From NCBI GenBank assembly GCA_037308085.1, contig CP147779.1, positions 160,001 to 224,000 on the forward strand: 64,000 nt of DNA, read 5' to 3'. How positions within the stretch are numbered: position 1 is the stretch's first letter; every line of letters begins with the position of its first letter. This document shows positions 1 through 64,000 of the stretch, one piece after another. The translations under genes and the position numbers were made by a program. The notes beneath the pieces are model-generated. The model saw only the letters and a list, made by a program, of their open reading frames with translations. It did not search any database and was not told the DNA's origin. The DNA comes from Promethearchaeati archaeon SRVP18_Atabeyarchaeia-1. GTDB taxonomy: Archaea; Asgardarchaeota; Atabeyarchaeia; Atabeyarchaeales; Atabeyarchaeaceae.

Positions 1-1
1 A

Positions 2-571
2 TCCGACGGTGAGGGCATCGCGAAAGTGGCGGAGGCTTATGCACTGGGCATACGAGATCTGGTTGGCTTGGGTTCAGTTGACTATATTCATGGACCGGCG
101 TACAAGGCAATCGCGCTGGCAGGGTCGGTCGCCATGGAACTCTACACCAAGTTCCATGTTAGCAAAAGGTGGGGATTCGACAGGAAGCAGCCTAAAGAGT
201 ACGGGGTCCCTAAGGAGAAGTGGCTAGTTGGTGAAGTCCGAGACCGAGATCGCATCTTGATACTTGACGACACAATCACGACGGGCGAAGCCAAGACAGA
301 GAGCATGGAGAAGCTCAACAACTTCTCAGGATGCAAGGAACTGAAATTCGCCGCTATATTGATAATGTTGGATAGGATGGAGAGAGGGGACGAAGGTGTC
401 TTGGCCTCAACGATGCTGAAGAGAGAAGGAATAGACGTGTTCTCGATACTTAATATCAGGGAAGTGTTCGAGTACCTTAGAGGAAGAGAGATCAAAGGGA
501 AGACTTATGTTACCGAGGAAATCTATGGTTCCTTCAGCAAGTACCTTGATGAGTATGGCGGGCGGAAATGA
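2..571 (+). CDS. pyrE: Orotate phosphoribosyltransferase (5' partial)
   Basis: PRPP-binding motif ILILDDTITTGEAK, GPAYKAI, DRKQPKEYG loop; frame open from position 2, so the start is probably outside the window. Confidence 0.9.
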   Translation, partial: SDGEGIAKVAEAYALGIRDLVGLGSVDYIHGPAYKAIALAGSVAMELYTKFHVSKRWGFDRKQPKEYGVPKEKWLVGEVRDRDRILILDDTITTGEAKTESMEKLNNFSGCKELKFAAILIMLDRMERGDEGVLASTMLKREGIDVFSILNIREVFEYLRGREIKGKTYVTEEIYGSFSKYLDEYGGRK

Positions 572-745
572 GCCTGCAACGCCATCTGCAACCTCGAGAA
601 TCGGGAGGACCTGCCGATCTGTTCCAGATCGCCCTCCAACGTATATCTTGAGAATCCGCCAATCCTTAAATATCGTAATAGGTACAAGGGTACTTGGATC
701 ATTTTGTAAGCTGGTCAGCTGTTCCGTTAGAGAGGCGGGGCGATA

Positions 746-1288
746 ATGGACTACGACTACCTGTTCAAGGTGATAGCCGTCGGAAACGGCGCTGTTGGAA
801 AGACCAGTATCACCCTCCGTTTCAGCACTGGAAAGTTCAGAGACTCGTACATCATGACAATAGGTGTTGATTTCGCCATAAAGACGATCGAAGTCCAGAG
901 CCGAGAGGGCGTTAAGAAAGTCAAGCTACAAATCTGGGACACCGGAGGGCAAGAGAGATTTTCATATGTCCGCCCACTGTATTACAAGGGGGCGATGGGA
1001 GGACTAGTTGTTTTTGATGTAACCCAGCCCGAGAGTTTTGAGAGCGTCCCGAAGTGGTTTGAGGAAGTAAGAAAGAATCGAGGAGACGTCCCACTGATCT
1101 TGGTTGGAAACAAGGTTGACTTGGATGACCGCAAGGTCTCATCCGAGCAAGCACAGCAACTGGCTAAGAAGATCGGGGTGAAGTATCTTGAGACGAGCGC
1201 GAAGACTGGCGAAAGCATCGAGAAAGTATTCAGTGAGTTGTCCAGTCTCATGGTCAAGTATACCAAGCAAATCGAAAGAGAGGGATAA
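746..1288 (+). CDS. Rab-like small GTPase
   Basis: G1 GNGAVGKTS, IGVDF, KLQIWDTGGQE, YYKGA, NKVD, ETSAK; N-terminal YDYLFK; no C-terminal Cys. Confidence 0.93.
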   Translation: MDYDYLFKVIAVGNGAVGKTSITLRFSTGKFRDSYIMTIGVDFAIKTIEVQSREGVKKVKLQIWDTGGQERFSYVRPLYYKGAMGGLVVFDVTQPESFESVPKWFEEVRKNRGDVPLILVGNKVDLDDRKVSSEQAQQLAKKIGVKYLETSAKTGESIEKVFSELSSLMVKYTKQIEREG

Positions 1289-1455
1289 GCTGGCAGACAA
1301 CCTCCTGGGCTTGCCTTTGTTTGTCTGACTGATCTCAGGATGACAAGTAGTCTTGGGCTTATAACGATCCGGGGCGAGTAACCTACGATTTCTGCAGGCA
1401 AGACAAAAGGCTAGATAACATGACCATCAGAATCGGTGCAACGTGATGAGGAAGG

Positions 1456-3192
1456 GTGCGGGAAATGAGCCAACCGAATGAAACGGAGTTAAGCCAGTCA
1501 ATTAGGAAGCATGCCTTAATCAACGCGATCAAGCATGACGGCAAAGCTGACATCAAAGCCGTAATGAGCAGGATAATGGCTGACGTGCCTGCGGCGAGGA
1601 GCAAATCCAAGACGGTGAGAGAACTAGTTGACAAGATCGTCGCTGAAATCAATAATACGCCTCTCATACGGCAGAAAGAAATGGCTGGAGAATTAGCCCC
1701 CGACTACTTCGTGGAGTCTAAGAAGACGGCAAAGAAGGAACTGCCTCCACTGCCAGACGCTGCAGAGGGGAAAGTGGTTACCAGACTGGCGCCTGAACCC
1801 AATGGATACATCCATCTTGGAAACGCAATGTCCTTCAATTTCAACTTCTTATATGCCAGACGATACTTAGGGACCCTTTGGCTGCGCTTCGAGGATACTA
1901 ATCCCAAGAAGGAGAAGAAGGAGTACTACAATGCGATAAAAGATGACATCAAGTGGCTTGAGATAAAATGGGACAAGGAGAAAAGCAACTCGGATGACCT
2001 GGAGACCTTCTATGATTTCGCTGGGAAGCTACTCGAGCAGGGCAAAGCGTACATCTGCTCTTGCCCGCTGGAGGGGACAAGGAAGAACCGGGCATCTGGA
2101 TTGACATGCGCTTGCAGAGAGAACCCGCCCTCGAGGAATATCGAACTATGGGACCAGATGCTTTCAAATAGATTCAAAGAGGGGGAAGTTGTTTGGAGAA
2201 TCAAAGGAGACATGCAGAGCACGAACTACGTGATGCGTGATCCTACCCTTTTCAGAATAGTTGATTCCCCACATGCGCTGAAAGGTTCAAAGTACAACGT
2301 GTGGCCGACGTATGACTTTGCCGTGGCTATTGAGGACAGCATATGTGGAGTCACGCATGTACTTAGGAGCAATGAGTTTGCCCTTCGGGGAGAACTGCAG
2401 ACCTATATAAGAACACTACTTGACCTACGTGGCCCAATAATCCTAGAGTATAGCAGATTCAATTTCGAGGGGACGCCGACTTCGAAGAGGCTAATCAAGC
2501 CACTAGTAGATAGCGGCGCTGTTTCTGGCTGGGATGACATAAGGCTCTCGACCATCAGAGGGGTGAGACGCAGAGGAATTATTCCGAAGGCCATTCAGGA
2601 GTTCACTGTTCACATCGGGATCAGCCGTGCACAGCCAGTCTTCTCTTGGGACTTACTGCTAAGCATCAACCGGAAGATCTTGGACCCAATCGCCAAGAGG
2701 TACTTCTTTGTAGAAGACCCAGTGAAGATAATCGTTCAGGATGCACCTAGACTTGTGGTGAAGCTTAAGCACCACCCTGACATTGACCTCGGCTATAGAG
2801 AAGTGGAGACAGGCGACACCTTTTACATTCCCAGAAAAGACTTGGTCGATGCGGGCGGACTCTTGAGGCTAAAGGACCTATATAACGTCAAAGTTGTCGA
2901 GAAAAGTGCGAAAAGTGTTACTTGCAGATTTGCAGGGAGGGATTTAGTCGAGGGTATCACCAAGGTTCAGTGGACCACTGAGGAATTCGTTCCCATTGAA
3001 GTTCTTGTGCCTGGCCTCCTTTATGAGGGGGATTCTCTGAACAAGCATAGCCTTACCATAGTCAAGGGTTACGGCGAAAACTCATGCGGGGAAACGAAGG
3101 TAGATGAACATGTCCAGTTTGAGAGATTCGGATTCTGCAGGATCGATCAGAAGAAGGGGAATTCAATAACCGCGTGCTTCACGCATCGGTAG
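1456..3192 (+). CDS. gltX: Glutamyl-tRNA synthetase (archaeal type)
   Basis: RLAPEPNGYIHLGN (HIGH-like), LRFEDTNP, WPTYDF, THVLRSNE, TSKR, QFERFGF. Confidence 0.95.
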   Translation: MREMSQPNETELSQSIRKHALINAIKHDGKADIKAVMSRIMADVPAARSKSKTVRELVDKIVAEINNTPLIRQKEMAGELAPDYFVESKKTAKKELPPLPDAAEGKVVTRLAPEPNGYIHLGNAMSFNFNFLYARRYLGTLWLRFEDTNPKKEKKEYYNAIKDDIKWLEIKWDKEKSNSDDLETFYDFAGKLLEQGKAYICSCPLEGTRKNRASGLTCACRENPPSRNIELWDQMLSNRFKEGEVVWRIKGDMQSTNYVMRDPTLFRIVDSPHALKGSKYNVWPTYDFAVAIEDSICGVTHVLRSNEFALRGELQTYIRTLLDLRGPIILEYSRFNFEGTPTSKRLIKPLVDSGAVSGWDDIRLSTIRGVRRRGIIPKAIQEFTVHIGISRAQPVFSWDLLLSINRKILDPIAKRYFFVEDPVKIIVQDAPRLVVKLKHHPDIDLGYREVETGDTFYIPRKDLVDAGGLLRLKDLYNVKVVEKSAKSVTCRFAGRDLVEGITKVQWTTEEFVPIEVLVPGLLYEGDSLNKHSLTIVKGYGENSCGETKVDEHVQFERFGFCRIDQKKGNSITACFTHR

Positions 3193-3248
3193 CAAGAAAA
3201 GGAGACTGGGCAACGCCGACTAGAATAAGCTCCATAGAATAGAAGGGA

Positions 3249-3361
3249 GGGGCTTCATCGCCAATTCGGGAGAGGGGATTCCCTTCAGAAAGGGTAGCCC
3301 TTTCTGATGGAGGGCGAGGAAGAGGGAACATATGAGAAAACACCTTTACTGGCTCAGCCCC
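3249..3361 (-). ncRNA. Candidate small RNA closed by a K-turn
   Basis: Minus strand 5' GGGGCU-GA-GCCAGU ... AUUGGC-GAU-GA-AGCCCC 3'; internal perfect 10-bp hairpin 3285-3307; TTTATAAA box about 24 nt upstream. Confidence 0.5.
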
Positions 3362-3385
3362 ATGATCAAAACCTAGCTTAGAACA

Positions 3386-3393
3386 TTTATAAA
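3386..3393 (-). promoter_or_regulatory. TATA box for the candidate ncRNA
   Basis: TTTATAAA preceded on the minus strand by A-rich BRE-like sequence; no protein gene starts downstream. Confidence 0.5.
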
Positions 3394-3486
3394 CGTTTGT
3401 TCGAAAACCGCTTGGTTCTATATGTATTCACCCACTTTCTTGCGACGCTCGCAAGCAATTGCGACAATCACAGAGAAAACGCCATG

Positions 3487-4077
3487 CTAGTCCTCGATGG
3501 TACGTCTTAGCCTGCGACCACAGTTTGTGCAGAACTCTGGGTTCGATTCATACTCGACCCCGCATTTCGGGCACTTGTAGAATTCCTTCTTTGAGGCAGA
3601 ATCGACAAGTTCAACTCTGGTCCTTCTAGCTACCATTCCCTGCTTAGCCAGCCCTCCAACCACCCCCGGCAAACTGAGGATGAATCCGGTTTCAATCCCT
3701 GCCCAGAGCGTCTCCGAGACCACAGGCAACCAGCCCCCAGCCAAGGTCTGTGGGAAGTAGTTCTTAGTGATATAGAGTGAGAGCAGGGCAACTATGATGC
3801 CAGTAAGTAGCCCAGTGAGGATGCCGTCCGTCCAACTCTTCAGAAAGAGGAAGGAAAGGATGAATGTTACAACTAGTAGCACCGTCAGGGAACTGGATGA
3901 TAGCAGGTCAGACAGGAAAACTATGGTGAAGGCAATGACGTATGCGCGCTGTCCTTGACCTTGGTAAGTTTGCAGCAGAGCCTCGTACTGCCCCCGCATC
4001 AGGAAGTATGTTAGAGCAGCCAGAACCAGTATCAGAAGAATGGCTGTGCAGAATGAACGAAGTTTATGCGTTGGCAA
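3487..4077 (-). CDS. Membrane protein with C-terminal zinc ribbon
   Basis: About 4-5 hydrophobic segments; CPKCG...CTNCG. Confidence 0.8.
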   Translation of the reverse strand: MPTHKLRSFCTAILLILVLAALTYFLMRGQYEALLQTYQGQGQRAYVIAFTIVFLSDLLSSSSLTVLLVVTFILSFLFLKSWTDGILTGLLTGIIVALLSLYITKNYFPQTLAGGWLPVVSETLWAGIETGFILSLPGVVGGLAKQGMVARRTRVELVDSASKKEFYKCPKCGVEYESNPEFCTNCGRRLRRTIED

Positions 4078-4150
4078 TGAGTTGACACTACCTGGAAACG
4101 GAGTTTTGCAGGATTCGGTCTCTATCCACCTAGTGGCTCAGAAACCTTAT

Positions 4151-4669
4151 CTATCGCTTTATGTGAGTTAGAATTCCACCGAGTGCCCCCCCTACACCCG
4201 AAACGACGCAGAGCGCCACTGCCTGAAATGAGAGAAGGGACGCTAAATACTGTAGAGGGTTATTCATCCACATTGTTATCAAGCCATCTCCAGGCAGCGC
4301 TATACCCAAGAATGGCGAAAGGAACAGAACTAGCCACCCTATGACAACTGAGAGTATGGCCGAGAACAATCCTGTGCCAAAACCCTTCGAAGCATTTCTT
4401 GAGAGCATCCCTACCGTTATGCCGCCGACGAGCCAAGGCACCACTCCCAGAACCAAGAGTTGGATACTTGAGAGTTCAAGCTGTGCATCGAGAAGCACGT
4501 GGTGTACCAGAAACCATATCTTAGCAACCCAGGTGTATTGCGTGCTGAGAATCGTCTGGGCAAACGTGGCTGGAACTACTTCAGAAGGCAACTCACCGAA
4601 GAGTAACAGACCCCAAGCTAAGCCCAGAGAAACAGCGAAACCAGCGATGATGTTGACCGTTGATCCCAA
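4151..4669 (-). CDS. Hypothetical membrane protein
   Basis: About 4 hydrophobic helices with GxxxG motifs, co-oriented with the downstream membrane protein. Confidence 0.75.
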   Translation of the reverse strand: MGSTVNIIAGFAVSLGLAWGLLLFGELPSEVVPATFAQTILSTQYTWVAKIWFLVHHVLLDAQLELSSIQLLVLGVVPWLVGGITVGMLSRNASKGFGTGLFSAILSVVIGWLVLFLSPFLGIALPGDGLITMWMNNPLQYLASLLSFQAVALCVVSGVGGALGGILTHIKR

Positions 4670-4813
4670 TCTCGGTACCTCCTACAGAATCATATTCTAT
4701 AATCACTTTATTAAGATAGAGCAATCCTCTGGGCAACCGAAGATGCTCGGGGCCATACTCGCAATATTGGGTGTGATGTCTGCACTGAGTTGCCGGCATG
4801 AGTAATGCTGACT

Positions 4814-6175
4814 CTATGTTCGTGATAGCCCCTTTACTTCATCGTAGATTGCTTCCACTTTCTTCTGCCAAGTCCCGAGTTCTTTCAAGTTGCGCGGATA
4901 CGACTTGTACAAGGTTTTTGTTTCGCGCATCTTCTTGGCAACAGCATTTAGTCTTTTGAGGAGCGATATTTTGCCTATTCCCCTGAAGACTCGTCTCACT
5001 TTCTCGCTGGTATTGAGTTTGAGTTCAGCGCCCATACTCGTCTTGAGGATGTCTTCTTCAGTTACTATCCTGTTCTTAAGACCATAGTTCAGTTCCTCGT
5101 TTGTTAGGGTCTGAAGCAGTATTCTGAACAGATCGAGTGAGGGCTGCTTGTATCCGTACACCTCAATGAAGTCGGTGTTGTACTTCCAAAGCGAGCGCCA
5201 GCTGTAGTCTTCCTTCTCTATGGCCTTGATGGTGACTGCCCCAGCTGCGTCGCCGGCAAGCATTGAAGAGTGGATTCCGCCTCCGTGCAGCGGGTTGACT
5301 TGACATGCTGAGTCACCCACGAGCGCAAAGCCGTTGGCTACACATGACCATAGTTGGCGTCTGGTTGGAACAACGCCTCCTCCGCCTGTGAGAAGTTTCG
5401 AGTCCTTGAATATTCGCTGTTTGAGAACATGGCCGTATAAGAGTACCTTGGGGTTTGGATGTCCCTTCGCCATTTGTACGCCTAGACCCACGTTCAACCT
5501 TTTGCCAGATTCTGGGAACATCCAGACGTATCCGCCAGGCGCGAGGCTTTGGTCAAGATAGATCTTGCAGCAGTCCGGCGTGTCAAGTTCTTCCTCGACG
5601 GCCCTGATCTCACGATAACAGATTTCCACGTCTCCCGGTTCAACTTCAGTCTCTATGCCGTACTTCTCGGCGAATGGAAGAGCTTTTCTGAGTACCGCAT
5701 AGTACCCGCTCGCGTCAATCGTTATTTTTCCAAGGAATTCGACTGTTTCAGAGGTACTCATCTTCTTTGCGGTTACTCCGCACACTGCGTCATCTTTTAT
5801 GATGGGTGCTTGCACGATTGTTCTGTCGAATAGGGTTGCACCCGCATCGACGGCATCGTCAACGAGCCTTTGCCCGAAGTTCAACCTGTTTATGGTAAAT
5901 CCCTCGCCTTGTATCCTCATGTGGGATTCTCTGTCAGGGGAGTAAAGATCAAAGCCATTGATCTTGTGTTCGAGCTCGCCACCCTGCGGGTACTTCAGCT
6001 TGAGCTTGTCAAAGGCATCTTTTGAAATGCCATCTCCACAGACTTTCTCTCCTATCTTCTTTCTTTCCTTGCTGTCAATGAGAGCGACCCGGAGACCAGC
6101 TTTCGCAATGCGCTTGGCCGCCGCTGTTCCCCCTGTGCCAGCGCCTACGACAATGACATCACATTTTTCCGTCAA
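4814..6175 (-). CDS. Geranylgeranyl reductase family protein (archaeal lipid reductase-like)
   Basis: VVGAGTGG FAD motif, KVCGDG, PGGYVWMFP, VGDSACQVNPLHGGGI. Confidence 0.9.
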   Translation of the reverse strand: MTEKCDVIVVGAGTGGTAAAKRIAKAGLRVALIDSKERKKIGEKVCGDGISKDAFDKLKLKYPQGGELEHKINGFDLYSPDRESHMRIQGEGFTINRLNFGQRLVDDAVDAGATLFDRTIVQAPIIKDDAVCGVTAKKMSTSETVEFLGKITIDASGYYAVLRKALPFAEKYGIETEVEPGDVEICYREIRAVEEELDTPDCCKIYLDQSLAPGGYVWMFPESGKRLNVGLGVQMAKGHPNPKVLLYGHVLKQRIFKDSKLLTGGGGVVPTRRQLWSCVANGFALVGDSACQVNPLHGGGIHSSMLAGDAAGAVTIKAIEKEDYSWRSLWKYNTDFIEVYGYKQPSLDLFRILLQTLTNEELNYGLKNRIVTEEDILKTSMGAELKLNTSEKVRRVFRGIGKISLLKRLNAVAKKMRETKTLYKSYPRNLKELGTWQKKVEAIYDEVKGLSRT

Positions 6176-6520
6176 AGTGACTCACACCACTGAGACGCTT
6201 TCAATCTGGAATACAACTAATATACGTTTCCATATTTCTCATAATCGGTTCAGAAGCTTCATGACCTGCATTTTTCGGATAAACGGAAATGCCGCATACA
6301 GTTCCTATTTCCTGCAAGTAGCTGAAGCGACGAAGAAGTACGGCAAATACCCATGGAGCTTTTAGGAGGAGCTTTGGATAGAACGTGTAGCGTTCCAACC
6401 TTCTCTTCGGGGCATGCCTTCCAGATGAAGCTATGAATGCTGTTTTCGAAAAGCGTATATTGAACTGTTACGTATTGAGCAGACAGCACTAACATTCTGG
6501 AGTCTGGTGTCATCCTAACC

Positions 6521-8473
6521 ATGCCAAACCAAAATAGATTCCGTATTGAGTCTCTGCTTTCAGCTCGTCGGCTAGTGTCTCCCCAGTTATGCGGGGACAG
6601 GATCTACTTCTTGAGTGATATGAGTGGCTTGATTAGCCTCTACCGGATGAGCAAAGAGGGCAGTATACCTGAGCCGCTGCTACCTGGCGGGCTTGCTCTT
6701 CAGAATCCCCACTTAATGGATGGAAGGGTCTTCTACGCGCTGCCACAACTGCAGAAGATACTAGTCATGATTGATGAGAATGGCAATGAGAACTACCAGC
6801 CTTCCTTTGTCCCAGAAGAAGGTGGCATCCCTGAGCCCATATTCGGAGACAAATACAAGGGAGAAAAATTGGCGTGCCTATACTGTGACGTAGAGCAGAA
6901 TATCGCGTACTTCTTTCGCGATGATAGGAAGACCCCCGACCTGGAATGCTTGCAGACGAATCTCCGGACTCTCGAAACCAACTCGCTCGGTAAGAGCATA
7001 TACGGGAACTTCTTCAATGGAGTCAACGAAGATCACTCCAAGGTAATCCTAGTCGACCAATACACGGCTCAAGATAACGTTCTCTTTATTTGGAAGCGCG
7101 GCGCATCAGAGAGGGAACTACTTTATGGCACACCCATTGACAAGCGTGAACCCGGTCAGCAAGTGAAGTTTTCGGGCATAGGCGCATGCCACTTCACTGA
7201 CGATAACAAGGGACTTCTCTTCAGAACAACTCTTTTCCACGACGAAGCAGGACTCGGCTACCTTAAGCTCGACGACCCCAGCCTAGTAGCAGAGATTCCT
7301 GTCTCAGGGCTCAAACACGAAGGGCAAGGAGAACTCGTCGAGACGCGACACATCCACGGAAACAGATTCGTCCTAGAATACAATATTGACGGGTGCACAT
7401 GGCTTTACGAAGGACTGTTTTACGGCAAGAAGAGCCCGCACTTCGACGTTGAGAAAGTTGTATCTGGCCTCCCCCCTGTCTCCAACGGCGTTGTCCTCGG
7501 ATGGGAATATGAGTTGAACAAGAACAAACGGGAACCCTACGCCGAATACGTCCTCTCCTTCACAAAAGCCACCAGTCCATCCCAGCTCTATCTCTTCGAC
7601 CCCTACAATTCTGCAAAAAAGGAAAGACAGTACACAGTTCTATCAAATGAGCGTGTACTTGGGATCGACAAGAAATATCTCTCAGAGGGTGAGGACAAGA
7701 GCTACACAAGCTTCGACGGACTGCGGATCTCAGCACGCCTCTACATGCCTTCTGAGCATCTAGACTTCCAGGGACCTAGGCCACTGGTTCTCTATGTGCA
7801 TGGGGGACCACAGGGTCAAGAGCGTCCCGACTTCACATGGTTCTCAATGCCCCTAATACAGTACTTGACCCTCAACGGGTTCGCTGTCTTCGTGCCAAAC
7901 GTCCGGGGCAGCGCCGGATATGGATTGCGATTCATGAAAATGGTTGACCACGACTGGGGCGGGAATGACAGGCTCGATCAGATTGAGGGACTGAAGACGC
8001 TGGAAACAGATCCACGAATCGACTCCTCAAGGAGAGCAGTTATAGGCAGATCCTACGGAGGATATATGACCCTCACACTTGTGTCTCGTCACCCTGAGCT
8101 CTGGAAGGCCGCTTGTGATATGTTCGGCCCCTACGACCTACCTGCGTTTATTAACAGGCTACCGGAATCATGGAAGACATTCTTCTACCTCGAAATTGGT
8201 CACCCTGAGAAGGACCGTGATTTCCTGATAGAACGTTCCCCCCGAACTTACTTGGATAATATCTCGTGCCCGATGCTCATCATCCAAGGAAAGAATGACC
8301 CTCGCGTGCTGAAGGAAGAGTCTGCTGAGATCGCTGAGAAACTGAAGGCAAGGGGCTTAGATGTGGACTTCCAGTTGTTCGAAGATGAAGGACATGATGT
8401 CTTGAAGTATAAGAACCGAGTGACCTGTTATACAAAGATCAAAGACTTCTTCCAGAAACACCTAATGAGCTAA
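6521..8473 (+). CDS. S9 prolyl oligopeptidase/acylaminoacyl peptidase
   Basis: HGGP, GRSYGG nucleophile, NDPRV Asp, DEGH His. Confidence 0.92.
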   Translation: MPNQNRFRIESLLSARRLVSPQLCGDRIYFLSDMSGLISLYRMSKEGSIPEPLLPGGLALQNPHLMDGRVFYALPQLQKILVMIDENGNENYQPSFVPEEGGIPEPIFGDKYKGEKLACLYCDVEQNIAYFFRDDRKTPDLECLQTNLRTLETNSLGKSIYGNFFNGVNEDHSKVILVDQYTAQDNVLFIWKRGASERELLYGTPIDKREPGQQVKFSGIGACHFTDDNKGLLFRTTLFHDEAGLGYLKLDDPSLVAEIPVSGLKHEGQGELVETRHIHGNRFVLEYNIDGCTWLYEGLFYGKKSPHFDVEKVVSGLPPVSNGVVLGWEYELNKNKREPYAEYVLSFTKATSPSQLYLFDPYNSAKKERQYTVLSNERVLGIDKKYLSEGEDKSYTSFDGLRISARLYMPSEHLDFQGPRPLVLYVHGGPQGQERPDFTWFSMPLIQYLTLNGFAVFVPNVRGSAGYGLRFMKMVDHDWGGNDRLDQIEGLKTLETDPRIDSSRRAVIGRSYGGYMTLTLVSRHPELWKAACDMFGPYDLPAFINRLPESWKTFFYLEIGHPEKDRDFLIERSPRTYLDNISCPMLIIQGKNDPRVLKEESAEIAEKLKARGLDVDFQLFEDEGHDVLKYKNRVTCYTKIKDFFQKHLMS

Positions 8474-8975
8474 CAGAAAGAAAGTTCGACAGCAAGTTTA
8501 CATCGGGCAGTTCTATCTTTAGTGTCTCGCCTATCCTCATTCCACTCGAACTCAGCACAAGGAACAATGCTTTGCCCTGTATTGGCAGATGGCTCATTAT
8601 CTTCCTTAACATTACATTTGAAGGAACCTTGTCCATTGTTACTGCATCGGTTCCCTTTACTCTGTGTATGAGAGTATCCCAGAAGTCCTCATCGAACCTA
8701 ACCCTGTTTGCCTTGAAGAAACTCCTGAGCCCCGACATTGTTGATCGTACTGTTTCTGGGGCTTCTCCTTTAATTGCTGAAAAGAAATTGGTCACATCTT
8801 CTTCGTAATTCCTGTTCTCTGTGAGGTATTTTTCTGCATCTCCATCCTCACTGAATTTGATGTCAGGGTTTCCGCCATGGTATACAAAACGCAGGTACTT
8901 CACTATGACATGCTTGCATTGTATGGTCGTTGCTTTGCTACTGAACTGGTTAAGAAGACTTTTTGCTCGATCCAA
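8439..8975 (-). pseudogene. Truncated tyrosine recombinase/integrase
   Basis: N-terminal binding region plus box I SSGMRIGE; lacks HxxR and catalytic Tyr; AT-rich flank. Confidence 0.75.
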
Positions 8976-9168
8976 CTCTCTCTATCTTCTCTGTAACCAT
9001 TAAATAGATAGTTACTGATACAAATATATAAATCCTTAAGTAGCGGGCTTCAATATAATGATATTTATATGTGCATAGTTAACGAGTCTTTGAATTATCG
9101 ATTGAAGCTGAAGGAACACGTGCAGAGAAACTAGTCGCAGCACGCGTCGACCACCGAGGTAAGTACTA

Positions 9169-10113
9169 ATGACTTTGAGATGTGCCGTGATTGGGGCCGG
9201 ATGGTTTGGCAGAGCACATTGCCGCGTCTACAGAGATCTAATAAACGCCCAGCTAGTAGCGGTTGCGGACGCAGACTCTTCACGCGCCAACGAGGTTGCG
9301 CAAATCTATAGCTGCAAGCCATATACCGATGCCATTGACATGGTGGAAACAGAAAGACCTGATGCAGTCAGCATAGCCGTTTCACCGCAGAACCTATCAA
9401 AAGTGGCATCAAAGGTGATCGAACACAAGATAGGTGGAGTCTTGGTCGAGAAGCCCATAGCGACAAGTCTGCAGGAAGTCACTGAGCTGCTGAACAAGAG
9501 CAAGAAAAGGGAAGTCCCCGTAATGCCAGGATTCATAGAGCTATTTAACCCCTGCATCGAGAGGCTTGAAGAGGCAATCAAGAAGAACAACGAGGTCGGA
9601 CAACCCTACGTGGCTAGCTCAAAGAGAATTGGAAGGAACCCAAAAAGAGGGTGGGACATAGGTGTTCTACTCGATCTCGGAATACATGAGATCTACGTTC
9701 TAAGAAAGCTCTTTGGATCTCCCCGACGGATATTCTGCCAGACCAAGAGCTACGGCGGTGGCAAGACGGAGGACGTGGCTAACCTGATTATTGAATTTGA
9801 CAACGGCGTTCTAGGGATGATAGAAACTAACTGGATTACACCCATAGGAATAAGAAGCATGATAGTAACAGGATCTGAAGGAAGCGTGGAGGTCGACTAC
9901 ATAACACAAGAACTAAAGATGATCAAGAAGGATCGAACCATAAAACCACACTTCGCCTTCGAAGAGCCACTGAAGCGCGAATTGAAAGCCTTCACCGAAT
10001 CAATCGAGAAAGGAGAGGATCCGCCCGTGAACCTTGTGGATGCCGAGGAATCGCTCAAAGTCGCCTTCGCAGCACTTAACTCCGCGAGGCAAATGCAAGT
10101 GGTCGCGCTATAG
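9169..10113 (+). CDS. Gfo/Idh/MocA oxidoreductase
   Basis: IGAGWFG, VEKP, DLGIHE. Confidence 0.9.
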   Translation: MTLRCAVIGAGWFGRAHCRVYRDLINAQLVAVADADSSRANEVAQIYSCKPYTDAIDMVETERPDAVSIAVSPQNLSKVASKVIEHKIGGVLVEKPIATSLQEVTELLNKSKKREVPVMPGFIELFNPCIERLEEAIKKNNEVGQPYVASSKRIGRNPKRGWDIGVLLDLGIHEIYVLRKLFGSPRRIFCQTKSYGGGKTEDVANLIIEFDNGVLGMIETNWITPIGIRSMIVTGSEGSVEVDYITQELKMIKKDRTIKPHFAFEEPLKRELKAFTESIEKGEDPPVNLVDAEESLKVAFAALNSARQMQVVAL

Positions 10114-10185
10114 GATGTTATCCCATCACGTAAAACTATATATATGAAAGCAAGGATTTCTTGTTGTGAGGGAAGGTTCATCACC

Positions 10186-10398
10186 ATGTCAGACAACCAG
10201 AATGATATCCCGCCTTCTGCATTGAAGATATTTGGCATCCTGAAGATCAGCGGACCGTTGACGCCTAAGGCAATCTCCAACAGGACGACTTTCTCATCAA
10301 GAACCGTGAGATACGCCTTGAAGATCCTTCTGAAGCTTGGACTGGTTAGGAAGCTTCCCAATCTACATGATGCCAGGCAGTTCATCTACAAAACCTGA
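10186..10398 (+). CDS. Small winged-helix DNA-binding protein
   Basis: GPLTPKAIS...SRTVRYALKIL...GLV...DARQFIY pattern. Confidence 0.8.
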   Translation: MSDNQNDIPPSALKIFGILKISGPLTPKAISNRTTFSSRTVRYALKILLKLGLVRKLPNLHDARQFIYKT

Positions 10399-10592
10399 GA
10401 AAGGACTGGACCGGTCTCTCGCCCCCAGGTTTCTGCGACTTTTTGGTCATTGCTAATCGTATGAAACTGATTGACTGGCAACAGCTTAATGTTTTTATAT
10501 TTGTAACCAGCATCAAGTTATCAGATTACGCACCGTATTTAAAACGGTCGCGTGTCCTTTGCATGTATAGCCAAACTAACGAGGGGACTTGT

Positions 10593-12029
10593 ATGGATAG
10601 TCAGGGTGAAACAACCTATAAGGAAAGCATATCGGAAGCTCAGAAGATCCTGAAAGGCAAGAAAGAGAATTTTGCGCGTTTACAGAGAGAAGTCATTAAC
10701 ACAGGGGCATGTTGCTCTTGCGGTGCTTGTGTGGCAAGCTGCGATCAGTTGGGTTTTGAAGACGGAAAGCCGAAGCTCGTTGGCAAGTGCACCGTCTGTG
10801 GAGTCTGTTATAGCCAGTGCCCCCAGACGTCCACGATCGCATCCCAGTTGATAGGCAACTGTCTTGGGGTATTTACGGGCAAAAGCAGGCGTGGTGACGT
10901 CAAAGGCCAGGATGGGGGAGTGGTTACATCGCTTCTCCTCTACGCATTGGACAAGAAGATGATTGATGCGGCCGTCGTCACTCGGCAGAAGAGCGAGCAG
11001 CCTTGGAAGCCTGAGGCGGATGTCGTGACATCAAACAAGGAGATTATTGAAAGCTCAGGATCAGTCTACAGTCACAGCCAAGTTGTGCCGGCTCTCGCCA
11101 AGGCCATTAAGGGCGGCCATAAGTCAATAGCTTTTGTTGGGACACCCTGTAAGATAGACGCCGCGTACAAGATGCAGAACTCCCTTGTTGGACTTGTTCA
11201 TCTCTCCAAGGGGATAAACGTCGTTAGACTGGGGCTATTCTGCATGGATTCGTTCTCTCCGAACGGCCTGCGGACGTTCTTTGAGGAGAAGAACTCCATA
11301 CCATTGGCAGATATCGTGAAGATGAACATCAAGGAAGGGAAGTTTAGAGTCACCCGCAAAACCGGTGAGGAAAAGGAGTTCCCTATCCCCGACTTGGACA
11401 GCTACAGGTCAAGCAGCTGTGACTTCTGCACAGATTTCACTTCCGAGAAAGCAGACATCTCAGTCGGAAGCGTTGGCTCGCAGCCTGGGTTCTCGACAAT
11501 AATCGTTAGAACAAACGCGGGACTTGAACTTCTGAACGAAGCTGCCGGGAAAGGATACATAGAATTCAAGCCACTAAACGATGAAGATTTGACTAAGGTA
11601 TTGAACTTGGCGAGAACCAAGAAGAATCACCGCTACTCTCCCCGTGAGAAACAGTTGCACATGTTGAACCTGCCGCCTTCCAAGCTTGAGGGGTTCTTGG
11701 CCTCGGAAACGCAACCTGCCAAACCATTGATCAAGCTTGTAGGTACGGAGCTTTCGGGAGAAGGCGCAAGCAGGGTTAGAGCTACACTGAGAAACGACTC
11801 GGTTGACTCACTCGAAGACGTGAAAGTCACGATAGCCCACAGAGCTGAAGCGCCCAGCAATGTAGTCGGGTGGAAAGTGCCCGTCAGCGAGTGGTTGCCC
11901 TCACAGCAAATCGCGTTCGATTATCAGAGAGTGAAAGACGAGAAAGAGTACATCATTGAGGTTGAGAGCGAAGAAGGAGATAAGATCTTCACCAAGAAAA
12001 TGACCACAGCAGACTTGATGAAGAAGTAG
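10593..12029 (+). CDS. F420 hydrogenase/dehydrogenase beta subunit family (FrhB/FpoF-like) with ferredoxin module and C-terminal extension
   Basis: CCSCGACVASC, CTVCGVCYSQCP, GQDGGVVT, VGTPC, GLFC, CDFCTD, ADISVGSVG. Confidence 0.88.
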   Translation: MDSQGETTYKESISEAQKILKGKKENFARLQREVINTGACCSCGACVASCDQLGFEDGKPKLVGKCTVCGVCYSQCPQTSTIASQLIGNCLGVFTGKSRRGDVKGQDGGVVTSLLLYALDKKMIDAAVVTRQKSEQPWKPEADVVTSNKEIIESSGSVYSHSQVVPALAKAIKGGHKSIAFVGTPCKIDAAYKMQNSLVGLVHLSKGINVVRLGLFCMDSFSPNGLRTFFEEKNSIPLADIVKMNIKEGKFRVTRKTGEEKEFPIPDLDSYRSSSCDFCTDFTSEKADISVGSVGSQPGFSTIIVRTNAGLELLNEAAGKGYIEFKPLNDEDLTKVLNLARTKKNHRYSPREKQLHMLNLPPSKLEGFLASETQPAKPLIKLVGTELSGEGASRVRATLRNDSVDSLEDVKVTIAHRAEAPSNVVGWKVPVSEWLPSQQIAFDYQRVKDEKEYIIEVESEEGDKIFTKKMTTADLMKK

Positions 12030-12189
12030 AAGCCACAAGGACTAGTCGCTGAAAGCAATAGCTGGAAGGCGGCATTCAGGGTCTTCAACCCCTTCATCCC
12101 AGCGAGCCTTCTTCAGCGCGTGAGGAGAACGCTGCAAGGGTCCCAATCGAGCTATGGTCGACAAGATAAGGGACCACAGACTACTCTTT

Positions 12190-12906
12190 CTAGTGTGATT
12201 CGAAGAATAAGGACAAAAGCTCGATGAAGCTTGGCTCATTGGTCCAAATGGAAACCCAAGGCCCCTGGTAGTTGTTTGTGCATCCCGAAGAGAGCAGCGC
12301 TTCCTTCCCATCGACTACGACAAGTATAGATGGGATATCATCCTTTCTTGTGAAGTTTATGCTTTCGTCAATCTTTGGAATAGGTACCTGAGGATTTCCC
12401 CTTTGACTCAACATTAGTCTCGTTTTCACATTTCTGCCTACAGCCTTGTCCAAAGGCGGCTTCACTTTCTCAAGGACTGCCGTCGGAAGCGCCAGCAGAA
12501 GCTCTTCCTGAACACCGTTTAGCATCTCTTCGATCTTGTTGATTATGTTTACTTGACCCTTTATCGTCCACATCTCTGCATTGGATCGTTCATAGCCGTA
12601 CCGCGACGCGAATTCCTCTACCGCCATGGCTGTTTGCGCTTTGAGACCTTTTTCAAGCCTCTCAAAAGCATCCTTGGGCGGCACAGCGCGGTAGATCATT
12701 GGTCTTCCGTCCTGGGTTTCAACCAGTCCCTTCGACTCAAGTTTGGCCAGAGTATCATAGGCACGTGGCTGAGGGATTGCAGCAACCTTGCATAGTTCCC
12801 TTACAGATGCGGACCCAAGCTCTACAAGAGTTGCGTAAGCCTTTGACTCATACTCACTCAGACCGTATCTCTTCAAGACTTCACGCGCAGAATCACTAAC
12901 ACTCAA
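12190..12906 (-). CDS. TrmB family transcriptional regulator
   Basis: GLSEYESKAY...IPQPRAYDTL...KGLV; C-terminal VVDGKE. Confidence 0.9.
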   Translation of the reverse strand: MSVSDSAREVLKRYGLSEYESKAYATLVELGSASVRELCKVAAIPQPRAYDTLAKLESKGLVETQDGRPMIYRAVPPKDAFERLEKGLKAQTAMAVEEFASRYGYERSNAEMWTIKGQVNIINKIEEMLNGVQEELLLALPTAVLEKVKPPLDKAVGRNVKTRLMLSQRGNPQVPIPKIDESINFTRKDDIPSILVVVDGKEALLSSGCTNNYQGPWVSIWTNEPSFIELLSLFFESH

Positions 12907-12957
12907 ACTCTTCCTATCCTCCCCTTACTGTTATTGAGGTCATGACAAGTAGAATTT

Positions 12958-13188
12958 TCATGTTGCCACTAGCGTTGTGGTCTGTTCGATGTTAGGGAGT
13001 TTCCTGATCTCTGTGACCACTGCGTCCAGTTTGCCAAAGCTCTCCGTCTGAACGGTCACCACAATATCCCAAGCACCGTAGCAAACCTTCGCGTCGGTTA
13101 CATCATCTATTTTCCTGATGTGCTCAGCTACATCATGCTCGCTTCCAGCTGAGGCAAGTGCGAGCACATAGGCGATTACCTTTGGCAC
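12958..13188 (-). CDS. Stand-alone Lrp/AsnC ligand-binding domain protein
   Basis: AYVL...G-E..V, YGAWDIVV, IRKLPNIEQTTT. Confidence 0.85.
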   Translation of the reverse strand: MPKVIAYVLALASAGSEHDVAEHIRKIDDVTDAKVCYGAWDIVVTVQTESFGKLDAVVTEIRKLPNIEQTTTLVAT

Positions 13189-13364
13189 TACATAATGCAC
13201 CTCTCATCTTCAACAGGCTACCAGTGGTGCTACAGTCAAACCTTGCTACTCCAAGGTACATGACACCAAAAAAACCTTCTGCGAATTGGTTATTTAAATC
13301 TAGTTTGACAGCTCGGCGAGGGGCTAAGCCCCTTGTAGAGACTACTTATTCTCTTAGAACACTT

Positions 13365-14552
13365 TCACGCCTTGGTGTTGCTTGCCGACAGCTTTTTGGC
13401 GGTTTGACCAAAAGCCTTCAAGTTCTCTACTGAGATCTGACCGTATGCATGCAAGACTAGACCGTTGGACTCTTCAGATGCCGCCTTGACTAAGTTGACC
13501 GTCTCCTTGGCGGTGACCGAGGGACTAAAGACGGCGAGTGGATAGACCTTCACTTCCCGCATTACTCCCCTAAGGGTTCTCCTTAGGGAACGCAACTCGT
13601 TGGCTATGCTGTTCCCGCCCCGATGTATGAGGGGCTCCTCTATTATTGGGTAGAGACAATCAAGGTTCTTGCCCAGCGCCCTGTAATCGTGACCCGCAAT
13701 CCATGAGACCTCGGAGGGACAGAGATCTATACCAATGAGAGCGTCTGCATTGGCTTGCCTTGAGGCGATCATCATCCTTCCATTGATCTCTGAGACCATG
13801 TGCCGCCTATGCTGAAGCCACGAACTCAAGCCGAGCAATGAAGCCCAGGACCTCAGAATCTTTAGCGAAACCGAAAAGGGATTACTCCCAGCAGCTTCCA
13901 TGATCCTCTGAGGCTCACCGAAAGGTTTGGGGAAGAAAACCAGTCGACGCTTGACCCCATCCAGATTGATGCCTTGGTTCCGCGCTTCGGCTCTACAGTA
14001 TTTGCAGAAGCATGTCAGGTTTCCCGTCCTGAATGAAGATGTTATTGAATAGTGGAGCTTCTCAAGCTCAACACCAGCCACATCATAATTTGATAGAACA
14101 TCGCTTGTTAGGCTGAGCATATACCTCTCAACGCTGGGGTTGTTGAAGCACATGAATGGGTATGATCCATCGCTTCTCTCTCCGGCACTGCTCAGCTGGG
14201 CGTATTCTGGCTTTCTCTTGAGTGCAACCTGATTGATGAGGCAATTAACCACGGCATAAACCTGAATCCCCTTCTTCCTAGCTTCCTTACACACTTCGCT
14301 GAGAACATCCAGGCTTCCGAACTGCTTTGCCCTGGTCGGCTTGATCTTTGAGCCCTCATAGAATTTCGGAGATGGCGTGAAACACACGGCGCCTTCCTCG
14401 CCCGATGAAAGGACGTAGGGAGTGGGCTTCTGGAAAGCGTTTACCGGGAGATGGACGTATTCGCAATGGGACAGACTGCTTAGCTTGGCAATGATCTCCT
14501 TGGCTCCTTCGCCAGCTATGCCGTCAGGGTAGCATCGAATCCCAAAATGCAA
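13365..14552 (-). CDS. Glycoside hydrolase-like TIM barrel protein (GHL10-like)
   Basis: EARKKGIQVYA, CFNNPSVERY, NYDVAGVEL, CFCKYC; start uncertain. Confidence 0.6.
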   Translation of the reverse strand: MHFGIRCYPDGIAGEGAKEIIAKLSSLSHCEYVHLPVNAFQKPTPYVLSSGEEGAVCFTPSPKFYEGSKIKPTRAKQFGSLDVLSEVCKEARKKGIQVYAVVNCLINQVALKRKPEYAQLSSAGERSDGSYPFMCFNNPSVERYMLSLTSDVLSNYDVAGVELEKLHYSITSSFRTGNLTCFCKYCRAEARNQGINLDGVKRRLVFFPKPFGEPQRIMEAAGSNPFSVSLKILRSWASLLGLSSWLQHRRHMVSEINGRMMIASRQANADALIGIDLCPSEVSWIAGHDYRALGKNLDCLYPIIEEPLIHRGGNSIANELRSLRRTLRGVMREVKVYPLAVFSPSVTAKETVNLVKAASEESNGLVLHAYGQISVENLKAFGQTAKKLSASNTKA

Positions 14553-14809
14553 TTCTCTACACCGCCACATCTTCACGGAACGAGGTTATTCGAGTCTGCA
14601 TAGCGGAACAGGATTTGAAAAGACCAATATTCTTCCATTCTCGGAACCGGGACACCTTGGGAGGGAGCCCGGAGCATCGGCTCCAACTTTGGGAGCGAGG
14701 CAACGCGGACTGTTGCTCACCTCAACATCAAAGCACAATTCGTTTCGGTCTGTGAGATGAAGTATGCGGAAAGAAGAAACCCGGACTCGCTCCACTTCTT
14801 GCCCTTTGA

Positions 14810-15118
14810 CTACTTTTTCCTCTGCTTCTTGGCATTGGGAGCCTTGGCTTTTTCCTTGGGTTTCGCTTTCTGTGTGCTCCTTGCTCTGCCTTTCGTTCCC
14901 AGCGCTTCCTGCAATGTTTTTACGTTTTCTTCATGAACACTTTTGCGCAGGTGGTCAACTCGAAGGTGAGCCGACTTCATGTCATCGACGGACGCGCCTG
15001 CTTCATCGATTTCCCCGTAACTGAAGCCTCGACCCGGTCTAAGGACACCTTCCCTGGGCTTCCCTAACGGGGGCTTAACCATTGGGGTTCTGGTCTTGCC
15101 GCTATTTTCTTCGCTCAT
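14810..15118 (-). CDS. rpl13e: Ribosomal protein L13e
   Basis: RPGRGFSYGEI..AG...RVDHLRKSVHEENV. Confidence 0.88.
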   Translation of the reverse strand: MSEENSGKTRTPMVKPPLGKPREGVLRPGRGFSYGEIDEAGASVDDMKSAHLRVDHLRKSVHEENVKTLQEALGTKGRARSTQKAKPKEKAKAPNAKKQRKK

Positions 15119-15289
15119 GCTCGTTCTCAGCCTCTTTCAGTTCTACGAGGTGTGCTTAAGAATAAGCACGAGAGCTTAAAACCTCTTCTCTAGAAGGCAA
15201 CTCTCATTTCACTTCAGCCATGCTGGACGAGGACTGTCATTACTTCACTTATTCAGGAAAAAAGAGAGGAATAGAGTTCTGCAACTCTG

Positions 15290-18200
15290 TCATAGGTCCG
15301 CGTAGTCACCCTTCTTTTTCTTCGTCTCCTCACGCTCTTCTGAACTTTCCTTGGAAGACTCCGCTTCTCCAGAGGGCTCTTTTCCGCCTTTGCCTTCAAG
15401 TCGTTCCAGTTCCTTGGCTATGAGGTCGACGTCTGTCTCACTGGGCTCGGTCCCAGCAGACTCTTCCACAGCCCCCTGCTCTTCTCCGGTTACCACTTCC
15501 TGTGGGAGCGCAGACTCCTCAGCTGCTTTCTGGCCTTTTACTGCCTCTTTCTCGAGCTCTTCCATCTTCTCCTTCGAGAGTATTGTCAGTCTGTCCTGGA
15601 ATATCGTGCCCACAATCTCGGTTCTCGTCCGCATGGGGACTGGCTGAAGCATCTCTCCTTTGGTGATCAGTTTGACGCTTTGGTCGATCTTCTTGATAAC
15701 GAACGGTATCTTGGACCTGCGGTAGAAGACAACTCCGAGTATTCCTATTAGGACAGCGCCAGCACTTCCCCCACCAATCATCATGATAGTCATCAGGGAG
15801 AATCCACCAGTCTGGAACCTAAGCGGGATGGTTTGGCTTTGGGTGAAGTAGTTAGTTGCTGAAGCCGATATTATGAAGTCAATTCCATTACTGGAAATCC
15901 AGCCGGTCTCGAGGTTTATCGCGTAAGTGCCGTCCCCAACATATGAAACAGTATAATGGCTATGATCGATCCCAAGCAAAGTGTGAGAGTCAATCAAAGT
16001 GATGTTGGCATTCGGAATACCCTTGTCGGCGTGATCGGTGTCCGAGTACCGCACTGTATACGTTGCATTCGATCCTTTGACTATTGATTGTGGAAGGGTG
16101 GGTACGATTTTCGTACTGATGCGATTGACGTACATAATCTCGAGTCCGATTAAAGGTGGAGTTGTAGCATATGTGTGGTTGCCTTTGACAATCAAGACTA
16201 TTAGTGGATACGCGCGATAGTTAGATGTGCCGAGAATGACACTTGTCGTGTTAAAGAAGACCGTGTAGAGCCCATTGCCATTCTCAGTAAAGTTCCATAT
16301 GACGTCTGGATTGACTGTGTAAAATGTTACTCCGATACTTGCCCCGAGAATCGGTTTGCCGCCATGGACAGTGTCGGTGTAGTTAATTACTATGTTACCT
16401 AGGTCGTTCCAATAAACATAAAGACCTGCGTCCGACTTCACAGCTAGGTTGGTTGCGATCGGTAATATGCTCAGAGTCGGATAGAGCCACTTATCCTCGT
16501 AGTAGCCATTTGCTGTCTGCACGCGAACGTGTAGCCAGAGTGTATAGTCTCCCACGGGAAGTGAGCCATTGAGCGTTAGAATCCAAGAACCGTGTGTCGA
16601 GTCCAGTCTCATGTTGTAGATAAAGCTGCCAGTGTAGTTTATTGCTCCCGTCTGTTTGTCGTACAGCTTTACATGATCCCATAGGCAATTGGATATGTTA
16701 GATATGCTGCCGGTATGATCAAGATCTTTGTAGATGAGTATTGCCGTAGAGTTGTCCCGCCAGTACACGCTTATCTGAGCTGGGGTTGAGGAGAGGTCGG
16801 TGTGAATGTTTCGCACAGTGACCTGCGCAGCTATTCCCGTTATCGAGTCCCAGTGCGGCCTTGACAGATCGAAAGCCACGTTAATTGTTTGTGGAGATAG
16901 TCCAGCTATGCTCAATGAAAATCTGTAAGTTCCGTTTCCGAATGGGGTAGCAACGCTGTATCCATTTGCCCAGTTGCAGGTGGCGCTCGCGCCGAAGATA
17001 GGCGTGTGCCCAGAGTCAATGTCACGGAAGGTAATCAAGAAAGTCACATTATCTCCCCAAGCCGTCGTGACTGATAGATAAGGCTCAGTGTGAGTTGTGT
17101 ACCTGTCTCGAACATTGAGGTAGCCGAGGTTAACTGACAATGACTGATAGTGAGTCTTATTCGCCTCGATGATCAAGAACCAGCTGCTAGTTCCAAGCGA
17201 CGTAGTGTTGGTTCTGAAGAATAGCTGGTATGTTCCGGCGCCCATATCGCTGTACCACCATCCGATACCTGAGGAGCCTAGCTGCTTACCGCCACCCCAA
17301 GTGCCATTGATGCTAAGGATGGCGCCAGATATTCCAAAGCCGTGATCGATATCCGTGTATACTAGTTGAACCACACTTACAGTGGAGTTCCAGGCATAAG
17401 TCTGTGCAATACTGAAACCCGCCGAGCTTCCAGTTGTGGCTATGTCTCTAACGAAAACCCTAACGAAGATGCTCTGCGGCACGAAACCCCCTAAGGTTGC
17501 GTTGACCTGGATCCAAGTTCCTTGGGGCGCAAAGTGTAGATATGCAGTTGGACCAGCTATGTCCACCGTGTAATTACCACGTATCCCCAGTGACGACATG
17601 GAGGAGGCGGACCAATTGCCTTCGCCAGTGTGAGTGCCGTTCCACCTCCAAATCACGTTGGCTCCCATTATGCCAGAGCTGTTCCGTGAATTCGTGTACA
17701 TGACTACCAGCTTGAAGCCATCCGAAAAGGTTGCCGTAAAAGGCTGCTTAGGCGACGTGAGACTGGTTGGCGTGAGGCGAGAGAGAGTGGAGTTTGTAGT
17801 GAATCTTGCAATACCATTAGCCGCTTGGTTTGTACTGTTCCAGTTGACGCAGAAGCGCCAGAAAGTTGCTTGCAGGTTGATACCATCAAACCATGTGACG
17901 TTACTATCAACCCATGGATTGAGTTTCAGCGAGAACGAGCCGTTGCCGGGGGAGAGACTAGGACTCCAAGTTCTGCTCAAGTAAGAGCCGCCTGATTCAT
18001 TGTAGAGCCGGATAGTCGGCGCATATGAAGCGATGTTGGATGGTATTCCTCCACTTCCATCTCTCAAGAGGCATATGAGTCTCGTCGTGTTTCCTGATAT
18101 AAAGGAAGTCGCATTCATCCAGTGAGTCTCGTTTTCACCTTGTGTGAAAAGTAGTGTCCTCAATTGACTTGGACCAATGTAGTTCGGCGCATATATCTGT

Positions 18201-20077
18201 ATCACAAGCAGGCGAATTGGGGGATTCGGAGCAAATACGCTCCCAGGCATCTTGACCCAAGATGCGGTGGCGTTTGACGCAGTGCTATAAGTTGTAACGG
18301 ATATGCCTCCGAATGTGATCTGGTTAATCCCATAAGTCGGTGCAAGTAGCCAGTCCGGCGGGAAATAGACGGTAATGTTGTAGTTGTTGTACGAGTTGAT
18401 GTCATCAGGAGTATCGTAAGTGCACGTCCAAGACGTACGCGAGTCATCACTGACCGTGAAGGTTACCGAAGTCGTCTGAGTGCCGTGCCTAGCATACGTG
18501 GTTGAGGAGTAGCTGAACGAGACGATGCTGGAGTTGTAGCCAGGTTTACCATTCGTCCCATTAGTCCAAAAATGGAAAGTCACTTGTGGGTACGGTGATC
18601 CGAGTCCGGTCCACGGAGTCGACGGGTTGAACGTCAAACTGCCGGAGCCAGCTGACCCCGTCATAACGTACCACGGTTTAGAATTCGCATCATCAAAAAC
18701 CCGCAGCCTAATGCTTGCGGGTGTTGCCTTATACTTCAGGTAGAAGCTCACATTATCAAAGTAGAAGTTTGGATTGGTCCCGATTGGTATGAGAAGGTTT
18801 GTGCCAATGTATACTCCAACCTTGATCTGGACTGCTGACTGGTTGAATACAGAGGCCGGGATCACGGTGGTAGCTATCTGCCAACTGTTTGCAGTTAGGG
18901 ACGAGAAGCTTCTGTTATCGTATCGGTTCGCACCCACCCAGACCGAGAGGTACGAGTCCGTGCTTGGAACTATCGTGCTTAGAGTCGTGTAGTACCTAAA
19001 AGATAGTAGTCCATTGTCAGCGGCGATTTGGTTGAAGTTGACCGTTTGCCCCCATTGAGCGTAGCTTCCAGATGAGAAGGCGCCATATCTTATGTATACG
19101 CCTACATCGTCCCACCGCGCGGCGAGCGTCGCTTGGGAGCCCACTGTCACCGTCATGTAGACATAGACCCAGAGCCTAATCCCGTATTTCCCTGTTGAGG
19201 TCATCTTGCTAGTTATGTCATATGTCGAAACGCCAGCGGGTTTCGAACTTGTGGTCGTTGGGGTTACATCCAATATTGTATAGTCAGTCTCAGTGCTGCC
19301 GGTAGGGAAGTATCTCAGGATGATCTGAATGTGAAGGATTGTTGGATCAGCGATCTTTGTGTACGTTGGTACCCATGACTTCCAGCTGATGTCCGCGTAC
19401 TGTGGCGGGGTAAGACCGTTATAGGTGAAGTTCTGATCACAATACATGTCAGCATAAACCGCTGCGGGGTTGCCTGAATATCTGGTGTAAGTTCCTCTCT
19501 GTTCCCACTCATCTCCTGTAATGCGGCCATTCGAATAGGTTCCATAAGTAGTCGAACTGGGCACCGTCTTCTTTACCCAAGGGGTTTCCGACGTGGTGAA
19601 GTTCCCATTGATTATGTACGTGTTAGTGACGTTGGTCTTCCCCGTCAGCGTTATGTAGTCGCTGCCGGTCGTTGTTCCTGGATACGGAGGACTGCTCACA
19701 TAATTACTTGGTCCTGCCAGGGCGTTTCCAGGATCATTTTCCGTGTAGCCCCATGGTGAAGATGATGAAGTGAATTGCCCGTTTGCTACGAAGTCTGCGT
19801 ACCTTGTTATGCCGCTAAATGTTGTTGCGAGTTGATAACCGCCCCAGCCAACGCCAGGCAGGGTTGGTTGAAAGGCAGTGCCGTTTGAAGAGGCGGAGCC
19901 AGAATAGAGCCTATCTGCAGATTCCTGCAAGGAGCGAGGGCTCCCAGTCCCAGCATAAGTTGTCGTGCTTGCTGCCGCCGGAGCCGTGAATGCGGTCAAC
20001 CCAGAGACCACGAAGAATATCAGAACAACCGTTACAGAGATACGACGCACGTTATTCCTCAATTTACTCTTCTCCAT
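15290..20077 (-). CDS. Large single-pass cell-surface protein with repeated beta-rich (Ig-like) domains
   Basis: Signal peptide; T/S/G/Y-rich; repeats of YxDxDH-G-I-GA...G-G-Y; many N-x-S/T sequons; C-terminal TM helix and acidic cytoplasmic tail. Confidence 0.85.
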   Translation of the reverse strand: MEKSKLRNNVRRISVTVVLIFFVVSGLTAFTAPAAASTTTYAGTGSPRSLQESADRLYSGSASSNGTAFQPTLPGVGWGGYQLATTFSGITRYADFVANGQFTSSSSPWGYTENDPGNALAGPSNYVSSPPYPGTTTGSDYITLTGKTNVTNTYIINGNFTTSETPWVKKTVPSSTTYGTYSNGRITGDEWEQRGTYTRYSGNPAAVYADMYCDQNFTYNGLTPPQYADISWKSWVPTYTKIADPTILHIQIILRYFPTGSTETDYTILDVTPTTTSSKPAGVSTYDITSKMTSTGKYGIRLWVYVYMTVTVGSQATLAARWDDVGVYIRYGAFSSGSYAQWGQTVNFNQIAADNGLLSFRYYTTLSTIVPSTDSYLSVWVGANRYDNRSFSSLTANSWQIATTVIPASVFNQSAVQIKVGVYIGTNLLIPIGTNPNFYFDNVSFYLKYKATPASIRLRVFDDANSKPWYVMTGSAGSGSLTFNPSTPWTGLGSPYPQVTFHFWTNGTNGKPGYNSSIVSFSYSSTTYARHGTQTTSVTFTVSDDSRTSWTCTYDTPDDINSYNNYNITVYFPPDWLLAPTYGINQITFGGISVTTYSTASNATASWVKMPGSVFAPNPPIRLLVIQIYAPNYIGPSQLRTLLFTQGENETHWMNATSFISGNTTRLICLLRDGSGGIPSNIASYAPTIRLYNESGGSYLSRTWSPSLSPGNGSFSLKLNPWVDSNVTWFDGINLQATFWRFCVNWNSTNQAANGIARFTTNSTLSRLTPTSLTSPKQPFTATFSDGFKLVVMYTNSRNSSGIMGANVIWRWNGTHTGEGNWSASSMSSLGIRGNYTVDIAGPTAYLHFAPQGTWIQVNATLGGFVPQSIFVRVFVRDIATTGSSAGFSIAQTYAWNSTVSVVQLVYTDIDHGFGISGAILSINGTWGGGKQLGSSGIGWWYSDMGAGTYQLFFRTNTTSLGTSSWFLIIEANKTHYQSLSVNLGYLNVRDRYTTHTEPYLSVTTAWGDNVTFLITFRDIDSGHTPIFGASATCNWANGYSVATPFGNGTYRFSLSIAGLSPQTINVAFDLSRPHWDSITGIAAQVTVRNIHTDLSSTPAQISVYWRDNSTAILIYKDLDHTGSISNISNCLWDHVKLYDKQTGAINYTGSFIYNMRLDSTHGSWILTLNGSLPVGDYTLWLHVRVQTANGYYEDKWLYPTLSILPIATNLAVKSDAGLYVYWNDLGNIVINYTDTVHGGKPILGASIGVTFYTVNPDVIWNFTENGNGLYTVFFNTTSVILGTSNYRAYPLIVLIVKGNHTYATTPPLIGLEIMYVNRISTKIVPTLPQSIVKGSNATYTVRYSDTDHADKGIPNANITLIDSHTLLGIDHSHYTVSYVGDGTYAINLETGWISSNGIDFIISASATNYFTQSQTIPLRFQTGGFSLMTIMMIGGGSAGAVLIGILGVVFYRRSKIPFVIKKIDQSVKLITKGEMLQPVPMRTRTEIVGTIFQDRLTILSKEKMEELEKEAVKGQKAAEESALPQEVVTGEEQGAVEESAGTEPSETDVDLIAKELERLEGKGGKEPSGEAESSKESSEEREETKKKKGDYADL

Positions 20078-20303
20078 GCCTCTGAGTAGAAACAGGAAAC
20101 TGCGATTACGCAGTCTGGAAAGTGGCTGTTTCTAAGAACAGTGGGCGAGTTATAAATGTCTTCCCTTAGCCAGAGGCCCCTGGATAAATGTCTTTCGGCT
20201 TCTCTTCATGAGATCGCAGTTGCATAGCATCTGCCAAGAATGTGAAAAGTGTAATTGGAGGGAAGCGTGAAAGAGGTCTTGACCGCTCATTTGGGGATTC
20301 TCC

Positions 20304-20789
20304 TCAGGAATCTTGCTCAGATGGCTCTGCTCGGGTGACCAGAGCGCTGTCGACAAGTTCGTCAATTCTGTCCTTGATAATCTTCTCTCTGGTTTTCATT
20401 ATTTGGGACTCATCTAGTTCGCCGTCTCTTATCCTTCTAATTGCCCCCTCTATGGCTTCCTTTCTGATATTCTTCATTCCCTCACTGTTGAAGCGATAAG
20501 TGTCTTTTGTCTTCCTGCATCGAGAGTATTTTGTCTGGGAGATGCGGGTACACAAGCCCTTTTCCTCCCAAGTCTTGAGAATTCCTTTCACAAGGCGGTG
20601 GACAACGGGGAACCTAGTCTTCTCAATTTCTGCTGCAATGATTATGGTTTTGGCGAGCTGCGAACTCGTAAACTCGTTTCCGCGGTATCTTGAGTTTGTC
20701 TTCGTTATGTAGTCTACTATGATGCCTCTGAATTCCTCGATAGCTATTTCATTGCTGGCAGTCTTGGCTTCCGTTTCTGGCTGAGTCAT
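20304..20789 (-). CDS. Hypothetical protein, possible winged helix
   Basis: FTSSQLA...ILKTWEEKGLC...YRF pattern; downstream of the longin-like gene. Confidence 0.7.
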   Translation of the reverse strand: MTQPETEAKTASNEIAIEEFRGIIVDYITKTNSRYRGNEFTSSQLAKTIIIAAEIEKTRFPVVHRLVKGILKTWEEKGLCTRISQTKYSRCRKTKDTYRFNSEGMKNIRKEAIEGAIRRIRDGELDESQIMKTREKIIKDRIDELVDSALVTRAEPSEQDS

Positions 20790-20846
20790 TTCTCAGCTCA
20801 CTCCATAGCCTGTGAATTATTTCTCTCTCGACGGGGAGCTTCTTGT

Positions 20847-21935
20847 CTATGCTAGAAACTCTTCCTTCAGCATTTGCAGATAATTGACTGCCATTTCGCT
20901 TGAGATCTCTCCAGATGCCCACTTTGTCCGGATGTTGTCGATCATGTATTCTGGGAAGAACAAAGAGATCTGTGGGTCTGCCTTGAGAAGGTATGCCCTA
21001 TGGTTGGAGCTGTCTGTAAGCTCGCTGACTATTCCTAGTTTCACCAAGTTCTTGATCAGCTTGCCAACCTCGTTACCCGATTTCTCAGTTAACTTCACGA
21101 GTTCGTCTTTATCGAGCACGCCCTTCCTGAGTTGGGATATCATCTGGTATAGGCTTGAATCGGTCAGTATTTCGGCGACCTTCATCATGTCATCCTCTGA
21201 CGGCTCACGTTTCTTAAAGAAATCAGTGATCTGGTTCCTCGACAGTTTTGCCGTATTTCCTTTTATCTCGCCTCTAAGTATCCTAGTCATTACTACCTCA
21301 GGAGGCACGAAAGCCGCAAATACATCCCGCGCGAGAAATATGCAGTCTCCTGTGACTCCTTCGACGACTCTCTTCTTGACAATGCCGGCCCTTGTTAGCG
21401 GGACCAGTAGTAGGTCTATGTCTGCTATTTGGGTTCCGAGCTCCTGTTCCAGCCACTCTTGTAGTTCCATCTTCGACATGCAACTTTCCGTCAATCTCCT
21501 GAAGATGAGCCTCCTCACTGGGTCTGAGAGTATAAGGGCTATTCTCTGCTCATCAGTTAGCTTAACGTACTCTGTGAGCCGGTCATACGCTTTGGCGAGA
21601 AAATCTTGGTAATTATCCATACCCAGTTTCTTTAGAAGATCCCTCGCAGCCTCGGTTAGTGGTTCCTCAAATATCCCTGCATCCTCATCTGAGCCTAGGA
21701 TAAGCGCAATGTAGTACTGTGCCTCACCCTTTCGGACAAGGCCGGTGTAGTAGCTTGCGACGTTCATCGCTTCCAGCTTCATTGACATAAAGCCAGCTTT
21801 TCCCTCTCCCATGGCGTGAGAAGTAAAAATCCTCATCGTCTCGTCAGCTGTCAGTTGGAGGTCTTCAGGGTACTTGGCGTCAAGCACCGTGCCCTGATTA
21901 TCATCCCATCTGACTGTGACAATTCCCTTCGGCAT
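20847..21935 (-). CDS. Longin/uDENN-like domain protein with C-terminal helical/wHTH-like modules
   Basis: N-terminal GIVTVRWDDNQGTVLDAKYP fits the uDENN/longin first-hairpin pattern; two wHTH-like segments. Confidence 0.65.
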   Translation of the reverse strand: MPKGIVTVRWDDNQGTVLDAKYPEDLQLTADETMRIFTSHAMGEGKAGFMSMKLEAMNVASYYTGLVRKGEAQYYIALILGSDEDAGIFEEPLTEAARDLLKKLGMDNYQDFLAKAYDRLTEYVKLTDEQRIALILSDPVRRLIFRRLTESCMSKMELQEWLEQELGTQIADIDLLLVPLTRAGIVKKRVVEGVTGDCIFLARDVFAAFVPPEVVMTRILRGEIKGNTAKLSRNQITDFFKKREPSEDDMMKVAEILTDSSLYQMISQLRKGVLDKDELVKLTEKSGNEVGKLIKNLVKLGIVSELTDSSNHRAYLLKADPQISLFFPEYMIDNIRTKWASGEISSEMAVNYLQMLKEEFLA

Positions 21936-22194
21936 AGGATCCGTTCAAGCCTCCTCTAGGCCTTCATGGGTTGCCAGCTCGCTTCAATATGCGCGAGCAC
22001 GCCGTGTTCAGGCTTCCGAGAACCTCCTCAGCGTATTTCAGTAGGAAGCCCACATTCTTGACTAATTATTGGGGGAATCAAGATATCAATATTCCCTTTC
22101 ATTCTGCGATGATCGCAACATCTCCAGGTGACAATGAGTCTGATTGGGATGAGATTCTTCACGAACTGCTATCTACGGTTATCCTGAAGAACTG

Positions 22195-22677
22195 TCATTT
22201 GGCTGTTGCTCCAAGATCCTTTCCTGTTGGCGCCAGCAGCTCTTTTTCCATTGTCTCTAGTTCCTTTTTCACGGAGCCTGTGATCTTCAATTCACCAGTG
22301 TTGACTCGAACGCGGAGAGACATCCACCTGAAGGAATCGGAGAGTAGTTGCTGGAAGTTTTCCTGGTTGCGGCGAGCGATGAGCCTCCCTGAGATCTTTT
22401 CAAGCGATTCCTTGTATTTCTCCCCGCTCTCGTCTTGTCTCAGAACTATGGCAACCATGTACTGCGGTCTTCCTCTTACAGCCATTCCAGTATAGAAGCT
22501 GGCAATGTTCGAGTTACCTATTCTGAGAGTCTGGAAACCGGTAGTCCCAGCCATGGCTGCGCTGCTGAAGGCCGTTATGAGGTTTCCTTCATTGTAGAAG
22601 CGCTCGTCGGGGAAGTGTTCCCCAACAACTGGCCCAGTAGCGTCGTCCCAATGTAGTATGATGAGACCCTTAGGCAT
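22195..22677 (-). CDS. Single-domain longin/uDENN-like paralog
   Basis: MPKGLIILHWDDATGPVVGEHFP...NIASFYTG...QYMVAIVL aligns by eye with the N-terminus of 20847-21935. Confidence 0.65.
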   Translation of the reverse strand: MPKGLIILHWDDATGPVVGEHFPDERFYNEGNLITAFSSAAMAGTTGFQTLRIGNSNIASFYTGMAVRGRPQYMVAIVLRQDESGEKYKESLEKISGRLIARRNQENFQQLLSDSFRWMSLRVRVNTGELKITGSVKKELETMEKELLAPTGKDLGATAK

Positions 22678-22834
22678 AGTATAGTTGCTCCCACCATTTT
22701 CTTAGGGCAGAAACCAACTTCTACCCTTTCAGATACTATGATCGCTATCAGTTAAAATCTTTTGCCAGTGCCAAGTCTGCTCTTCGCCTTGATCGTCATC
22801 TTCGCAACGTGGGCCAAACACGGTGGATCCTGAT

Positions 22835-23635
22835 CTATGTGAGTACATAAGATTGTAGGTTGGCCTTCATGAAGTCGAGTGTCCGCTTATACTCGTTCAT
22901 GATCCTGTCGTAGCCATCTTCTGGCACTTCCTCCGTGCCCATGCGTTCCCCGCTCTGTTCAACAATGGTCCACCTAGAAAGATCTTCTCTTGACGGAGTG
23001 ACCAGCTGCCGCTTGTCAGCCAAAAACATGCTCAACTTGTGGGGGTCATCGTACTGTGATTTCCCACTAGAGAGAATGGATGAGTACGGGGCATAGATCT
23101 TCTTGTTAATCCCCTTTAGTACAAATCTGGCCTGTGACAGCCCGCTTGTCAGCTTGATCTCCAAATGCACATCCGTCGTAGATATGTATTCTATGGTCGG
23201 AATCGAAGCGAGAGATCTTACTTCCGCAAGTTTCCCTTGGACAAGAGGTTTTCCGCGGGTCATCATCACCTTTCTAACGTGGCTCTCTATTTCCTCCTTT
23301 GAAGACTCTTCCAAGGGATCTATGACATCTGGAGAGACCATGTTTACCAGTGGAAGCATCACGTTGGGCCTTAATTCAGTTGGGTCGAAGATTACGGCGC
23401 TGATTGTATGTTCGAACTCTATTCCACCGGTTGCTTTCTTTATTACTCCTTTGACATAGCCTGGGCCTATTAGTGCTGACCGTACAATGTCGTCTGATCC
23501 CTGTAAAATAAGGGACCAGAGCTGCCTTGAGGCGATCAGTATCTTACCTTCAAACTCGTCCCTACCAAACTTGGAGATGAAGCTAGGGACGACGAAGTCT
23601 ACCAGCCAGTACATGGTTTTCTGTCCGTGGGACAA
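22835..23635 (-). CDS. Hypothetical protein
   Basis: Long ORF; TTG start after GGAGGAGG. Confidence 0.7.
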   Translation of the reverse strand: MSHGQKTMYWLVDFVVPSFISKFGRDEFEGKILIASRQLWSLILQGSDDIVRSALIGPGYVKGVIKKATGGIEFEHTISAVIFDPTELRPNVMLPLVNMVSPDVIDPLEESSKEEIESHVRKVMMTRGKPLVQGKLAEVRSLASIPTIEYISTTDVHLEIKLTSGLSQARFVLKGINKKIYAPYSSILSSGKSQYDDPHKLSMFLADKRQLVTPSREDLSRWTIVEQSGERMGTEEVPEDGYDRIMNEYKRTLDFMKANLQSYVLT

Positions 23636-23703
23636 GCTAACCTCCTCCCATCGTGATTGTGTTTCCGTGCTAAGATTTCTGCATGGGCTCTTAATGTTTT
23701 TCC

Positions 23704-25008
23704 CTAGGTTTCGCGTGTTCGAGCCGCTGGCCTTGTTTCCTCGCACTGTAGTCTGCCACAAGTTTCGAGGAGATAGTCTGACAGGAAGTTGTATAATGAG
23801 CTGAGGTCAATCTTCTCTATTATTTCGAGATCGTCTGTCTGCTGTTTCTGAACAAAGGTTCCAAGCTTCGCCAGCACCTCCTCCTTGTTCAGCTTCTGAG
23901 CCCCGTTGAATCGGTCATTCATATTCATGATCATATTGAGCGCCACGTCTATTGGCGGGTTCTTGTCCCCGCTCAGCACCTTGTGCACCTTTTCAACAGC
24001 TTTCCTCATGAATTCCTTTGAATCATCCCGCCGCGCCGCAAGTCTTATGTCTCGTTCCAAGAAGTCATACGGATCTTCAAGTAGCGGCGGAAGCCCTCCG
24101 TCTCTCGGGGTTGGCGAAACGACTGTCAGGTAGCTGCCTTTCTCGGGTGAAGCTGGTGGGGTGCTCCTGATCGGAATTAGCTGAGCTATTAGTTCAGCTA
24201 GACCCGCTTCCGAAATCGATTCGACAGGGGGGTTCATCTGTGACAATGCGTCTTCCATTCGGCTTATGTTACGCTTTAGAGGCTCCATCTCCCTGCTGGA
24301 CCACGATGAGAAGTCAGCTGCTTGAAGGGCTGATTTCAGCTTGCTTAGAATCGCCCGGACTTCCCCAACTCTGGCGGAGAGAACTTCCAGTTTTTCGTAC
24401 TTGGTTGGACTCTGTAGGATAGCCTCTGCCAACGCCAATGCCCCTTGGTAGGCTTTTGTCTTCCTATGAGAGGAGACCCACTTGTGAAGTATTGGCGCAA
24501 TGAGCCCTCTTGTGATCTTGTCTCTTTCTTGGAGAATCACGACAACCTTCTCAAGTGGCAATTCCTTTGAATCCAGCATGCCTGCGATTGTTGTCATGAT
24601 CCCTGTCTTGTCATTAACCTGGCGAGAGAACTTCTTATAGAGATACTCTGTCCATTGCCCTTCCTTCACGGAGAAGTCGAGTTCAGATGACTCTATTGGT
24701 GGAATGGCATCGTCCGTCTTCCCTAGTCTCAGGTACTCCCTTCTTAGCAGTTCGCATGCCACGTCTGAGGAGAGAATGCCGTCCATAGATATCTGGTAAG
24801 CAGCAAGACCAAGAGCTAGCGGTACACCGAACTTTTCGGCTATTCGTCTTGCATCGGGTTTCGGCACTTTGAAGATCTTCTGGCTGAATTCGCCAAAACT
24901 TGCTTTGAACTCGGTGTTCAGATCCCGGATGGTATTGTCAACTGTTTCTTCATCTCCACCCGGGTAGTGTTTACCTCCTCGTAACTCCTTCCTGATCCAT
25001 TGGCTCAA
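23704..25008 (-). CDS. Hypothetical protein (helical)
   Basis: 434-aa ORF, SD-like GGGGAG upstream. Confidence 0.75.
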   Translation of the reverse strand: MSQWIRKELRGGKHYPGGDEETVDNTIRDLNTEFKASFGEFSQKIFKVPKPDARRIAEKFGVPLALGLAAYQISMDGILSSDVACELLRREYLRLGKTDDAIPPIESSELDFSVKEGQWTEYLYKKFSRQVNDKTGIMTTIAGMLDSKELPLEKVVVILQERDKITRGLIAPILHKWVSSHRKTKAYQGALALAEAILQSPTKYEKLEVLSARVGEVRAILSKLKSALQAADFSSWSSREMEPLKRNISRMEDALSQMNPPVESISEAGLAELIAQLIPIRSTPPASPEKGSYLTVVSPTPRDGGLPPLLEDPYDFLERDIRLAARRDDSKEFMRKAVEKVHKVLSGDKNPPIDVALNMIMNMNDRFNGAQKLNKEEVLAKLGTFVQKQQTDDLEIIEKIDLSSLYNFLSDYLLETCGRLQCEETRPAARTRET

Positions 25009-25149
25009 GTGATTTTCTCCCCTAAAATGAATCGGCTATGCAGAGGAAACAGCCACGTACCTTTGCGCGTGAAGCCCCCAGAAAATGTGGGAGCAATATG
25101 CAAACTATTTGACGGGTTTGCGTATATAAGCACTTTTTCGAGTTATCAA

Positions 25150-25338
25150 TCAAACGAGAGAAGAAAGGAGAAGGAAGTGCACGCCGAAGCCCAACAAGAG
25201 AGACATGGCGGTAATCGTTGCTGATGCCTTGAACCACGAGAATTTGACCGTGTACTCTACTTGCATTACAAGCCAGATCACCATTAGTATCCCAAAGAGT
25301 AGGAATACAAGGCTCATCAATGAGAGTATTGCTGACAT
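25150..25338 (-). CDS. Small two-helix membrane protein
   Basis: 62 aa, two hydrophobic helices, GGTGAG upstream of ATG. Confidence 0.6.
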   Translation of the reverse strand: MSAILSLMSLVFLLFGILMVIWLVMQVEYTVKFSWFKASATITAMSLLLGFGVHFLLLSSLV

Positions 25339-25604
25339 TCTTTTCTCACCAAGTGATCGATGACTGGCAGATGAACATGCTGGGTCTTCTGTAAAGCGGT
25401 TCTCAAGTCAAGCCCATCTAAGTCTGCTATGTTCTCGACGGCAACGATCTTGCCTGAAGGGCTACTTGATACTGGGACTTCCCAGTTCTACTATAACTCT
25501 AACTTTGGATATTTAACTCTTTACAGACGCGGGCCAGAAAACCCACGTCTTCTCGGGAAGTCTCGCAATTTGAAGTGGAGTAGTCCACAAGCTCGAAGTC
25601 CGCT

Positions 25605-26564
25605 CTACATCTTGAACCCGTACTCTTCCTCGAAGATCCTTCTAAGAAGTGAGTATGCTCCTTGCGGAGGGATCACGCCCTTCTCGGTTATTATTGCATC
25701 TATGTATTCTGGAGGGGAGACATCGAACTGAGGGTTTCTAACTGTAAGGTTTTCCCTCAATTCGCCATCGTATATCATAGATGGGTCTTCCTCCTCTATT
25801 GTAATACGTTGCCCTATTATGGACTCTGGATAGAACTTGTAGGTGCCCGCCGCGACCAGTGTTCTCACGCGAGCTTCGTTGGCGAGCGTGGCTATGACAG
25901 AGGTGCCTATCTTGTTCACTATTGCGCCGTTGACGGCGATGGCTTCCGCCCCCACGATGACGTTATCGACATCGTGCATGAATACTCTCACTGCGATGTC
26001 TATTATGAAAGTCACGGGAAAACCTATCTTTAGTATTTCCTCGGTCATTTTTCTGCCTTCGAACGCAGGCCGTGATTCTGTGACGATTAGATGGACTTCT
26101 TTTCCTTCCTCTTTGAGCTTCTTGAGGATTGACAGGACAGATGTGCTGTAACAGTGCGTCAGGATTAGGTCGCCATTACTAATCCTTTTGGAGCCTATCT
26201 CTCCTATTTTCACCTTGGCTTCGTCAATCTTCGCACGAAATGTCTTGGCGGCGTCTATAGCTGATTGTCTGACACCCTCAGCCTTCAATCCTTCTTTAGC
26301 CGCCAGCGTAGCTCTATGAATAACATAGCGAGTTGAGTTCTGGAGAGAGGCTGAAGTTGGGCGTGACTCCGAAAGCATTCCCCCGGTTTTCTTCAATTCA
26401 TCCAAGAATCCTTCCGGTGTGCGTGCAGTAATTGATGATGCAGCCTTCTCCAAGGCATAGGATGCGGCCTTTGCAGTGTCATCTGCAGTCGATATTTCCC
26501 TGCGTCTTATCTTCCAGATAATGTCAGTCACTGATCCTAGAGCTTCGTCCCTCATTATCTTCAT
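25605..26564 (-). CDS. eIF2B alpha/beta/delta family protein, divergent R15P isomerase paralog
   Basis: SRPTS, THCYS, TESRP, VGAEAI.NG.IVNKIGT, NPQFDVSP. Confidence 0.85.
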   Translation of the reverse strand: MKIMRDEALGSVTDIIWKIRRREISTADDTAKAASYALEKAASSITARTPEGFLDELKKTGGMLSESRPTSASLQNSTRYVIHRATLAAKEGLKAEGVRQSAIDAAKTFRAKIDEAKVKIGEIGSKRISNGDLILTHCYSTSVLSILKKLKEEGKEVHLIVTESRPAFEGRKMTEEILKIGFPVTFIIDIAVRVFMHDVDNVIVGAEAIAVNGAIVNKIGTSVIATLANEARVRTLVAAGTYKFYPESIIGQRITIEEEDPSMIYDGELRENLTVRNPQFDVSPPEYIDAIITEKGVIPPQGAYSLLRRIFEEEYGFKM

Positions 26565-26741
26565 TCCCCCGACTAAGGTCACTCCGAAACCTGAGCCAAC
26601 CGAAGAGAGCCTGTTGGGAATAAGTTTTAAGAACACTAGGTCTTCTTAATGCTATAAATCTTTTAATAAATCATGCGGTTAACCTGTTCATGCTTTGTCA
26701 TGTCTTCTGGAAACGGCATCTAAGAGAGGCGTGAAAGAATT

Positions 26742-27698
26742 TTGGAGGAAGAAGTTGAACGGATTGCAAAGGACATCGAGTCCATGAGGATCAGGGGTGC
26801 AGGGAGAATTGCAAGAGCTGCTGCAAGCGCCCTCTCGATCGTTGCTACGAGATCAGCGGCTGCTGACACGGAAAGTTATGTTGAGGAAATGGCTCTTGCA
26901 GCAAAGAGACTCATAAACACGAGACCAACTGCCGTCTCCCTTCCAAATAGTGTACGATACGTAATGAAGAAATTGAGGGAAGGAGTCAAGGCAGGCTACT
27001 CCCTACAGAGACTTAAGAGCTATGTCATAGATGTTGCAGATACCTTCATTGAGAATTCTGAGCAGGCCGTCATCCGAATAGGGGAATACGGGAGTAAACT
27101 GATAGAAAGCGGCGACACGGTCATGACTCACTGCAATTCAGCCGCGGCCCTTGAAATCATCAAAACTGCCCATAGGCAGGGGAAGGACCTCAGAGCATTT
27201 GCCACGGAGACGAGACCCCTGTTCCAAGGTCATATAACCGCTCAGATCCTCAGCAAGGAAGGAATTGATGTTTCACTAATATGCGATAACGCCGTCAGAT
27301 ACTTCATCAGCAGAATCGACAAAGTGATAGTGGGAGCTGACGCAATAGCGGCAAATGGAGCGCTTATCAACAAGATAGGCACATCGATGGTTGCGTTGGC
27401 AGCAAAGGAAGCGTCCATCCCATTTATCGTGGGAGCTGAGACGATCAAGTTCAGCCCTGAGACGATCATAGGGGAACTAATAAGAATCGAGGAAAGACCT
27501 TGGACTGAAGTCATCAGCCCAGAAATACTCAGAAACATAGGAGAAGTCAAGGTCTACAATCCGGCTTTTGACATCACCCCCCAAATGTACATAGATATGA
27601 TCGTAACCGAAAAAGGTGTCATACCGCCACAAGGCGCTATCGACATCCTGCAAGAGGACTATGGCTGGATGACTCCAGAGGAACTGTACATATTATGA
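26742..27698 (+). CDS. Ribose-1,5-bisphosphate isomerase
   Basis: MRIRGAGRIA, TRPTAVSL, THCNS (Cys), GADAI (Asp), NKIGT; directly upstream of RuBisCO. Confidence 0.9.
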   Translation: MEEEVERIAKDIESMRIRGAGRIARAAASALSIVATRSAAADTESYVEEMALAAKRLINTRPTAVSLPNSVRYVMKKLREGVKAGYSLQRLKSYVIDVADTFIENSEQAVIRIGEYGSKLIESGDTVMTHCNSAAALEIIKTAHRQGKDLRAFATETRPLFQGHITAQILSKEGIDVSLICDNAVRYFISRIDKVIVGADAIAANGALINKIGTSMVALAAKEASIPFIVGAETIKFSPETIIGELIRIEERPWTEVISPEILRNIGEVKVYNPAFDITPQMYIDMIVTEKGVIPPQGAIDILQEDYGWMTPEELYIL

Positions 27699-27727
27699 GG
27701 CAGAGATAGAAACCAATTGGCGGGGAC

Positions 27728-29014
27728 GTGCGCATGGGCAGAGATGAGATCATAGACAGGACATTTGTGGCTGAGCCTTCAGATCTTGACCCTGACAAGT
27801 TTGTTGTCGCTACCTATTATGTAGATGCAGATTTCTCCACATTAAAAGCAGGTGAGCAGATAGCCATCGAAGAAAGCATAGGAACATGGACTGATGTGAG
27901 CACCGCTAGAGAAGACGTGAAGAGACTAGCAGGCAGAGTCTTTGAACACCCTCAAGGAAATGAGGGTGTAATCAAAATAGCCTACCCACTCGAACTCTTC
28001 GATGTCGATTCAGGCATTCCAAACCTGCTGAGCATTGTAGCTGGCAACTTATTCGGGCTTGCGCCATTAAGAAGCGTGAAACTTCTGGATATTGAGCTAC
28101 CGAGAGCATATGTGAAGAGCTTTCCTGGCCCGAGACACGGCATAGAGGGAATCAGAGGCATCATTGGAACACTCAAGGATCGGAGACCACACGTCGGAAC
28201 CATAATCAAACCAAAGGTCGGGCTGAACCCGAAGCAGACGGCGGAAGTCGCTTACCAAGCCGCCGTAGGAGGAGTAGACCTTGTAAAAGACGATGAGACC
28301 TTGACAAATCAGCCCTTCTGCCCACTAGAGGAAAGAGTGAGTAGAGTCATCGAGAAACTTGATCAAGCTACGGCAGAGACTGGGAGAAAGATACTCTACG
28401 CCACCAATGTCTCGGCTTACCATGAGAAGATGATGAAACTGGCGCAGACGGCAATGAACAATGGCGCAAATTGCCTTATGATTGATTTCCTCACTGCCGG
28501 ATTCTCAGGCCTACAAGCATTATCATCTGAGAGTTCATTCAACGTTCCGATACACGTCCATAGAACGATGCATGGCGTGTTCGACAGGAACCCCAAACAG
28601 GGCATAGCTATGATTGTATTAGCCAAGCTTGTACGATTAGCTGGCGGTGACCAACTACACACGGGGGCAGCTGCTGGCAAAATGGAGGATGCAGGTAAGG
28701 CCGTCAAGGACGTGAATGATTTCCTCAGATCCGAGTGGAATGGACTCAGGACTGTCCTGCCAGTCGCGTCTGGAGGAATACATCCAGGGATCGTTCCAGA
28801 CAACGTTCAAGCACTGGGCAAAGACATATTGATCCAAGCTGGAGGAGGAATACATGGTCATCCACAGGGCACAAAAGCTGGAGCTGGAGCGATGCGGCAA
28901 GCCGTCGAGGCAGTCATGAGTAAAATTACATTGGAAGTGTATGCAAAGTCACACAAAGAACTTGCGTTGGCTTTGGAGAAGTGGGACAGAAGATATGGAA
29001 AAGAGGCAGATTAA
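27728..29014 (+). CDS. rbcL: Form III (archaeal) RuBisCO
   Basis: EESIGTW, GNLF, KPK, KDDE, HVHR, QLHTG, GKME, SGG, AGGG: catalytic set apparently complete. Confidence 0.92.
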   Translation: MRMGRDEIIDRTFVAEPSDLDPDKFVVATYYVDADFSTLKAGEQIAIEESIGTWTDVSTAREDVKRLAGRVFEHPQGNEGVIKIAYPLELFDVDSGIPNLLSIVAGNLFGLAPLRSVKLLDIELPRAYVKSFPGPRHGIEGIRGIIGTLKDRRPHVGTIIKPKVGLNPKQTAEVAYQAAVGGVDLVKDDETLTNQPFCPLEERVSRVIEKLDQATAETGRKILYATNVSAYHEKMMKLAQTAMNNGANCLMIDFLTAGFSGLQALSSESSFNVPIHVHRTMHGVFDRNPKQGIAMIVLAKLVRLAGGDQLHTGAAAGKMEDAGKAVKDVNDFLRSEWNGLRTVLPVASGGIHPGIVPDNVQALGKDILIQAGGGIHGHPQGTKAGAGAMRQAVEAVMSKITLEVYAKSHKELALALEKWDRRYGKEAD

Positions 29015-29102
29015 TCCGTAAGGTTATTCCTCTATTAACGGGATCGCAAACAATGGGTTTCGGGAATTTTTCACAAGGTCTGCTTTCGGGGGTTCATCAT
29101 GT

Positions 29103-29753
29103 TTGCCTAAGAAGTCGAAAAACAGTTCCGCCAAGGAAATCATCAAGTTCGGAATAGTGATAGCTATTATCATTGGCGGCGTACTGGGCGCAAACGTGGC
29201 GCTACAGGCTGCCCTAGGTACACCAATTCCAATAGTCGTGGTTACTTCGGGCAGCATGGTTCCAACAATAAACGTGGGAGATGTATGCGTGATACAAAGG
29301 GTTAGCCCTGATCAGTACGTTGTCGGGAACCATACCACCCACACGGGTGACATCATTGTATGGGATGCCACAGGCATACTGCAAACGGAAGGCAATGAAC
29401 CCGTAATACACAGAATTGTTGACCGCAGATACAACAACGGCACGGGGCACTTCGAGTTCCTGACAGAAGGAGATAACAATTTTGGCCCAGATCGTAGAAC
29501 CGACAACGGGAGCCTTGCATGGTTTCAGGACGCCAGAGTGTACGGCAAAGTCACACTCATAATACCTTGGATTGGCAACATATTCCTGTTCCTCAGAGGG
29601 GGAGGCGTATGGCTGGTGGTCTTGGTACTTGCAGTCATCATCGTACTGATGTTCGTAGAGGAGATGTCCAAGATAGAGAAAAAGGCAAAGGAGAAGCTTG
29701 AAACTAACCCTAATGGGAAAGGGTTGCATAATTCGAGTGAGTACGCAACCTAA
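29103..29753 (+). CDS. Signal peptidase I (Sec11-type)
   Basis: N-terminal TM, SGSMVPT Ser, IHRI His, GDNN, C-terminal TM. Confidence 0.92.
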   Translation: MPKKSKNSSAKEIIKFGIVIAIIIGGVLGANVALQAALGTPIPIVVVTSGSMVPTINVGDVCVIQRVSPDQYVVGNHTTHTGDIIVWDATGILQTEGNEPVIHRIVDRRYNNGTGHFEFLTEGDNNFGPDRRTDNGSLAWFQDARVYGKVTLIIPWIGNIFLFLRGGGVWLVVLVLAVIIVLMFVEEMSKIEKKAKEKLETNPNGKGLHNSSEYAT

Positions 29754-30970
29754 GATTGTGGATGCGAGACTATCGAGATGAATTCGTCTTGGGGTTTTAT
29801 TGCCCCGCTCCCGACCACGACCCTATAAAAGCACAACTTGCCAGTCCTCGCATCCTCTGCCTTTTCGAGCGAGCCTGATACCTTTATTTCATCTCCTTTG
29901 AAAGCTATCCCCCTTAGTTCCCCTATCATAGATACTACCTGTGAAGGTCTCATGTCGGCTTCCACGCGTGACTGTGGGTCAAGTGGTCTGTATCCTGACA
30001 CGCCGTAGATGGCAGGTCGGAAGAGAGACTCTCGATCTTCTGTTACTTTACATATGAATGATAAGTGGCGTTCGCTGTTGATGTAGTTCAGGTCTCCGAA
30101 GTGCTCAGTTATCTCTTCGTATGTTCTGATGGCGTTGAGTACGACTCTTTTGCCTTTCCAAGTGAAACGGTTCCTCCTCAACGTATCGAATATCGTTTCC
30201 TCGAGTAGACCGAAGCCACCATTTCTGTTAGCTAGATCATTGAGTTCCGCCAAGACTTTTCTGAAGTTTTCTGCGCCATATACCGCAACATCGATGTCGC
30301 TCTGCGGGTTATGCATCCCGAGCGAAATTGAGCCATGGACCCCGAACTTATCTAGCGGAACCCTGCAACACTCTGAGAGGAAGCTCGTCAACTTCGTTGC
30401 CATGTCCTCCAAATCATCTAGGTGCCCTTCTCGCTCCTTCTTGAAGAGCCTTGCTAGGCTCGTCGAGGGTTCGTATATCTTCTTAATGGCGGTCTTCGGA
30501 ACCGTGAGCAGCGACTTCTTAAGCTTAGGGTCTTCCACGACGTACCCTGAATGATTCTTCCTGAAGACGCCAATTATGTGATCGTAGTTGCTAGGCGAGT
30601 AGAGCATTGCCGGCCTTACGAGTTCTGTGTCCTCGAGTTTCCATTCGTAGGGTAGCCACTCTATCTCGAATTCCTTTGCCAGTTTCTTGGGAACGTACTT
30701 GAGGTACGAGATCACTCTCTCCGGTGGATGGAGATATCCGATTACATAAAAGACGAAGCCCTCCTTTGTCAGTGTGGCATCGCCATCTCGTGGAATCCAC
30801 GTTCGGATCTCGGCAGAATTCCGATTAGTCTGTGACAGTCTGCTTTCCTCCAAGATTCCGTCCCGATTGTTGTCCCGTCTACGCGCTGGGCGAGCTTCTC
30901 TCCGACTCTTCCTTTTGAACTCCTTTAGGGCCTCTTCCGTGCGCCTATGTTTCCTTGATGCTTCGCCCAA
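29750..30970 (-). CDS. Uncharacterised archaeal nucleotidyltransferase (Pol-beta fold), paralog 1
   Basis: GVHGS...SDIDVAVYG motif, RDGD...GYLHPP N-terminus; true start unclear (frame open to 31051). Confidence 0.8.
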   Translation of the reverse strand: MGEASRKHRRTEEALKEFKRKSRREARPARRRDNNRDGILEESRLSQTNRNSAEIRTWIPRDGDATLTKEGFVFYVIGYLHPPERVISYLKYVPKKLAKEFEIEWLPYEWKLEDTELVRPAMLYSPSNYDHIIGVFRKNHSGYVVEDPKLKKSLLTVPKTAIKKIYEPSTSLARLFKKEREGHLDDLEDMATKLTSFLSECCRVPLDKFGVHGSISLGMHNPQSDIDVAVYGAENFRKVLAELNDLANRNGGFGLLEETIFDTLRRNRFTWKGKRVVLNAIRTYEEITEHFGDLNYINSERHLSFICKVTEDRESLFRPAIYGVSGYRPLDPQSRVEADMRPSQVVSMIGELRGIAFKGDEIKVSGSLEKAEDARTGKLCFYRVVVGSGAIKPQDEFISIVSHPQS

Positions 30971-31044
30971 GAATGCGGGTCTAATTCTGCGCTCATCCTT
31001 AGACCGTTTAGGATCGATATCAATTGAAGAGAATATGTCGTCTA

Positions 31045-31698
31045 TTACCTCCTAGTTGATTCATCCAAGGTTTCCCCGGTGAAGCCTTGCTGGGTCCTTA
31101 CTTTTGTAAGTCTCGAGCCTGATTTTGCTGGCCTACCTTGCGCTTCTTCGGTTTTTGCCTTGATCCTATTGAGGATAATATCGAGAGCCCTTTTGGCTGC
31201 GTCGGTGGCTGTGAGTTTCTCTGAGTCTAGAACAAGGTCGGGTTTATCCCACTTGTACTTGCCGCCGGGGGTATCAAACCTCTTCGCGATTTTTGAAATC
31301 AATTCTTGGGGAATAGGCGTTCCTCTTGTTGCGTTGCGTCGTTGCGCAACTTCAACGCTTACAAGCAAAAGAATGATAATGTATTCTGCCCGGTGTTTCC
31401 GGGCAATTCCAATGAGCCTATGCCTGGCTGACTCGTAATAGTTTAGATCATCGCTGATTACGACATCGAGTTTTTCTAGGCTCTGATCGATTAGCGTCCA
31501 CGTCAGGGATTCGATAAAAGCCTCCTGCTTAGGATCGAATCGGCTTCTGAGGGCAGGCATCATCTCTCGAATCCTATCTGGATCAGCAATCATGGTGTGC
31601 AAGCCATGATTGAAATCTAGTTCCTTCGCCAGTTCCAGCGCGAGCTGAGTCTTACCAGTGCAAGGTATCCCACAGAGGATTACCAGCAATTTTGCCAA
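31045..31698 (-). CDS. pstK: O-phosphoseryl-tRNA(Sec) kinase; C-terminal domain apparently frameshifted
   Basis: GIPCTGKT, DDLNYYESAR, RRNATRG, FDTPGGKYKWDKP; located in the Sec cluster. Confidence 0.85.
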   Translation of the reverse strand: MAKLLVILCGIPCTGKTQLALELAKELDFNHGLHTMIADPDRIREMMPALRSRFDPKQEAFIESLTWTLIDQSLEKLDVVISDDLNYYESARHRLIGIARKHRAEYIIILLLVSVEVAQRRNATRGTPIPQELISKIAKRFDTPGGKYKWDKPDLVLDSEKLTATDAAKRALDIILNRIKAKTEEAQGRPAKSGSRLTKVRTQQGFTGETLDESTRR

Positions 31699-31878
31699 CC
31701 GCCTGACCTCCAAGATCGCCCCTGCAGACAAACGAAGCTAGGCGTCTGAAGCGATATATTATCTTCCCTTGAAGACAGTGAACGAATCTGAAGAAGACGT
31801 AAGGAGGGAGAGAGGAGGGGGTAACAGTCGGAATTGGGGTCTAGTTTCTCTCGGCTAGCCCCTCGTTGGTCTGAAAAA

Positions 31879-32841
31879 TCATACCTCTACTTTCAGGTTG
31901 AGTTTTTGAACCATTTCCTTGTACCTGTTCCGCACAGTTACCTCAGTTATGTGTGCTGCTCCAGCTACTTCCTGTTGAGTTCTTCTTTCTCCTTCTATGA
32001 GACCTGCTATGTAGAGAGCCGCTGCTGCCATGCCAGTAGGGTCCTTGCCCGCGGTCAGCCCCATCGCTTGAGCCTGGTCTATTATCTCGATTGCTCGTCG
32101 CTGAGCATTCACGGACATGCGAAGGTCTTCACCAAATCTGGAGATGAAGTCCTGTGGTTTAGGTCTCGGAATAGCTATACCTGATGTGTGCAAAATCAGT
32201 CTTATGCTTCTGCCCAGTTCCTTGCGTCCAGCATGCGTATGAGTCACTATTTCTTCAAGTGCCCTTGGCACGTGGTGGAGTCTGCATGCTAGGTAGACCG
32301 CCGCTGCAGTTACGCCATCAATTGTTCTTCCCCTCACCAGTCGCCTTTCAAGTGCCTTTCTGTAGATGATCGCTGCGGTTTCCTTGATGTCTCTCGGTAT
32401 ACCGAGCTGGCTCGTCAATCTATCGAGTTCGCTCATGGCTGTCGCCAAGTTCCGTTGCACGGAGTTGTGAACCATCGATCTGATCTGCCATTTCCGGAGT
32501 CTGTATATCTGCGCTCGTCTACTCGGTACCAGCTTGTTTCCGTAGACATCGATGTCTCTTCTGTCTATAACTGTACTGAGACCCTTGTCATGCATGGCAA
32601 AGGTTGTTGGCGCGCCTACGCGACTCCGACCTTCCTTCTCTTCAGAGGAAAAAGCTCTCCACTCAGGACCTTGGTCGATGTATCTTTCGGATATAACGAT
32701 CCCACAATTTCCGCAAATGATCTCTCCCCTTGTAGGATCTCTGTAGATCACTGTGCTTCCGCATTCAGGGCACGGTTCAGATGGGGTCTGTTCCTTCTCC
32801 TCATTTGGCTTTGGCTTGCTCCCGATCACTTCGTCTGCCAT
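31879..32841 (-). CDS. tfb: Transcription initiation factor IIB
   Basis: CPECG...CGNCG zinc ribbon, IDQGPEWRAF, two cyclin repeats, TEVTVRNRYKE. Confidence 0.96.
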   Translation of the reverse strand: MADEVIGSKPKPNEEKEQTPSEPCPECGSTVIYRDPTRGEIICGNCGIVISERYIDQGPEWRAFSSEEKEGRSRVGAPTTFAMHDKGLSTVIDRRDIDVYGNKLVPSRRAQIYRLRKWQIRSMVHNSVQRNLATAMSELDRLTSQLGIPRDIKETAAIIYRKALERRLVRGRTIDGVTAAAVYLACRLHHVPRALEEIVTHTHAGRKELGRSIRLILHTSGIAIPRPKPQDFISRFGEDLRMSVNAQRRAIEIIDQAQAMGLTAGKDPTGMAAAALYIAGLIEGERRTQQEVAGAAHITEVTVRNRYKEMVQKLNLKVEV

Positions 32842-33131
32842 CTCTTTTTCTACACCTCCTGTATCTTTCATAAGGCATTTCCTCACAAAGAAGGGTGAGC
32901 GATACCTGTCACTAGTATTCGATGCTGTCCGCTCCTGGCGGATTTTCACCCCAAAAACCCAGTTATTAACGGCCTTCATATCGTCAATTTAAGTAACCAT
33001 TACCGCGGGCAGATAAATATATAAGTGTTACGCTTCATGACTGCTTAAAACTCTTCCGACTCTCGCAGGGAAACAGCTTCTGCAAGACGAAATTATGCTA
33101 TAAGAGACGTGTTCTAACGTTAATTCGTTGT

Positions 33132-33695
33132 CTAGCCCGAACCACGTTGTGACTTGAGTATCTCTGCCAACAGCCACATTAAGGCCGCCTCAATATTCTG
33201 ACCAAGTTTCGCCGAGGTCTCAAAGTACTTCAGTCCAAGCCTTGAGGCGCGGGCTTCTGCTGTGGATCGATCGACGAGTCGCCTGTCGGTCAAGTCAATC
33301 TTGTTACCGATGAGAACTCCAGGGATGCCACTTGTCGCACTGGCGCACTCTCCCACCCAGTCATCCACCCTCGCCAACGTGTGAGGCATAGTGACGTCGA
33401 ACATGAAAACAGCGCCTGCACTACCTTTGTAGTACATAGGTCTGATTATTTTGAATTGGGGCTGCCCGGCCAGATCCCACATTATGAGCGTGACTTGGGT
33501 TCCCCTTACATCAATTCTCTTGGTTGTTATTTCGACTCCAATCGTCGGCAAATACTCGTCACGCAACTCCTTATGGGTGAAATTCCTTACGAGCGTCGTT
33601 TTCCCGACGGCGGGCTCACCCAAAACCACTATCTTGAAATGCGGTCCCTTTGAAATCGGGAACTCAACCTCATATTGCTCGTTCTTTTTGGGCAA
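33132..33695 (-). CDS. Rab/Ras-like small GTPase
   Basis: GEPAVGKT, PTIGV, WDLAGQ, YYKGS, NKID, ETSAK. Confidence 0.92.
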   Translation of the reverse strand: MPKKNEQYEVEFPISKGPHFKIVVLGEPAVGKTTLVRNFTHKELRDEYLPTIGVEITTKRIDVRGTQVTLIMWDLAGQPQFKIIRPMYYKGSAGAVFMFDVTMPHTLARVDDWVGECASATSGIPGVLIGNKIDLTDRRLVDRSTAEARASRLGLKYFETSAKLGQNIEAALMWLLAEILKSQRGSG

Positions 33696-33767
33696 ATCTT
33701 CACTTTCCCCCTACACTGACGTTCAGACGCTGATCGGTGGATCAGTCCAGGCATGCTGGTTCCAACT

Positions 33768-34508
33768 TCAGAATGACTCAGGCCCTAGATCTATTTTCTC
33801 GTCGCCTTCTTCTTCGGCTTCTGGTTTCTTGGTCTCTGCGGATTCCTCTTTTACTTGATCAGCTGGCTCAGCAACCTCTGGAGTCTCTGCGACCTCGGGC
33901 TCAGCAACCTCTGCAGTCTCCGCGACCTCGGGCTCAGCAGGAACTGGCTTCAGCTTCATTATCCCCAGATCCATGAGAGTCTTCATGACGTTGTTGACTG
34001 CTCTATAGACATCTTCCTCTTTCTTTGCGCCTGTGCAAACAAGTTTGCCTGAACCGAAAAGAAGGATAACAACCTTTGGATCCTTCATCCTGTAGATCAG
34101 CCCTGGGAACTGTTCCGGCTCGTACATGACGTTTTCTAGGCTGTACGCGGCAAGCTCAAGGTTCAACTCCGCTCCCAAGGAAGCCGACGCAACTATGTTC
34201 TGGACGGTTATGACGGGTTCACCGGTAATTTGAATGCTAGCCTCACGCAGATGTTCGACTATTCTGTGGACTGCCCTCGAAGCTTCCGCCTCACTCTTGG
34301 CCCCGGTGCAGACCATTTTGCCGGAGTTGAAAATTAGGGTAGCAGTTTTCGGCTTCTTTAGGCGGTAGACGAGTCCCGGAAATTGTTCTGGATCATACTC
34401 GACATTGAGAAGCGAGCGGGCGACCTTGTCAAGATCAATCCTCTGATTGACCGTCACGGAGGCCACAACATTTTCTATCCTTATTTTTGGTTTCGGGAGT
34501 GTTGACAA
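33768..34508 (-). CDS. tbp: TATA-box binding protein with acidic C-terminal tail
   Basis: Two NxVAS...YxPEQFPGL...LxFxSGKxVCTGAK repeats. Confidence 0.97.
   Translation of the reverse strand: MSTLPKPKIRIENVVASVTVNQRIDLDKVARSLLNVEYDPEQFPGLVYRLKKPKTATLIFNSGKMVCTGAKSEAEASRAVHRIVEHLREASIQITGEPVITVQNIVASASLGAELNLELAAYSLENVMYEPEQFPGLIYRMKDPKVVILLFGSGKLVCTGAKKEEDVYRAVNNVMKTLMDLGIMKLKPVPAEPEVAETAEVAEPEVAETPEVAEPADQVKEESAETKKPEAEEEGDEKIDLGPESF
33865..33939. repeat. 33-bp tandem repeat (about 2.3 copies) in the TBP tail
   Basis: ggctcagcaacctctg(g/c)agtctc(t/c)gcgacctcg x2 plus ggctcagca. Confidence 0.9.
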
Positions 34509-34716
34509 CGAATAACATCCTCCTTTTGGGGAAACACAGGTTCCTGAGTTAAGAGCTAAAATCATCATTGGTTAGCAGGGCTATCCAATCAACCTTCTTT
34601 TTTCCTTATAAAGCTTGTATACTATATAAGCTGCTCCTTTTAAAACAAACGATTCGCCTCGGATGTGCGCGATTAATAGCGCAGATGCAGCCGATCCCGA
34701 AAACGGTCATAAGAAC

Positions 34717-34944
34717 CTAGAATGGTCTTTCCAGCCTCATCAGCTCATCTTTCCGCGTTTTTCTCAGATGCTTTTTCAGGATCTTGTAGTGCTTTTCGCA
34801 TATGTACACGCGGTTGCTCGTCCCTTTCACCTGTAGGCCAGCTTGGCTTAGCGGCTTCCCGATACTATCTTTAGAAAGAGATCTAACTGCTGTTTCAGTG
34901 CAACCCGCAACGTTGCACGGAACGCCCTTCTTGATCTTGCCCAT
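34717..34944 (-). CDS. Small putative zinc-binding protein
   Basis: CNVAGC ... YICEKHY, basic. Confidence 0.75.
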   Translation of the reverse strand: MGKIKKGVPCNVAGCTETAVRSLSKDSIGKPLSQAGLQVKGTSNRVYICEKHYKILKKHLRKTRKDELMRLERPF

Positions 34945-35073
34945 TATGAAACACCAGACTGTCACACGTATCGAGATTTGGGGATGTGGAGGAAAAGATG
35001 GTCTGACTTATGCTGTTCTGGCTCTTTAAATTATCTTAGAACTATGGCTCCGTGCTGCTGAGATTGGCATGCG

Positions 35074-36069
35074 CTAGGGTTTTCCTGAGAGTCTATCTTT
35101 TCGGAAGTCGAAGACCTCTGCGGAGACTTTGCCGTCCGTGATAAGAAGCCGCCCAGAGTCATTCACTTTGCCAACCGCTCTTGCTTCAACTCCATGCCTG
35201 TGAAATACCGAGAGGCAACTATCCTTATTCTCAGCTCTCACCGTCAGCACGACGCCGAACCCGGGATATGCTTTCAGCCATCTGTCTGAATCGATCCCTT
35301 GCGGCATAGGTATTTCCCCTAGGTTGATCACGCCTCCTGCTTTGCTTGAATGCAGGAGCATGCCAAGGGTACCAACAACACCTGGATTGCTGATGTCCTT
35401 CGCAGACGTTGAAACTCCACTACTCGCGATCTCGCGGATGGCGCTGAGGCAATTTGCGACCTCCGTCTTAGACTTGTGACTGGTTGTGTCCCAAGCATAT
35501 TTGAACATGTTATGAAAATGACCGTCAAGGTCAATGGCTACAACAATAAGATCGCCTGGAGACGCAGCATCGCTTCTAAGCAGTGAATTCTTCTGTACAA
35601 TGCCCAGGATGGCGACGCTCAGGGCATCGAATGGCGCGTCGGGATTGAGGTGCCCACCTACTATTGGAACATTGAATTTCATGCAACCGCTTACTATACC
35701 TTCCACGATCTTATCTCGAACGGCAGGCGAAGCGCTAGCTATCGTGTCAACTATAGCGATTGGCTCTCCACCTTTAGCCGACACATCGTTGACGGCGGCC
35801 AGAATTGAGCAATAGCCTGCAAACTTGGGATCGGCTTTGACGAGATCGTGCCACATTTCCTCTGCTTTGAAGAGAATTAGCCTTCCTTCGTCTCCGATAT
35901 CAATCACCGCACAGTCTTCGCCAAATGACTCGATTATTCTGGCACCTGGAGGGGTTATAGAGAGTGCGGTCTCCCTCATTTTTCTGGTAATTTCAATAAT
36001 AGGCAGCTTCCTGGTTGCGCCAGCGAAGGCTCTAAGCGAAGCAGCAGTCGATTTCAGATCAACGCTCAC
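35074..36069 (-). CDS. AIR synthase/PurM-fold protein (methanogenesis marker 2/sll0787-like)
   Basis: SFGEDCAVI, NDVSAKGG, GGHLNPD, KDISNPG; lacks the SelD N-terminal C/U-x-x-K motif. Confidence 0.8.
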   Translation of the reverse strand: MSVDLKSTAASLRAFAGATRKLPIIEITRKMRETALSITPPGARIIESFGEDCAVIDIGDEGRLILFKAEEMWHDLVKADPKFAGYCSILAAVNDVSAKGGEPIAIVDTIASASPAVRDKIVEGIVSGCMKFNVPIVGGHLNPDAPFDALSVAILGIVQKNSLLRSDAASPGDLIVVAIDLDGHFHNMFKYAWDTTSHKSKTEVANCLSAIREIASSGVSTSAKDISNPGVVGTLGMLLHSSKAGGVINLGEIPMPQGIDSDRWLKAYPGFGVVLTVRAENKDSCLSVFHRHGVEARAVGKVNDSGRLLITDGKVSAEVFDFRKDRLSGKP

Positions 36070-36285
36070 TATGATGGTTAGCCCCCAGGGGTCATTCAGC
36101 AGGTGACCGCGGAATTAAGTCCGTAATTCAAGCGCTTTCTTGAGCAAGTCCGATCATCTACTACAAAAAGTGAAATGGGTTTAAATAACTCGCTGCTAAG
36201 TCGCAAAAGCGATGAGAATATAGCTACGTGGAACACTTTAAGAAGTTTGTCGGTCTACTATCGAAAGCATTGCGATGGCCTCAGA

Positions 36286-36463
36286 GGCGCCCGATAGCGG
36301 GGGTGGAGGAATGCTGGTTTAACCAGGAATCAGCGCGCTACCCAATCCCACGCACCGGACTTCAAATCCGGTACACCAGAAAAACCTGTTTTGCGGGTTC
36401 TGATTGGTGTGGAGTTCGATGCTCCTCTAAGTGTAGGAGTGAAAATCTCCTCGGGCGCCGCCA
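36286..36463 (+). tRNA. selC: tRNA-Sec (UCA) with three introns (36307-36345, 36384-36403, 36421-36445)
   Basis: 9-bp acceptor GGCGCCCGA/TCGGGCGCC plus GCCA; 6-bp anticodon stem with CTTCAAA loop (UCA at 36362-36364); 4-bp T stem; each insert bounded by a BHB/BHL motif; spliced product 94 nt. Confidence 0.93.
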
Positions 36464-36467
36464 GATT

Positions 36468-37166
36468 TCAGCCTTGCACAACCGGTTCCGGAGGCGCAGG
36501 AGAAGCTTCGTCTATTGTTCTAGACAACCTTCGTTTCCAATCCAAGACCTTCATGCTTACTGACCGTGACTGGTCGGGATCCAATGGCGTTTCCTGTGAG
36601 TGGTCATACAAGCTCGCCATTACGTCGCCGGTCTCGATGTGTATCGGGTCGAATCCTTCTAGTGTCTTGATTAGGGTCTCCCTCACGATTCCGATGAACG
36701 GGTATATGTCGCCAACGGGGGCCTTCACCAGCAACTTACCCAAAGCTGCATCTAGCTTCATTTCCACTTCTATCGTCTTGATGACTTTCGTTCTATTCTT
36801 CTCATCGAATTTCCCGATTCGCCCCACAAGCTCCTTGTACCTTTTCTCATAGTTCGTGAGAGCATCTGAAGATTCTTCGGGGCTGTCTGAGCATACAGTT
36901 ATCTCCAGTTTTCCATCTGGTGCCAGAAGGAGTTTCACCGCCAGCTGGTGTCCAGAGGAAGACTTTGTGGACAACACTGCCTCTGCTGAGAAGGAAGATG
37001 ACTCGCCACCCATTGTCCCGATATTCTTGTAGCATCTTGCCTTTATCGTAGCGACAGAATGATAAACTAATGCAAAGGAAGATTGAGCATCGAGACCGTT
37101 GACTGGAAGACTCGCTTGCCTGCAATCAAGACCCTCAGCTATCTTGCTCCAGTCGGATGATTCCAT
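36468..37166 (-). CDS. Hypothetical protein following selB-spcS
   Basis: 232-aa ORF, no recognised motif. Confidence 0.75.
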   Translation of the reverse strand: MESSDWSKIAEGLDCRQASLPVNGLDAQSSFALVYHSVATIKARCYKNIGTMGGESSSFSAEAVLSTKSSSGHQLAVKLLLAPDGKLEITVCSDSPEESSDALTNYEKRYKELVGRIGKFDEKNRTKVIKTIEVEMKLDAALGKLLVKAPVGDIYPFIGIVRETLIKTLEGFDPIHIETGDVMASLYDHSQETPLDPDQSRSVSMKVLDWKRRLSRTIDEASPAPPEPVVQG

Positions 37167-37212
37167 CGCAATCGCCTACTCAACATGATTTCTCAGAGGA
37201 CCACTATATGAC

Positions 37213-38586
37213 TCATCGTTGCGGACGTGTATGATCCGGCTCTCGTTTCCCTGTCCTTTTTGCTATAGTTTGCTTCATCCCTTCCTTTAATTTTTCTACC
37301 GCATTGAATATGTCTGTCTCTGTCGACCCTATCGCAGCGTTCACTACGACATAGGAGTATGGATAATTGTCACAACAAGACCCTCGACTGCCTCGCGGAA
37401 TAACCCTTGGTCCACTGACTCTCAGGGAATACAGTATTCCTCCGAGAAGGGATGGATCGGCATTGGAGACTGTCATGGCGCACGCTATTGGGCTTTTGAC
37501 TTTCAGCATTCTCTCTCCACACGATTCCGCTGCTTCACCAAGCAGTGTTTCAAGAAGCTTTCTGTTTGACTCTTGGGCATCGCGAAGCCTCTCGTATCCG
37601 TCAATCCCGACAGATAGAATAGATGCTAGGAACTGATAGATCGGAGATGCGGATGCTCGACCTACATAGCTTGACGCTACTTTCTCGGCGAAGTCTTCAT
37701 CGGGAGAAGCGATTATTGCCCCGCCCACTGGTGTCAAGAAGTTCTTGTCGGTGCTTTGTACTACAGCATCTACTCTCCCAGCGTCTATTGCCAATCGGAT
37801 CTCTCGCATGGTTTCTCTGCTCTGCGCCCCATAAGCATTGTTTATGATGTGGGGAATATTCTGCTCCGAAGCAATCCGGGCAATATCGGCTATTGAATCA
37901 GTCTCCCTTGGAGGGAAAAAAGTCGTTGTCGAGAGTATGGCGGAGCAACGCTTGTCAATAGCTTCGGCTATATCGGTGACCGGCACGCGCACCGCGTCGT
38001 CATAGGTCTTCCCTTCAATAACTCTTGCCTTGAGATTGACCAAGTTCATGGCCTTCAAAGGGGAATCATGATCCACCCTTGCGAAAACTACTGTGTCACG
38101 TTCGCCACGAATTGAATCTCTAGTTGCTGCTAGGGCAAGTGCGATCGACATTCCTGTGGCTACGGGAGAAACGATCGCAGACTTCAGGTTGAACGCACCG
38201 AGTTTCTGCATGGCATCTAGCGCACATTTGTTGGCCAATCCATAAAGGACCGATGCCCCGGGGGCCTTTGGCTGGGGTGAAAGGAGTGACCCGCTTCTCC
38301 CAACTCCATGACAGAACCCCCATGCCAACTCAGAGACCAGGGGAGAAGCTACTCTTGCCTCACGCTCCCCAATTCTTATGCCATCGATATCCTTGTCAGT
38401 ATCCATCATTGAGAGAAGTCTCATCAAGAGACCGATTACGTGATCCGGCCATCCCGATTGCGGGATCCGCCTCTGCTTGAATAGGTTCCTTATCAGATTC
38501 AATTGAGAACTAAAGGCTACTTCGGAACGCCTCAACATCGCTTTGGGTAAGAAACCCTCAAGGTATTCCTCAAGCTTGTCACTCAA
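37213..38586 (-). CDS. spcS: O-phosphoseryl-tRNA(Sec) selenium transferase (SepSecS)
   Basis: GEREARV, HGVGRSG...QPKAPG, INNAYG, QSTDKNF (PLP Lys), GRAS. Confidence 0.95.
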   Translation of the reverse strand: MSDKLEEYLEGFLPKAMLRRSEVAFSSQLNLIRNLFKQRRIPQSGWPDHVIGLLMRLLSMMDTDKDIDGIRIGEREARVASPLVSELAWGFCHGVGRSGSLLSPQPKAPGASVLYGLANKCALDAMQKLGAFNLKSAIVSPVATGMSIALALAATRDSIRGERDTVVFARVDHDSPLKAMNLVNLKARVIEGKTYDDAVRVPVTDIAEAIDKRCSAILSTTTFFPPRETDSIADIARIASEQNIPHIINNAYGAQSRETMREIRLAIDAGRVDAVVQSTDKNFLTPVGGAIIASPDEDFAEKVASSYVGRASASPIYQFLASILSVGIDGYERLRDAQESNRKLLETLLGEAAESCGERMLKVKSPIACAMTVSNADPSLLGGILYSLRVSGPRVIPRGSRGSCCDNYPYSYVVVNAAIGSTETDIFNAVEKLKEGMKQTIAKRTGKREPDHTRPQR

Positions 38587-38674
38587 AGTGGTTACCCCGG
38601 GCTAGTCCGAAGATGACAGAGGCTGTCATCTGGATCGATTCTGGCTTGACGTTTGATCCAGATCACAGACGCTT

Positions 38675-40060
38675 TCAAGGTATATTAAAATCCCGATACC
38701 TCCTAAGGAAGACCTTCTCGCCCAGTTGTGGAAGTCTTTCGAACTCGGCGACAACAAGACCTTTGCCCCCAAAAGCAGAAGATACAGTGCCATTGTCGCC
38801 GTTCTCTTTCGAGATGGTTTTACCAATGATCTTTTCCGCGCCTATCTTGCTCTTCGCCAACCCGCTGACGATCACGTTGGCCCTCGGGGTTATTCTGGTG
38901 ACCGCCCCCGACTTCTTCTCAAGCACTTTCAGTGGCGGGGGGTTGGTCAGAGTCTCTAGCACTGTGCCACCAGCGGCTATTCTAAGATTCGTGGGAGGAA
39001 GACTGAGTAATAGTAGAAGCATTTTGTCCCCTTTCTCCACTACGACGGACTTGGACAACCTGATATATGATGTGAAATCTCTCTCTTTAGGTGCTGATGC
39101 AACGACGAATTCCTGTTGTTCATTTGTCAGATAGGGAAAAACTTGGGATTGAATCGACGACATGCCTACCGCGGCATGCATTGACAGTCCTGGAGCAATC
39201 TCATGTTTGAAGAACTTGCTCACACACCCACCAAAAAGGAGGTGAAAGGTCGTCCTCAGTGATTTCGGTGAGGAGGCGTAGCATCCCCTGTAGATAGAAC
39301 GATGATCGACGCCTTGTAAGGCAATGCCTACGCGGTCTCCGGCCTCAGCCTTTTCCCTCGGCTCACTGAATGTCTGAATGGATTTGACACGACAGATTGC
39401 ACCTATGGGTGATATCTCCACATCGTCTCCGACTTTCACTTTTCCTCGCATAATCGTTCCTGTCACGACTGTGCCGGCGCCCTTTATTGGAAAAGAATGG
39501 TCTATCACCATCTTGAACTTTCCATCGACATCCCGTTCTGGAGGAGAAAGCAGTGAAAGAAGAGTTTTCTTTAGCTCGGGCAATCCCAATCCGGTAATGG
39601 ATGAGACCGCCACTACTGGTGCATCCGCGTAGCTTGAATCCGAGATGACCTTTCGAACTGATTCCTTGCTTTCGCTCAACTTGCTTTCTTCAACCAAATC
39701 GGCGTACGTGAGTGCAACTAATAGCTTACGTATCTTTAGGCTCTCAAGTAGCACTAGGTGCTCTCCAGTTTGGATTTGCGGTCCTTGCTTTGCAGAGACA
39801 ACCAAGATAGCTAGGTCAATTATGTTGGCACCGCTAACCGCCGTTCTTACCAGATCTGCATGTCCAGGAACATCAACAAGGGTCACTAGGTAGTCCCCTA
39901 GTGTGAACGCAGTGAAGCCGATATCAATAGTCATCTGCCTTCTTTTGGCTTCTGGGTGCCCGTCTAGCCCCGCAGTTGAAACCTTCTCGCTCAACGCGCG
40001 AGCGAGCTCAGTCTTCCCGTGATCCACATGACCGAACAGACCGACATGAACTGGGATCAT
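38675..40060 (-). CDS. selB: Selenocysteine-specific elongation factor (archaeal type)
   Basis: GHVDHGKT, TIDIGF, DVPGHADL, QTGEH, GDRVG, short C-terminal domain IV. Confidence 0.93.
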   Translation of the reverse strand: MIPVHVGLFGHVDHGKTELARALSEKVSTAGLDGHPEAKRRQMTIDIGFTAFTLGDYLVTLVDVPGHADLVRTAVSGANIIDLAILVVSAKQGPQIQTGEHLVLLESLKIRKLLVALTYADLVEESKLSESKESVRKVISDSSYADAPVVAVSSITGLGLPELKKTLLSLLSPPERDVDGKFKMVIDHSFPIKGAGTVVTGTIMRGKVKVGDDVEISPIGAICRVKSIQTFSEPREKAEAGDRVGIALQGVDHRSIYRGCYASSPKSLRTTFHLLFGGCVSKFFKHEIAPGLSMHAAVGMSSIQSQVFPYLTNEQQEFVVASAPKERDFTSYIRLSKSVVVEKGDKMLLLLLSLPPTNLRIAAGGTVLETLTNPPPLKVLEKKSGAVTRITPRANVIVSGLAKSKIGAEKIIGKTISKENGDNGTVSSAFGGKGLVVAEFERLPQLGEKVFLRRYRDFNIP

Positions 40061-40105
40061 TCTTCTCCAATTCGCTCCCTTAGTCAGTAGCTGCTCTCCG
40101 CGGTC

Positions 40106-41184
40106 TCAAGAGACATCAAGGGAAGAAGCAGGTCTTAACACTTGCTCATAGTAGTTCGACGCCCTCGTAAGGGTGATCTGGTAGTATTCCCCCTTGGAAT
40201 CCGTGACCTTCTCCAAGTTGCCTTCAACGACAACTTCTTCCCCAGCTTCTGCCTGCCCCCTGAATTCCTCAACAAAGGAAGTAATCTGCCTGATCGGGCC
40301 AACATTCATTCCCTTCAGAACCTTCTTCAATTCTATCTTATAGAGCGAAGGCATGAAGAAGGAGTCAGTGTCATCGAGTACTTCGGCGACCGCTCTGATC
40401 CGCCCTAGAGTCTCGATTCTGGAGCTTGGGTCATATCTTTCTTCGATCTCGTTCCAGTCTCGCACTGGCTCAAACTCGATCTTGAAGTCACGACCAAGCC
40501 GCTCTGGTTTGTAGATCGCGTATACCATTTTTCTGCGGCAGTATTGACAGAAGTCCCTTAAGGGTATGTCCTTGAAGTACCAGTGCCTGCCGTTGGCCCA
40601 CTTCCTCCACTCATCGAACTCGTTGCTCATTTTCAGTCCAGGCTGACTGTAAATTTCTCGCAGAGTCTCTCTCAAAACCTGCGTGCTTCGCCGACCGTAA
40701 ACCACGAAATCGAGATCGCTAAACTCTGGATGGTGAAAGCCATGAAGTACCGAACCGAACACCCCAAAATCACTCGGGCGCAACTTCGAGTGACTGGTTA
40801 CAGTATCCAAGACCTCTCGCAGAGCAACTAGCAGCTTGTCTTGATCTAATCGATTGCCCTCCAGCAAAGAATGGAGTTTAGCTTCAGGTCGCCTTAGTTC
40901 CGCAATCTGCGCTAAGGTTAGTCCGACCAGTTTTCTCTGAAGCGGCGCGAAGAATAGTTGGTACTGTGGGTATCTCTCTGCCACAAACCTTAGTCCACCG
41001 TCGACGTAGAACTTGTAATACCGGCCAGATGGGGACTGACGAACCGCGCGAGGGTCATCTGTAGAGTAGATCTCCTCCGGCGCATATTCCACGTCACACA
41101 CGCAACTCTTAGGAGGATGAGAGTATCCGTACACTCTCAGAATAAGTCCCTCTCTTGTAACTGGGGAGTCTCTATCCCTTGCTT
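40106..41184 (-). CDS. Uncharacterised archaeal nucleotidyltransferase, paralog 2 (5' end irregular)
   Basis: GVFGS...SDLDFVVYG; homologous N-terminus ARDRDSPVTREGLILRVYGYSHPP lies upstream of the first in-frame start (41134). Confidence 0.8.
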
Positions 41185-41313
41185 CAAAGTTCTTTTGTCC
41201 AGTTCGACACCTTGTATCATTACCTGCTATCGTATCTCGCCTTCCAAGTCAAATGACCTAGCCTTCTTAAGAACTTTGGGCTAAAAAGAGAACCGTATGA
41301 AATGCGGTTCGCT

Positions 41314-42042
41314 TCAGGAAATAAATTTCTTCAGGAGTTCAGTGGCGAACTCCATCATTGCCAGTCGGTCCTCAAGGCTATTCTTCTCGTCGACAAAGCC
41401 TTGGTCAGATAGGTCACCAACAGCTTGCTTGGCTGAGAGTATATCCAACTGCTTCTTCACAGAAGCTCGCTCGATACTCATCAGATTCATCCAGTTCTTG
41501 ACATTTGCGTTGTCAGTGGATACCATGTTCTCGAGTTCCCGCTTCTTCAACTGGTACTCTCGGCTCAGCGACTTGTAAGCTTCGTCGCCAATCTGCTTTG
41601 TTGCATGGAGCTTCTCCAGTTTCTCAGTTTTGTCTTTGAGATCCGCGTACTCCTTTCTGTGAGCTTCAAAAGGAAATGGCTTTATCTTCTCTTCAAGTTC
41701 AGCCTTCTTATCCTTGGATGCCCTGGTTTCCTCCCTTATCTTGGCTATGCGATCCTTATAGTCACCAGGAGGAATGTCAGCGTTCTTAAGGAGAGAGTCC
41801 ATCTCGTTGACTTCTTCTTTGAACGCCCTTAACCTATTCTCAATCGCGTTAAGCTGGACTCTGATCTCAACCTGTTCAAGCACATCGGCTGGTATCTCCA
41901 GTTCAACGGAAGGGCCTTCCCGACCAGAGCTTGAAGCAACACTTCCCTTGATCAGCCGGCCACAGTACCTGCAGAAATTCTCAGAACCCTTGATGGGAGT
42001 GCCGCAGTAAGGGCATGAAATCCTATTTTCCAACGACACCAC
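41314..42042 (-). CDS. Zinc ribbon plus coiled-coil protein with SHOCT/CdvA-like repeats
   Basis: CPYCG...CRYCG; three LxxLxxxGx(I/L)sxxxY/F-like repeats. Confidence 0.7.
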   Translation of the reverse strand: MVSLENRISCPYCGTPIKGSENFCRYCGRLIKGSVASSSGREGPSVELEIPADVLEQVEIRVQLNAIENRLRAFKEEVNEMDSLLKNADIPPGDYKDRIAKIREETRASKDKKAELEEKIKPFPFEAHRKEYADLKDKTEKLEKLHATKQIGDEAYKSLSREYQLKKRELENMVSTDNANVKNWMNLMSIERASVKKQLDILSAKQAVGDLSDQGFVDEKNSLEDRLAMMEFATELLKKFIS

Positions 42043-42094
42043 TCCTCAAGATTGCTGCAGAACCTCGCGCCAAACCCTGCAGAAGCGATTGATT

Positions 42095-42418
42095 CTACGC
42101 GGTACTCTTAACCTTCGCAAGAGCTTTTTCAAAGGAGCCTTTATCTTTCACTATAGGCAAGTCGAAATAGGAGCCCAGGCCCTCTACTACCTCTTTAATC
42201 AGGTACATTATCGCATCCTTGGAGGTAAGCTCCTTTTTCTCGATTGTGCCATCTGGAGTTATAAATGATGCTTCCATCCACTTATCTCCGCCGGAGCTAG
42301 TCGGGAACATGGTATAGACGTAGTCCTCGGTGAAGGCTATTATACTAGGCGGAGTCGAGTAAGCTTTCTGAAGGATATTCAACATCTCGGCGGAATTCTT
42401 GGATTTGTCAGGAGACAC
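42095..42418 (-). CDS. Hypothetical protein
   Basis: 107-aa ORF with GGGGTG upstream. Confidence 0.65.
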   Translation of the reverse strand: MSPDKSKNSAEMLNILQKAYSTPPSIIAFTEDYVYTMFPTSSGGDKWMEASFITPDGTIEKKELTSKDAIMYLIKEVVEGLGSYFDLPIVKDKGSFEKALAKVKSTA

Positions 42419-42591
42419 CTATCAACACCCCCATGGATCCTCAAGTGCCATACCTCTAATAACAGGCTCGGTATGCAAGCATCCCTTGGCATTAATATTG
42501 AATAATGTAGATTTCCGCTCATAAGCATTTAGCAGAATCAGTCATTCGTGAGCAGAATCAATGCGATTGTCTCATTTTTCCACAAAAGAGT

Positions 42592-43221
42592 TCACATCTT
42601 CATCCATTCAAAGATCAAGTAGTTAACCTGACCCGACAGCGAGATCGTCGCGATAATGAACTTCTTTCTGACCGTCGTCGCAAGTCTTCCTGCCCTTACG
42701 GTTTCTATTGGGTTGATCGTTGAGCCCTTTGGCAAAGCATGCACTATGAAAGGCGCGTGGTCAATGCCCGGGCCACGCTGATAGACGCCGTAGTCGGCCC
42801 CAAACTTCAATCCAGGTCTAACAACATATCCTCTGTTCCTTAGATCCTTGTAGACGAGGTACTTGTCATCGAATCCATCATAGACTTTCTGCGCAAACTG
42901 TTGCAGTTCTTGGGCAGACATCTGATTCTTAGTCTTCGCATCAATCAGATTGATTCTCTTTTTCTCCAGTAAATAGAGAGCTTCCAACAAGGAGAGTTCG
43001 ACGGGGCATGTGAAGTCAAATGTCTTTGGCTTTCGAACCGATATAGGCTGACCATAGAAGCCTTCTTTATAGAGAGTTGACCCATCTTGTGGATCCCAAA
43101 CAATGACGTGCGTTTCGAAGAGCTCGGCTGTGATAGTCTTCTTGACCTCCGACTTCGAATTCGGCTCACCGATTTGTTTTTGCGCTTTGGCTTGTTCAGA
43201 GCTGTCACTGGGTTGTATCAT
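42592..43221 (-). CDS. endA: tRNA-intron (splicing) endonuclease, catalytic subunit
   Basis: LSLLEALYL, VYKDLRNRGY, GLKFGADYGVY, IDHAP, VRKK (Tyr-His-Lys triad). Confidence 0.93.
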   Translation of the reverse strand: MIQPSDSSEQAKAQKQIGEPNSKSEVKKTITAELFETHVIVWDPQDGSTLYKEGFYGQPISVRKPKTFDFTCPVELSLLEALYLLEKKRINLIDAKTKNQMSAQELQQFAQKVYDGFDDKYLVYKDLRNRGYVVRPGLKFGADYGVYQRGPGIDHAPFIVHALPKGSTINPIETVRAGRLATTVRKKFIIATISLSGQVNYLIFEWMKM

Positions 43222-43301
43222 GATGTTCGCCTTACAACTCCTGACTAATGTAGCGCCTGACTACCGAGTAGACCGCAACAACCTGCCCGAGGTCTTACCG
43301 T

Positions 43302-43958
43302 TCACTTGCTCCTTGCCATCGCAACTATCCTTATCGCATCCGCAGCCCTTTCTGCGGTGTCAGCCATCTCCTCAAAATGAGCCACCAGTTCCTTGAGCAT
43401 TATGAGCGTTTTGGGTTCAAGTTTCGATGCATAAAGCGAATGTCCTACCCGCCTCTGGATCTTGTCAGCATCTTGCTCAATGGCGTCAATCTCATCAGCG
43501 AACTCCAATGACTTGGCCGGATTCTCAGACAACATGAATATCGAGAGCCTAAGCTTCTCCGTAGCTGTGATCAGTTTCTCAATGAGATCTTGCATCTCTT
43601 TTTTGAAACCCGCGTCTGGCTTCCAGTCATGGATAGCCGTGATGCGGAAACCCGTTCCCTCAGCCACATCAGCTATCTCGTCAATGACGAGTGCCAGCCG
43701 CATTAAGTCCTCCCGATTAACCATAGTTGTAGCCTTTGAGAGTTGGTCAAGCAACTCATGCTTCAACTTGTTGGCCTCATCTTCGATTCTCGAGATCCTG
43801 TTGAGCCTATCTTCTGCCTCTTTGTATTCCCCTTCAACCCAATCATCGTAGAGAAGACTCAGTTCCTTGACGGCAGAGACGATCTTGCGACAGTGGTCCT
43901 GAGCTATGTCAATCGCTTTCTGCTCTGCAGATGCATCATATGGGTCAATTGTCGACAC
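43302..43958 (-). CDS. DUF47/PhoU-like phosphate transport regulator
   Basis: Repeated ExxAD/N ... D/ExxADxxE helical motifs. Confidence 0.85.
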   Translation of the reverse strand: MSTIDPYDASAEQKAIDIAQDHCRKIVSAVKELSLLYDDWVEGEYKEAEDRLNRISRIEDEANKLKHELLDQLSKATTMVNREDLMRLALVIDEIADVAEGTGFRITAIHDWKPDAGFKKEMQDLIEKLITATEKLRLSIFMLSENPAKSLEFADEIDAIEQDADKIQRRVGHSLYASKLEPKTLIMLKELVAHFEEMADTAERAADAIRIVAMARSK

Positions 43959-44037
43959 TAGCAGTCCCAACCTCGCTTGTTTCAAGAACAATTTAAGGTC
44001 ATAACATTTCAACTTAATAACTTGTCGCTCAAAGCAA

Positions 44038-44177
44038 GGGGTAGGTCTCTGCGTATCATTGCGCACCATGGGGTGATGACGTAGCAGATACTTTCCCACC
44101 TACGGAAGGAGGTGCCGACCTACCCTATAACCGGTAGCCTGCGGACTCACACCGTACTCCCCGCCCTTTCGCACCCC
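44038..44177 (+). ncRNA. Candidate structured ncRNA
   Basis: GGGTAGGTC/GACCTACCC stem enclosing two hairpins, then another hairpin; G-U pairs favour the + strand. Confidence 0.4.
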
Positions 44178-44296
44178 ATCTCACATCCGAGGCGTGCCAC
44201 TAAGAAAGATCGAAAGCCAAAGCAGGGAATGAGTCAGCGAAAACGTACAGAAGCTAACAGATCTGCCATGCTTCGGAAATTCTGCCCAATAAGCGT

Positions 44297-45076
44297 CTAC
44301 ATTTTCCAGAGATACTCGAAGTAGCCGTTTGCTATTGCAGCCAATCCAATGTGTTTCGCCCAAATCCCAATATTGATTACGTTGGCACCTTCCGAATTAG
44401 TTTCAGTCAAAATAATCATGGCTTCTCGTCCGTCAATGATTGCTCCACCTCCATAGAGGGACTCTCTGACTCGTGTCTCCGCGAGTTCACTAAGCTGGGC
44501 GGCGATCTTCGAGTCGAGTTTGGAGGTGAGAAGTCTAACCTTCACATCTGAGGAACGGAGCCTGCCAATTACTGGGTAGAACTTCGAAAATTCTCTGCCT
44601 CCAAAAGTCGGGAGTGCAATCAGAACATATCTCTGAGCCTTTTGTATGCTCTCCTCGATCTTGCTCAGCACGTTGTCTTCTCCGTAGACAATGTAGACTT
44701 CAGGTTTCTCCGATTTCCAGTTTCTCTCAAAAATAGGCTGAAGATCAGAGACCACCAGCTTCTCCTGTTCGTCAATGCGGCTCTGTATCGCAAGCTTGGC
44801 TGTGCGGACAGCCTCTAGTGGTGGCTTGGGGGCGTACTTAGTGGGCTTGGACTTCTCGGATTTGATCCAACCTTTCCTCTCAAGCCTGCCCAAGACATCA
44901 TAGATCCTGCTGTAGGGTACACCCGTGAGTTTGCTTAGATCTATTGCTGTCGAAGATCCCTTGTCAACCAAGGTCATGTATATCGTAGACTCGTATTCCG
45001 TCAACCCCAATTCACGCAGAGCACCATATACTCTTGAATCGGAACCTGCTTCGGTCAAGTCTGCATTACCACCCAA
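44297..45076 (-). CDS. TrmB family transcriptional regulator
   Basis: LGLTEYESTIY, VPYSRIYDVL..LERKGW, IIDGRE. Confidence 0.9.
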   Translation of the reverse strand: MGGNADLTEAGSDSRVYGALRELGLTEYESTIYMTLVDKGSSTAIDLSKLTGVPYSRIYDVLGRLERKGWIKSEKSKPTKYAPKPPLEAVRTAKLAIQSRIDEQEKLVVSDLQPIFERNWKSEKPEVYIVYGEDNVLSKIEESIQKAQRYVLIALPTFGGREFSKFYPVIGRLRSSDVKVRLLTSKLDSKIAAQLSELAETRVRESLYGGGAIIDGREAMIILTETNSEGANVINIGIWAKHIGLAAIANGYFEYLWKM

Positions 45077-45114
45077 GAGGTATCTTGGAGAATCGCCATT
45101 AGTCTATGATATGT

Positions 45115-45663
45115 TTATTCTCCCTGAATAATAATATTCTGTTGACACTTCTGCCGAGTTATTCTTGGCTTCAGTCCTGACTTCAAGTGCGCCTCTGAAA
45201 TGACTTGAAGCGCGTGATCTGGAGTTGCCGTAAAATGAGCTAGGTGGCTAATACACGAGCAGTCACTTGAACCGAATCCTTTGATGGGCAGGATCCCAGT
45301 CAAATTGTGTATGCAGCGCGAGGTTTCACACTCTTTGAGCTTGCTCGTAGTCACAGATGAGACGATTCCTATTATCTTCGTGTTTGGATGCTTGAGTAGG
45401 TAGTCGATATGCCACCTCATTTTCTTACCGCTTGAAAGGTGGCGTGACAGTCTCCCACTTAAGCTCGAACTCCCACTCCCAATCGCAGACCCAGTGTATG
45501 CGTAGTCGCCGGAGAACTTGAATAGTCCCAGTTTCCCAATCTTGATCCACGCGCTTGGATCTACGTGGATCAATATGGTGTACACTCCTTTCTCACCGAT
45601 CTTTCCAGTTGGCTTGTGGACCGACATTATCATGCTTCTGGTTCTCGCTTCTCTCCTACTCAT
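45115..45663 (-). CDS. GIY-YIG family nuclease (DUF123-like)
   Basis: GVYTI...YAYTGSA, RLSRH, WHIDYL, GFGSSDC-C-SHL. Confidence 0.85.
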   Translation of the reverse strand: MSRREARTRSMIMSVHKPTGKIGEKGVYTILIHVDPSAWIKIGKLGLFKFSGDYAYTGSAIGSGSSSLSGRLSRHLSSGKKMRWHIDYLLKHPNTKIIGIVSSVTTSKLKECETSRCIHNLTGILPIKGFGSSDCSCISHLAHFTATPDHALQVISEAHLKSGLKPRITRQKCQQNIIIQGE

Positions 45664-45754
45664 TTACATGATCGAAACATTATTCTCTAAGTATTTCCTT
45701 CTTTCTTTTATGACAGACGCTATTTAGCGAGGAAGCAATGGGGTTACGGCTCAA

Positions 45755-46165
45755 ATGGCATGCACTTACTCAAGTATTGAGATTCAGAGGGAACCTGAGT
45801 TCAGAGTATTCAAGAGATGCCTTTTCTATAACTTACCTTGCGCCGAGGTGAGGGGTTCCAAGAAGTGTCCTCTCCTCAGACGCACGTCGTCTGGACCGGC
45901 GATAGCCGGCGCACCAGCGACTCGTGGTGACGAAAAGGAAGTTTTGAACGAAGAGTTGAGGCAATTTGATAATATCCCTGCCGTTGGGGGGGAATACGGG
46001 GCAACAGGGAGGGCTCCAAAAGAGGCAACTGAGAAAACTGAGAAAATCAATGTGGTGGCTCCAAGAAGCGACGTAGATCTGCTTAGGGCAGAACTATCGG
46101 ATTTCATGGACAAGATGGAGTCGAAGAAAGAGAAACCGGCAATCTCCAAGAAGAAGGAGAAGTAA
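45755..46165 (+). CDS. Hypothetical protein with N-terminal Cys cluster
   Basis: Four Cys in the first 40 aa; charged C-terminus. Confidence 0.6.
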   Translation: MACTYSSIEIQREPEFRVFKRCLFYNLPCAEVRGSKKCPLLRRTSSGPAIAGAPATRGDEKEVLNEELRQFDNIPAVGGEYGATGRAPKEATEKTEKINVVAPRSDVDLLRAELSDFMDKMESKKEKPAISKKKEK

Positions 46166-46291
46166 CATTGACGGATGGAACGCAGACGACCTTGGGACTG
46201 TCATGATCTGATAGAGTCGTCCCCCGAGAACTATACAGTTTCTTATTCGTAGGCAAGTTGCCATTAAATCCAATTCAGGCTGGAAAGAGGC

Positions 46292-48013
46292 GTGATCAAT
46301 TTGCGCACCAACTCAAAACAGGCTGCAGAACGTGGCGTCGAAACCAAGGTTTCAACGACACATGGTCCGCGCATTGTCAGGGCAGATCGAGGTCCTAAGT
46401 TGACTTGTAAGGGATGGCAACAGGAAGCGGCATTGAGAATGCTTGAGAACAACTTGGATCCGGAGGTCGCAAAGGACCCTGACAACCTGATTGTTTACGG
46501 GGGAGCAGGAAAAGCTGCCAGAAATTGGGAGTGCTTCGACAAGATCATTGAATCACTGAGAGAACTTGAAAATGATGAGACTCTGGTAGTCCAGTCAGGC
46601 AAACCTGTTGGCATAATAAGAACACATCCAGAAGCCCCGCGGGTGCTAATCTCAAATGCAATGCTGGTTCCGAAATGGGCTACATTGGACGAGTTCAGGA
46701 GACTTGAGCAACTTGGGTTAACCATGTATGGGCAAATGACTGCCGGGAGCTGGATATACATTGGAACGCAGGGAATTCTCCAAGGTACATATGAGACATT
46801 TGCTGCAGTAGCCAGAAAGCATTTCAATGGAAGCCTGAAAGGAAGGCTTGTGCTCTCAGCAGGTCTAGGTGAAATGGGCGGGGCGCAACCACTCGCTGTA
46901 ACGATGAATGAAGGCGTCGCGATAATCGTTGAGGTTGACAGAGAATCCATTGAAAGGAGAATACGGAAAGAGTATTGCGACACTATGGTGGAGAATCTGG
47001 ATGAGGCAGTCTCAATGGCCAAAGAAGCGGTTGAGAATATGGAGGCAAAATCCATTGCTCTCCTTGGCAATGCAGCTGAGATCCACCCGAAACTCGTTGA
47101 TATGGGGATCAAACCTGATGTCGTGACCGATCAGACTGCGGCACATGACCCGCTCAACGGATATGTCCCGATGGGAATGAGCGTAGAAGAAGCAAGAAGA
47201 TTCAGACAAGAAAACCCAGACGGGTACATAAGCAAATCAAAGAAATCTATGGCCGTCCATGTTAAGGCTATGCTTGATTTCCAGCGCAGAGGTTCTATCG
47301 TCCTTGATTACGGTAATAACATTCGTCAACAGGCCTACGACGAAGGAGTGAAAGATGCATTCAAGATACCTGGGTTTGTACAAGCATATGTTCGCCCACT
47401 CTTCTGTGAAGGGCGAGGACCATTCCGCTGGGTGGCACTGTCAGGAGACCAAGAAGACATATACAAGCTCGACGACGTTGTTACAAAGGAATTCGCGTAC
47501 AGTAAGTCACTTGTTAGATGGATTAAGCTTGCCCGGGAGAAAGTCAGATTCCAGGGTCTGCCTGCGAGAGTCTGCTGGCTGGGTTTGGGTGAGAGAGCGA
47601 AGTTCGGGAGAATAATAAATGACATGGTTAGAAATAAAGAGCTCAAAGCCCCAATCGTAATTGGACGAGATCACTTGGATTCTGGTTCAGTCGCTTCGCC
47701 CAACCGCGAGACTGAAGGTATGATCGACGGTAGTGATGCAATCGCGGACTGGCCAATTCTGAATGCCCTGCTCAACGCCGTAAACGGCGCAACGTGGGTG
47801 TCGGTGCATCACGGCGGAGGTGTGGGGATAGGCTACTCGATACATGCTGGGATGGTAGTCGTAGCGGACGGAACAAGGGAAGCCGAAAGGAAGCTTGAGA
47901 GGGTCCTAACATCAGATCCGTGGAGCGGAGTAATACGCCACGCAGACGCTGGATACGAGGAGGCAATTGAAACAGCAAAGAGATTCAAGCTTAAGATACC
48001 TTTAATGAAATGA
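46292..48013 (+). CDS. hutU: Urocanate hydratase
   Basis: [49 protein letters not shown]. Confidence 0.97.
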
Positions 48014-48038
48014 AGAGGCTGAAAGGTTCCATGAAAGA

Positions 48039-48347
48039 TTAGATCTTGCTGAGTACAGAGTCAACCTTGCCTTTCATCCTTTCACCTGCGATGTCTCTTC
48101 TGTCGTCTATCTTGATGAGGGTGCTAACCCGTTTAGCCCCTGCTTTGAAAAGTGATTCGTGAGCTTGCTTTACCAAAGCGAAAAGCTTGTCGAGTGAGTC
48201 GGTCTCGATTATCGTCGACATGGGTGTGAGTTGCCACTTGATCCCCTTTGCTTGTTTTATAGTTTTCAAGGCCTCAGCTATGTAGGTCGACAGCTCCGTT
48301 GAACCTGTTCCGATTGGAACAACTGACAGCTCTGCCATGACAGTCAT
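48039..48347 (-). CDS. Thiamine-binding protein (MTH1187 family)
   Basis: AELSVVPIGT, LTPMSTIIE, RVSTLIKIDDRRD. Confidence 0.9.
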   Translation of the reverse strand: MTVMAELSVVPIGTGSTELSTYIAEALKTIKQAKGIKWQLTPMSTIIETDSLDKLFALVKQAHESLFKAGAKRVSTLIKIDDRRDIAGERMKGKVDSVLSKI

Positions 48348-48448
48348 CGCGGATCAAATCCTCCTGGTTCGTGAGTTAATATTCCCTCCTGTTATTGGAG
48401 AGTTATATAAGGCATTCTGACTCTATCTATGGATGTGGGGGGTATTCT

Positions 48449-49417
48449 TTGAGACCGCCATGTGAGCTAGTTGTTAAGCATTATCTTCCCGTGATTCGCT
48501 CACTGATAGCGCGGGAGTTGATGGACGACTACAAGTTGAGCCAGATGCAGATCGCAAAGCTCCTTGGGATCACCCAGCCTGCAGTTAGCAACTATCTCTC
48601 TTTGCTCAGGGGTGAAGCAGACAAAGCCTATGATCGGACTGAGGTCAGAGAAGTCGCCAAGAAAATGGCTAGCGAGTTGGTGGAAGGCAGGCTATCACTA
48701 TCCAAGTCGATATATACTGTCTGCAAGCTATGCATAAAGCTCAGAAGCGGCGGAGTTACCTGCGGCTTACATAAAGAGGCAGTGCCAGAATTGTCAGTTG
48801 AAGAGTGTTCAGTCTGTTCGAAGCTCTTTGCCGAGGAGACTGAGCCGATCTCGGACAGAATCAGCGTTCTTAACAACATGAGGAACGCAATATCAAAGCT
48901 TGTCGACTCAAAGGAATTCATGGCGCTTGTCCCCGAGGTCAGAACCAACTTGGTAATGGCAACAAATGATGCTGCATCAGAAGACGAGATTGCGGGAATC
49001 CCGGGAAGGATAACTGTCGCGAGAGGACGCGTGAAGAGTCTAAGCGCAGAACCTGAATTCGGAGCGTCATTCCACTTGGCAGCAGTTCTCCTCGCCGCCA
49101 TCGAGAAGGACAAAAAGGTGCGCGGAGCCATAAACGTGAAATTCAGCATCGAAGTGGAGCAAGCTATGCGGCGCCTCGGAATGGAAGTCTACAAATTCAA
49201 CAGGGCAAAGTTTGATACGATGGCAAATGAGAAGCATCTAGCGGTTCCTTTGGCTGTGAAGAGGGCAGCCGATGAGCTTGGCAGAATACCAGAGGCTCTT
49301 GTGGATGAAGGGGGTTATGGAGTGGAGCCTGCCACGTACGTCTTTGGATCTTCGGCGACGGATGTGGTTGAGAAAGCCATCAAGATTGCAGAAGTCCTGT
49401 CAGACAAAGATCAGTAG
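48449..49417 (+). CDS. HTH-ThiN fusion (ThiR-like regulator)
   Basis: PCE...LPVIR, SQMQIAKLLGITQPAVSNY; ThiN domain PEVRTN, PGRI, FGASFH, GGYGVEP. Confidence 0.88.
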   Translation: MRPPCELVVKHYLPVIRSLIARELMDDYKLSQMQIAKLLGITQPAVSNYLSLLRGEADKAYDRTEVREVAKKMASELVEGRLSLSKSIYTVCKLCIKLRSGGVTCGLHKEAVPELSVEECSVCSKLFAEETEPISDRISVLNNMRNAISKLVDSKEFMALVPEVRTNLVMATNDAASEDEIAGIPGRITVARGRVKSLSAEPEFGASFHLAAVLLAAIEKDKKVRGAINVKFSIEVEQAMRRLGMEVYKFNRAKFDTMANEKHLAVPLAVKRAADELGRIPEALVDEGGYGVEPATYVFGSSATDVVEKAIKIAEVLSDKDQ

Positions 49418-49508
49418 CACGAGGGCGCGTTCATGGGCAAGGTGAGACCTCTGGGATGGAGTTTACGATCTGTTTTCCACCGTCGATCAAAGGTAGGCGA
49501 AACCGTCA

Positions 49509-50588
49509 ATGAGCAAGGCAGGATTTCTACCTAAAGGCAAGCTTCGAGGCGAAGAACTCAGCAGAATCGTTCTTCAGCATCTCCCAATGCTAAGCGGAGG
49601 GGCGACTATCAATCTCGATTTCTCGAAGTTCTCAGCCAGTAGTGGGGAGCTGATCGTCTCTTGTGACCCTATCATCGGTATCCCTCCCGAGTATTATGGT
49701 TTTTCAGCAGTCCACGTGCCAGGAGCCGACATCGCGGTTGCGGGAGTCAAACCGACGTACCTTGAGTTGGGAGTCTATTACCCGCCAGGCTACTCTGCAG
49801 AGTGGCTTGAAAGGAATATGCGCGACTTGGGAGATGAGGCAAGAAGGCTGGGAATCAAGATCATCGGGGGACACACCGGAGGATATGACGGGCTTTCGCA
49901 ACCACTAATATCATCAACCTGCATCGGGGTGATTAAGAACCGGCTGCTGATGCCTTCCCAGATAGAAGTCGGTGACAGGTTGCTGGTCTCTGGTCCCGTG
50001 ACTCATGAATTGGCAATATTCCTTTCTTATGTGGAAGCTGGGAAAGTGGAGAAACTGCTGGGGACCAAGAAGACGGCGGCGCTGAGGAAAGACATGAAGC
50101 GAATCACCGTCATAGAACCGGCGCTGGCCGCAGCCGAAGCTGGAGCCCGGGCGATGCACGACATAGCTGAAGGCGGAACGGCACTTGCGTTGAAGGAATT
50201 TTCTGAAGCCTCCAGGCTGGGAATCGAGTTTAACTATGACTTGATACCTTGGAGCAGCGAAGGACTCTCAGTCACTAAGGAGTTCGGCGCTGATCCCCTC
50301 TCAACATCTTCCTTTGGTAGCCTTCTGGTCGCCGTAAGTCAAGATCGTGTTGAAGGAGTTCTCGATGCACTTGCCAAGCAGGGGAGACCCGCCAGGGAAG
50401 TGGGCTATTTCCTTGAGAATAGGGGGGTCGTTGTGAAGAGGGGGGATAGGAGGACAAGGCTGGAGATAGGGGAAGACATCTATGGCCGTTTCACTCCAAA
50501 GCTTCAACAAAGTACTAGTTCAACAGGAGGAGATGGATCCGGATCCTCTTTCAAGACCCGTCGCGTTGTGACACGGGAAAAGGCATAA
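49509..50588 (+). CDS. AIR synthase/HypE/ThiL-like protein
   Basis: SCDPI, ADIAVAG, GGHT, AMHDIAEGG. Confidence 0.8.
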   Translation: MSKAGFLPKGKLRGEELSRIVLQHLPMLSGGATINLDFSKFSASSGELIVSCDPIIGIPPEYYGFSAVHVPGADIAVAGVKPTYLELGVYYPPGYSAEWLERNMRDLGDEARRLGIKIIGGHTGGYDGLSQPLISSTCIGVIKNRLLMPSQIEVGDRLLVSGPVTHELAIFLSYVEAGKVEKLLGTKKTAALRKDMKRITVIEPALAAAEAGARAMHDIAEGGTALALKEFSEASRLGIEFNYDLIPWSSEGLSVTKEFGADPLSTSSFGSLLVAVSQDRVEGVLDALAKQGRPAREVGYFLENRGVVVKRGDRRTRLEIGEDIYGRFTPKLQQSTSSTGGDGSGSSFKTRRVVTREKA

Positions 50589-50647
50589 ATGAATATGTGG
50601 CTTATATAAGCCATTGATAAGTGCCCAAGTGATTTGAGGAGAGCTAA

Positions 50648-51349
50648 TTGAAAAAGGAAGGTAGCATTGGATCTGCTGTCAGTGCCGCTAGGTCGCAGAC
50701 AATTGCCTTAACAGGGGTTCTATCTGCTGTCGTGGCAATTCTAACCTTCGTGGTAATACCTGCCCCTCAACCACTAGGGGGATTCGATGCTTCATCAATA
50801 CTAGTGCTCTCGCTGCCCATCCTACTGGGAACTGAAATCGGAACAGCGATAGTTTGCGTAGGGGAATTTGTCGGAACCCTGTTTCTCATGCTCATTGGTC
50901 TTGCCGCACCGTACTATGTTCCAGGAATAGTTGCAGTCCGAGGCTCCGAGGCGTATATTGTCGGAAAAATCGCTGAAAGCGGATTGTTCGGAAGGAAAAA
51001 GGAAGGAAGAAGAGAACTCTTTGCAGTGTCTCTGGGTCCCGTCTGGGAGACCTTCGGATTCATAGCAGCAAACTACTATCTCTACTACCTGTTGATGGGT
51101 CCTGAATTGGCGGTCGCTAACTCGGTCTACCTGCTTTTGGTGCTCGTCGACTTGGTGTGGGTAGCCCCAGCCATCGCCGTCCTTTCAGCAGTCAGGGATT
51201 GGATCAGCTCCAGTCACACGGACATAAGACTCGAGCTACAGGCGGCAGGCGATACGAAGAAAACCCTCTTCCGAATCTCAGCAATATTCATAATATCATG
51301 CTGGGCGCTTCTACTTCTTATCCCATTTGTACTTACGAGTTGGTTCTAG
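50648..51349 (+). CDS. ECF transporter S-component-like membrane protein
   Basis: About 6-7 TM helices, IA.TGVLSAVV.ILT..IP N-terminus. Confidence 0.7.
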   Translation: MKKEGSIGSAVSAARSQTIALTGVLSAVVAILTFVVIPAPQPLGGFDASSILVLSLPILLGTEIGTAIVCVGEFVGTLFLMLIGLAAPYYVPGIVAVRGSEAYIVGKIAESGLFGRKKEGRRELFAVSLGPVWETFGFIAANYYLYYLLMGPELAVANSVYLLLVLVDLVWVAPAIAVLSAVRDWISSSHTDIRLELQAAGDTKKTLFRISAIFIISCWALLLLIPFVLTSWF

Positions 51350-51500
51350 ACGCTATTTCTTAATATAGACAGACCATGATTAGTAATAGCCGCTCTGTCG
51401 AAGAATACTTGGCGGTGGCTGAGACGTATTGTCGCAAGTAGAATCGCTTACTGGGTCTACTCAAAAAGAGACTGCTTGCCATAAGGAGGTATAGAATCCA

Positions 51501-53039
51501 ATGAGTTCCTTGGAATTGTCACCACATGGATTGACGTTGGAGAATGTCGTTGACGTTGCTCGCAACTACTTGAGTGTCAGCCTGTCCATAGAGCTTCTGG
51601 AAAAGGTGAAGAAATCTCTGGCGGTAATTGAGAAGGCGGTGTCCGAGGAGAAGACCGTGTACGGAGTTACAACAGGCTTTGGAGCTCTAAGTGACAAGAT
51701 TATTCCGAAGGGAGATGCTGAGAAGTTACAGGTGAATCTCCTACTCAGTCACTCCGCGGGAGTCGGCGAACCACTTGACAGAGAGACGGTCAGGGCGCTT
51801 ATGCTCTTGCGTGCGAATACCCTCGCAAGAGGATACTCGGGTGTCTCCCCCAACACTATTGAGCTTATTATTAAGATGTTGAACAGACGCCTGCACCCAG
51901 TGGTTCCTCGGAAGGGTTCTGTTGGAGCAAGCGGCGATCTTGCTCCATTGGCGCACGTTGCCGCGACAATGATTGGAGAAGGCAAGGTAGAGTACCAAGG
52001 GAAGATTATGCCCTCTCGTGAAGGACTAAAGCTAGCACATCTGAACCCGATTAGGCTTGGCCCTAAGGAGGGGTTAGCGCTGATCAATGGGTCGCAGTTG
52101 GTCACTGCAATTGGTTCGCTTGCAGTCCATGACTCAGAAAACCTCCTAAAAGCGTCTCAGATAGCTACAGCTCTGTCTCTGGAGGCATTGAATGGGAGGC
52201 TAGACGCGTTTGACAGGAGAATCCACATGGTCAGACCTCATAGTGGTCAGATCGCTGTCGCTGCTAACATAATGAGTATTGTCAAGGGAAGTCGGATACT
52301 CGCAGATCCCACAGGTAAGAGAGTTCAAGACGCCTATTCTCTGAGGTGTTCTCCTCAGGTCATTGGCGCCTCCAAGGATGCGATCGATTATGCGAGGAAG
52401 GTGATTGAGGTGGAAATTAACTCCGCAACAGACAATCCGCTTGTTTTCGCGGAAGACGGTGAGGTATTGTCTGGCGGTAATTTCCATGGTCAGCCGTTGG
52501 CAATCGCCATGGATCTTCTCGCCATTGCGCTGTGCAACATTGGCAACATATGTGAGAGGAGAATCGCGAGACTGACAGATGAGAGACTGAGTGAAGGTCT
52601 GCCCGCATTTCTGCTTAAGAAGCAAGGTGAAGAAGGATTGAGTAGCGGTTTCATGATCGCGCAGTGCACTGCCGCTTCCTTGGCGGCAGAGAATAGATCT
52701 CTGTCTAGCCCAGCGAGCGTGAACTCGATTCCCACAAGCGCTAATCAAGAAGATCACGTCAGCATGGGGCTGACTGCGGCGACAAAAGCTAGAGAAGTCC
52801 TCAGGAACGATGAATACATTGTTGCGATTGAACTTCTGTGCGCGGCGCAGGGGCTTGAATTCAGGGGAGTTGGGAACTCGGGTCTGGGAACGTCGGAAGC
52901 TTACCGCGCCATAAGGAAGACTGCACCAAGTCTTGACGCAGATGCCGAACTAAGTCCGCTCATCGAAGCTGCAACTAGCTTAGTTCGTAAAGGCGAATTG
53001 GTTGAGTTAGTTGAGAAGAAGACCGGCAACCTCAAGTAG
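51501..53039 (+). CDS. hutH: Histidine ammonia-lyase
   Basis: VYGVTTGFG, GASGDLAP (MIO), KEGLALING, QDAYSLRC, GGNFHG, QEDHVSMG. Confidence 0.96.
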   Translation: MSSLELSPHGLTLENVVDVARNYLSVSLSIELLEKVKKSLAVIEKAVSEEKTVYGVTTGFGALSDKIIPKGDAEKLQVNLLLSHSAGVGEPLDRETVRALMLLRANTLARGYSGVSPNTIELIIKMLNRRLHPVVPRKGSVGASGDLAPLAHVAATMIGEGKVEYQGKIMPSREGLKLAHLNPIRLGPKEGLALINGSQLVTAIGSLAVHDSENLLKASQIATALSLEALNGRLDAFDRRIHMVRPHSGQIAVAANIMSIVKGSRILADPTGKRVQDAYSLRCSPQVIGASKDAIDYARKVIEVEINSATDNPLVFAEDGEVLSGGNFHGQPLAIAMDLLAIALCNIGNICERRIARLTDERLSEGLPAFLLKKQGEEGLSSGFMIAQCTAASLAAENRSLSSPASVNSIPTSANQEDHVSMGLTAATKAREVLRNDEYIVAIELLCAAQGLEFRGVGNSGLGTSEAYRAIRKTAPSLDADAELSPLIEAATSLVRKGELVELVEKKTGNLK

Positions 53040-53107
53040 CTCATTTGGGTTTGACGTTGCTGATTCCTGTTGGCTCGCGACGGCCTTAGGTCTCAAGAGA
53101 AGCTTCC

Positions 53108-54379
53108 CTAGTTTATTCTTCTGCCATTTTCTGCTACCAATCTGCCCTTCTTGAAGACTTTTTCCGCCAAGTTGACGCCGTAGTGGTATGAGAAGTATTT
53201 GTGATTGGGAGCGTTGAATATCACTATGTCCGCGTTCTTTCCCTCTTCCAGACTTCCCGTTACATGAGCCCGCTCAATTGAGTGGGCGGCATTTATTGTC
53301 GACGCTACTAGCGCCTCTTCCGTCGTCATTTTCATCTGCAGGATTGCGATGGTCATCATCATTTGCATTGACTCACACATGTCTGCCGCGCTCAGGTCCG
53401 TTCCCAATGCGATAGGTAATCCTCTGTTTATGATGTCTCTTGCCTTTGCGTATGTGCCCAAGTAGCAGAAGGGAGTGGTCGGCAAGAAAGTTCCAATTGC
53501 GCCTTTCTTCACCAAGGCTTCAATTTCGTCCGTTGGCGTGTATATTAGGTGGTCGGCAGAGATGACTCCTAGCTCCGCTCCCAGCCTTGCTCCTCCACTG
53601 TGCGCAAGCCAGTCGGCATGTATTCTCGGCCTCATGCCGTATTTTCTGCCGGTTGCCAGTATCTGTCTAGACTGGTCAACGTTGAAGTATCCCTTCTCAC
53701 AGAACACGTCACAGTATTCAGCGAGTCTTCTTTTCGCAACTTCTGGAATCCATTTCTCCACAATTTCCTCGGTCAGTTGATCAACCTTGTTCTCATATTC
53801 GACGGGGATTCCCTGAGCCATGAAGGTCGGAACTATCTCGATTGGATGGGTCTTCCCGAGGGTCTTGATTATTTCCATTTGCCTAATTTCGCCTTTGAAT
53901 GTCATTTCGTATCCGCTTTTGGCCTCTATTGTCGTCGTGCCATGAATAAGCATTGTATCAAGTATCTGGGTAGTTCGTTTAAGCAGTTCTTCTGTAGATG
54001 CCTCGCTTGTCATTCTCAGGGTTGTTGGCATTCCTCCTCCTTTTGCTTTGATTTCGAGATATGGAACGCCTTTTACGGCCATTGTCTCAAGTTCTTCTTC
54101 TCTTGAACCAGCAAAGATTAGATGAACGTGTGGATCGATGAGTCCAGGTGCGACGAGTCTGCCACCTGCGTCGATTACTTCGAATCCTTTTTCAAGCTTG
54201 TCAAGGACCTCTTTCGTGGTCCCGACGGCGACGATTTTTCCGTATTTGGCTGCGACCGCCCCGTCTTTTATGGCGCCGAGATCATTCATTTGTTCCCTGA
54301 TTTGAGGCTTGCCACTTTTCCCCTTTAGAGTCACCAGTTCATTTGCATTAATTATCGCGAAATCGGCTTCTACTGCCAT
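53108..54379 (-). CDS. hutI: Imidazolonepropionase-like amidohydrolase
   Basis: DPHVHLIFAGSR, EAKSGY, DVFCE, HAD, SADHL, GTD; some substrate motifs divergent. Confidence 0.8.
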   Translation of the reverse strand: MAVEADFAIINANELVTLKGKSGKPQIREQMNDLGAIKDGAVAAKYGKIVAVGTTKEVLDKLEKGFEVIDAGGRLVAPGLIDPHVHLIFAGSREEELETMAVKGVPYLEIKAKGGGMPTTLRMTSEASTEELLKRTTQILDTMLIHGTTTIEAKSGYEMTFKGEIRQMEIIKTLGKTHPIEIVPTFMAQGIPVEYENKVDQLTEEIVEKWIPEVAKRRLAEYCDVFCEKGYFNVDQSRQILATGRKYGMRPRIHADWLAHSGGARLGAELGVISADHLIYTPTDEIEALVKKGAIGTFLPTTPFCYLGTYAKARDIINRGLPIALGTDLSAADMCESMQMMMTIAILQMKMTTEEALVASTINAAHSIERAHVTGSLEEGKNADIVIFNAPNHKYFSYHYGVNLAEKVFKKGRLVAENGRRIN

Positions 54380-54404
54380 GTTTCGTCCCCTTTCTGCAGT
54401 GTGG

Positions 54405-55733
54405 CTATACGTCTAGATACTTCTTTCTCTCCCATTCATGCACTGTGAAGCTGAACTCTCTCCACTCTTTGGACTTGAGTTGGAGGAATTTCTCGCAGAA
54501 TGGGTGACCTAAGGCGTCTTGTATGATGCTGTCCTTGGAGAACTCGTTTAGTGCTTCTCCCAAGTTCCCCGGAAGCACACCTATGCCTTTTTCGGTTCTT
54601 TGTTTTTCGCTCATCTCGTAGATATCTTCTTCCACGGGTTCCGGGAGCTCCATTTTCCTTTTGATGCCATCTAATCCGGCGGCTAGAATGCCAGCAAATG
54701 CAACGTAGAAATTGCATGATCCGTCCGTTGGTCTGTATTCTATCCTAGTTCTCATCTCCTTTCCTGGCGGAACTCTCACAAGAACCGAACGGTTGTACTT
54801 CGCCCATGAAAGATATACTGGGGCTTCCCAGCCTGGAACAAGTCTCTTGTAGGAGTTGACCGAAGAGCTAGTTAGGGCTACCAACCCCTTTGCATGGGCT
54901 AGAATGCCGGCTATAAAGTTTAAGGCCGTCTCGCTCAGACCATAGCTTCCTCTTGAATCATAGAACATGTTCTCGGGCTTTTGTTCGTCTATCAGGCTCA
55001 CATGTGTGTGCAGTCCGCATCCGTACCCGTCATGGAAAGGCTTGGGCATGAAAGAAGCGACAAGCCCTTTCCTTGCAGCAGTCATTTTTACGATGAATTT
55101 TACCAAGTAGATGATGTCAGCCATTTTCAACGCATCGGTGTAGACCAAGTTCAACTCGTATTTTCCGGGCGGAACCTCGTGATGATGTTTCTCAACTGTG
55201 ATGCCGATATTTCTGAGGTTCTCGGTGATTTCGAGCCTCACATCGATTCCAAGATCTGCTGGGGGACTAGCCAAATATCCCCCTTCATCATATCGCTTGA
55301 TGTTGCCATCTTCAGTCTTCTTGAATAGGAAGTATTCTATCTCGCTACACGCGTTATACTTAACAGAATCTCCGAGGGTTTTCTCGGAATCATCCATGAC
55401 TCTCCTAAGCACAAACCTAGGGTCAACCTCAAAAGGCCTGTCGGATTCAGGCTCGTAAATGTCACAAACCACTCTCGCCATTCTCTGAGCGAAAATGGTG
55501 GGTGGCAGTACAGTAAATGTATCCGCATCTGGCATCAGCTTCAAATCACTTTCACTTATTTCCACCATGCCGACAGACGAACCATCCACGTGTATGCCCT
55601 CTTCAGCCACCTTCGAAAACAGCTCAGAGGGTACCCAAAGAGAATGCAGGATGCCAGACAGATCTGTGAACTGCAATGCTATCTCTTTCACTTTTTCTTC
55701 CTTGATTGTCTTTGCAATTTCGGATGCGTTCAT
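54405..55733 (-). CDS. Glutamine synthetase type I-like protein
   Basis: DGSS, HHEVPPG, FMPKP, GLHTH, RLVPGWEAP, NRS..VRVP, RIEYR. Confidence 0.88.
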   Translation of the reverse strand: MNASEIAKTIKEEKVKEIALQFTDLSGILHSLWVPSELFSKVAEEGIHVDGSSVGMVEISESDLKLMPDADTFTVLPPTIFAQRMARVVCDIYEPESDRPFEVDPRFVLRRVMDDSEKTLGDSVKYNACSEIEYFLFKKTEDGNIKRYDEGGYLASPPADLGIDVRLEITENLRNIGITVEKHHHEVPPGKYELNLVYTDALKMADIIYLVKFIVKMTAARKGLVASFMPKPFHDGYGCGLHTHVSLIDEQKPENMFYDSRGSYGLSETALNFIAGILAHAKGLVALTSSSVNSYKRLVPGWEAPVYLSWAKYNRSVLVRVPPGKEMRTRIEYRPTDGSCNFYVAFAGILAAGLDGIKRKMELPEPVEEDIYEMSEKQRTEKGIGVLPGNLGEALNEFSKDSIIQDALGHPFCEKFLQLKSKEWREFSFTVHEWERKKYLDV

Positions 55734-55881
55734 ACTTATCCCTCAGTGAACATCGCTTCCAGTTCTTCTTATATTGTTTTCTTTGAAGGGGAAGCAGCTA
55801 GGAGCAAGTTCTATAAATGTTTGGCGATGAGACTTATATCAGCGGGTATTGGCGATTCATAGAGGATTGTGAGACTATAAA

Positions 55882-56781
55882 ATGGGTTTCATGGTAAACG
55901 GGGTTCCGATCGATGATACCTTCTGTGAAACTTTTACGGTACGTGTCGCTAGAATACTTGTTACATCTGTAAACAGAAAATGGGCGCTAGAATCAGCCCT
56001 AGAGACCAAAGGTCTCGGCAGATCCGCCACCATTCCGCCTTCAGAGGCGTCAATAGAAGCTGAAGCCCAGCCAAAAGAGACTCCTGATGGTAGACCAGGC
56101 TTCATAATTCAGTTTCTCGACAGGAAGTACGAGCCACTGAGAGAATGGTTCATAGTCAGGATTAGGAAGGGGATACTGCCATACCCTAAGACTAGTGTGT
56201 TTGATGCTCTGCCGCCACAGATGGCTGAAGAATCTGTCGGAATTAGGGGAACAATGATACAGACCTTCGGAGACGGATTCGAGGAGGAGACCGAAGCTTT
56301 CGGAAAGGAAGTTTTCAAAATACCCAGGATGGACGGGTATTTCCATGTTCAGAAGGAATTCGGAATCGCGAAAGGCGTTGCTGGCGGCATGTTCCTGATT
56401 CTTGGAAAGTCGGATGAGGCAGCGCTAGAAGCCGCTGAACAGGCGGTTGATGCCACGAAATCGGTTCCCTATGTGGTAGGTAAGTTCGCCGCTTCTGGAA
56501 CCAAAGTTGGTGGAAAGAACTACAAGGATGCGATAGCCACCACCAACGACGAATACTGCCCAAGCCTATCGAGTAGAGAAGGGAGTAGAATTTCCGGGGA
56601 CGTGAAATGCGTTTACGAAGTCATAGTTAGCGGACTGAGGCTGGAGAATGTAGTCAGAGCAATGAAAACCGGTATAGACAGCGCCACAAAAGTGCGTGGA
56701 GTCCTCAACATTACCGCTTCAAACTACGGGGGAACACTGGGCAAAGGAAAGATTCACCTTCGCAGCCTTTTTCAGTCGTGA
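55882..56781 (+). CDS. ftr: Formylmethanofuran:H4MPT formyltransferase-like protein
   Basis: NGVPIDDTFCE, TPDGRPG, FGDGFE, GVAGG, SGTKVG, ATTN..YCP, VYEVIV, NYGG.LG. Confidence 0.85.
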   Translation: MGFMVNGVPIDDTFCETFTVRVARILVTSVNRKWALESALETKGLGRSATIPPSEASIEAEAQPKETPDGRPGFIIQFLDRKYEPLREWFIVRIRKGILPYPKTSVFDALPPQMAEESVGIRGTMIQTFGDGFEEETEAFGKEVFKIPRMDGYFHVQKEFGIAKGVAGGMFLILGKSDEAALEAAEQAVDATKSVPYVVGKFAASGTKVGGKNYKDAIATTNDEYCPSLSSREGSRISGDVKCVYEVIVSGLRLENVVRAMKTGIDSATKVRGVLNITASNYGGTLGKGKIHLRSLFQS

Positions 56782-57056
56782 GAAAGCGCGGAGGCTAGAG
56801 CAAAGCAACATTCCACCACCCTCTTTCCTACCTGCCCGCAGAGATCTCCAAGGAGCTCTTGTCTGGGTCGACCCTGAAGCCTTGGACATCGAGGAAAGCA
56901 GATCTCCCTGTTACCCTCAGGGTTTGCCCTCGCCTTCTCAAAGCATTGACCTTTGCATGGACACTGCTTTGGCTTTAAATATCGAGCCGGGGAACAGATT
57001 CCCAGCCTTAAAGTTAGGTACAAGGACAGGACTCTGGTAGTGGAGAAGGAGCTAAC

Positions 57057-57335
57057 ATGATTGGAACAAGCTTGTCAGAGGAGCTCGAGAAGAAGCAAGT
57101 AGATGTATGTGGTTCATACTCCAGCATGGATCCGCTTAGCGCGCGTGACAGGCTAAGAGCTATAAAAGAGGAGTTCACGTCAGTGGCCAAGGATTGCCCG
57201 TACTACAATGAAAAGGTCAGGTCGAGGTGTCTCGTCGACCCACACGTCATATTCATGCCCGAATGCACTGGAAGAAGCTTTGCCAACGGAATTTGCTGCC
57301 CCAAGATACTCCAGCCACCGGCTGACAGAAAGTAA
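57057..57335 (+). CDS. Small Cys-rich hypothetical protein
   Basis: AAGGAG SD before ATG; six Cys. Confidence 0.6.
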   Translation: MIGTSLSEELEKKQVDVCGSYSSMDPLSARDRLRAIKEEFTSVAKDCPYYNEKVRSRCLVDPHVIFMPECTGRSFANGICCPKILQPPADRK

Positions 57336-57485
57336 GCAACACAGAAGCCAAAACAAATCTATTGACAGGGTTCAGATCTACGCGGACATGTGTAGACATG
57401 CAGAAAGGTAACTGCGTATGACCACTTAAGGCGGGATTGCTTCCCACGGCGTAGTCTGGTCATTTAGAAACTCTGGCATCAAACT

Positions 57486-57542
57486 CTGGAGCGCGTTTAT
57501 TGTGAGGCTTCATTCACCGACGCGTTTCAGCGTCTTTTTCTT
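57486..57542 (+). terminator. 12-bp hairpin followed by a T-tract
   Basis: CTGGAGCGCGTT/GACGCGTTTCAG (three G-U pairs), then cgtctttttctt. Confidence 0.4.
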
Positions 57543-57639
57543 ATTAAACCTTATATAAGACGGACAGTCAATCCTTTATTATTCAGCCATTTAGGCCCCC
57601 TCTGTTTTAGCGAAAGTTGCCTATCGAGGTAGACTTGGC

Positions 57640-58782
57640 TTGCCTTCCCCTAACGATCGAATCTCACAATCCTTGCTCGATGACTTGGACTACATATCCA
57701 AGATCGACGCCCACAAGATGCGGACAATAATGCTAAGCTACCCTGAGTCCAGCCTCGAAGCATTTGACTTGGCTGAAGACTTGGAGCTTCCCTCAAGGAT
57801 CTCACCGCCTCCGAGGAACATTGTCTTCCTAGGTATGGGCGGTTCATCTATCGGAGGAAGTTTGATACGATCTTGGGCCAGCGAGCAGTCAAAGATTCCA
57901 ATTGCGCTCTGCCAGGACTATCATCTGCCAAACTTTGTCGATAGATATTCATTCGTTGTAGCTATAAGTTACTCCGGGAATACTGAAGAAACGCTCTCGG
58001 CTTTCATTGAAGCTGTCCAAAGAGGGTGTACCGTGGTCTCGGTCGCTTCTGGCGGGAAGTTGATGGAGTTCTCTGACGAACTCAATGTCCCATGTGTCAG
58101 GGTTCCCCCCGGTCTTCCCCCACGCGGAGCGCTACCTTACTTGTTCATGCCGCTTCTTTCACTCGTGAGCAGAGCAGGTATATATGTAGATCAGAAAGAG
58201 AGAGACGAGTCCGCGGAAATTCTCAGGGATCTGAGAACCGAGTTGAGGCCTGAGAGTAACTTCGAGAGTAACAGGGCAAAGAAGGTTGCCTTTGACTTAT
58301 TTGGTTTCATACCTGTAGTCTATGGATGGGGCAGATACGTTCCAGTTGCTCAGAGAATAAAGACCCAGTTCAACGAGAACTCAAAGATACCTGCATTCTG
58401 GTCAACGCTGCCAGAAGGGGACCACAACGACGTGATCGGCTGGGACGGAGACAAGGAAGCCTCGAAGAAGTTCTGCGCCATAATTGTAAGGGAGCCTCAA
58501 GAGCCCGAAGAGATCTGGAATAGAATCGAATCCACCAAGAGAGTGGTACTGGCTGATAGTCTGGGGAAGGTACTTGAGTTGAAGGCTACTGGGCAAACTG
58601 CTTTGGCGAGGATATTCTCCGTATTATATCTCGGAGACTTTACAAGCCTATACATGGCGGTACTGAGGGGAGTGGATCCGACGCCCGTAAAGGTAATTGA
58701 CAGGCTTAAGATAGAAATGGCAGGCAACCTAAGCATAATCAACTTTCTGGAGAACAAGGTAAAGAAGATGAAGAGTGGATGA
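57640..58782 (+). CDS. Bifunctional phosphoglucose/phosphomannose isomerase
   Basis: GMGGS, SYSGNTEET, SGGKL, PPR, NENSK, PEGDHN. Confidence 0.92.
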   Translation: MPSPNDRISQSLLDDLDYISKIDAHKMRTIMLSYPESSLEAFDLAEDLELPSRISPPPRNIVFLGMGGSSIGGSLIRSWASEQSKIPIALCQDYHLPNFVDRYSFVVAISYSGNTEETLSAFIEAVQRGCTVVSVASGGKLMEFSDELNVPCVRVPPGLPPRGALPYLFMPLLSLVSRAGIYVDQKERDESAEILRDLRTELRPESNFESNRAKKVAFDLFGFIPVVYGWGRYVPVAQRIKTQFNENSKIPAFWSTLPEGDHNDVIGWDGDKEASKKFCAIIVREPQEPEEIWNRIESTKRVVLADSLGKVLELKATGQTALARIFSVLYLGDFTSLYMAVLRGVDPTPVKVIDRLKIEMAGNLSIINFLENKVKKMKSG

Positions 58783-58803
58783 CGGATCCAATGCCTTGCC
58801 CAT

Positions 58804-59757
58804 CTAGCGCGGATAACTCAGTCCAGATCTCGGTTGATTCATCCCTTTCTTCTGAAGAGACCAGACGAGGTTCCTGGTGTTGTGGCAAAGACCATGGTTG
58901 TAGTTCTTATCAACAACAATTATCCCCATGTCCAACCCGCCTTGCCTAGTGTTCACCAAGTCAATAGACTGCTTTGCTGATTCCTGGGCCGAGAGTCCTT
59001 TTCTCACGTACTCGCATGCAGTTTTGCCTAAGCACAGTCTGACGGCAACTTCACCGATGCCAGTACATGACGCCCCTGAGTTCTCATCTGCATAGTTGCC
59101 AGCGCCTATGATCGGAGTATCACCAACTCTGCCAGGAAGCTTCAGCATTATGCCTCCAGTTGAGGTTGCGGCAGCGATATTCCTACTAGCATCTACTGCG
59201 ATTGCACCGACTGTTTCGCCCAAGTCGGGATATAGCTTTATGAGGTTCATTGTTTTTTGAAGATATTTGACCTCGCCTTTCTCAAACTTCGTCTTGGCTT
59301 CCTTCCACATCTCAACGCGCTCATCTGTCCTTGGGTCACATTTTTCCAGCCCAAACCTATCAGCCATTTTCTCAGCTGAGACGCCAACAACTAGTACGTG
59401 ATCTGTTTTTTCCATTATTGCTCTTGCCAATGAGACTGGGTGCCGAACATTTGAGATCATGGCGACGGCACCGCAGTTTAGCGTCTTGCCGTCGGAGATT
59501 GAGGCATCCATCTCGATTGTACCTTTCATTGTCAGTACTGAACCTGTCCCCGCATTGAATGACGGATTATCTTCCATTATTCTCACACATTCTTCGACTG
59601 CGTCAAGGGCAGATCCATCCGATGAAAGCTTAGAGAAGCCTCCAGTAACAGCTTCCCTGACTCCCTTCTCCACGATTCTCTCTCTTTCGGTTCTGACTTC
59701 TCCCGCTCCGCCGTGAGCGATTATTACGTAATTTCCTGAACGCACATCAACCACCAA
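58804..59757 (-). CDS. Isoaspartyl peptidase/L-asparaginase (Ntn hydrolase)
   Basis: HGGAG, FNAG, ETVGA nucleophile, TSTGG, GRVGD, TGIGE. Confidence 0.92.
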   Translation of the reverse strand: MVVDVRSGNYVIIAHGGAGEVRTERERIVEKGVREAVTGGFSKLSSDGSALDAVEECVRIMEDNPSFNAGTGSVLTMKGTIEMDASISDGKTLNCGAVAMISNVRHPVSLARAIMEKTDHVLVVGVSAEKMADRFGLEKCDPRTDERVEMWKEAKTKFEKGEVKYLQKTMNLIKLYPDLGETVGAIAVDASRNIAAATSTGGIMLKLPGRVGDTPIIGAGNYADENSGASCTGIGEVAVRLCLGKTACEYVRKGLSAQESAKQSIDLVNTRQGGLDMGIIVVDKNYNHGLCHNTRNLVWSLQKKGMNQPRSGLSYPR

Positions 59758-60044
59758 ATCCGATCAGAAAAATGGTCGAATAATTAGTCTAAAGTAGAAT
59801 CCATTTTGCCTTTATATTTTGACATTTGCCAAACGAAGGCATACAACAAAAGCATCTTCGACCGATAAACCTACCAGATACATGTATTTATGAGTAATAG
59901 GTAATAACATCTGGAGAGAGAACGGAAAAATCTAAAGGAAGATATTCTAAGTTTCACTAGTACCAATCTTAGATTGCATTCATGAGGCTGGAGCCACACG
60001 TAAGTGTCTCCTCTTCTTGCCATGCAGAAATAGGTGTTCACCCC

Positions 60045-61832
60045 ATGCCCAGAGTTGTTATACTGAACAGAGATAGATGCGAGTCAAAAGACTGCGGCAC
60101 GCCCTGCATAAAATACTGCCCCCGAGTTAGAGCCGGGGATGAAACGATTGTAATGAATCCTGAAGAGGGATTTCCTTACATTGCTGAGAACCTCTGCTCT
60201 GGCGAGGGTATCTGCGTCAAGAAGTGTCCATTCGGAGCTCTCAAGGTGGTAAACACCCCGGAAACTGTCGAAGGTGAGTTGACTCACCGTTACGGACCAA
60301 ATATGTTTGAGCTCTATCGATTGCCTATTCCACGCCCTGGAAAGGTAACAGGATTGGTTGGACCTAACGGTGCTGGGAAAACCACTGCATTGAAAATTCT
60401 TGCTGGGGAGACCAAGCTGAACTTAGGAAGGTATGACACCCCCCCTGACTGGAATGAGATAACGAGGTTCTTCAGGGGCTCCGAGCTGCAAGCTTATTTC
60501 GAGAAGATGGAGGCAAAAAGGCTGAAGGTTGTTCACAAACCGCAATACATAACGAAGCTCCCCACGATCGTGAAGGGTGAAGTCAAAGAGCTCCTCGAAA
60601 GAGTAGACGCGAGAAGCGTGTCTGGTAAGCTCATCAGGGATCTGGGACTAACGGGCGTTCTCGAACGCGATGTCAGCGTCTTGTCCGGGGGAGAACTGCA
60701 GCGAGTAGCAGTTGCTGCAACGATTGAGCGAGACTCGGATGTCTATCTGTTTGATGAGCCTAGTAGCTACCTTGATGTCAAGGAACGCGTTGTTGTAGCC
60801 AAGACAATCCGCGAGCTGGCAACATTTGGTAAGATGGTAATCACGGTTGAACACGACTTGGCGATGCTTGACCTTCTCTCTGATTACGTCTGCATATTCT
60901 ATGGTGAGCCTGGAGCCTTTGGAGTAATTTCTCATCCGTATGGAGTCCGTGAGGGGATCAACGCGTACCTCGACGGCTACATCGCGGATGAGAATGTGAG
61001 AATTAGAACAGAATCAGTACGATTCGGCGTTCGCCCCGCGCCGACCGAAACCATGCAGGCTCAGGATGTTACCCTTGAATTCAGCCCAATGACAAAGAGA
61101 CTGGGAGACTTCATACTCCAAACGAACGGCGGTCAAATAAGGAAGGGAGAGACTGTCGGTATTCTGGGACCGAACGGCATAGGGAAGACAACCTTCGTGA
61201 AACTGCTTGCAGGCGTGATCGAGCCCGATGAAGGCTCACCACCTGCAGGCAAGCTGAAAGTATCATATAAACCACAGTATTTGACTGCAGACTTCTCTGG
61301 GACAGTAATGGAGTTACTGAGAGACGCGGCAGGAAAGAACTTCTCTGCAGGTGCTTTTGACTCTGAAATAATCGGCCCTCTTGAACTCAGACCTCTGCTT
61401 GATAGACCCGTAAAAGAACTCTCCGGTGGGGAGCTTCAGAAAGTGGCGATCGCCGCTGCGCTCTCGAGAGAAGCGGATCTATACCTCCTTGACGAGCCGA
61501 GTGCGTACATCGATGCAGAGTCAAGGCTCACAGTTGCGAAGATGATTCGAAGAACAGTGGAGAAACGAGGAGTTGCAGCATTTGTGGTCGAACACGACAT
61601 CATGATAGTGGATTGGATAAGTGACCGCTTGATGGTCTTTCTGGGAGAACCCAGCATAAGGGGAACGGCCTCACGACCAACGGACATGAGAACAGGAATG
61701 AATACCTTCCTGCATGAACTCGGCATTACATACAGGCGCGATATTCACTCAGGGAGACCAAGGGTGAACAAGGAAGACTCTCGGCTCGACGCTGAGCAAA
61801 AAGCGAAAGGTGAGTACTACTACGTTGCCTGA
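60045..61832 (+). CDS. Ribosome recycling ATPase ABCE1/RLI
   Basis: N-terminal Fe-S domain, two Walker A motifs, LSGGELQ x2, RPRVNK. Confidence 0.96.
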   Translation: MPRVVILNRDRCESKDCGTPCIKYCPRVRAGDETIVMNPEEGFPYIAENLCSGEGICVKKCPFGALKVVNTPETVEGELTHRYGPNMFELYRLPIPRPGKVTGLVGPNGAGKTTALKILAGETKLNLGRYDTPPDWNEITRFFRGSELQAYFEKMEAKRLKVVHKPQYITKLPTIVKGEVKELLERVDARSVSGKLIRDLGLTGVLERDVSVLSGGELQRVAVAATIERDSDVYLFDEPSSYLDVKERVVVAKTIRELATFGKMVITVEHDLAMLDLLSDYVCIFYGEPGAFGVISHPYGVREGINAYLDGYIADENVRIRTESVRFGVRPAPTETMQAQDVTLEFSPMTKRLGDFILQTNGGQIRKGETVGILGPNGIGKTTFVKLLAGVIEPDEGSPPAGKLKVSYKPQYLTADFSGTVMELLRDAAGKNFSAGAFDSEIIGPLELRPLLDRPVKELSGGELQKVAIAAALSREADLYLLDEPSAYIDAESRLTVAKMIRRTVEKRGVAAFVVEHDIMIVDWISDRLMVFLGEPSIRGTASRPTDMRTGMNTFLHELGITYRRDIHSGRPRVNKEDSRLDAEQKAKGEYYYVA

Positions 61833-62001
61833 CTCATGATGTAGCTCCGATGGCAAGTAGGAGTGCTGTCTCAGTTTCTTGCCTCTTATTCAATTTTCCG
61901 TCGCGATCAACTGGTTTGCGCTTCTATGTTTCCATTTGACTTTGCTTCACAGCAAGAAAACATTAAATAAATCTAGTGGCTAAGGAGTAAACCAATACTT
62001 A

Positions 62002-63129
62002 ATGGATCTGGAGGAAACGGAAGATTTGGTTGAAAAAACGACTATATCGGTAATTAAGGCTGACATTGGTTCCTTGGCTGGACATCACACCGTTTACAAA
62101 GACTGCTTAGATTGCGCTACTGTGGCAATGGAGAAGGCAAAGAGTGAAGGACTGATCGTGGACTATCGCGTTACGCATTGTGGCGACGATCTTGAACTGA
62201 TTATGGGACACCACAGGGGTGAAGACAACAAAGAAATCCATCAACTTGCCTGGAACACCTTCAAGGAAGCGGCAGAGATCTCCAAGGAGCTAAAGCTGTA
62301 CGCCGCCGGGCAAGATCTGCTCAAGGACACGTTCTCTGGAAACGTAAGGGGGATGGGTCCTGGCGTGGCCGAGATGGAATTCGAAGAAAGAATAAGCGAG
62401 CCAATTGTAGCGCTACTTGCCGACAAGACTGCTCCGGGAGCCTTCAACCTTCCATTCTTCAGGATATTCGCGGATCCTTTCTGCACTGCGGGACTCATAA
62501 TCGATCCTGCGATGCACGGAGGATTCAAGTTCGAAGTCATGGACGCAAGGGAGAACAAGGTGATAACCCTAAAGACGCCGGAAGAAAACTACGATCTGCT
62601 GGCGTTGATCGGAACCACGGGGCGCTACATCATAAGGCGAATCCTCAGAGCGAACGACAATCAAATAGCAGCAGCAGTCAGCACAACCAGGTTATCGCTG
62701 ATTGCCGGCAAGTACGTCGGGAAGGACGACCCAGTCGCACTGGTCAGAGCACAGCACGGTCTTCCATCCGTAGGAGAGATTCTTGAGGCTTTTGCATTCC
62801 CCCACTTGGTAGCAGGGTGGATGCGAGGGAGCCACAATGGGCCCATAATGCCGGTCGGGGTGAAGGATGCCAAATGCACGAGATTTGACGGTCCGCCCCG
62901 GATAGTAGCCTTGGGATTTCAATTGAGGAACGCGCAACTGATAGGACCAGCAGACATGTTTGATGACCCTGCATTTGATAGATCAAGATGGATGGCGAAC
63001 GAGATAGCGGACTACATGAGGAGACATGGTCCATTTGAGCCGGGAAGACTTGAGATGGAAGAAGTCGAATACACCGGAATACAGAAGGTACTTCAAGATC
63101 TCAAACCGAAGTTCAAGCCACTGGACTAG
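62002..63129 (+). CDS. fbp: Fructose-1,6-bisphosphate aldolase/phosphatase
   Basis: IKADIG, GDD, YAAGQD, YVGKDDP, GWMRGSH. Confidence 0.95.
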   Translation: MDLEETEDLVEKTTISVIKADIGSLAGHHTVYKDCLDCATVAMEKAKSEGLIVDYRVTHCGDDLELIMGHHRGEDNKEIHQLAWNTFKEAAEISKELKLYAAGQDLLKDTFSGNVRGMGPGVAEMEFEERISEPIVALLADKTAPGAFNLPFFRIFADPFCTAGLIIDPAMHGGFKFEVMDARENKVITLKTPEENYDLLALIGTTGRYIIRRILRANDNQIAAAVSTTRLSLIAGKYVGKDDPVALVRAQHGLPSVGEILEAFAFPHLVAGWMRGSHNGPIMPVGVKDAKCTRFDGPPRIVALGFQLRNAQLIGPADMFDDPAFDRSRWMANEIADYMRRHGPFEPGRLEMEEVEYTGIQKVLQDLKPKFKPLD

Positions 63130-63242
63130 CGAACCTTGGCCTTCAATTGGGGAGCCTGCCCACCGCCACTCATATATAATGATGCAACCCTCTTGTATGA
63201 TATGTCAGTTAGTGTACAGGCCGTTAGGGGATCTGATTACGA

Positions 63243-63731
63243 ATGAGTCCTTTTAGAGGAAAAAAGAGAAAAGACAAAGCAGCGGCAGAAGAAGAGAAGA
63301 AGACTGCGGAGGTAGAATCTGAGGCAAGAGCCGTTGAAGACGTTAAACCTGAGAAGTTGACGCCTGCCTCCTGGTTCAACAAACTCGCCAATCTAGGCGA
63401 TGTCCAGAGCGCGCTACACTCGTTGCCAGATCTGGATATTCAGCTCTATGTGGGCAACAGCCTGCTAAGGTTCATAAAGAAAGGCCTTGACAAACCAATT
63501 GTCAGTGAAGAGAGGAGCCTCAGACCAGATGCGATTATTAGAATCTCCGACAAAGCATGGGAAGAACTAGTCAAGATGCAAAGCCTTGACGAATTCGATA
63601 CCCTCTATAGAAAGTACGCCAAGAATCCCTCACATGATGAATTTGTAAAGGTCAGCATCAACAAGGAAAGCCTGCTTTCTGACTCTGGCATTCTTCGATC
63701 CAAACTCTTCAAGAATCTTCTGTTAGTCTAG
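63243..63731 (+). CDS. Hypothetical protein
   Basis: 162-aa ORF with charged N-terminus. Confidence 0.65.
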   Translation: MSPFRGKKRKDKAAAEEEKKTAEVESEARAVEDVKPEKLTPASWFNKLANLGDVQSALHSLPDLDIQLYVGNSLLRFIKKGLDKPIVSEERSLRPDAIIRISDKAWEELVKMQSLDEFDTLYRKYAKNPSHDEFVKVSINKESLLSDSGILRSKLFKNLLLV

Positions 63732-63818
63732 CTCAACCGAATATTGACGGACGATTCTTCTCCTTCGTTGCTGTAATTCCTGTCCTTCATTAGTTCCTGT
63801 CTGTGGGTGATATGCGCT

Positions 63819-64000
63819 TTGAAAGGGATTGAAAAGCCACTAATCGTTCTGAACTTCAAATGCTACGGGGAATCAATAGGTTCTAATGCATTGAAACTCG
63901 CGAAGGTAGCTGAAAAGGTCAGCGAAAATGTGGGATTGCCAATAGCCGTAGCTCCAACCTTCGTTGACTTGCGGAGCGTCGCCTCTGCGGTCTCAATACC
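63819..64000 (+). CDS. tpiA: Triosephosphate isomerase (3' partial; not in ORF track)
   Basis: Manual translation MKGIEKPLIVLNFKCYGESIGSNALKLAK...IAVAPTFVDL; NFK catalytic Lys motif. Confidence 0.88.
   Translation, partial: MKGIEKPLIVLNFKCYGESIGSNALKLAKVAEKVSENVGLPIAVAPTFVDLRSVASAVSI

Follow-up and report, generated by a model that had tools for sequence, protein, structure and literature searches.

The window that we analyzed, a stretch of 64,000 nt from the genome of the archaeon SRVP18_Atabeyarchaeia-1 (2.81 Mb, one contig), contains at positions 29750-43221 genes for PSTK, tRNA-Sec, SepSecS, SelB and EndA, for two nucleotidyltransferases (NTase-A and NTase-B), for a PurM-fold protein and for a 232-aa protein, Sel_Asgard (Table 1). 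All of these genes had been named in a sequence-only reading of this DNA, and our analysis confirmed each of them at its location, including the description of the nucleotidyltransferases as paralogs (23% identity over 335 residues, E = 4e-17). The reading was correct in part only: it omitted the genes encoding TFB, a Ras-like GTPase, TBP, an 82-aa zinc-finger ORF (orf82), a zinc-ribbon coiled-coil protein and a 107-aa ORF (orf107), and it needed correction on SelD and on the 232-aa protein, which it had called unknown and which is present but belongs to a curated family, NF045535.

Table 1. Features of the selenocysteine (Sec) locus, in window coordinates
Feature	Position	Strand	Evidence or remark
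NTase-A, Pol-beta-type nucleotidyltransferase	29750-30970	-	PF01909 26.3 bits; conserved core from ~30800
PSTK C-terminal (tRNA-binding) domain	30908-31051	-	-1 frame relative to kinase domain; in frame with NTase-A
PSTK kinase domain ORF, 228 aa	31045-31731	-	PF08433 KTI12 116 bits; TIGR03574 148.5 bits
TFB	31879-32979	-	PF00382, PF08271; one of 3-4 genome copies
Ras-family small GTPase	33132-33695	-	PF00071 153 bits
TBP	33768-34568	-	PF00352 220.7 bits; better-scoring of two genome copies
orf82, small basic C2CH zinc-finger-like	34717-34965	-	C-x4-C-x33-C-x2-H pattern
PurM-fold protein, methanogenesis-marker-2 / sll0787 type (COG 'selenophosphate synthetase-related')	35074-36069	-	TIGR03267 335 bits (cut-off 365); TIGR04049 261 bits
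tRNA-Sec, 178 nt with encoded CCA	36286-36463	+	Rfam RF01852 21.3 bits unspliced (E-value mode)
tRNA-Sec BHB-type introns	36307-36345 (D loop), 36383-36404 (variable arm), 36421-36445 (T loop)	+	each insert: 4-bp helix between two 3-nt bulges
Sel_Asgard (NF045535), 232 aa	36468-37166	-	NCBIfam 137.7 bits (cut-off 132)
SepSecS (O-phosphoseryl-tRNA(Sec) selenium transferase)	37213-38586	-	TIGR03531 467.2 bits (cut-off 225); PF05889 381.9 bits
SelB / EFsec	38675-40060	-	TIGR00475 290.1 bits (cut-off 242); PF21440 aSelB_III
NTase-B, Pol-beta core and C-terminal OB fold	40106-41134	-	PF01909 27.6 bits; model pLDDT 91.3
Zinc-ribbon coiled-coil protein, part of EndA block	41314-42042	-	PF13248
orf107, conserved	42095-42418	-	tblastn 31-79% identity across families
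EndA tRNA-splicing endonuclease	42592-43221	-	PF01974 102.5 bits; PF02778 48.7 bits

The Sec machinery, tRNA-Sec and a split PSTK

Together, PSTK, tRNA-Sec, SepSecS and SelB represent the archaeal/eukaryal Sec route, which is already published for Atabeyarchaeia. In main-text passages of Valentin-Alvarado et al. 2024 (Nat Commun, PMC11291895) retrieved by keyword, Atabeyarchaeia and Freyarchaeia are described as having pstK, SecS, EFsec, SPS, tRNA-Sec and selenoproteins, a content that agrees with this genome; those passages do not discuss the neighboring genes, a split PSTK or the gene order. Based on the established knowledge of these protein families, tRNA-Sec would first receive serine, which PSTK would then phosphorylate, SepSecS would use selenophosphate to produce Sec-tRNA-Sec from the phosphoserylated form, and SelB would deliver the product to UGA codons. 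The observation that no SelD gene is visible holds inside the window but not for the genome, where a selD gene with one in-frame TGA is located ~740 kb from the locus (G000:C1:940244-941125; 250 bits, cut-off 125); this gene, itself a selenoprotein gene, would be the source of selenophosphate.

The tRNA-Sec gene has no ARAGORN match and no Rfam match at the gathering threshold. Once its three introns are removed, the 92 nt that remain form a 9/4 cloverleaf (-50.9 kcal/mol, z -5.0) with G73 and with UCA as the anticodon, the 9-bp acceptor stem having been located by script and the boundaries in the D and T loops set by homology to the intron-less tRNA-Sec of Asgard family f6. The Lokiarchaeota genome described by Mariotti et al. 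2016 (MBE, PMC4989117), with five Sec machinery genes, an SPS selenoprotein and no SBP2 found, has a tRNA-Sec of the same type as ours (9/4, 7-bp D stem, 4-nt D loop, T-loop intron), although that gene has one insert and this one has three. In the assembly of that genome the Sec genes are on separate contigs except for EFsec and tRNA-Sec, whereas they are clustered within 9 kb here. According to the passages of PMC11291895, 92-95% of tRNA genes contain introns, frequently more than one each; since the tRNA-Sec of this genome contains BHB introns, as do most of its tRNAs, EndA is needed here, and it would serve all tRNAs rather than tRNA-Sec alone.

The PSTK gene is divided between two reading frames. 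The kinase ORF, which is 54% identical to residues 8-197 of the PSTK of a genome of the same genus (G023), covers only positions 1-190 of the 249 in the TIGR03574 model and stops at a TAA within the AGGAGGTAA motif. The C-terminal domain is present in the -1 frame, matching residues 226-273 of the intact 279-aa G023 protein (33% identity, E = 1e-6); this frame is open up to 31051 and contains no stop before NTase-A, so that the N-terminal extension of the listed NTase-A ORF is the PSTK C-terminal domain. No indel was present at this junction in contigs of four DNA runs from three samples. PSTK is intact and in a single reading frame throughout in G012, G037 and G006, and because the undivided PSTK genes of G012 and of the same-genus G023 end at stop codons of their own, the in-frame PSTK/NTase-A arrangement is species-specific.

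[quoted passage not shown] SepSecS was detected solely in f1, f6, f7, f9, f15, f18 and f23; SelB scored above its cut-off in f15 and had no match in G011, G001 and G043, the one genome checked in each of f12, f2 and f20. Because many of the genomes searched are incomplete, a gene that was not found need not be absent, and the families compared have common ancestry, so these distributions represent few independent events.

Linkage exceeds chance expectation, with Sel_Asgard, the PurM-like gene and NTase-A found near Sec genes in several families. The association on which the sequence-only reading built is real and extends past this genome, but its proposal that the extra genes may form an undescribed layer of the Sec system fails on specificity, since each accessory gene also occurs in SepSecS-negative families. 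Gene order persists in the same way. PhoU_div, EndA, orf107 and the zinc-ribbon gene keep their order in Sec-negative genomes, and in every case orf107 separates EndA from the zinc-ribbon gene. For example, Sec-negative G001, G011, G043 and G060 keep EndA-orf107 and, in the same position, the zinc-ribbon gene, with PSTK, SelB and SepSecS gone; orf82 and Sel_Asgard are beside this block in G001, G011 and G043, and NTase-B-NTase-A in G043 and G060. Several Sec-negative genomes show the order of our locus minus PSTK or SelB-SepSecS. Unrelated genes also lie among them: f18 has an IlvC-like gene, f6 has three ORFs of this kind, and ThiD/ThiN adjoin PSTK.

The smaller neighbors and the transcription factors are likewise conserved. 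Neither orf107 nor orf82 has a Pfam match (window protein searched for the latter); orf82 is 36-63% identical across families by tblastn, with C17, C22, C56 and H59 invariant in the alignment; in f1, f18, f6 and f7 it comes after the PurM-like gene, and in Sec-negative f2, f12 and f20 it is next to Sel_Asgard. The TBP and TFB genes of the locus encode general forms of these factors and are well conserved; TFB is 95% identical in G012 and also adjoins PSTK in f6.

Because the accessory genes and their order persist in SepSecS-negative families, and because some Sec-positive families are without them, we interpret the locus as a Sec cluster embedded in an older block with no new layer. From the gene identities, linkage and distributions demonstrated here, we consider it probable (roughly 0.7) that the accessory genes are neighbors by descent and not dedicated Sec factors, and that canonical Sec machinery sits inside an ancient Asgard synteny block; this block would have comprised PhoU_div, EndA, orf107, the zinc-ribbon gene, NTase-B/NTase-A, the Mmp2-like PurM gene, orf82, TBP and TFB. 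A hidden layer of the Sec pathway made up of the extra genes is probably not present, judging by their occurrence in relatives that lack Sec. An accessory gene found in a Sec-negative genome is still compatible with a Sec role in Sec-positive ones, and the leads that are left are Sel_Asgard, the contiguity of PSTK with the NTase genes, and the PSTK C-terminal domain in the NTase-A frame.

Possible Sec roles of individual neighbors

The PurM-fold assignment made from the sequence was correct, and the protein is of the methanogenesis-marker-2 type and not SelD: its score with the selD model TIGR00476 is only 46.5 bits, where the cut-off is 125. It scores best, on full length (positions 1-322 of 323), with methanogenesis marker protein 2 and is 40-45% identical to Mmp2-named proteins in Methanobrevibacter and Methanothrix, although it falls short of the equivalog cut-off and its host is no methanogen. 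Since it shares an ATP-using fold superfamily with SelD, and since its gene is divergent from tRNA-Sec here and no more than ~4 kb away from SepSecS in f1, f18 and ~28 f6 genomes, it could be imagined as a second, non-canonical selenium/sulfur activator feeding SepSecS. We regard this as very improbable, because the genome has a bona fide selD, the gene is unlinked to SepSecS in f9, and the family is present in the SepSecS-negative f12 (19/19), f14, f8 and f17; it also occurs in methanogen genera that are not known to use Sec. As for the nucleotidyltransferases, f7 and f18 have PSTK, NTase-A and NTase-B in an uninterrupted run on one strand, and in f1 PSTK directly adjoins NTase-A. The predicted structure of NTase-B combines an OB fold resembling those of SSB, RPA and editosome proteins (Z 7-8) with a core that matches Trf4, TUT1 and Pol beta (Z ~7) and is also similar to MenT. 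Together with the reading frame shared by NTase-A and the PSTK C-terminal domain, these features would fit a pair acting on tRNAs including tRNA-Sec (for example, in 3′ end repair or tagging), coupled to PSTK, with NTase-A here having gained the tRNA-Sec-binding domain of PSTK. Such a role is improbable. The shared frame is limited to this species, and a stop-free 100-nt spacer is no rarity in any given frame, which counts against a fusion. In addition, orthologs of the pair occur in SepSecS-negative f14, f20, f8 and f26 as well as in Sec-positive f1, f7, f15 and f18, in f15 with no Sec gene nearby, and the corresponding site in Sec-negative f20 reads ThiD/ThiN, NTase-A, NTase-B, with no PSTK. 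NTase-A was found in none of 43 f6 genomes, none of 41 f9 genomes and none of f23, all Sec-positive, f6 and f9 being most of the Sec-positive Asgard genomes searched, and an NTase-B-type gene was found in four f6 genomes only. Of the 200 genomes, 27 have an NTase-A ortholog, which in almost every case lies immediately upstream of NTase-B (the two being neighbors with the same orientation in ~17), and NTase-B relatives with 43-51% identity are found in Bathyarchaeia and Thermoprotei, as named by the sequence sources. These are probably a generic archaeal tandem pair that acts on nucleic acid, the two halves of which are separated in this family with the Sec genes between them.

Sel_Asgard is the sole accessory gene with Sec-like linkage, yet it persists where no Sec genes were found, and one Sec-positive family is without it. 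SepSecS adjoins it (~100-250 bp) in five families (f1, f6, f9, f18 and f23), and tRNA-Sec is the immediate neighbor of Sel_Asgard in the loci examined from f1, f6 and f9. It is Asgard-restricted, matching 0 of 14 control genomes and having relatives in only 61 representative clusters out of 1.84 billion proteins. NCBI curators label NF045535, whose genes are located beside secS, efSec or pstk, a putative selenocysteine system protein, and Huang et al. 2024 (ISME J, PMC11227280) flagged a hypothetical protein that fits its description (MBD3157761.1, a putative family member), so the best candidate for an undescribed factor was in this respect already described. Huang et al. also found no SBP2 in Asgard archaea. 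Sel_Asgard, perhaps with orf82, might thus take part in Sec synthesis or decoding as a factor peculiar to Asgard archaea, with a second function that retains it after Sec loss, a suggestion that we consider doubtful; equally tentative are specific roles such as a substitute for SBP2 at eukaryote-like SECIS elements or a coupler of SepSecS, tRNA-Sec and SelB. Against these, Sel_Asgard is present in SepSecS-negative f12 (19/19), f2 (3/4), f20, f14 and f26, scoring above the family cut-off in the first three, and the f7 copy is weak or stop-interrupted. In Sec-positive f15 it had no match (0/5), with no similar ORF beside SepSecS in G040. Its confident model (pLDDT 93.3), in which an alpha/beta domain at the N terminus is followed by a four-helix bundle at the C terminus, contains no L7Ae or other RNA-binding fold, and we found no fusions to Sec proteins; the fused relatives are ~790-aa proteins with winged-helix/PCI/UFL1/VPS28-like regions.

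Our analysis adds to the knowledge of NF045535 its retention where SepSecS was not found, the Sec-positive family in which it was not found, a fold model and a homology to a 788-aa protein. In the model, the C-terminal bundle superposes on the C-terminal domain of yeast Vps28 of ESCRT-I (Z 11.5, rmsd 2.2 Å, 93 residues) and resembles that of Xenopus (TM 0.79 by target), Z values of 11-12 being helical-bundle background, and the N-terminal domain is unrelated to Vps28. None of 30 Sel_Asgard sequences matches Pfam VPS28. The final 200 residues of the 788-aa Lokiarchaeial protein are homologous to Sel_Asgard (hhalign E = 3.8e-12), and this end gives a borderline Pfam VPS28 score, 24.3 bits against a cut-off of 24.5.

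Gene content of the selenocysteine locus

The interval 29750-43221 contains 15 ORFs on the minus strand and one RNA gene on the plus strand, and our profile matches and tRNA reconstruction located within it all the genes named in the sequence-only reading. The archaeal/eukaryal selenocysteine (Sec) route claimed there is confirmed, with SepSecS and SelB both scoring over their cut-offs and the features of tRNA-Sec complete after in silico removal of inserts. The accompanying statement that no SelD is visible holds for the window but not for the genome, which is a single contig of 2,808,651 bp (the window being G000:C1:160001-224000) with a selD gene containing one in-frame TGA at C1:940244-941125 (TIGR00476, 249.8 bits vs a cut-off of 125). 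The protein described as unknown is a 232-aa member of NF045535, a family named "Sel_Asgard, putative selenocysteine system protein", and an Asgard-only hypothetical protein often located near secS, efSec and pstk has been described (Huang et al. 2024, PMC11227280). In Valentin-Alvarado et al. 2024 (PMC11291895), pstK, SecS, EFsec, SPS, tRNA-Sec and selenoproteins are reported from Atabeyarchaeia genomes. The core genes are a known system in an already published genome.

Features of the locus, listed in the direction of transcription of the minus-strand genes
Feature	Position	Strand	Evidence or remark
EndA	42592-43221	-	first in transcription direction
orf107	between EndA and zinc-ribbon gene	-	107-aa ORF
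Zinc-ribbon coiled-coil protein	between orf107 and NTase-B	-	
NTase-B	40106-41134	-	PF01909 27.6 bits, cut-off 21
SelB	38675-40060	-	TIGR00475 290.1 bits, cut-off 242.25; aSelB domain III
SepSecS	37213-38586	-	TIGR03531 467.2 bits, cut-off 224.85
Sel_Asgard, 232 aa	36468-37166	-	NF045535 137.7 bits, cut-off 132
tRNA-Sec	36286-36463	+	9-bp acceptor stem, G and CCA
PurM-fold protein	35074-36069	-	TIGR03267 335.1 bits
orf82 (82-aa ORF)	34717-34965	-	conserved C-x4-C-x33-C-x2-H
TBP, Ras-like GTPase, TFB	in that order between orf82 and PSTK	-	
PSTK	31045-31731	-	kinase-domain ORF, TIGR03574 positions 1-190 of 249
NTase-A	29750-30970	-	PF01909 26.3 bits, cut-off 21; last in transcription direction

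NTase-B ends in TGA and is followed 15 codons downstream by SelB in the same frame (38675-41134, minus strand); we rejected this arrangement as meaningful, since it is found in the window and in the close relative G012 but not in G023, a genome of the same genus, and is probably due to chance. A dedicated role of TBP and TFB as a pair serving tRNA-Sec was also rejected, because both are well-conserved general copies. TFB of the window shares 95% identity with its G012 counterpart, and a TFB gene is located directly upstream of PSTK in two distant families, f1 and f6 (window 31045-32979, minus strand; L010:5847-7516; L023:12480-13925). Adjoining the locus upstream, at window 26742-29014 on the plus strand, a gene of the IF-2B family (ribose-1,5-bisphosphate-isomerase-like) precedes a RuBisCO large subunit gene, the usual archaeal AMP-salvage pair, and both are kept in G012.

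The tRNA-Sec gene and the split PSTK

ARAGORN identified no tRNA in the whole 64-kb window, nor in a partly spliced tRNA-Sec with two inserts removed, and Rfam at its gathering threshold identified no tRNA gene in the window; in Rfam E-value mode the unspliced tRNA-Sec scored 21.3 bits against a gathering score of 47, with the match covering the anticodon and T arms. Since tRNA genes of this lineage are reported as near-universally multi-intron (introns in 92-95% of the tRNA genes of Atabeyarchaeia genomes, according to PMC11291895) and both tools were blank, further intron-split tRNAs in the window may be missed. A script search located the gene, which spans 178 nt, by its 9-bp acceptor stem and the G and CCA after it. 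It contains three BHB-type inserts, at 36307-36345 (D loop), 36383-36404 (variable arm) and 36421-36445 (T loop), each with a 4-bp helix between two 3-nt bulges and a predicted cut after the second bulge base, and the anticodon loop is without an insert; the D-loop and T-loop exon boundaries were set by comparison with the f6 tRNA-Sec genes, which lack introns and measure 88 nt plus CCA. Splicing in silico yields a predicted 92-nt tRNA with a 9/4 cloverleaf (-50.9 kcal/mol, z -5.0), a long D stem of 7 positions, a UGGU D loop, a 6-bp anticodon stem, a CUUCAAA loop with the anticodon UCA, a long variable arm with a 6-bp stem, and G73. In G012 the tRNA-Sec gene is interrupted at these three sites too, by inserts whose inner sequence differs. 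A Lokiarchaeial tRNA-Sec (L024) has one insert in the 5' strand of the D stem and one in the T loop, and the f6 genes are intron-free; a T-loop intron is already known from Lokiarchaeum tRNA-Sec (PMC4989117).

The kinase ORF of PSTK stops at a TAA within AGGAGGTAA (31045-31053), and the -1 frame opens at 31051 and has no stop before NTase-A. Using the intact 279-aa PSTK of G023 for comparison, we observe that the window ORF aligns with residues 8-197 (54% identity) and the first 48 residues of the -1 frame with residues 226-273 (E 1e-6), and that TIGR03574 is matched at positions 1-243 of 249 in the G023 protein but only at 1-190 in the window. A full-length PSTK, with kinase and C-terminal tRNA-binding domain in one frame, is not found here, both parts being present in -1-related frames; assignment of the C-terminal domain rests on pairwise alignment, and the isolated 95-aa piece has no Pfam or NCBIfam match. 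In three other Asgard genomes (G012, G037 and G006) PSTK occupies a single frame and ends at a stop of its own. The junction is spanned, without an indel there, by contigs from four DNA runs (three samples, two studies), and the split is therefore a trait of the population sampled here, an isolated assembly error being rejected; two of these four runs may be the source of the genome, and one contig, from the third sample, is gap-free. At other points of the locus, run X3 has a number of single-base indels, which may be errors or strain variants. The split could mean a truncated kinase that works with a C-terminal domain made separately or fused to the NTase, a -1 frameshift, or a gene in decay.

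Distribution and order of the accessory genes in Asgard archaea

We searched one set of 200 Asgard genomes with every query, and the counts below are genomes with a match among those searched.

Occurrence of SepSecS and the accessory genes in Asgard families (f)
Query	Families
SepSecS	f1 2/2, f6 37/43, f7 4/5, f9 39/41, f15 5/5, f18 6/6, f23 3/3; none in other 20 families
NTase-A orthologues (>210 bits)	f1, f7 5/5, f8, f14 3/4, f15 5/5, f18 6/6, f20 3/3, f26; none in f6, f9, f12, f23
NTase-B orthologues (>180 bits)	same genomes as NTase-A, plus f10 and four f6 genomes
PurM-like (E < 1e-30)	f1, f6 42/43, f7, f8, f9 39/41, f12 19/19, f14 3/4, f15, f17, f18, f23 1/3
Sel_Asgard	f1, f2 3/4, f6 40/43, f7 3/5 (weak, two with stops), f9 41/41, f12 19/19, f14 3/4 (weak), f18 5/6, f20 2/3, f23 3/3, f26; f15 0/5

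These profiles show that every accessory gene also turns up in families that gave no SepSecS match, and that accessory genes went without a match in some Sec-positive families, NTase-A in f6, f9 and f23 and Sel_Asgard in f15. The co-occurrence with the Sec trait implied by the name of the Sel_Asgard family is thus not borne out, with members over the cut-off in f12, f2 and f20; SelB was not found in the one genome examined from each of these families (G011, G001 and G043, respectively), and is over its cut-off in two f15 genomes. Outside the Asgard archaea, sequence sources name relatives of NTase-B, at 43-51% identity, from Bathyarchaeia and Thermoprotei.

Searching the retrieved loci with the window proteins (tblastn) gave the following gene orders. 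The order in G012 (f1) is identical to that of the window. In f18 (Freyarchaeia) we observe PSTK, NTase-A, NTase-B, IlvC-like, SelB, SepSecS, Sel_Asgard, PurM-like and orf82, and in f6 PhoU_div, EndA, orf107, zinc-ribbon, PurM-like, orf82, three unrelated ORFs, SelB, SepSecS, Sel_Asgard, tRNA-Sec, PSTK and TFB. The same pieces are scattered across 40 kb in f7, with PSTK, NTase-A and NTase-B contiguous, and in f15 SepSecS, SelB and the NTase pair are far apart or on separate contigs, with SepSecS amid GcvH, FrhB-like and HdrA-like genes. Sec-negative genomes, the most telling ones here, keep much of the order: G001 (f2) has PhoU_div, EndA, orf107 and zinc-ribbon, then orf82 adjoining Sel_Asgard; G011 (f12) has Sel_Asgard, orf82, zinc-ribbon, orf107, EndA and PhoU_div; and G043 and G060 (f20) have PhoU_div, EndA, orf107, zinc-ribbon, a 4Fe-4S gene, NTase-B and NTase-A. 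In G060, NTase-A is followed by ThiD/ThiN, and the same gene flanks PSTK in f7 and f18. NTase-A is upstream of an adjacent NTase-B in about 17 genomes, and only f1 parts them, the Sec genes lying in the 9-10 kb that separate the two.

These orders are explained most simply by an ancestral block that lost its canonical Sec genes and nothing else, and we consider it probable (about 0.7) that the accessory genes are bystanders joined by ancient synteny and are not Sec-specific. Their presence in SepSecS-negative families, often with shared order, speaks against the undescribed Sec layer proposed by the sequence-only reading; of the two signs by which that proposal was to fail, occurrence in Sec-negative genomes is observed, but loss of linkage in relatives is not. 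Annotators should not label such neighbours Sec genes from position alone.

Candidate roles of the accessory proteins

The predicted model of Sel_Asgard (pLDDT 93.3, pTM 0.89) has an N-terminal alpha/beta domain matching the appendage domains of gamma-COP and beta-adaptin (Z 9-10) and a C-terminal four-helix bundle matching CheA P1 (Z 12.5) and the Vps28 C-terminal domain (Z 11.5), the latter two within the helical-bundle background. No RNA-binding fold is among the matches of the model, and VIA-align and Atlas searches returned generic four-helix-bundle and appendage-platform-like matches alone. The family is small, with 61 representative clusters out of 1.84 billion proteins; almost all are stand-alone proteins of 210-240 aa, and fused relatives are limited to proteins of about 790 aa. 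For example, residues 14-215 of Sel_Asgard align with residues 582-783 of a 788-aa Lokiarchaeial protein (hhalign, Prob 97.6, E 3.8e-12; L055:1929-4295, minus strand, in G146 of f9), which also contains DDRGK, E3_UFM1_ligase, PCI and weak EAP30 matches, and whose end homologous to the Sel_Asgard bundle has a borderline VPS28 match (24.3 bits vs a cut-off of 24.5). VPS28 (PF03997) gave no Pfam match in 30 Sel_Asgard members. A protein-protein adaptor module is a lead that these resemblances offer for Sel_Asgard, and not a result. ORFs of about 790 aa like the Lokiarchaeial one are present in most f9 genomes.

In every family examined orf82 accompanies the PurM-like gene or Sel_Asgard, and it directly adjoins the latter in Sec-negative genomes. 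Its homologues (72-107 aa; L017:7727-7951, L018:9164-9394, L021:3075-3293) share with it the invariant cysteine-histidine pattern and a Lys/Arg-rich tail. THAP-type C2CH zinc fingers have the spacing C-x2-4-C-x35-53-C-x2-H, to which the orf82 pattern is close; the window protein has no Pfam match, and one homologue has a weak one (E 0.039). This pattern suggests that orf82 may encode a small zinc-finger protein binding nucleic acid.

The SECIS elements of Asgard archaea are eukaryote-like, yet no SBP2 has been found in these archaea (PMC11227280), and a Sec-linked, Asgard-only protein would be the obvious candidate reader, an idea tempered by the distribution of Sel_Asgard. A genuine part for Sel_Asgard in the Sec pathway, next to a second role, is unlikely: the family often neighbours Sec genes, but it is kept in lineages where these were not found and was not found in one Sec-using lineage, f15, where no divergent copy was found beside SepSecS either. 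A bolder proposal, in which Sel_Asgard, perhaps with orf82, would be an Asgard SECIS- or SelB-associated factor and, separately, the frameshifted PSTK of this genome would give NTase-A its tRNA-Sec-binding domain, we regard as unlikely; if true, the domain transfer would make NTase-A a tRNA-Sec-directed nucleotidyltransferase, and Sec-tRNA metabolism would involve one or more of the "bystanders" after all. These alternatives and those that follow overlap in part.

Action of the NTase pair on tRNA-Sec appears improbable. NTase-A and NTase-B are paralogous to each other (23% identity over 335 residues, E 4e-17), and the predicted model of NTase-B (pLDDT 91.3) has a Pol-beta NTase core matching Trf4, TUT1, Pol beta and MenT (Z about 7) and a C-terminal OB fold matching SSB, RPA and editosome OB domains (Z 7-8), which fits a nucleic-acid-directed transferase without a Sec-specific feature. 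Apart from Sel_Asgard, the neighbours of the Sec genes belong to generic archaeal families. In the PDB, Foldseek found nothing at E <= 1e-3 for either the NTase-B or the Sel_Asgard model, and a sequence-profile search that used the NTase-B alignment returned HI0073 alone (E 0.4). Selenium activation by the PurM-like protein is highly improbable. As a SelD it is rejected (46.5 bits in the selD model vs a cut-off of 125), and by its full-length match to TIGR03267 (methanogenesis marker 2), under the cut-off of 365, it is a close relative of that marker, and also of the sll0787 type, just under the equivalog line. Its orthologues in Atabey- and Freyarchaeum records carry the NCBI name Mmp2, and it shares 40-45% identity with the Mmp2 proteins of Methanobrevibacter and Methanothrix, neither of which is known to use Sec. 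The bystander reading is preferred to all of these.

Two further observations concern the neighbourhoods of these genes. In G040, of f15, the only Sec-positive family without Sel_Asgard, SepSecS adjoins FrhB-like and HdrA-like genes (L012:10637-13818, plus strand), which are likely genes of a selenoprotein complex and not Sec machinery. Outside the window, the host genome contains a second tandem pair of NTase paralogues at G000:C1:918427-920442 (68 and 105 bits to NTase-B), and in f9, f12 and f6 it is pairs of this kind that are widespread.

Follow-up and report, generated by a model that had tools for sequence, protein, structure and literature searches.

Is the interrupted sequence in the middle of this DNA a genuine selenocysteine tRNA (tRNA-Sec) gene, and are the three inserts that divide it introns? 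The window, by which we mean the whole 64-kb stretch of DNA analysed, covers positions 160001–224000 of the 2.81-Mb single-contig Atabeyarchaeia-1 genome, and by coordinate comparison window position 36286 is genome position 196286. The locus is a genuine tRNA-Sec(UCA) gene of the 9/4 type with three introns, none of which lies in the anticodon loop (Table 1). This is how an initial annotation, made from the DNA letters, had described it. Below, we set out what defines the gene and the boundaries of its inserts, how these inserts would be removed, and how the gene relates to its neighbours and to tRNA-Sec genes of other Asgard lineages.

Table 1. The tRNA-Sec gene, its exons and introns, and the protein-coding genes around it (window coordinates)
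Feature	Position	Strand	Description
tRNA-Sec(UCA) gene	36286–36463	+	discriminator G (36460) and CCA (36461–36463) both encoded
Anticodon TCA	36362–36364	+	
Exon 1	36286–36306	+	9-nt acceptor 5' strand, 2-nt linker, 7-nt D-stem 5' strand, D-loop TGG
Intron 1 (39 nt)	36307–36345	+	D-loop, between TGG and T; strict hBHBh', h 2 bp, h' 2 bp
Exon 2	36346–36383	+	last D-loop base, D-stem 3' strand, anticodon arm (6 bp), variable arm 5' half
Intron 2 (20 nt)	36384–36403	+	variable-arm loop; relaxed BHB with 4-nt 3' bulge; alternative register 36383–36404
Exon 3	36404–36420	+	variable arm 3' half, T-stem 5' strand, first six T-loop bases TTCGAT
Intron 3 (25 nt)	36421–36445	+	T-loop, between TTCGAT and T (59/60 in standard numbering); strict hBHBh', h 4 bp, h' 5 bp
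Exon 4	36446–36463	+	last T-loop base, T-stem 3' strand, acceptor 3' strand, G, CCA
PSTK-like kinase, KTI12 family (short, 228 aa)	31045–31731	-	PF08433, E 3e-33
AIR-synthase-like protein	35074–36069	-	divergent from tRNA-Sec
Sel_Asgard, putative selenocysteine-system protein (232 aa)	36468–37166	-	NCBIfam NF045535, 137.7 bits (cut-off 132)
SepSecS, O-phosphoseryl-tRNA(Sec) selenium transferase	37213–38586	-	PF05889, E 4e-114; TIGR03531, 467 bits
Archaeal EFsec/SelB	38675–40060	-	PF21440 (aSelB_III); TIGR00475, 290 bits
EndA catalytic (alpha) subunit	42592–43221	-	PF01974 and PF02778; ~6 kb from tRNA-Sec

The gene and the boundaries of its inserts

Joining the four exons of Table 1 yields a 94-nt sequence that reproduces, letter for letter, the string proposed in the initial annotation. 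Its architecture was assessed together with that of its relatives. Five further Atabeyarchaeia loci, four complete and one partial copy that ends after intron 2, carry inserts at the same sites; they come from a genome of the same genus (G001), the complete Atabeyarchaeia-2 genome (G002) and three JGI metagenome contigs. Together with the gene itself and those of two Freyarchaeia genomes, these gave an alignment of eight sequences from which all structure counts were taken. The anticodon arm (ACCGGA-CTTCAAA-TCCGGT, 36354–36372) presents UCA in a 7-nt loop on a 6-bp stem that is 95.8% paired over the eight sequences and in which one pair has changed on both sides. The 9-bp acceptor stem and the 4-bp T-stem, which together make a 13-bp coaxial stack, are fully paired in 7/7 sequences, and between Atabeyarchaeia and Freyarchaeia four acceptor pairs and one T-stem pair have changed on both sides. 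Over the mature cloverleaf as a whole, 95.5% of cells are paired, against 36–51% in slid controls, and nine pairs have changed on both sides. All of exon 1 except the linker is invariant among the six Atabeyarchaeia copies, and this exon aligns without gaps to intron-free Asgard tRNA-Sec.

The structure is not flawless. The spliced D-arm (GCGGGGG-TGGT-CCCACGC) has a 7-bp stem and a 4-nt loop, and the stem contains the single G-A mismatch that had been pointed out before; it is kept in all six Atabeyarchaeia copies and replaced by G-U in Freyarchaeia. Atabeyarchaeia-2 has a second D-stem mismatch. The variable stem comprises 6–7 bp, and in the variable arm of the same-genus genome one C-A mismatch occurs. 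Each of the seven genes that are complete in Atabeyarchaeia and Freyarchaeia ends with an encoded discriminator G and CCA, and so do the 3/3 Lokiarchaeia-family genes inspected; according to a review, CCA is usually not part of archaeal tRNA-Sec genes (PMC9499178). Most loci have, as judged by eye, an A/T-rich box ~30–50 nt before the mature 5' end, a faint hint of a candidate promoter followed by a short leader.

The boundaries of the inserts are defined by homologues that lack them. Among 151 Asgard genomes searched with the Rfam model RF01852, 63 had matches above threshold, which were mostly 87–89 nt long and uninterrupted. We extracted 17 intron-free Asgard tRNA-Sec genes, scoring 56–67 bits to RF01852. 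In all of these the acceptor stem has 9 bp, the D-stem 7 bp, the anticodon stem 6 bp and the T-stem 4 bp, and the variable arm is long. Their D-loop reads TGGT in 17/17 genes and their T-loop TTCGATT in 16/17. Excision at junctions 1 and 3 restores exactly these two loops, and in the alignment to the intron-free genes the 39-nt insert falls precisely between TGG and T of the D-loop. MAFFT placed the third insert after the T-stem, between it and the acceptor stem, by way of a CTCCTC repeat; we rejected this placement because it breaks either the acceptor stem or the T-stem in G001 and G002.

The inserts hide the gene from standard scanners, as the initial annotation had anticipated. ARAGORN called no tRNA in the entire 64-kb window, and Rfam reported nothing at the gathering score. 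Under permissive settings RF01852 reached 21.3 bits on the unspliced gene against a threshold of 47, and the alignment did not extend beyond the anticodon and variable arms and one half of the T-arm. The spliced 94-nt sequence, by contrast, was called tRNA-SeC(tca) by ARAGORN. Its minimum free energy structure (ViennaRNA) is the 9/4 cloverleaf, at -50.4 kcal/mol (z = -5.3 relative to shuffled sequences). With an HMM of the intron-free Asgard genes (nhmmer), the spliced form scored 37.5 bits (E 3e-13), as against 12.9 bits for the best unspliced piece. The unspliced gene itself folds at -83.2 kcal/mol (z = -6.2) into a structure that preserves the acceptor, anticodon, variable and T stems, with one hairpin emerging from each of the D-, variable and T-loops.

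There was no second tRNA-Sec candidate anywhere in the 2.8-Mb genome. The other CTTCAAA site (genome position 1660687) was rejected as one, since it falls inside an open reading frame, and the RF01852 matches that score better elsewhere in the genome are not tRNA-Sec; they correspond to tRNA-Val, Ser, Ala, Cys and Arg. A phylum-wide search with the anticodon-arm pattern returned mostly coding or unrelated sites, and a filter for a 9-bp acceptor stem left just the genes of Atabeyarchaeia and Freyarchaeia.

Splicing motifs and the register of intron 2

Each insert is bounded by the elements of a bulge-helix-bulge (BHB) motif, for which we required a 4-bp central helix and 3-nt bulges on opposite strands, with the cut after the second bulge base. 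At intron 1, GGGT (36301–36304) pairs with ACCC (36340–36343) between bulges GG^A and AA^T. At intron 2, AGAA (36378–36381) pairs with TTCT (36398–36401) between bulges AA^A and GA^TT. At intron 3, TTCG (36415–36418) pairs with TGAA (36440–36443) between bulges AT^G and AA^T, and the T-stem itself serves as h. These are the helices and bulges named in the initial annotation, and every one of them is present. Introns 1 and 3 have the strict hBHBh' form, in which h and h' are at least 2 bp long, and the combination of a 4-bp helix with two 3-nt bulges recurs exactly in 8/8 sequences for intron 1 and in 7/7 for intron 3.

A BHB motif alone is weak evidence, since a loose version of the strict definition, with G-U pairs allowed and 2-bp outer helices, is satisfied, out of 12,925 possible start/end pairs, by ~5 in a shuffled sequence of 198 nt. 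With so permissive a definition, the weight rests on motifs that land exactly at the boundaries defined by homology, and on covariation. That two BHB motifs coincide exactly with boundaries set independently of them is not chance. In the precursor BHB structure 93.2% of cells are paired, against 36–48% in slid controls, and 17 pairs have changed on both sides. All three 4-bp central helices are paired in every sequence. In h' of intron 1 all four counted pairs have changed on both sides, and pairs in the inner helix of intron 3 have done so too. In intron 2 the central helix is 100% paired yet invariant, and h' is paired in only 54% of cells. That the three inserts have stayed at their sites over family-level divergence, and that changes in the splicing helices compensate one another, is good comparative evidence for their splicing.

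The cut sites of intron 2 are ambiguous by one base on each side (36384–36403 or 36383–36404). The sites first proposed, 36384–36403, have the pairing described for them, and the second register fits at least as well. With the same gene and the same mechanism, intron 2 would then measure 22 nt and the mature tRNA 92 nt, a version that we place somewhat short of even odds. Here the central helix is CAGA/TCTG with bulges AA^A and AT^T, both of 3 nt, and h' spans 2–6 bp in 6/6 copies, while the variable arm becomes a 6-bp stem capped by a GAAA tetraloop; a GCAA (GNRA) tetraloop occupies the variable arm in one group of intron-free genes. By eye, the resulting 16-nt variable region fits the 15–17 nt of the intron-free and Freyarchaeia genes, whereas 18 nt falls outside this range. 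Moreover, the sole orthologue substitution at 36404 (T to G, in G001) would become intronic. The 92-nt product is still called tRNA-SeC by ARAGORN, folds slightly better than the 94-nt product (-50.9 vs. -50.4 kcal/mol) and scores slightly higher against the intron-free HMM (39.3 vs. 37.5 bits), although these differences in energy and score are small. Against the wider excision stands its outer helix h, which is only 1 bp long. With 36384–36403, h measures 3–6 bp across the copies (6 in this gene) and h' 1–5 bp, at the cost of a 4-nt 3' bulge.

Selenocysteine genes and a splicing endonuclease nearby

The genes for SepSecS, EFsec, Sel_Asgard and the PSTK-like kinase all lie no more than 6 kb from tRNA-Sec. 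The Sel_Asgard gene is convergent with tRNA-Sec and ends 4 nt past its CCA. Its product (36468–37166) had no Pfam match, and homologues occupy the same place in all Atabeyarchaeia loci and also in Freyarchaeia, there at 25% identity. The PSTK-like kinase scored 148.5 bits to TIGR03574, below the cut-off of 290.5, over profile positions 1–190 of 249; in the published KO table, Atabeyarchaeia-1 is scored as lacking PSTK. The AIR-synthase-like protein matched TIGR03267 ('methanogenesis marker 2') with 335 bits, just under the cut-off, and is also close to the sll0787 family. We rejected it as a selenophosphate synthetase (SelD), to which its match was weak (46 bits), and no canonical SelD was seen within the 64-kb window. 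The order AIR-synthase-like gene, tRNA-Sec, Sel_Asgard, SepSecS is common to Atabeyarchaeia and Freyarchaeia.

Other genes are interspersed with these. Two proteins with PF01909 nucleotidyltransferase domains (29750–30970 and 40106–41134, both on the - strand) enclose the Sec genes: one follows the PSTK-like gene, the other precedes EFsec. Between the PSTK-like and AIR-synthase-like genes lie genes for a Ras-family small GTPase, which is a eukaryotic signature protein, TBP and TFIIB (33132–33695, 33768–34568 and 31879–32979, all on the - strand). The EndA alpha subunit has its best solved relatives among the alpha subunits of crenarchaeal (alpha-beta)2 enzymes (Aeropyrum, Sulfolobus, Pyrobaculum; 3p1z_B, E 5e-46), and it is the enzyme expected to cut all three introns. 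A second, more divergent EndA paralogue is encoded at genome positions 623841–624566.

Given the sequence, folds, conservation, covariation and gene context, the best explanation is that this is the single functional tRNA-Sec of Atabeyarchaeia-1, produced from a triple-spliced BHB precursor. We assign this reading a probability of roughly 0.93. For transcription, cleavage, ligation and use in translation, we infer the following course. Transcription would give a precursor of ~178 nt plus leader, which would retain the acceptor, anticodon, variable-arm and T stems, with the intron hairpins protruding from the D-, variable-arm and T-loops. At each insert, the four exon bases upstream of the 5' cut would pair with the four intron bases upstream of the 3' cut; an (alpha-beta)2 EndA would cut after the second base of each of the bulges that flank this 4-bp helix. 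An RNA ligase would join the four exons into a product of 94 nt, or of 92 nt with the wider register of intron 2. The mature tRNA would then be serylated, phosphorylated (PSTK), converted (SepSecS) and delivered (EFsec) by enzymes that the neighbouring genes are predicted to encode. A 2026 preprint states that splicing in an Asgard cell has been demonstrated for none of the intervening sequences that it newly identified in Asgard tRNA genes (bioRxiv 10.64898/2026.10.13.758758).

The initial annotation also suggested that triple splicing makes a potential control point for selenocysteine decoding. The dependence itself holds for the triple-spliced gene: as tRNA-Sec is single-copy, all Sec decoding would depend on its splicing. 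That this amounts to a dedicated control of selenoproteins, with the EndA of the Sec cluster tuning the supply of tRNA-Sec, is highly improbable. In both complete Atabeyarchaeia genomes EndA alpha is indeed encoded ~6 kb from tRNA-Sec, but in Freyarchaeia the distance is ~1 Mb, and we saw no regulatory element. In addition, the genome paper reports introns in 92–95% of the tRNA genes of Atabeyarchaeia genomes, and several introns in more than half, which means that EndA is needed for nearly every tRNA and gives no specific support to a role in selenocysteine control (PMC11291895).

Could the inserts instead stay in the RNA, in a tRNA with expanded loops or in a decaying pseudogene? The five complete Atabeyarchaeia copies are 97% identical in their exons and 60% in their introns, while in the same lineages the neighbouring SepSecS proteins are ~70% and the Sel_Asgard proteins ~50% identical. 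The elbow contacts of a tRNA depend on its D-loop and T-loop, and inserts of 25–39 nt retained in these loops would disrupt them. Retention or decay is barely credible: the low Rfam score of the genomic sequence and the D-stem mismatch speak for it, and against a pseudogene stand this contrast between exons and introns, the BHB helices maintained by compensatory changes, and the position of the gene as the only tRNA-Sec in a genome with Sec machinery and, according to the genome paper, selenoprotein genes (PMC11291895).

Introns in the tRNA-Sec genes of Asgard archaea

The two Freyarchaeia genomes have D-loop and T-loop inserts at positions identical to those in Atabeyarchaeia, and the variable-loop insert is absent. 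Their tRNA-Sec genes (L012:1422–1574, - strand, which is G037:C1:810384–810536, and L013:1421–1574, - strand) are 153–154 nt long with CCA encoded, and apparently contain two introns, of 28 nt in the D-loop and 32–33 nt in the T-loop. The D-loop intron has an h of 1 bp, read by eye, and was not listed as strict by the motif scan. A published table gives the Freyarchaeia tRNA-Sec as 810415–810536 with one intron; this interval stops inside the T-loop intron, so that the table seems to lack one intron and the 3' end of the gene. One Lokiarchaeia-family genome (L108, G305) has a single insert, of ~29 nt, in the T-loop at the identical site, between TTCGAT and T. Elsewhere, two genomes of one different Lokiarchaeia-family genus (L107 = G181 and L109 = G179) have a single insert in the anticodon loop, at or near the canonical site, and in families f6, f9 and f30 tRNA-Sec is uninterrupted in most genomes.

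Atabeyarchaeia and Freyarchaeia are both intron-rich classes, reported not to be sisters and to differ in most of their intron positions. An ancient origin of the D-loop and T-loop introns of tRNA-Sec comes into consideration because their positions are identical in the two classes and the T-loop site is common to a Lokiarchaeia-family genome. They would then be among the oldest retained non-canonical introns in Asgard tRNAs, repeatedly lost in lineages that are now intron-free, which we consider unlikely. Alternatively, the shared sites may reflect independent gain at hot spots permissive for BHB motifs.

The initial annotation mentioned reported insertions in Asgard tRNA-Sec and left the novelty of this gene to be checked. 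Such a precedent does exist. The Lokiarchaeota tRNA-Sec, likewise an Asgard gene of the 9/4 type, has a non-canonical BHB intron of 31 nt in the T-loop (Mariotti et al. 2016, PMC4989117), and in a 2022 review it was the sole archaeal tRNA-Sec with an intron (PMC9499178). Whereas that gene has one intron, the Atabeyarchaeia-1 gene has three, adding those in the D-loop and the variable loop. The gene and its intron count are, however, already known. Supplementary Data 4 of Valentin-Alvarado et al. (2024, Nat Commun, PMC11291895) lists tRNA 40 of Atabeyarchaeia-1 (entered as SRVP_Atabeyarchaeota_1_curated.FINAL; 196286–196460, SeC, UCA) with 0 introns predicted by tRNAscan, a total of 3 observed with R2DT and the remark 'Identified via Secmarker'; the Secmarker Infernal score given by the authors is 46.6. 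This interval equals window positions 36286–36460, and further tRNA coordinates in the table also match the genome. Gene, anticodon and intron count are the same as at our locus. The table has no intron coordinates for tRNA 40, and the passages of the article text that touch on the Sec tRNA do so briefly and leave its introns unmentioned. What is added here are the cut sites, the anatomy of the BHB motifs, the evidence from orthologues and covariation, and the ambiguity of intron 2.

In mechanism, the gene does not differ from the multi-intron tRNAs of Thermoproteales and of Atabeyarchaeia and Freyarchaeia, which have up to three or four short BHB introns at non-canonical sites and are served by a two-subunit (alpha-beta)2 EndA with an L1 crenarchaeal-specific loop (PMC5829648; bioRxiv 10.64898/2026.10.13.758758). 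The difference lies in the host, here a class II tRNA-Sec of the 9/4 type, with one intron in the loop of the variable arm. In multi-intron tRNA genes, D-arm inserts are overlooked by tRNAscan-SE (PMC5829648; bioRxiv 10.64898/2026.10.13.758758). The locus exemplifies the consequence for annotation, as an essential decoding component is overlooked by ARAGORN, Rfam and tRNAscan-SE alike, and tRNA-Sec would then seem to be missing from a genome that has SepSecS, EFsec and selenoprotein genes. The finding leaves the general understanding of selenocysteine decoding and of tRNA splicing as it was. For Atabeyarchaeia, it means that the extreme intron load of their tRNA genes reaches even the single-copy tRNA-Sec.
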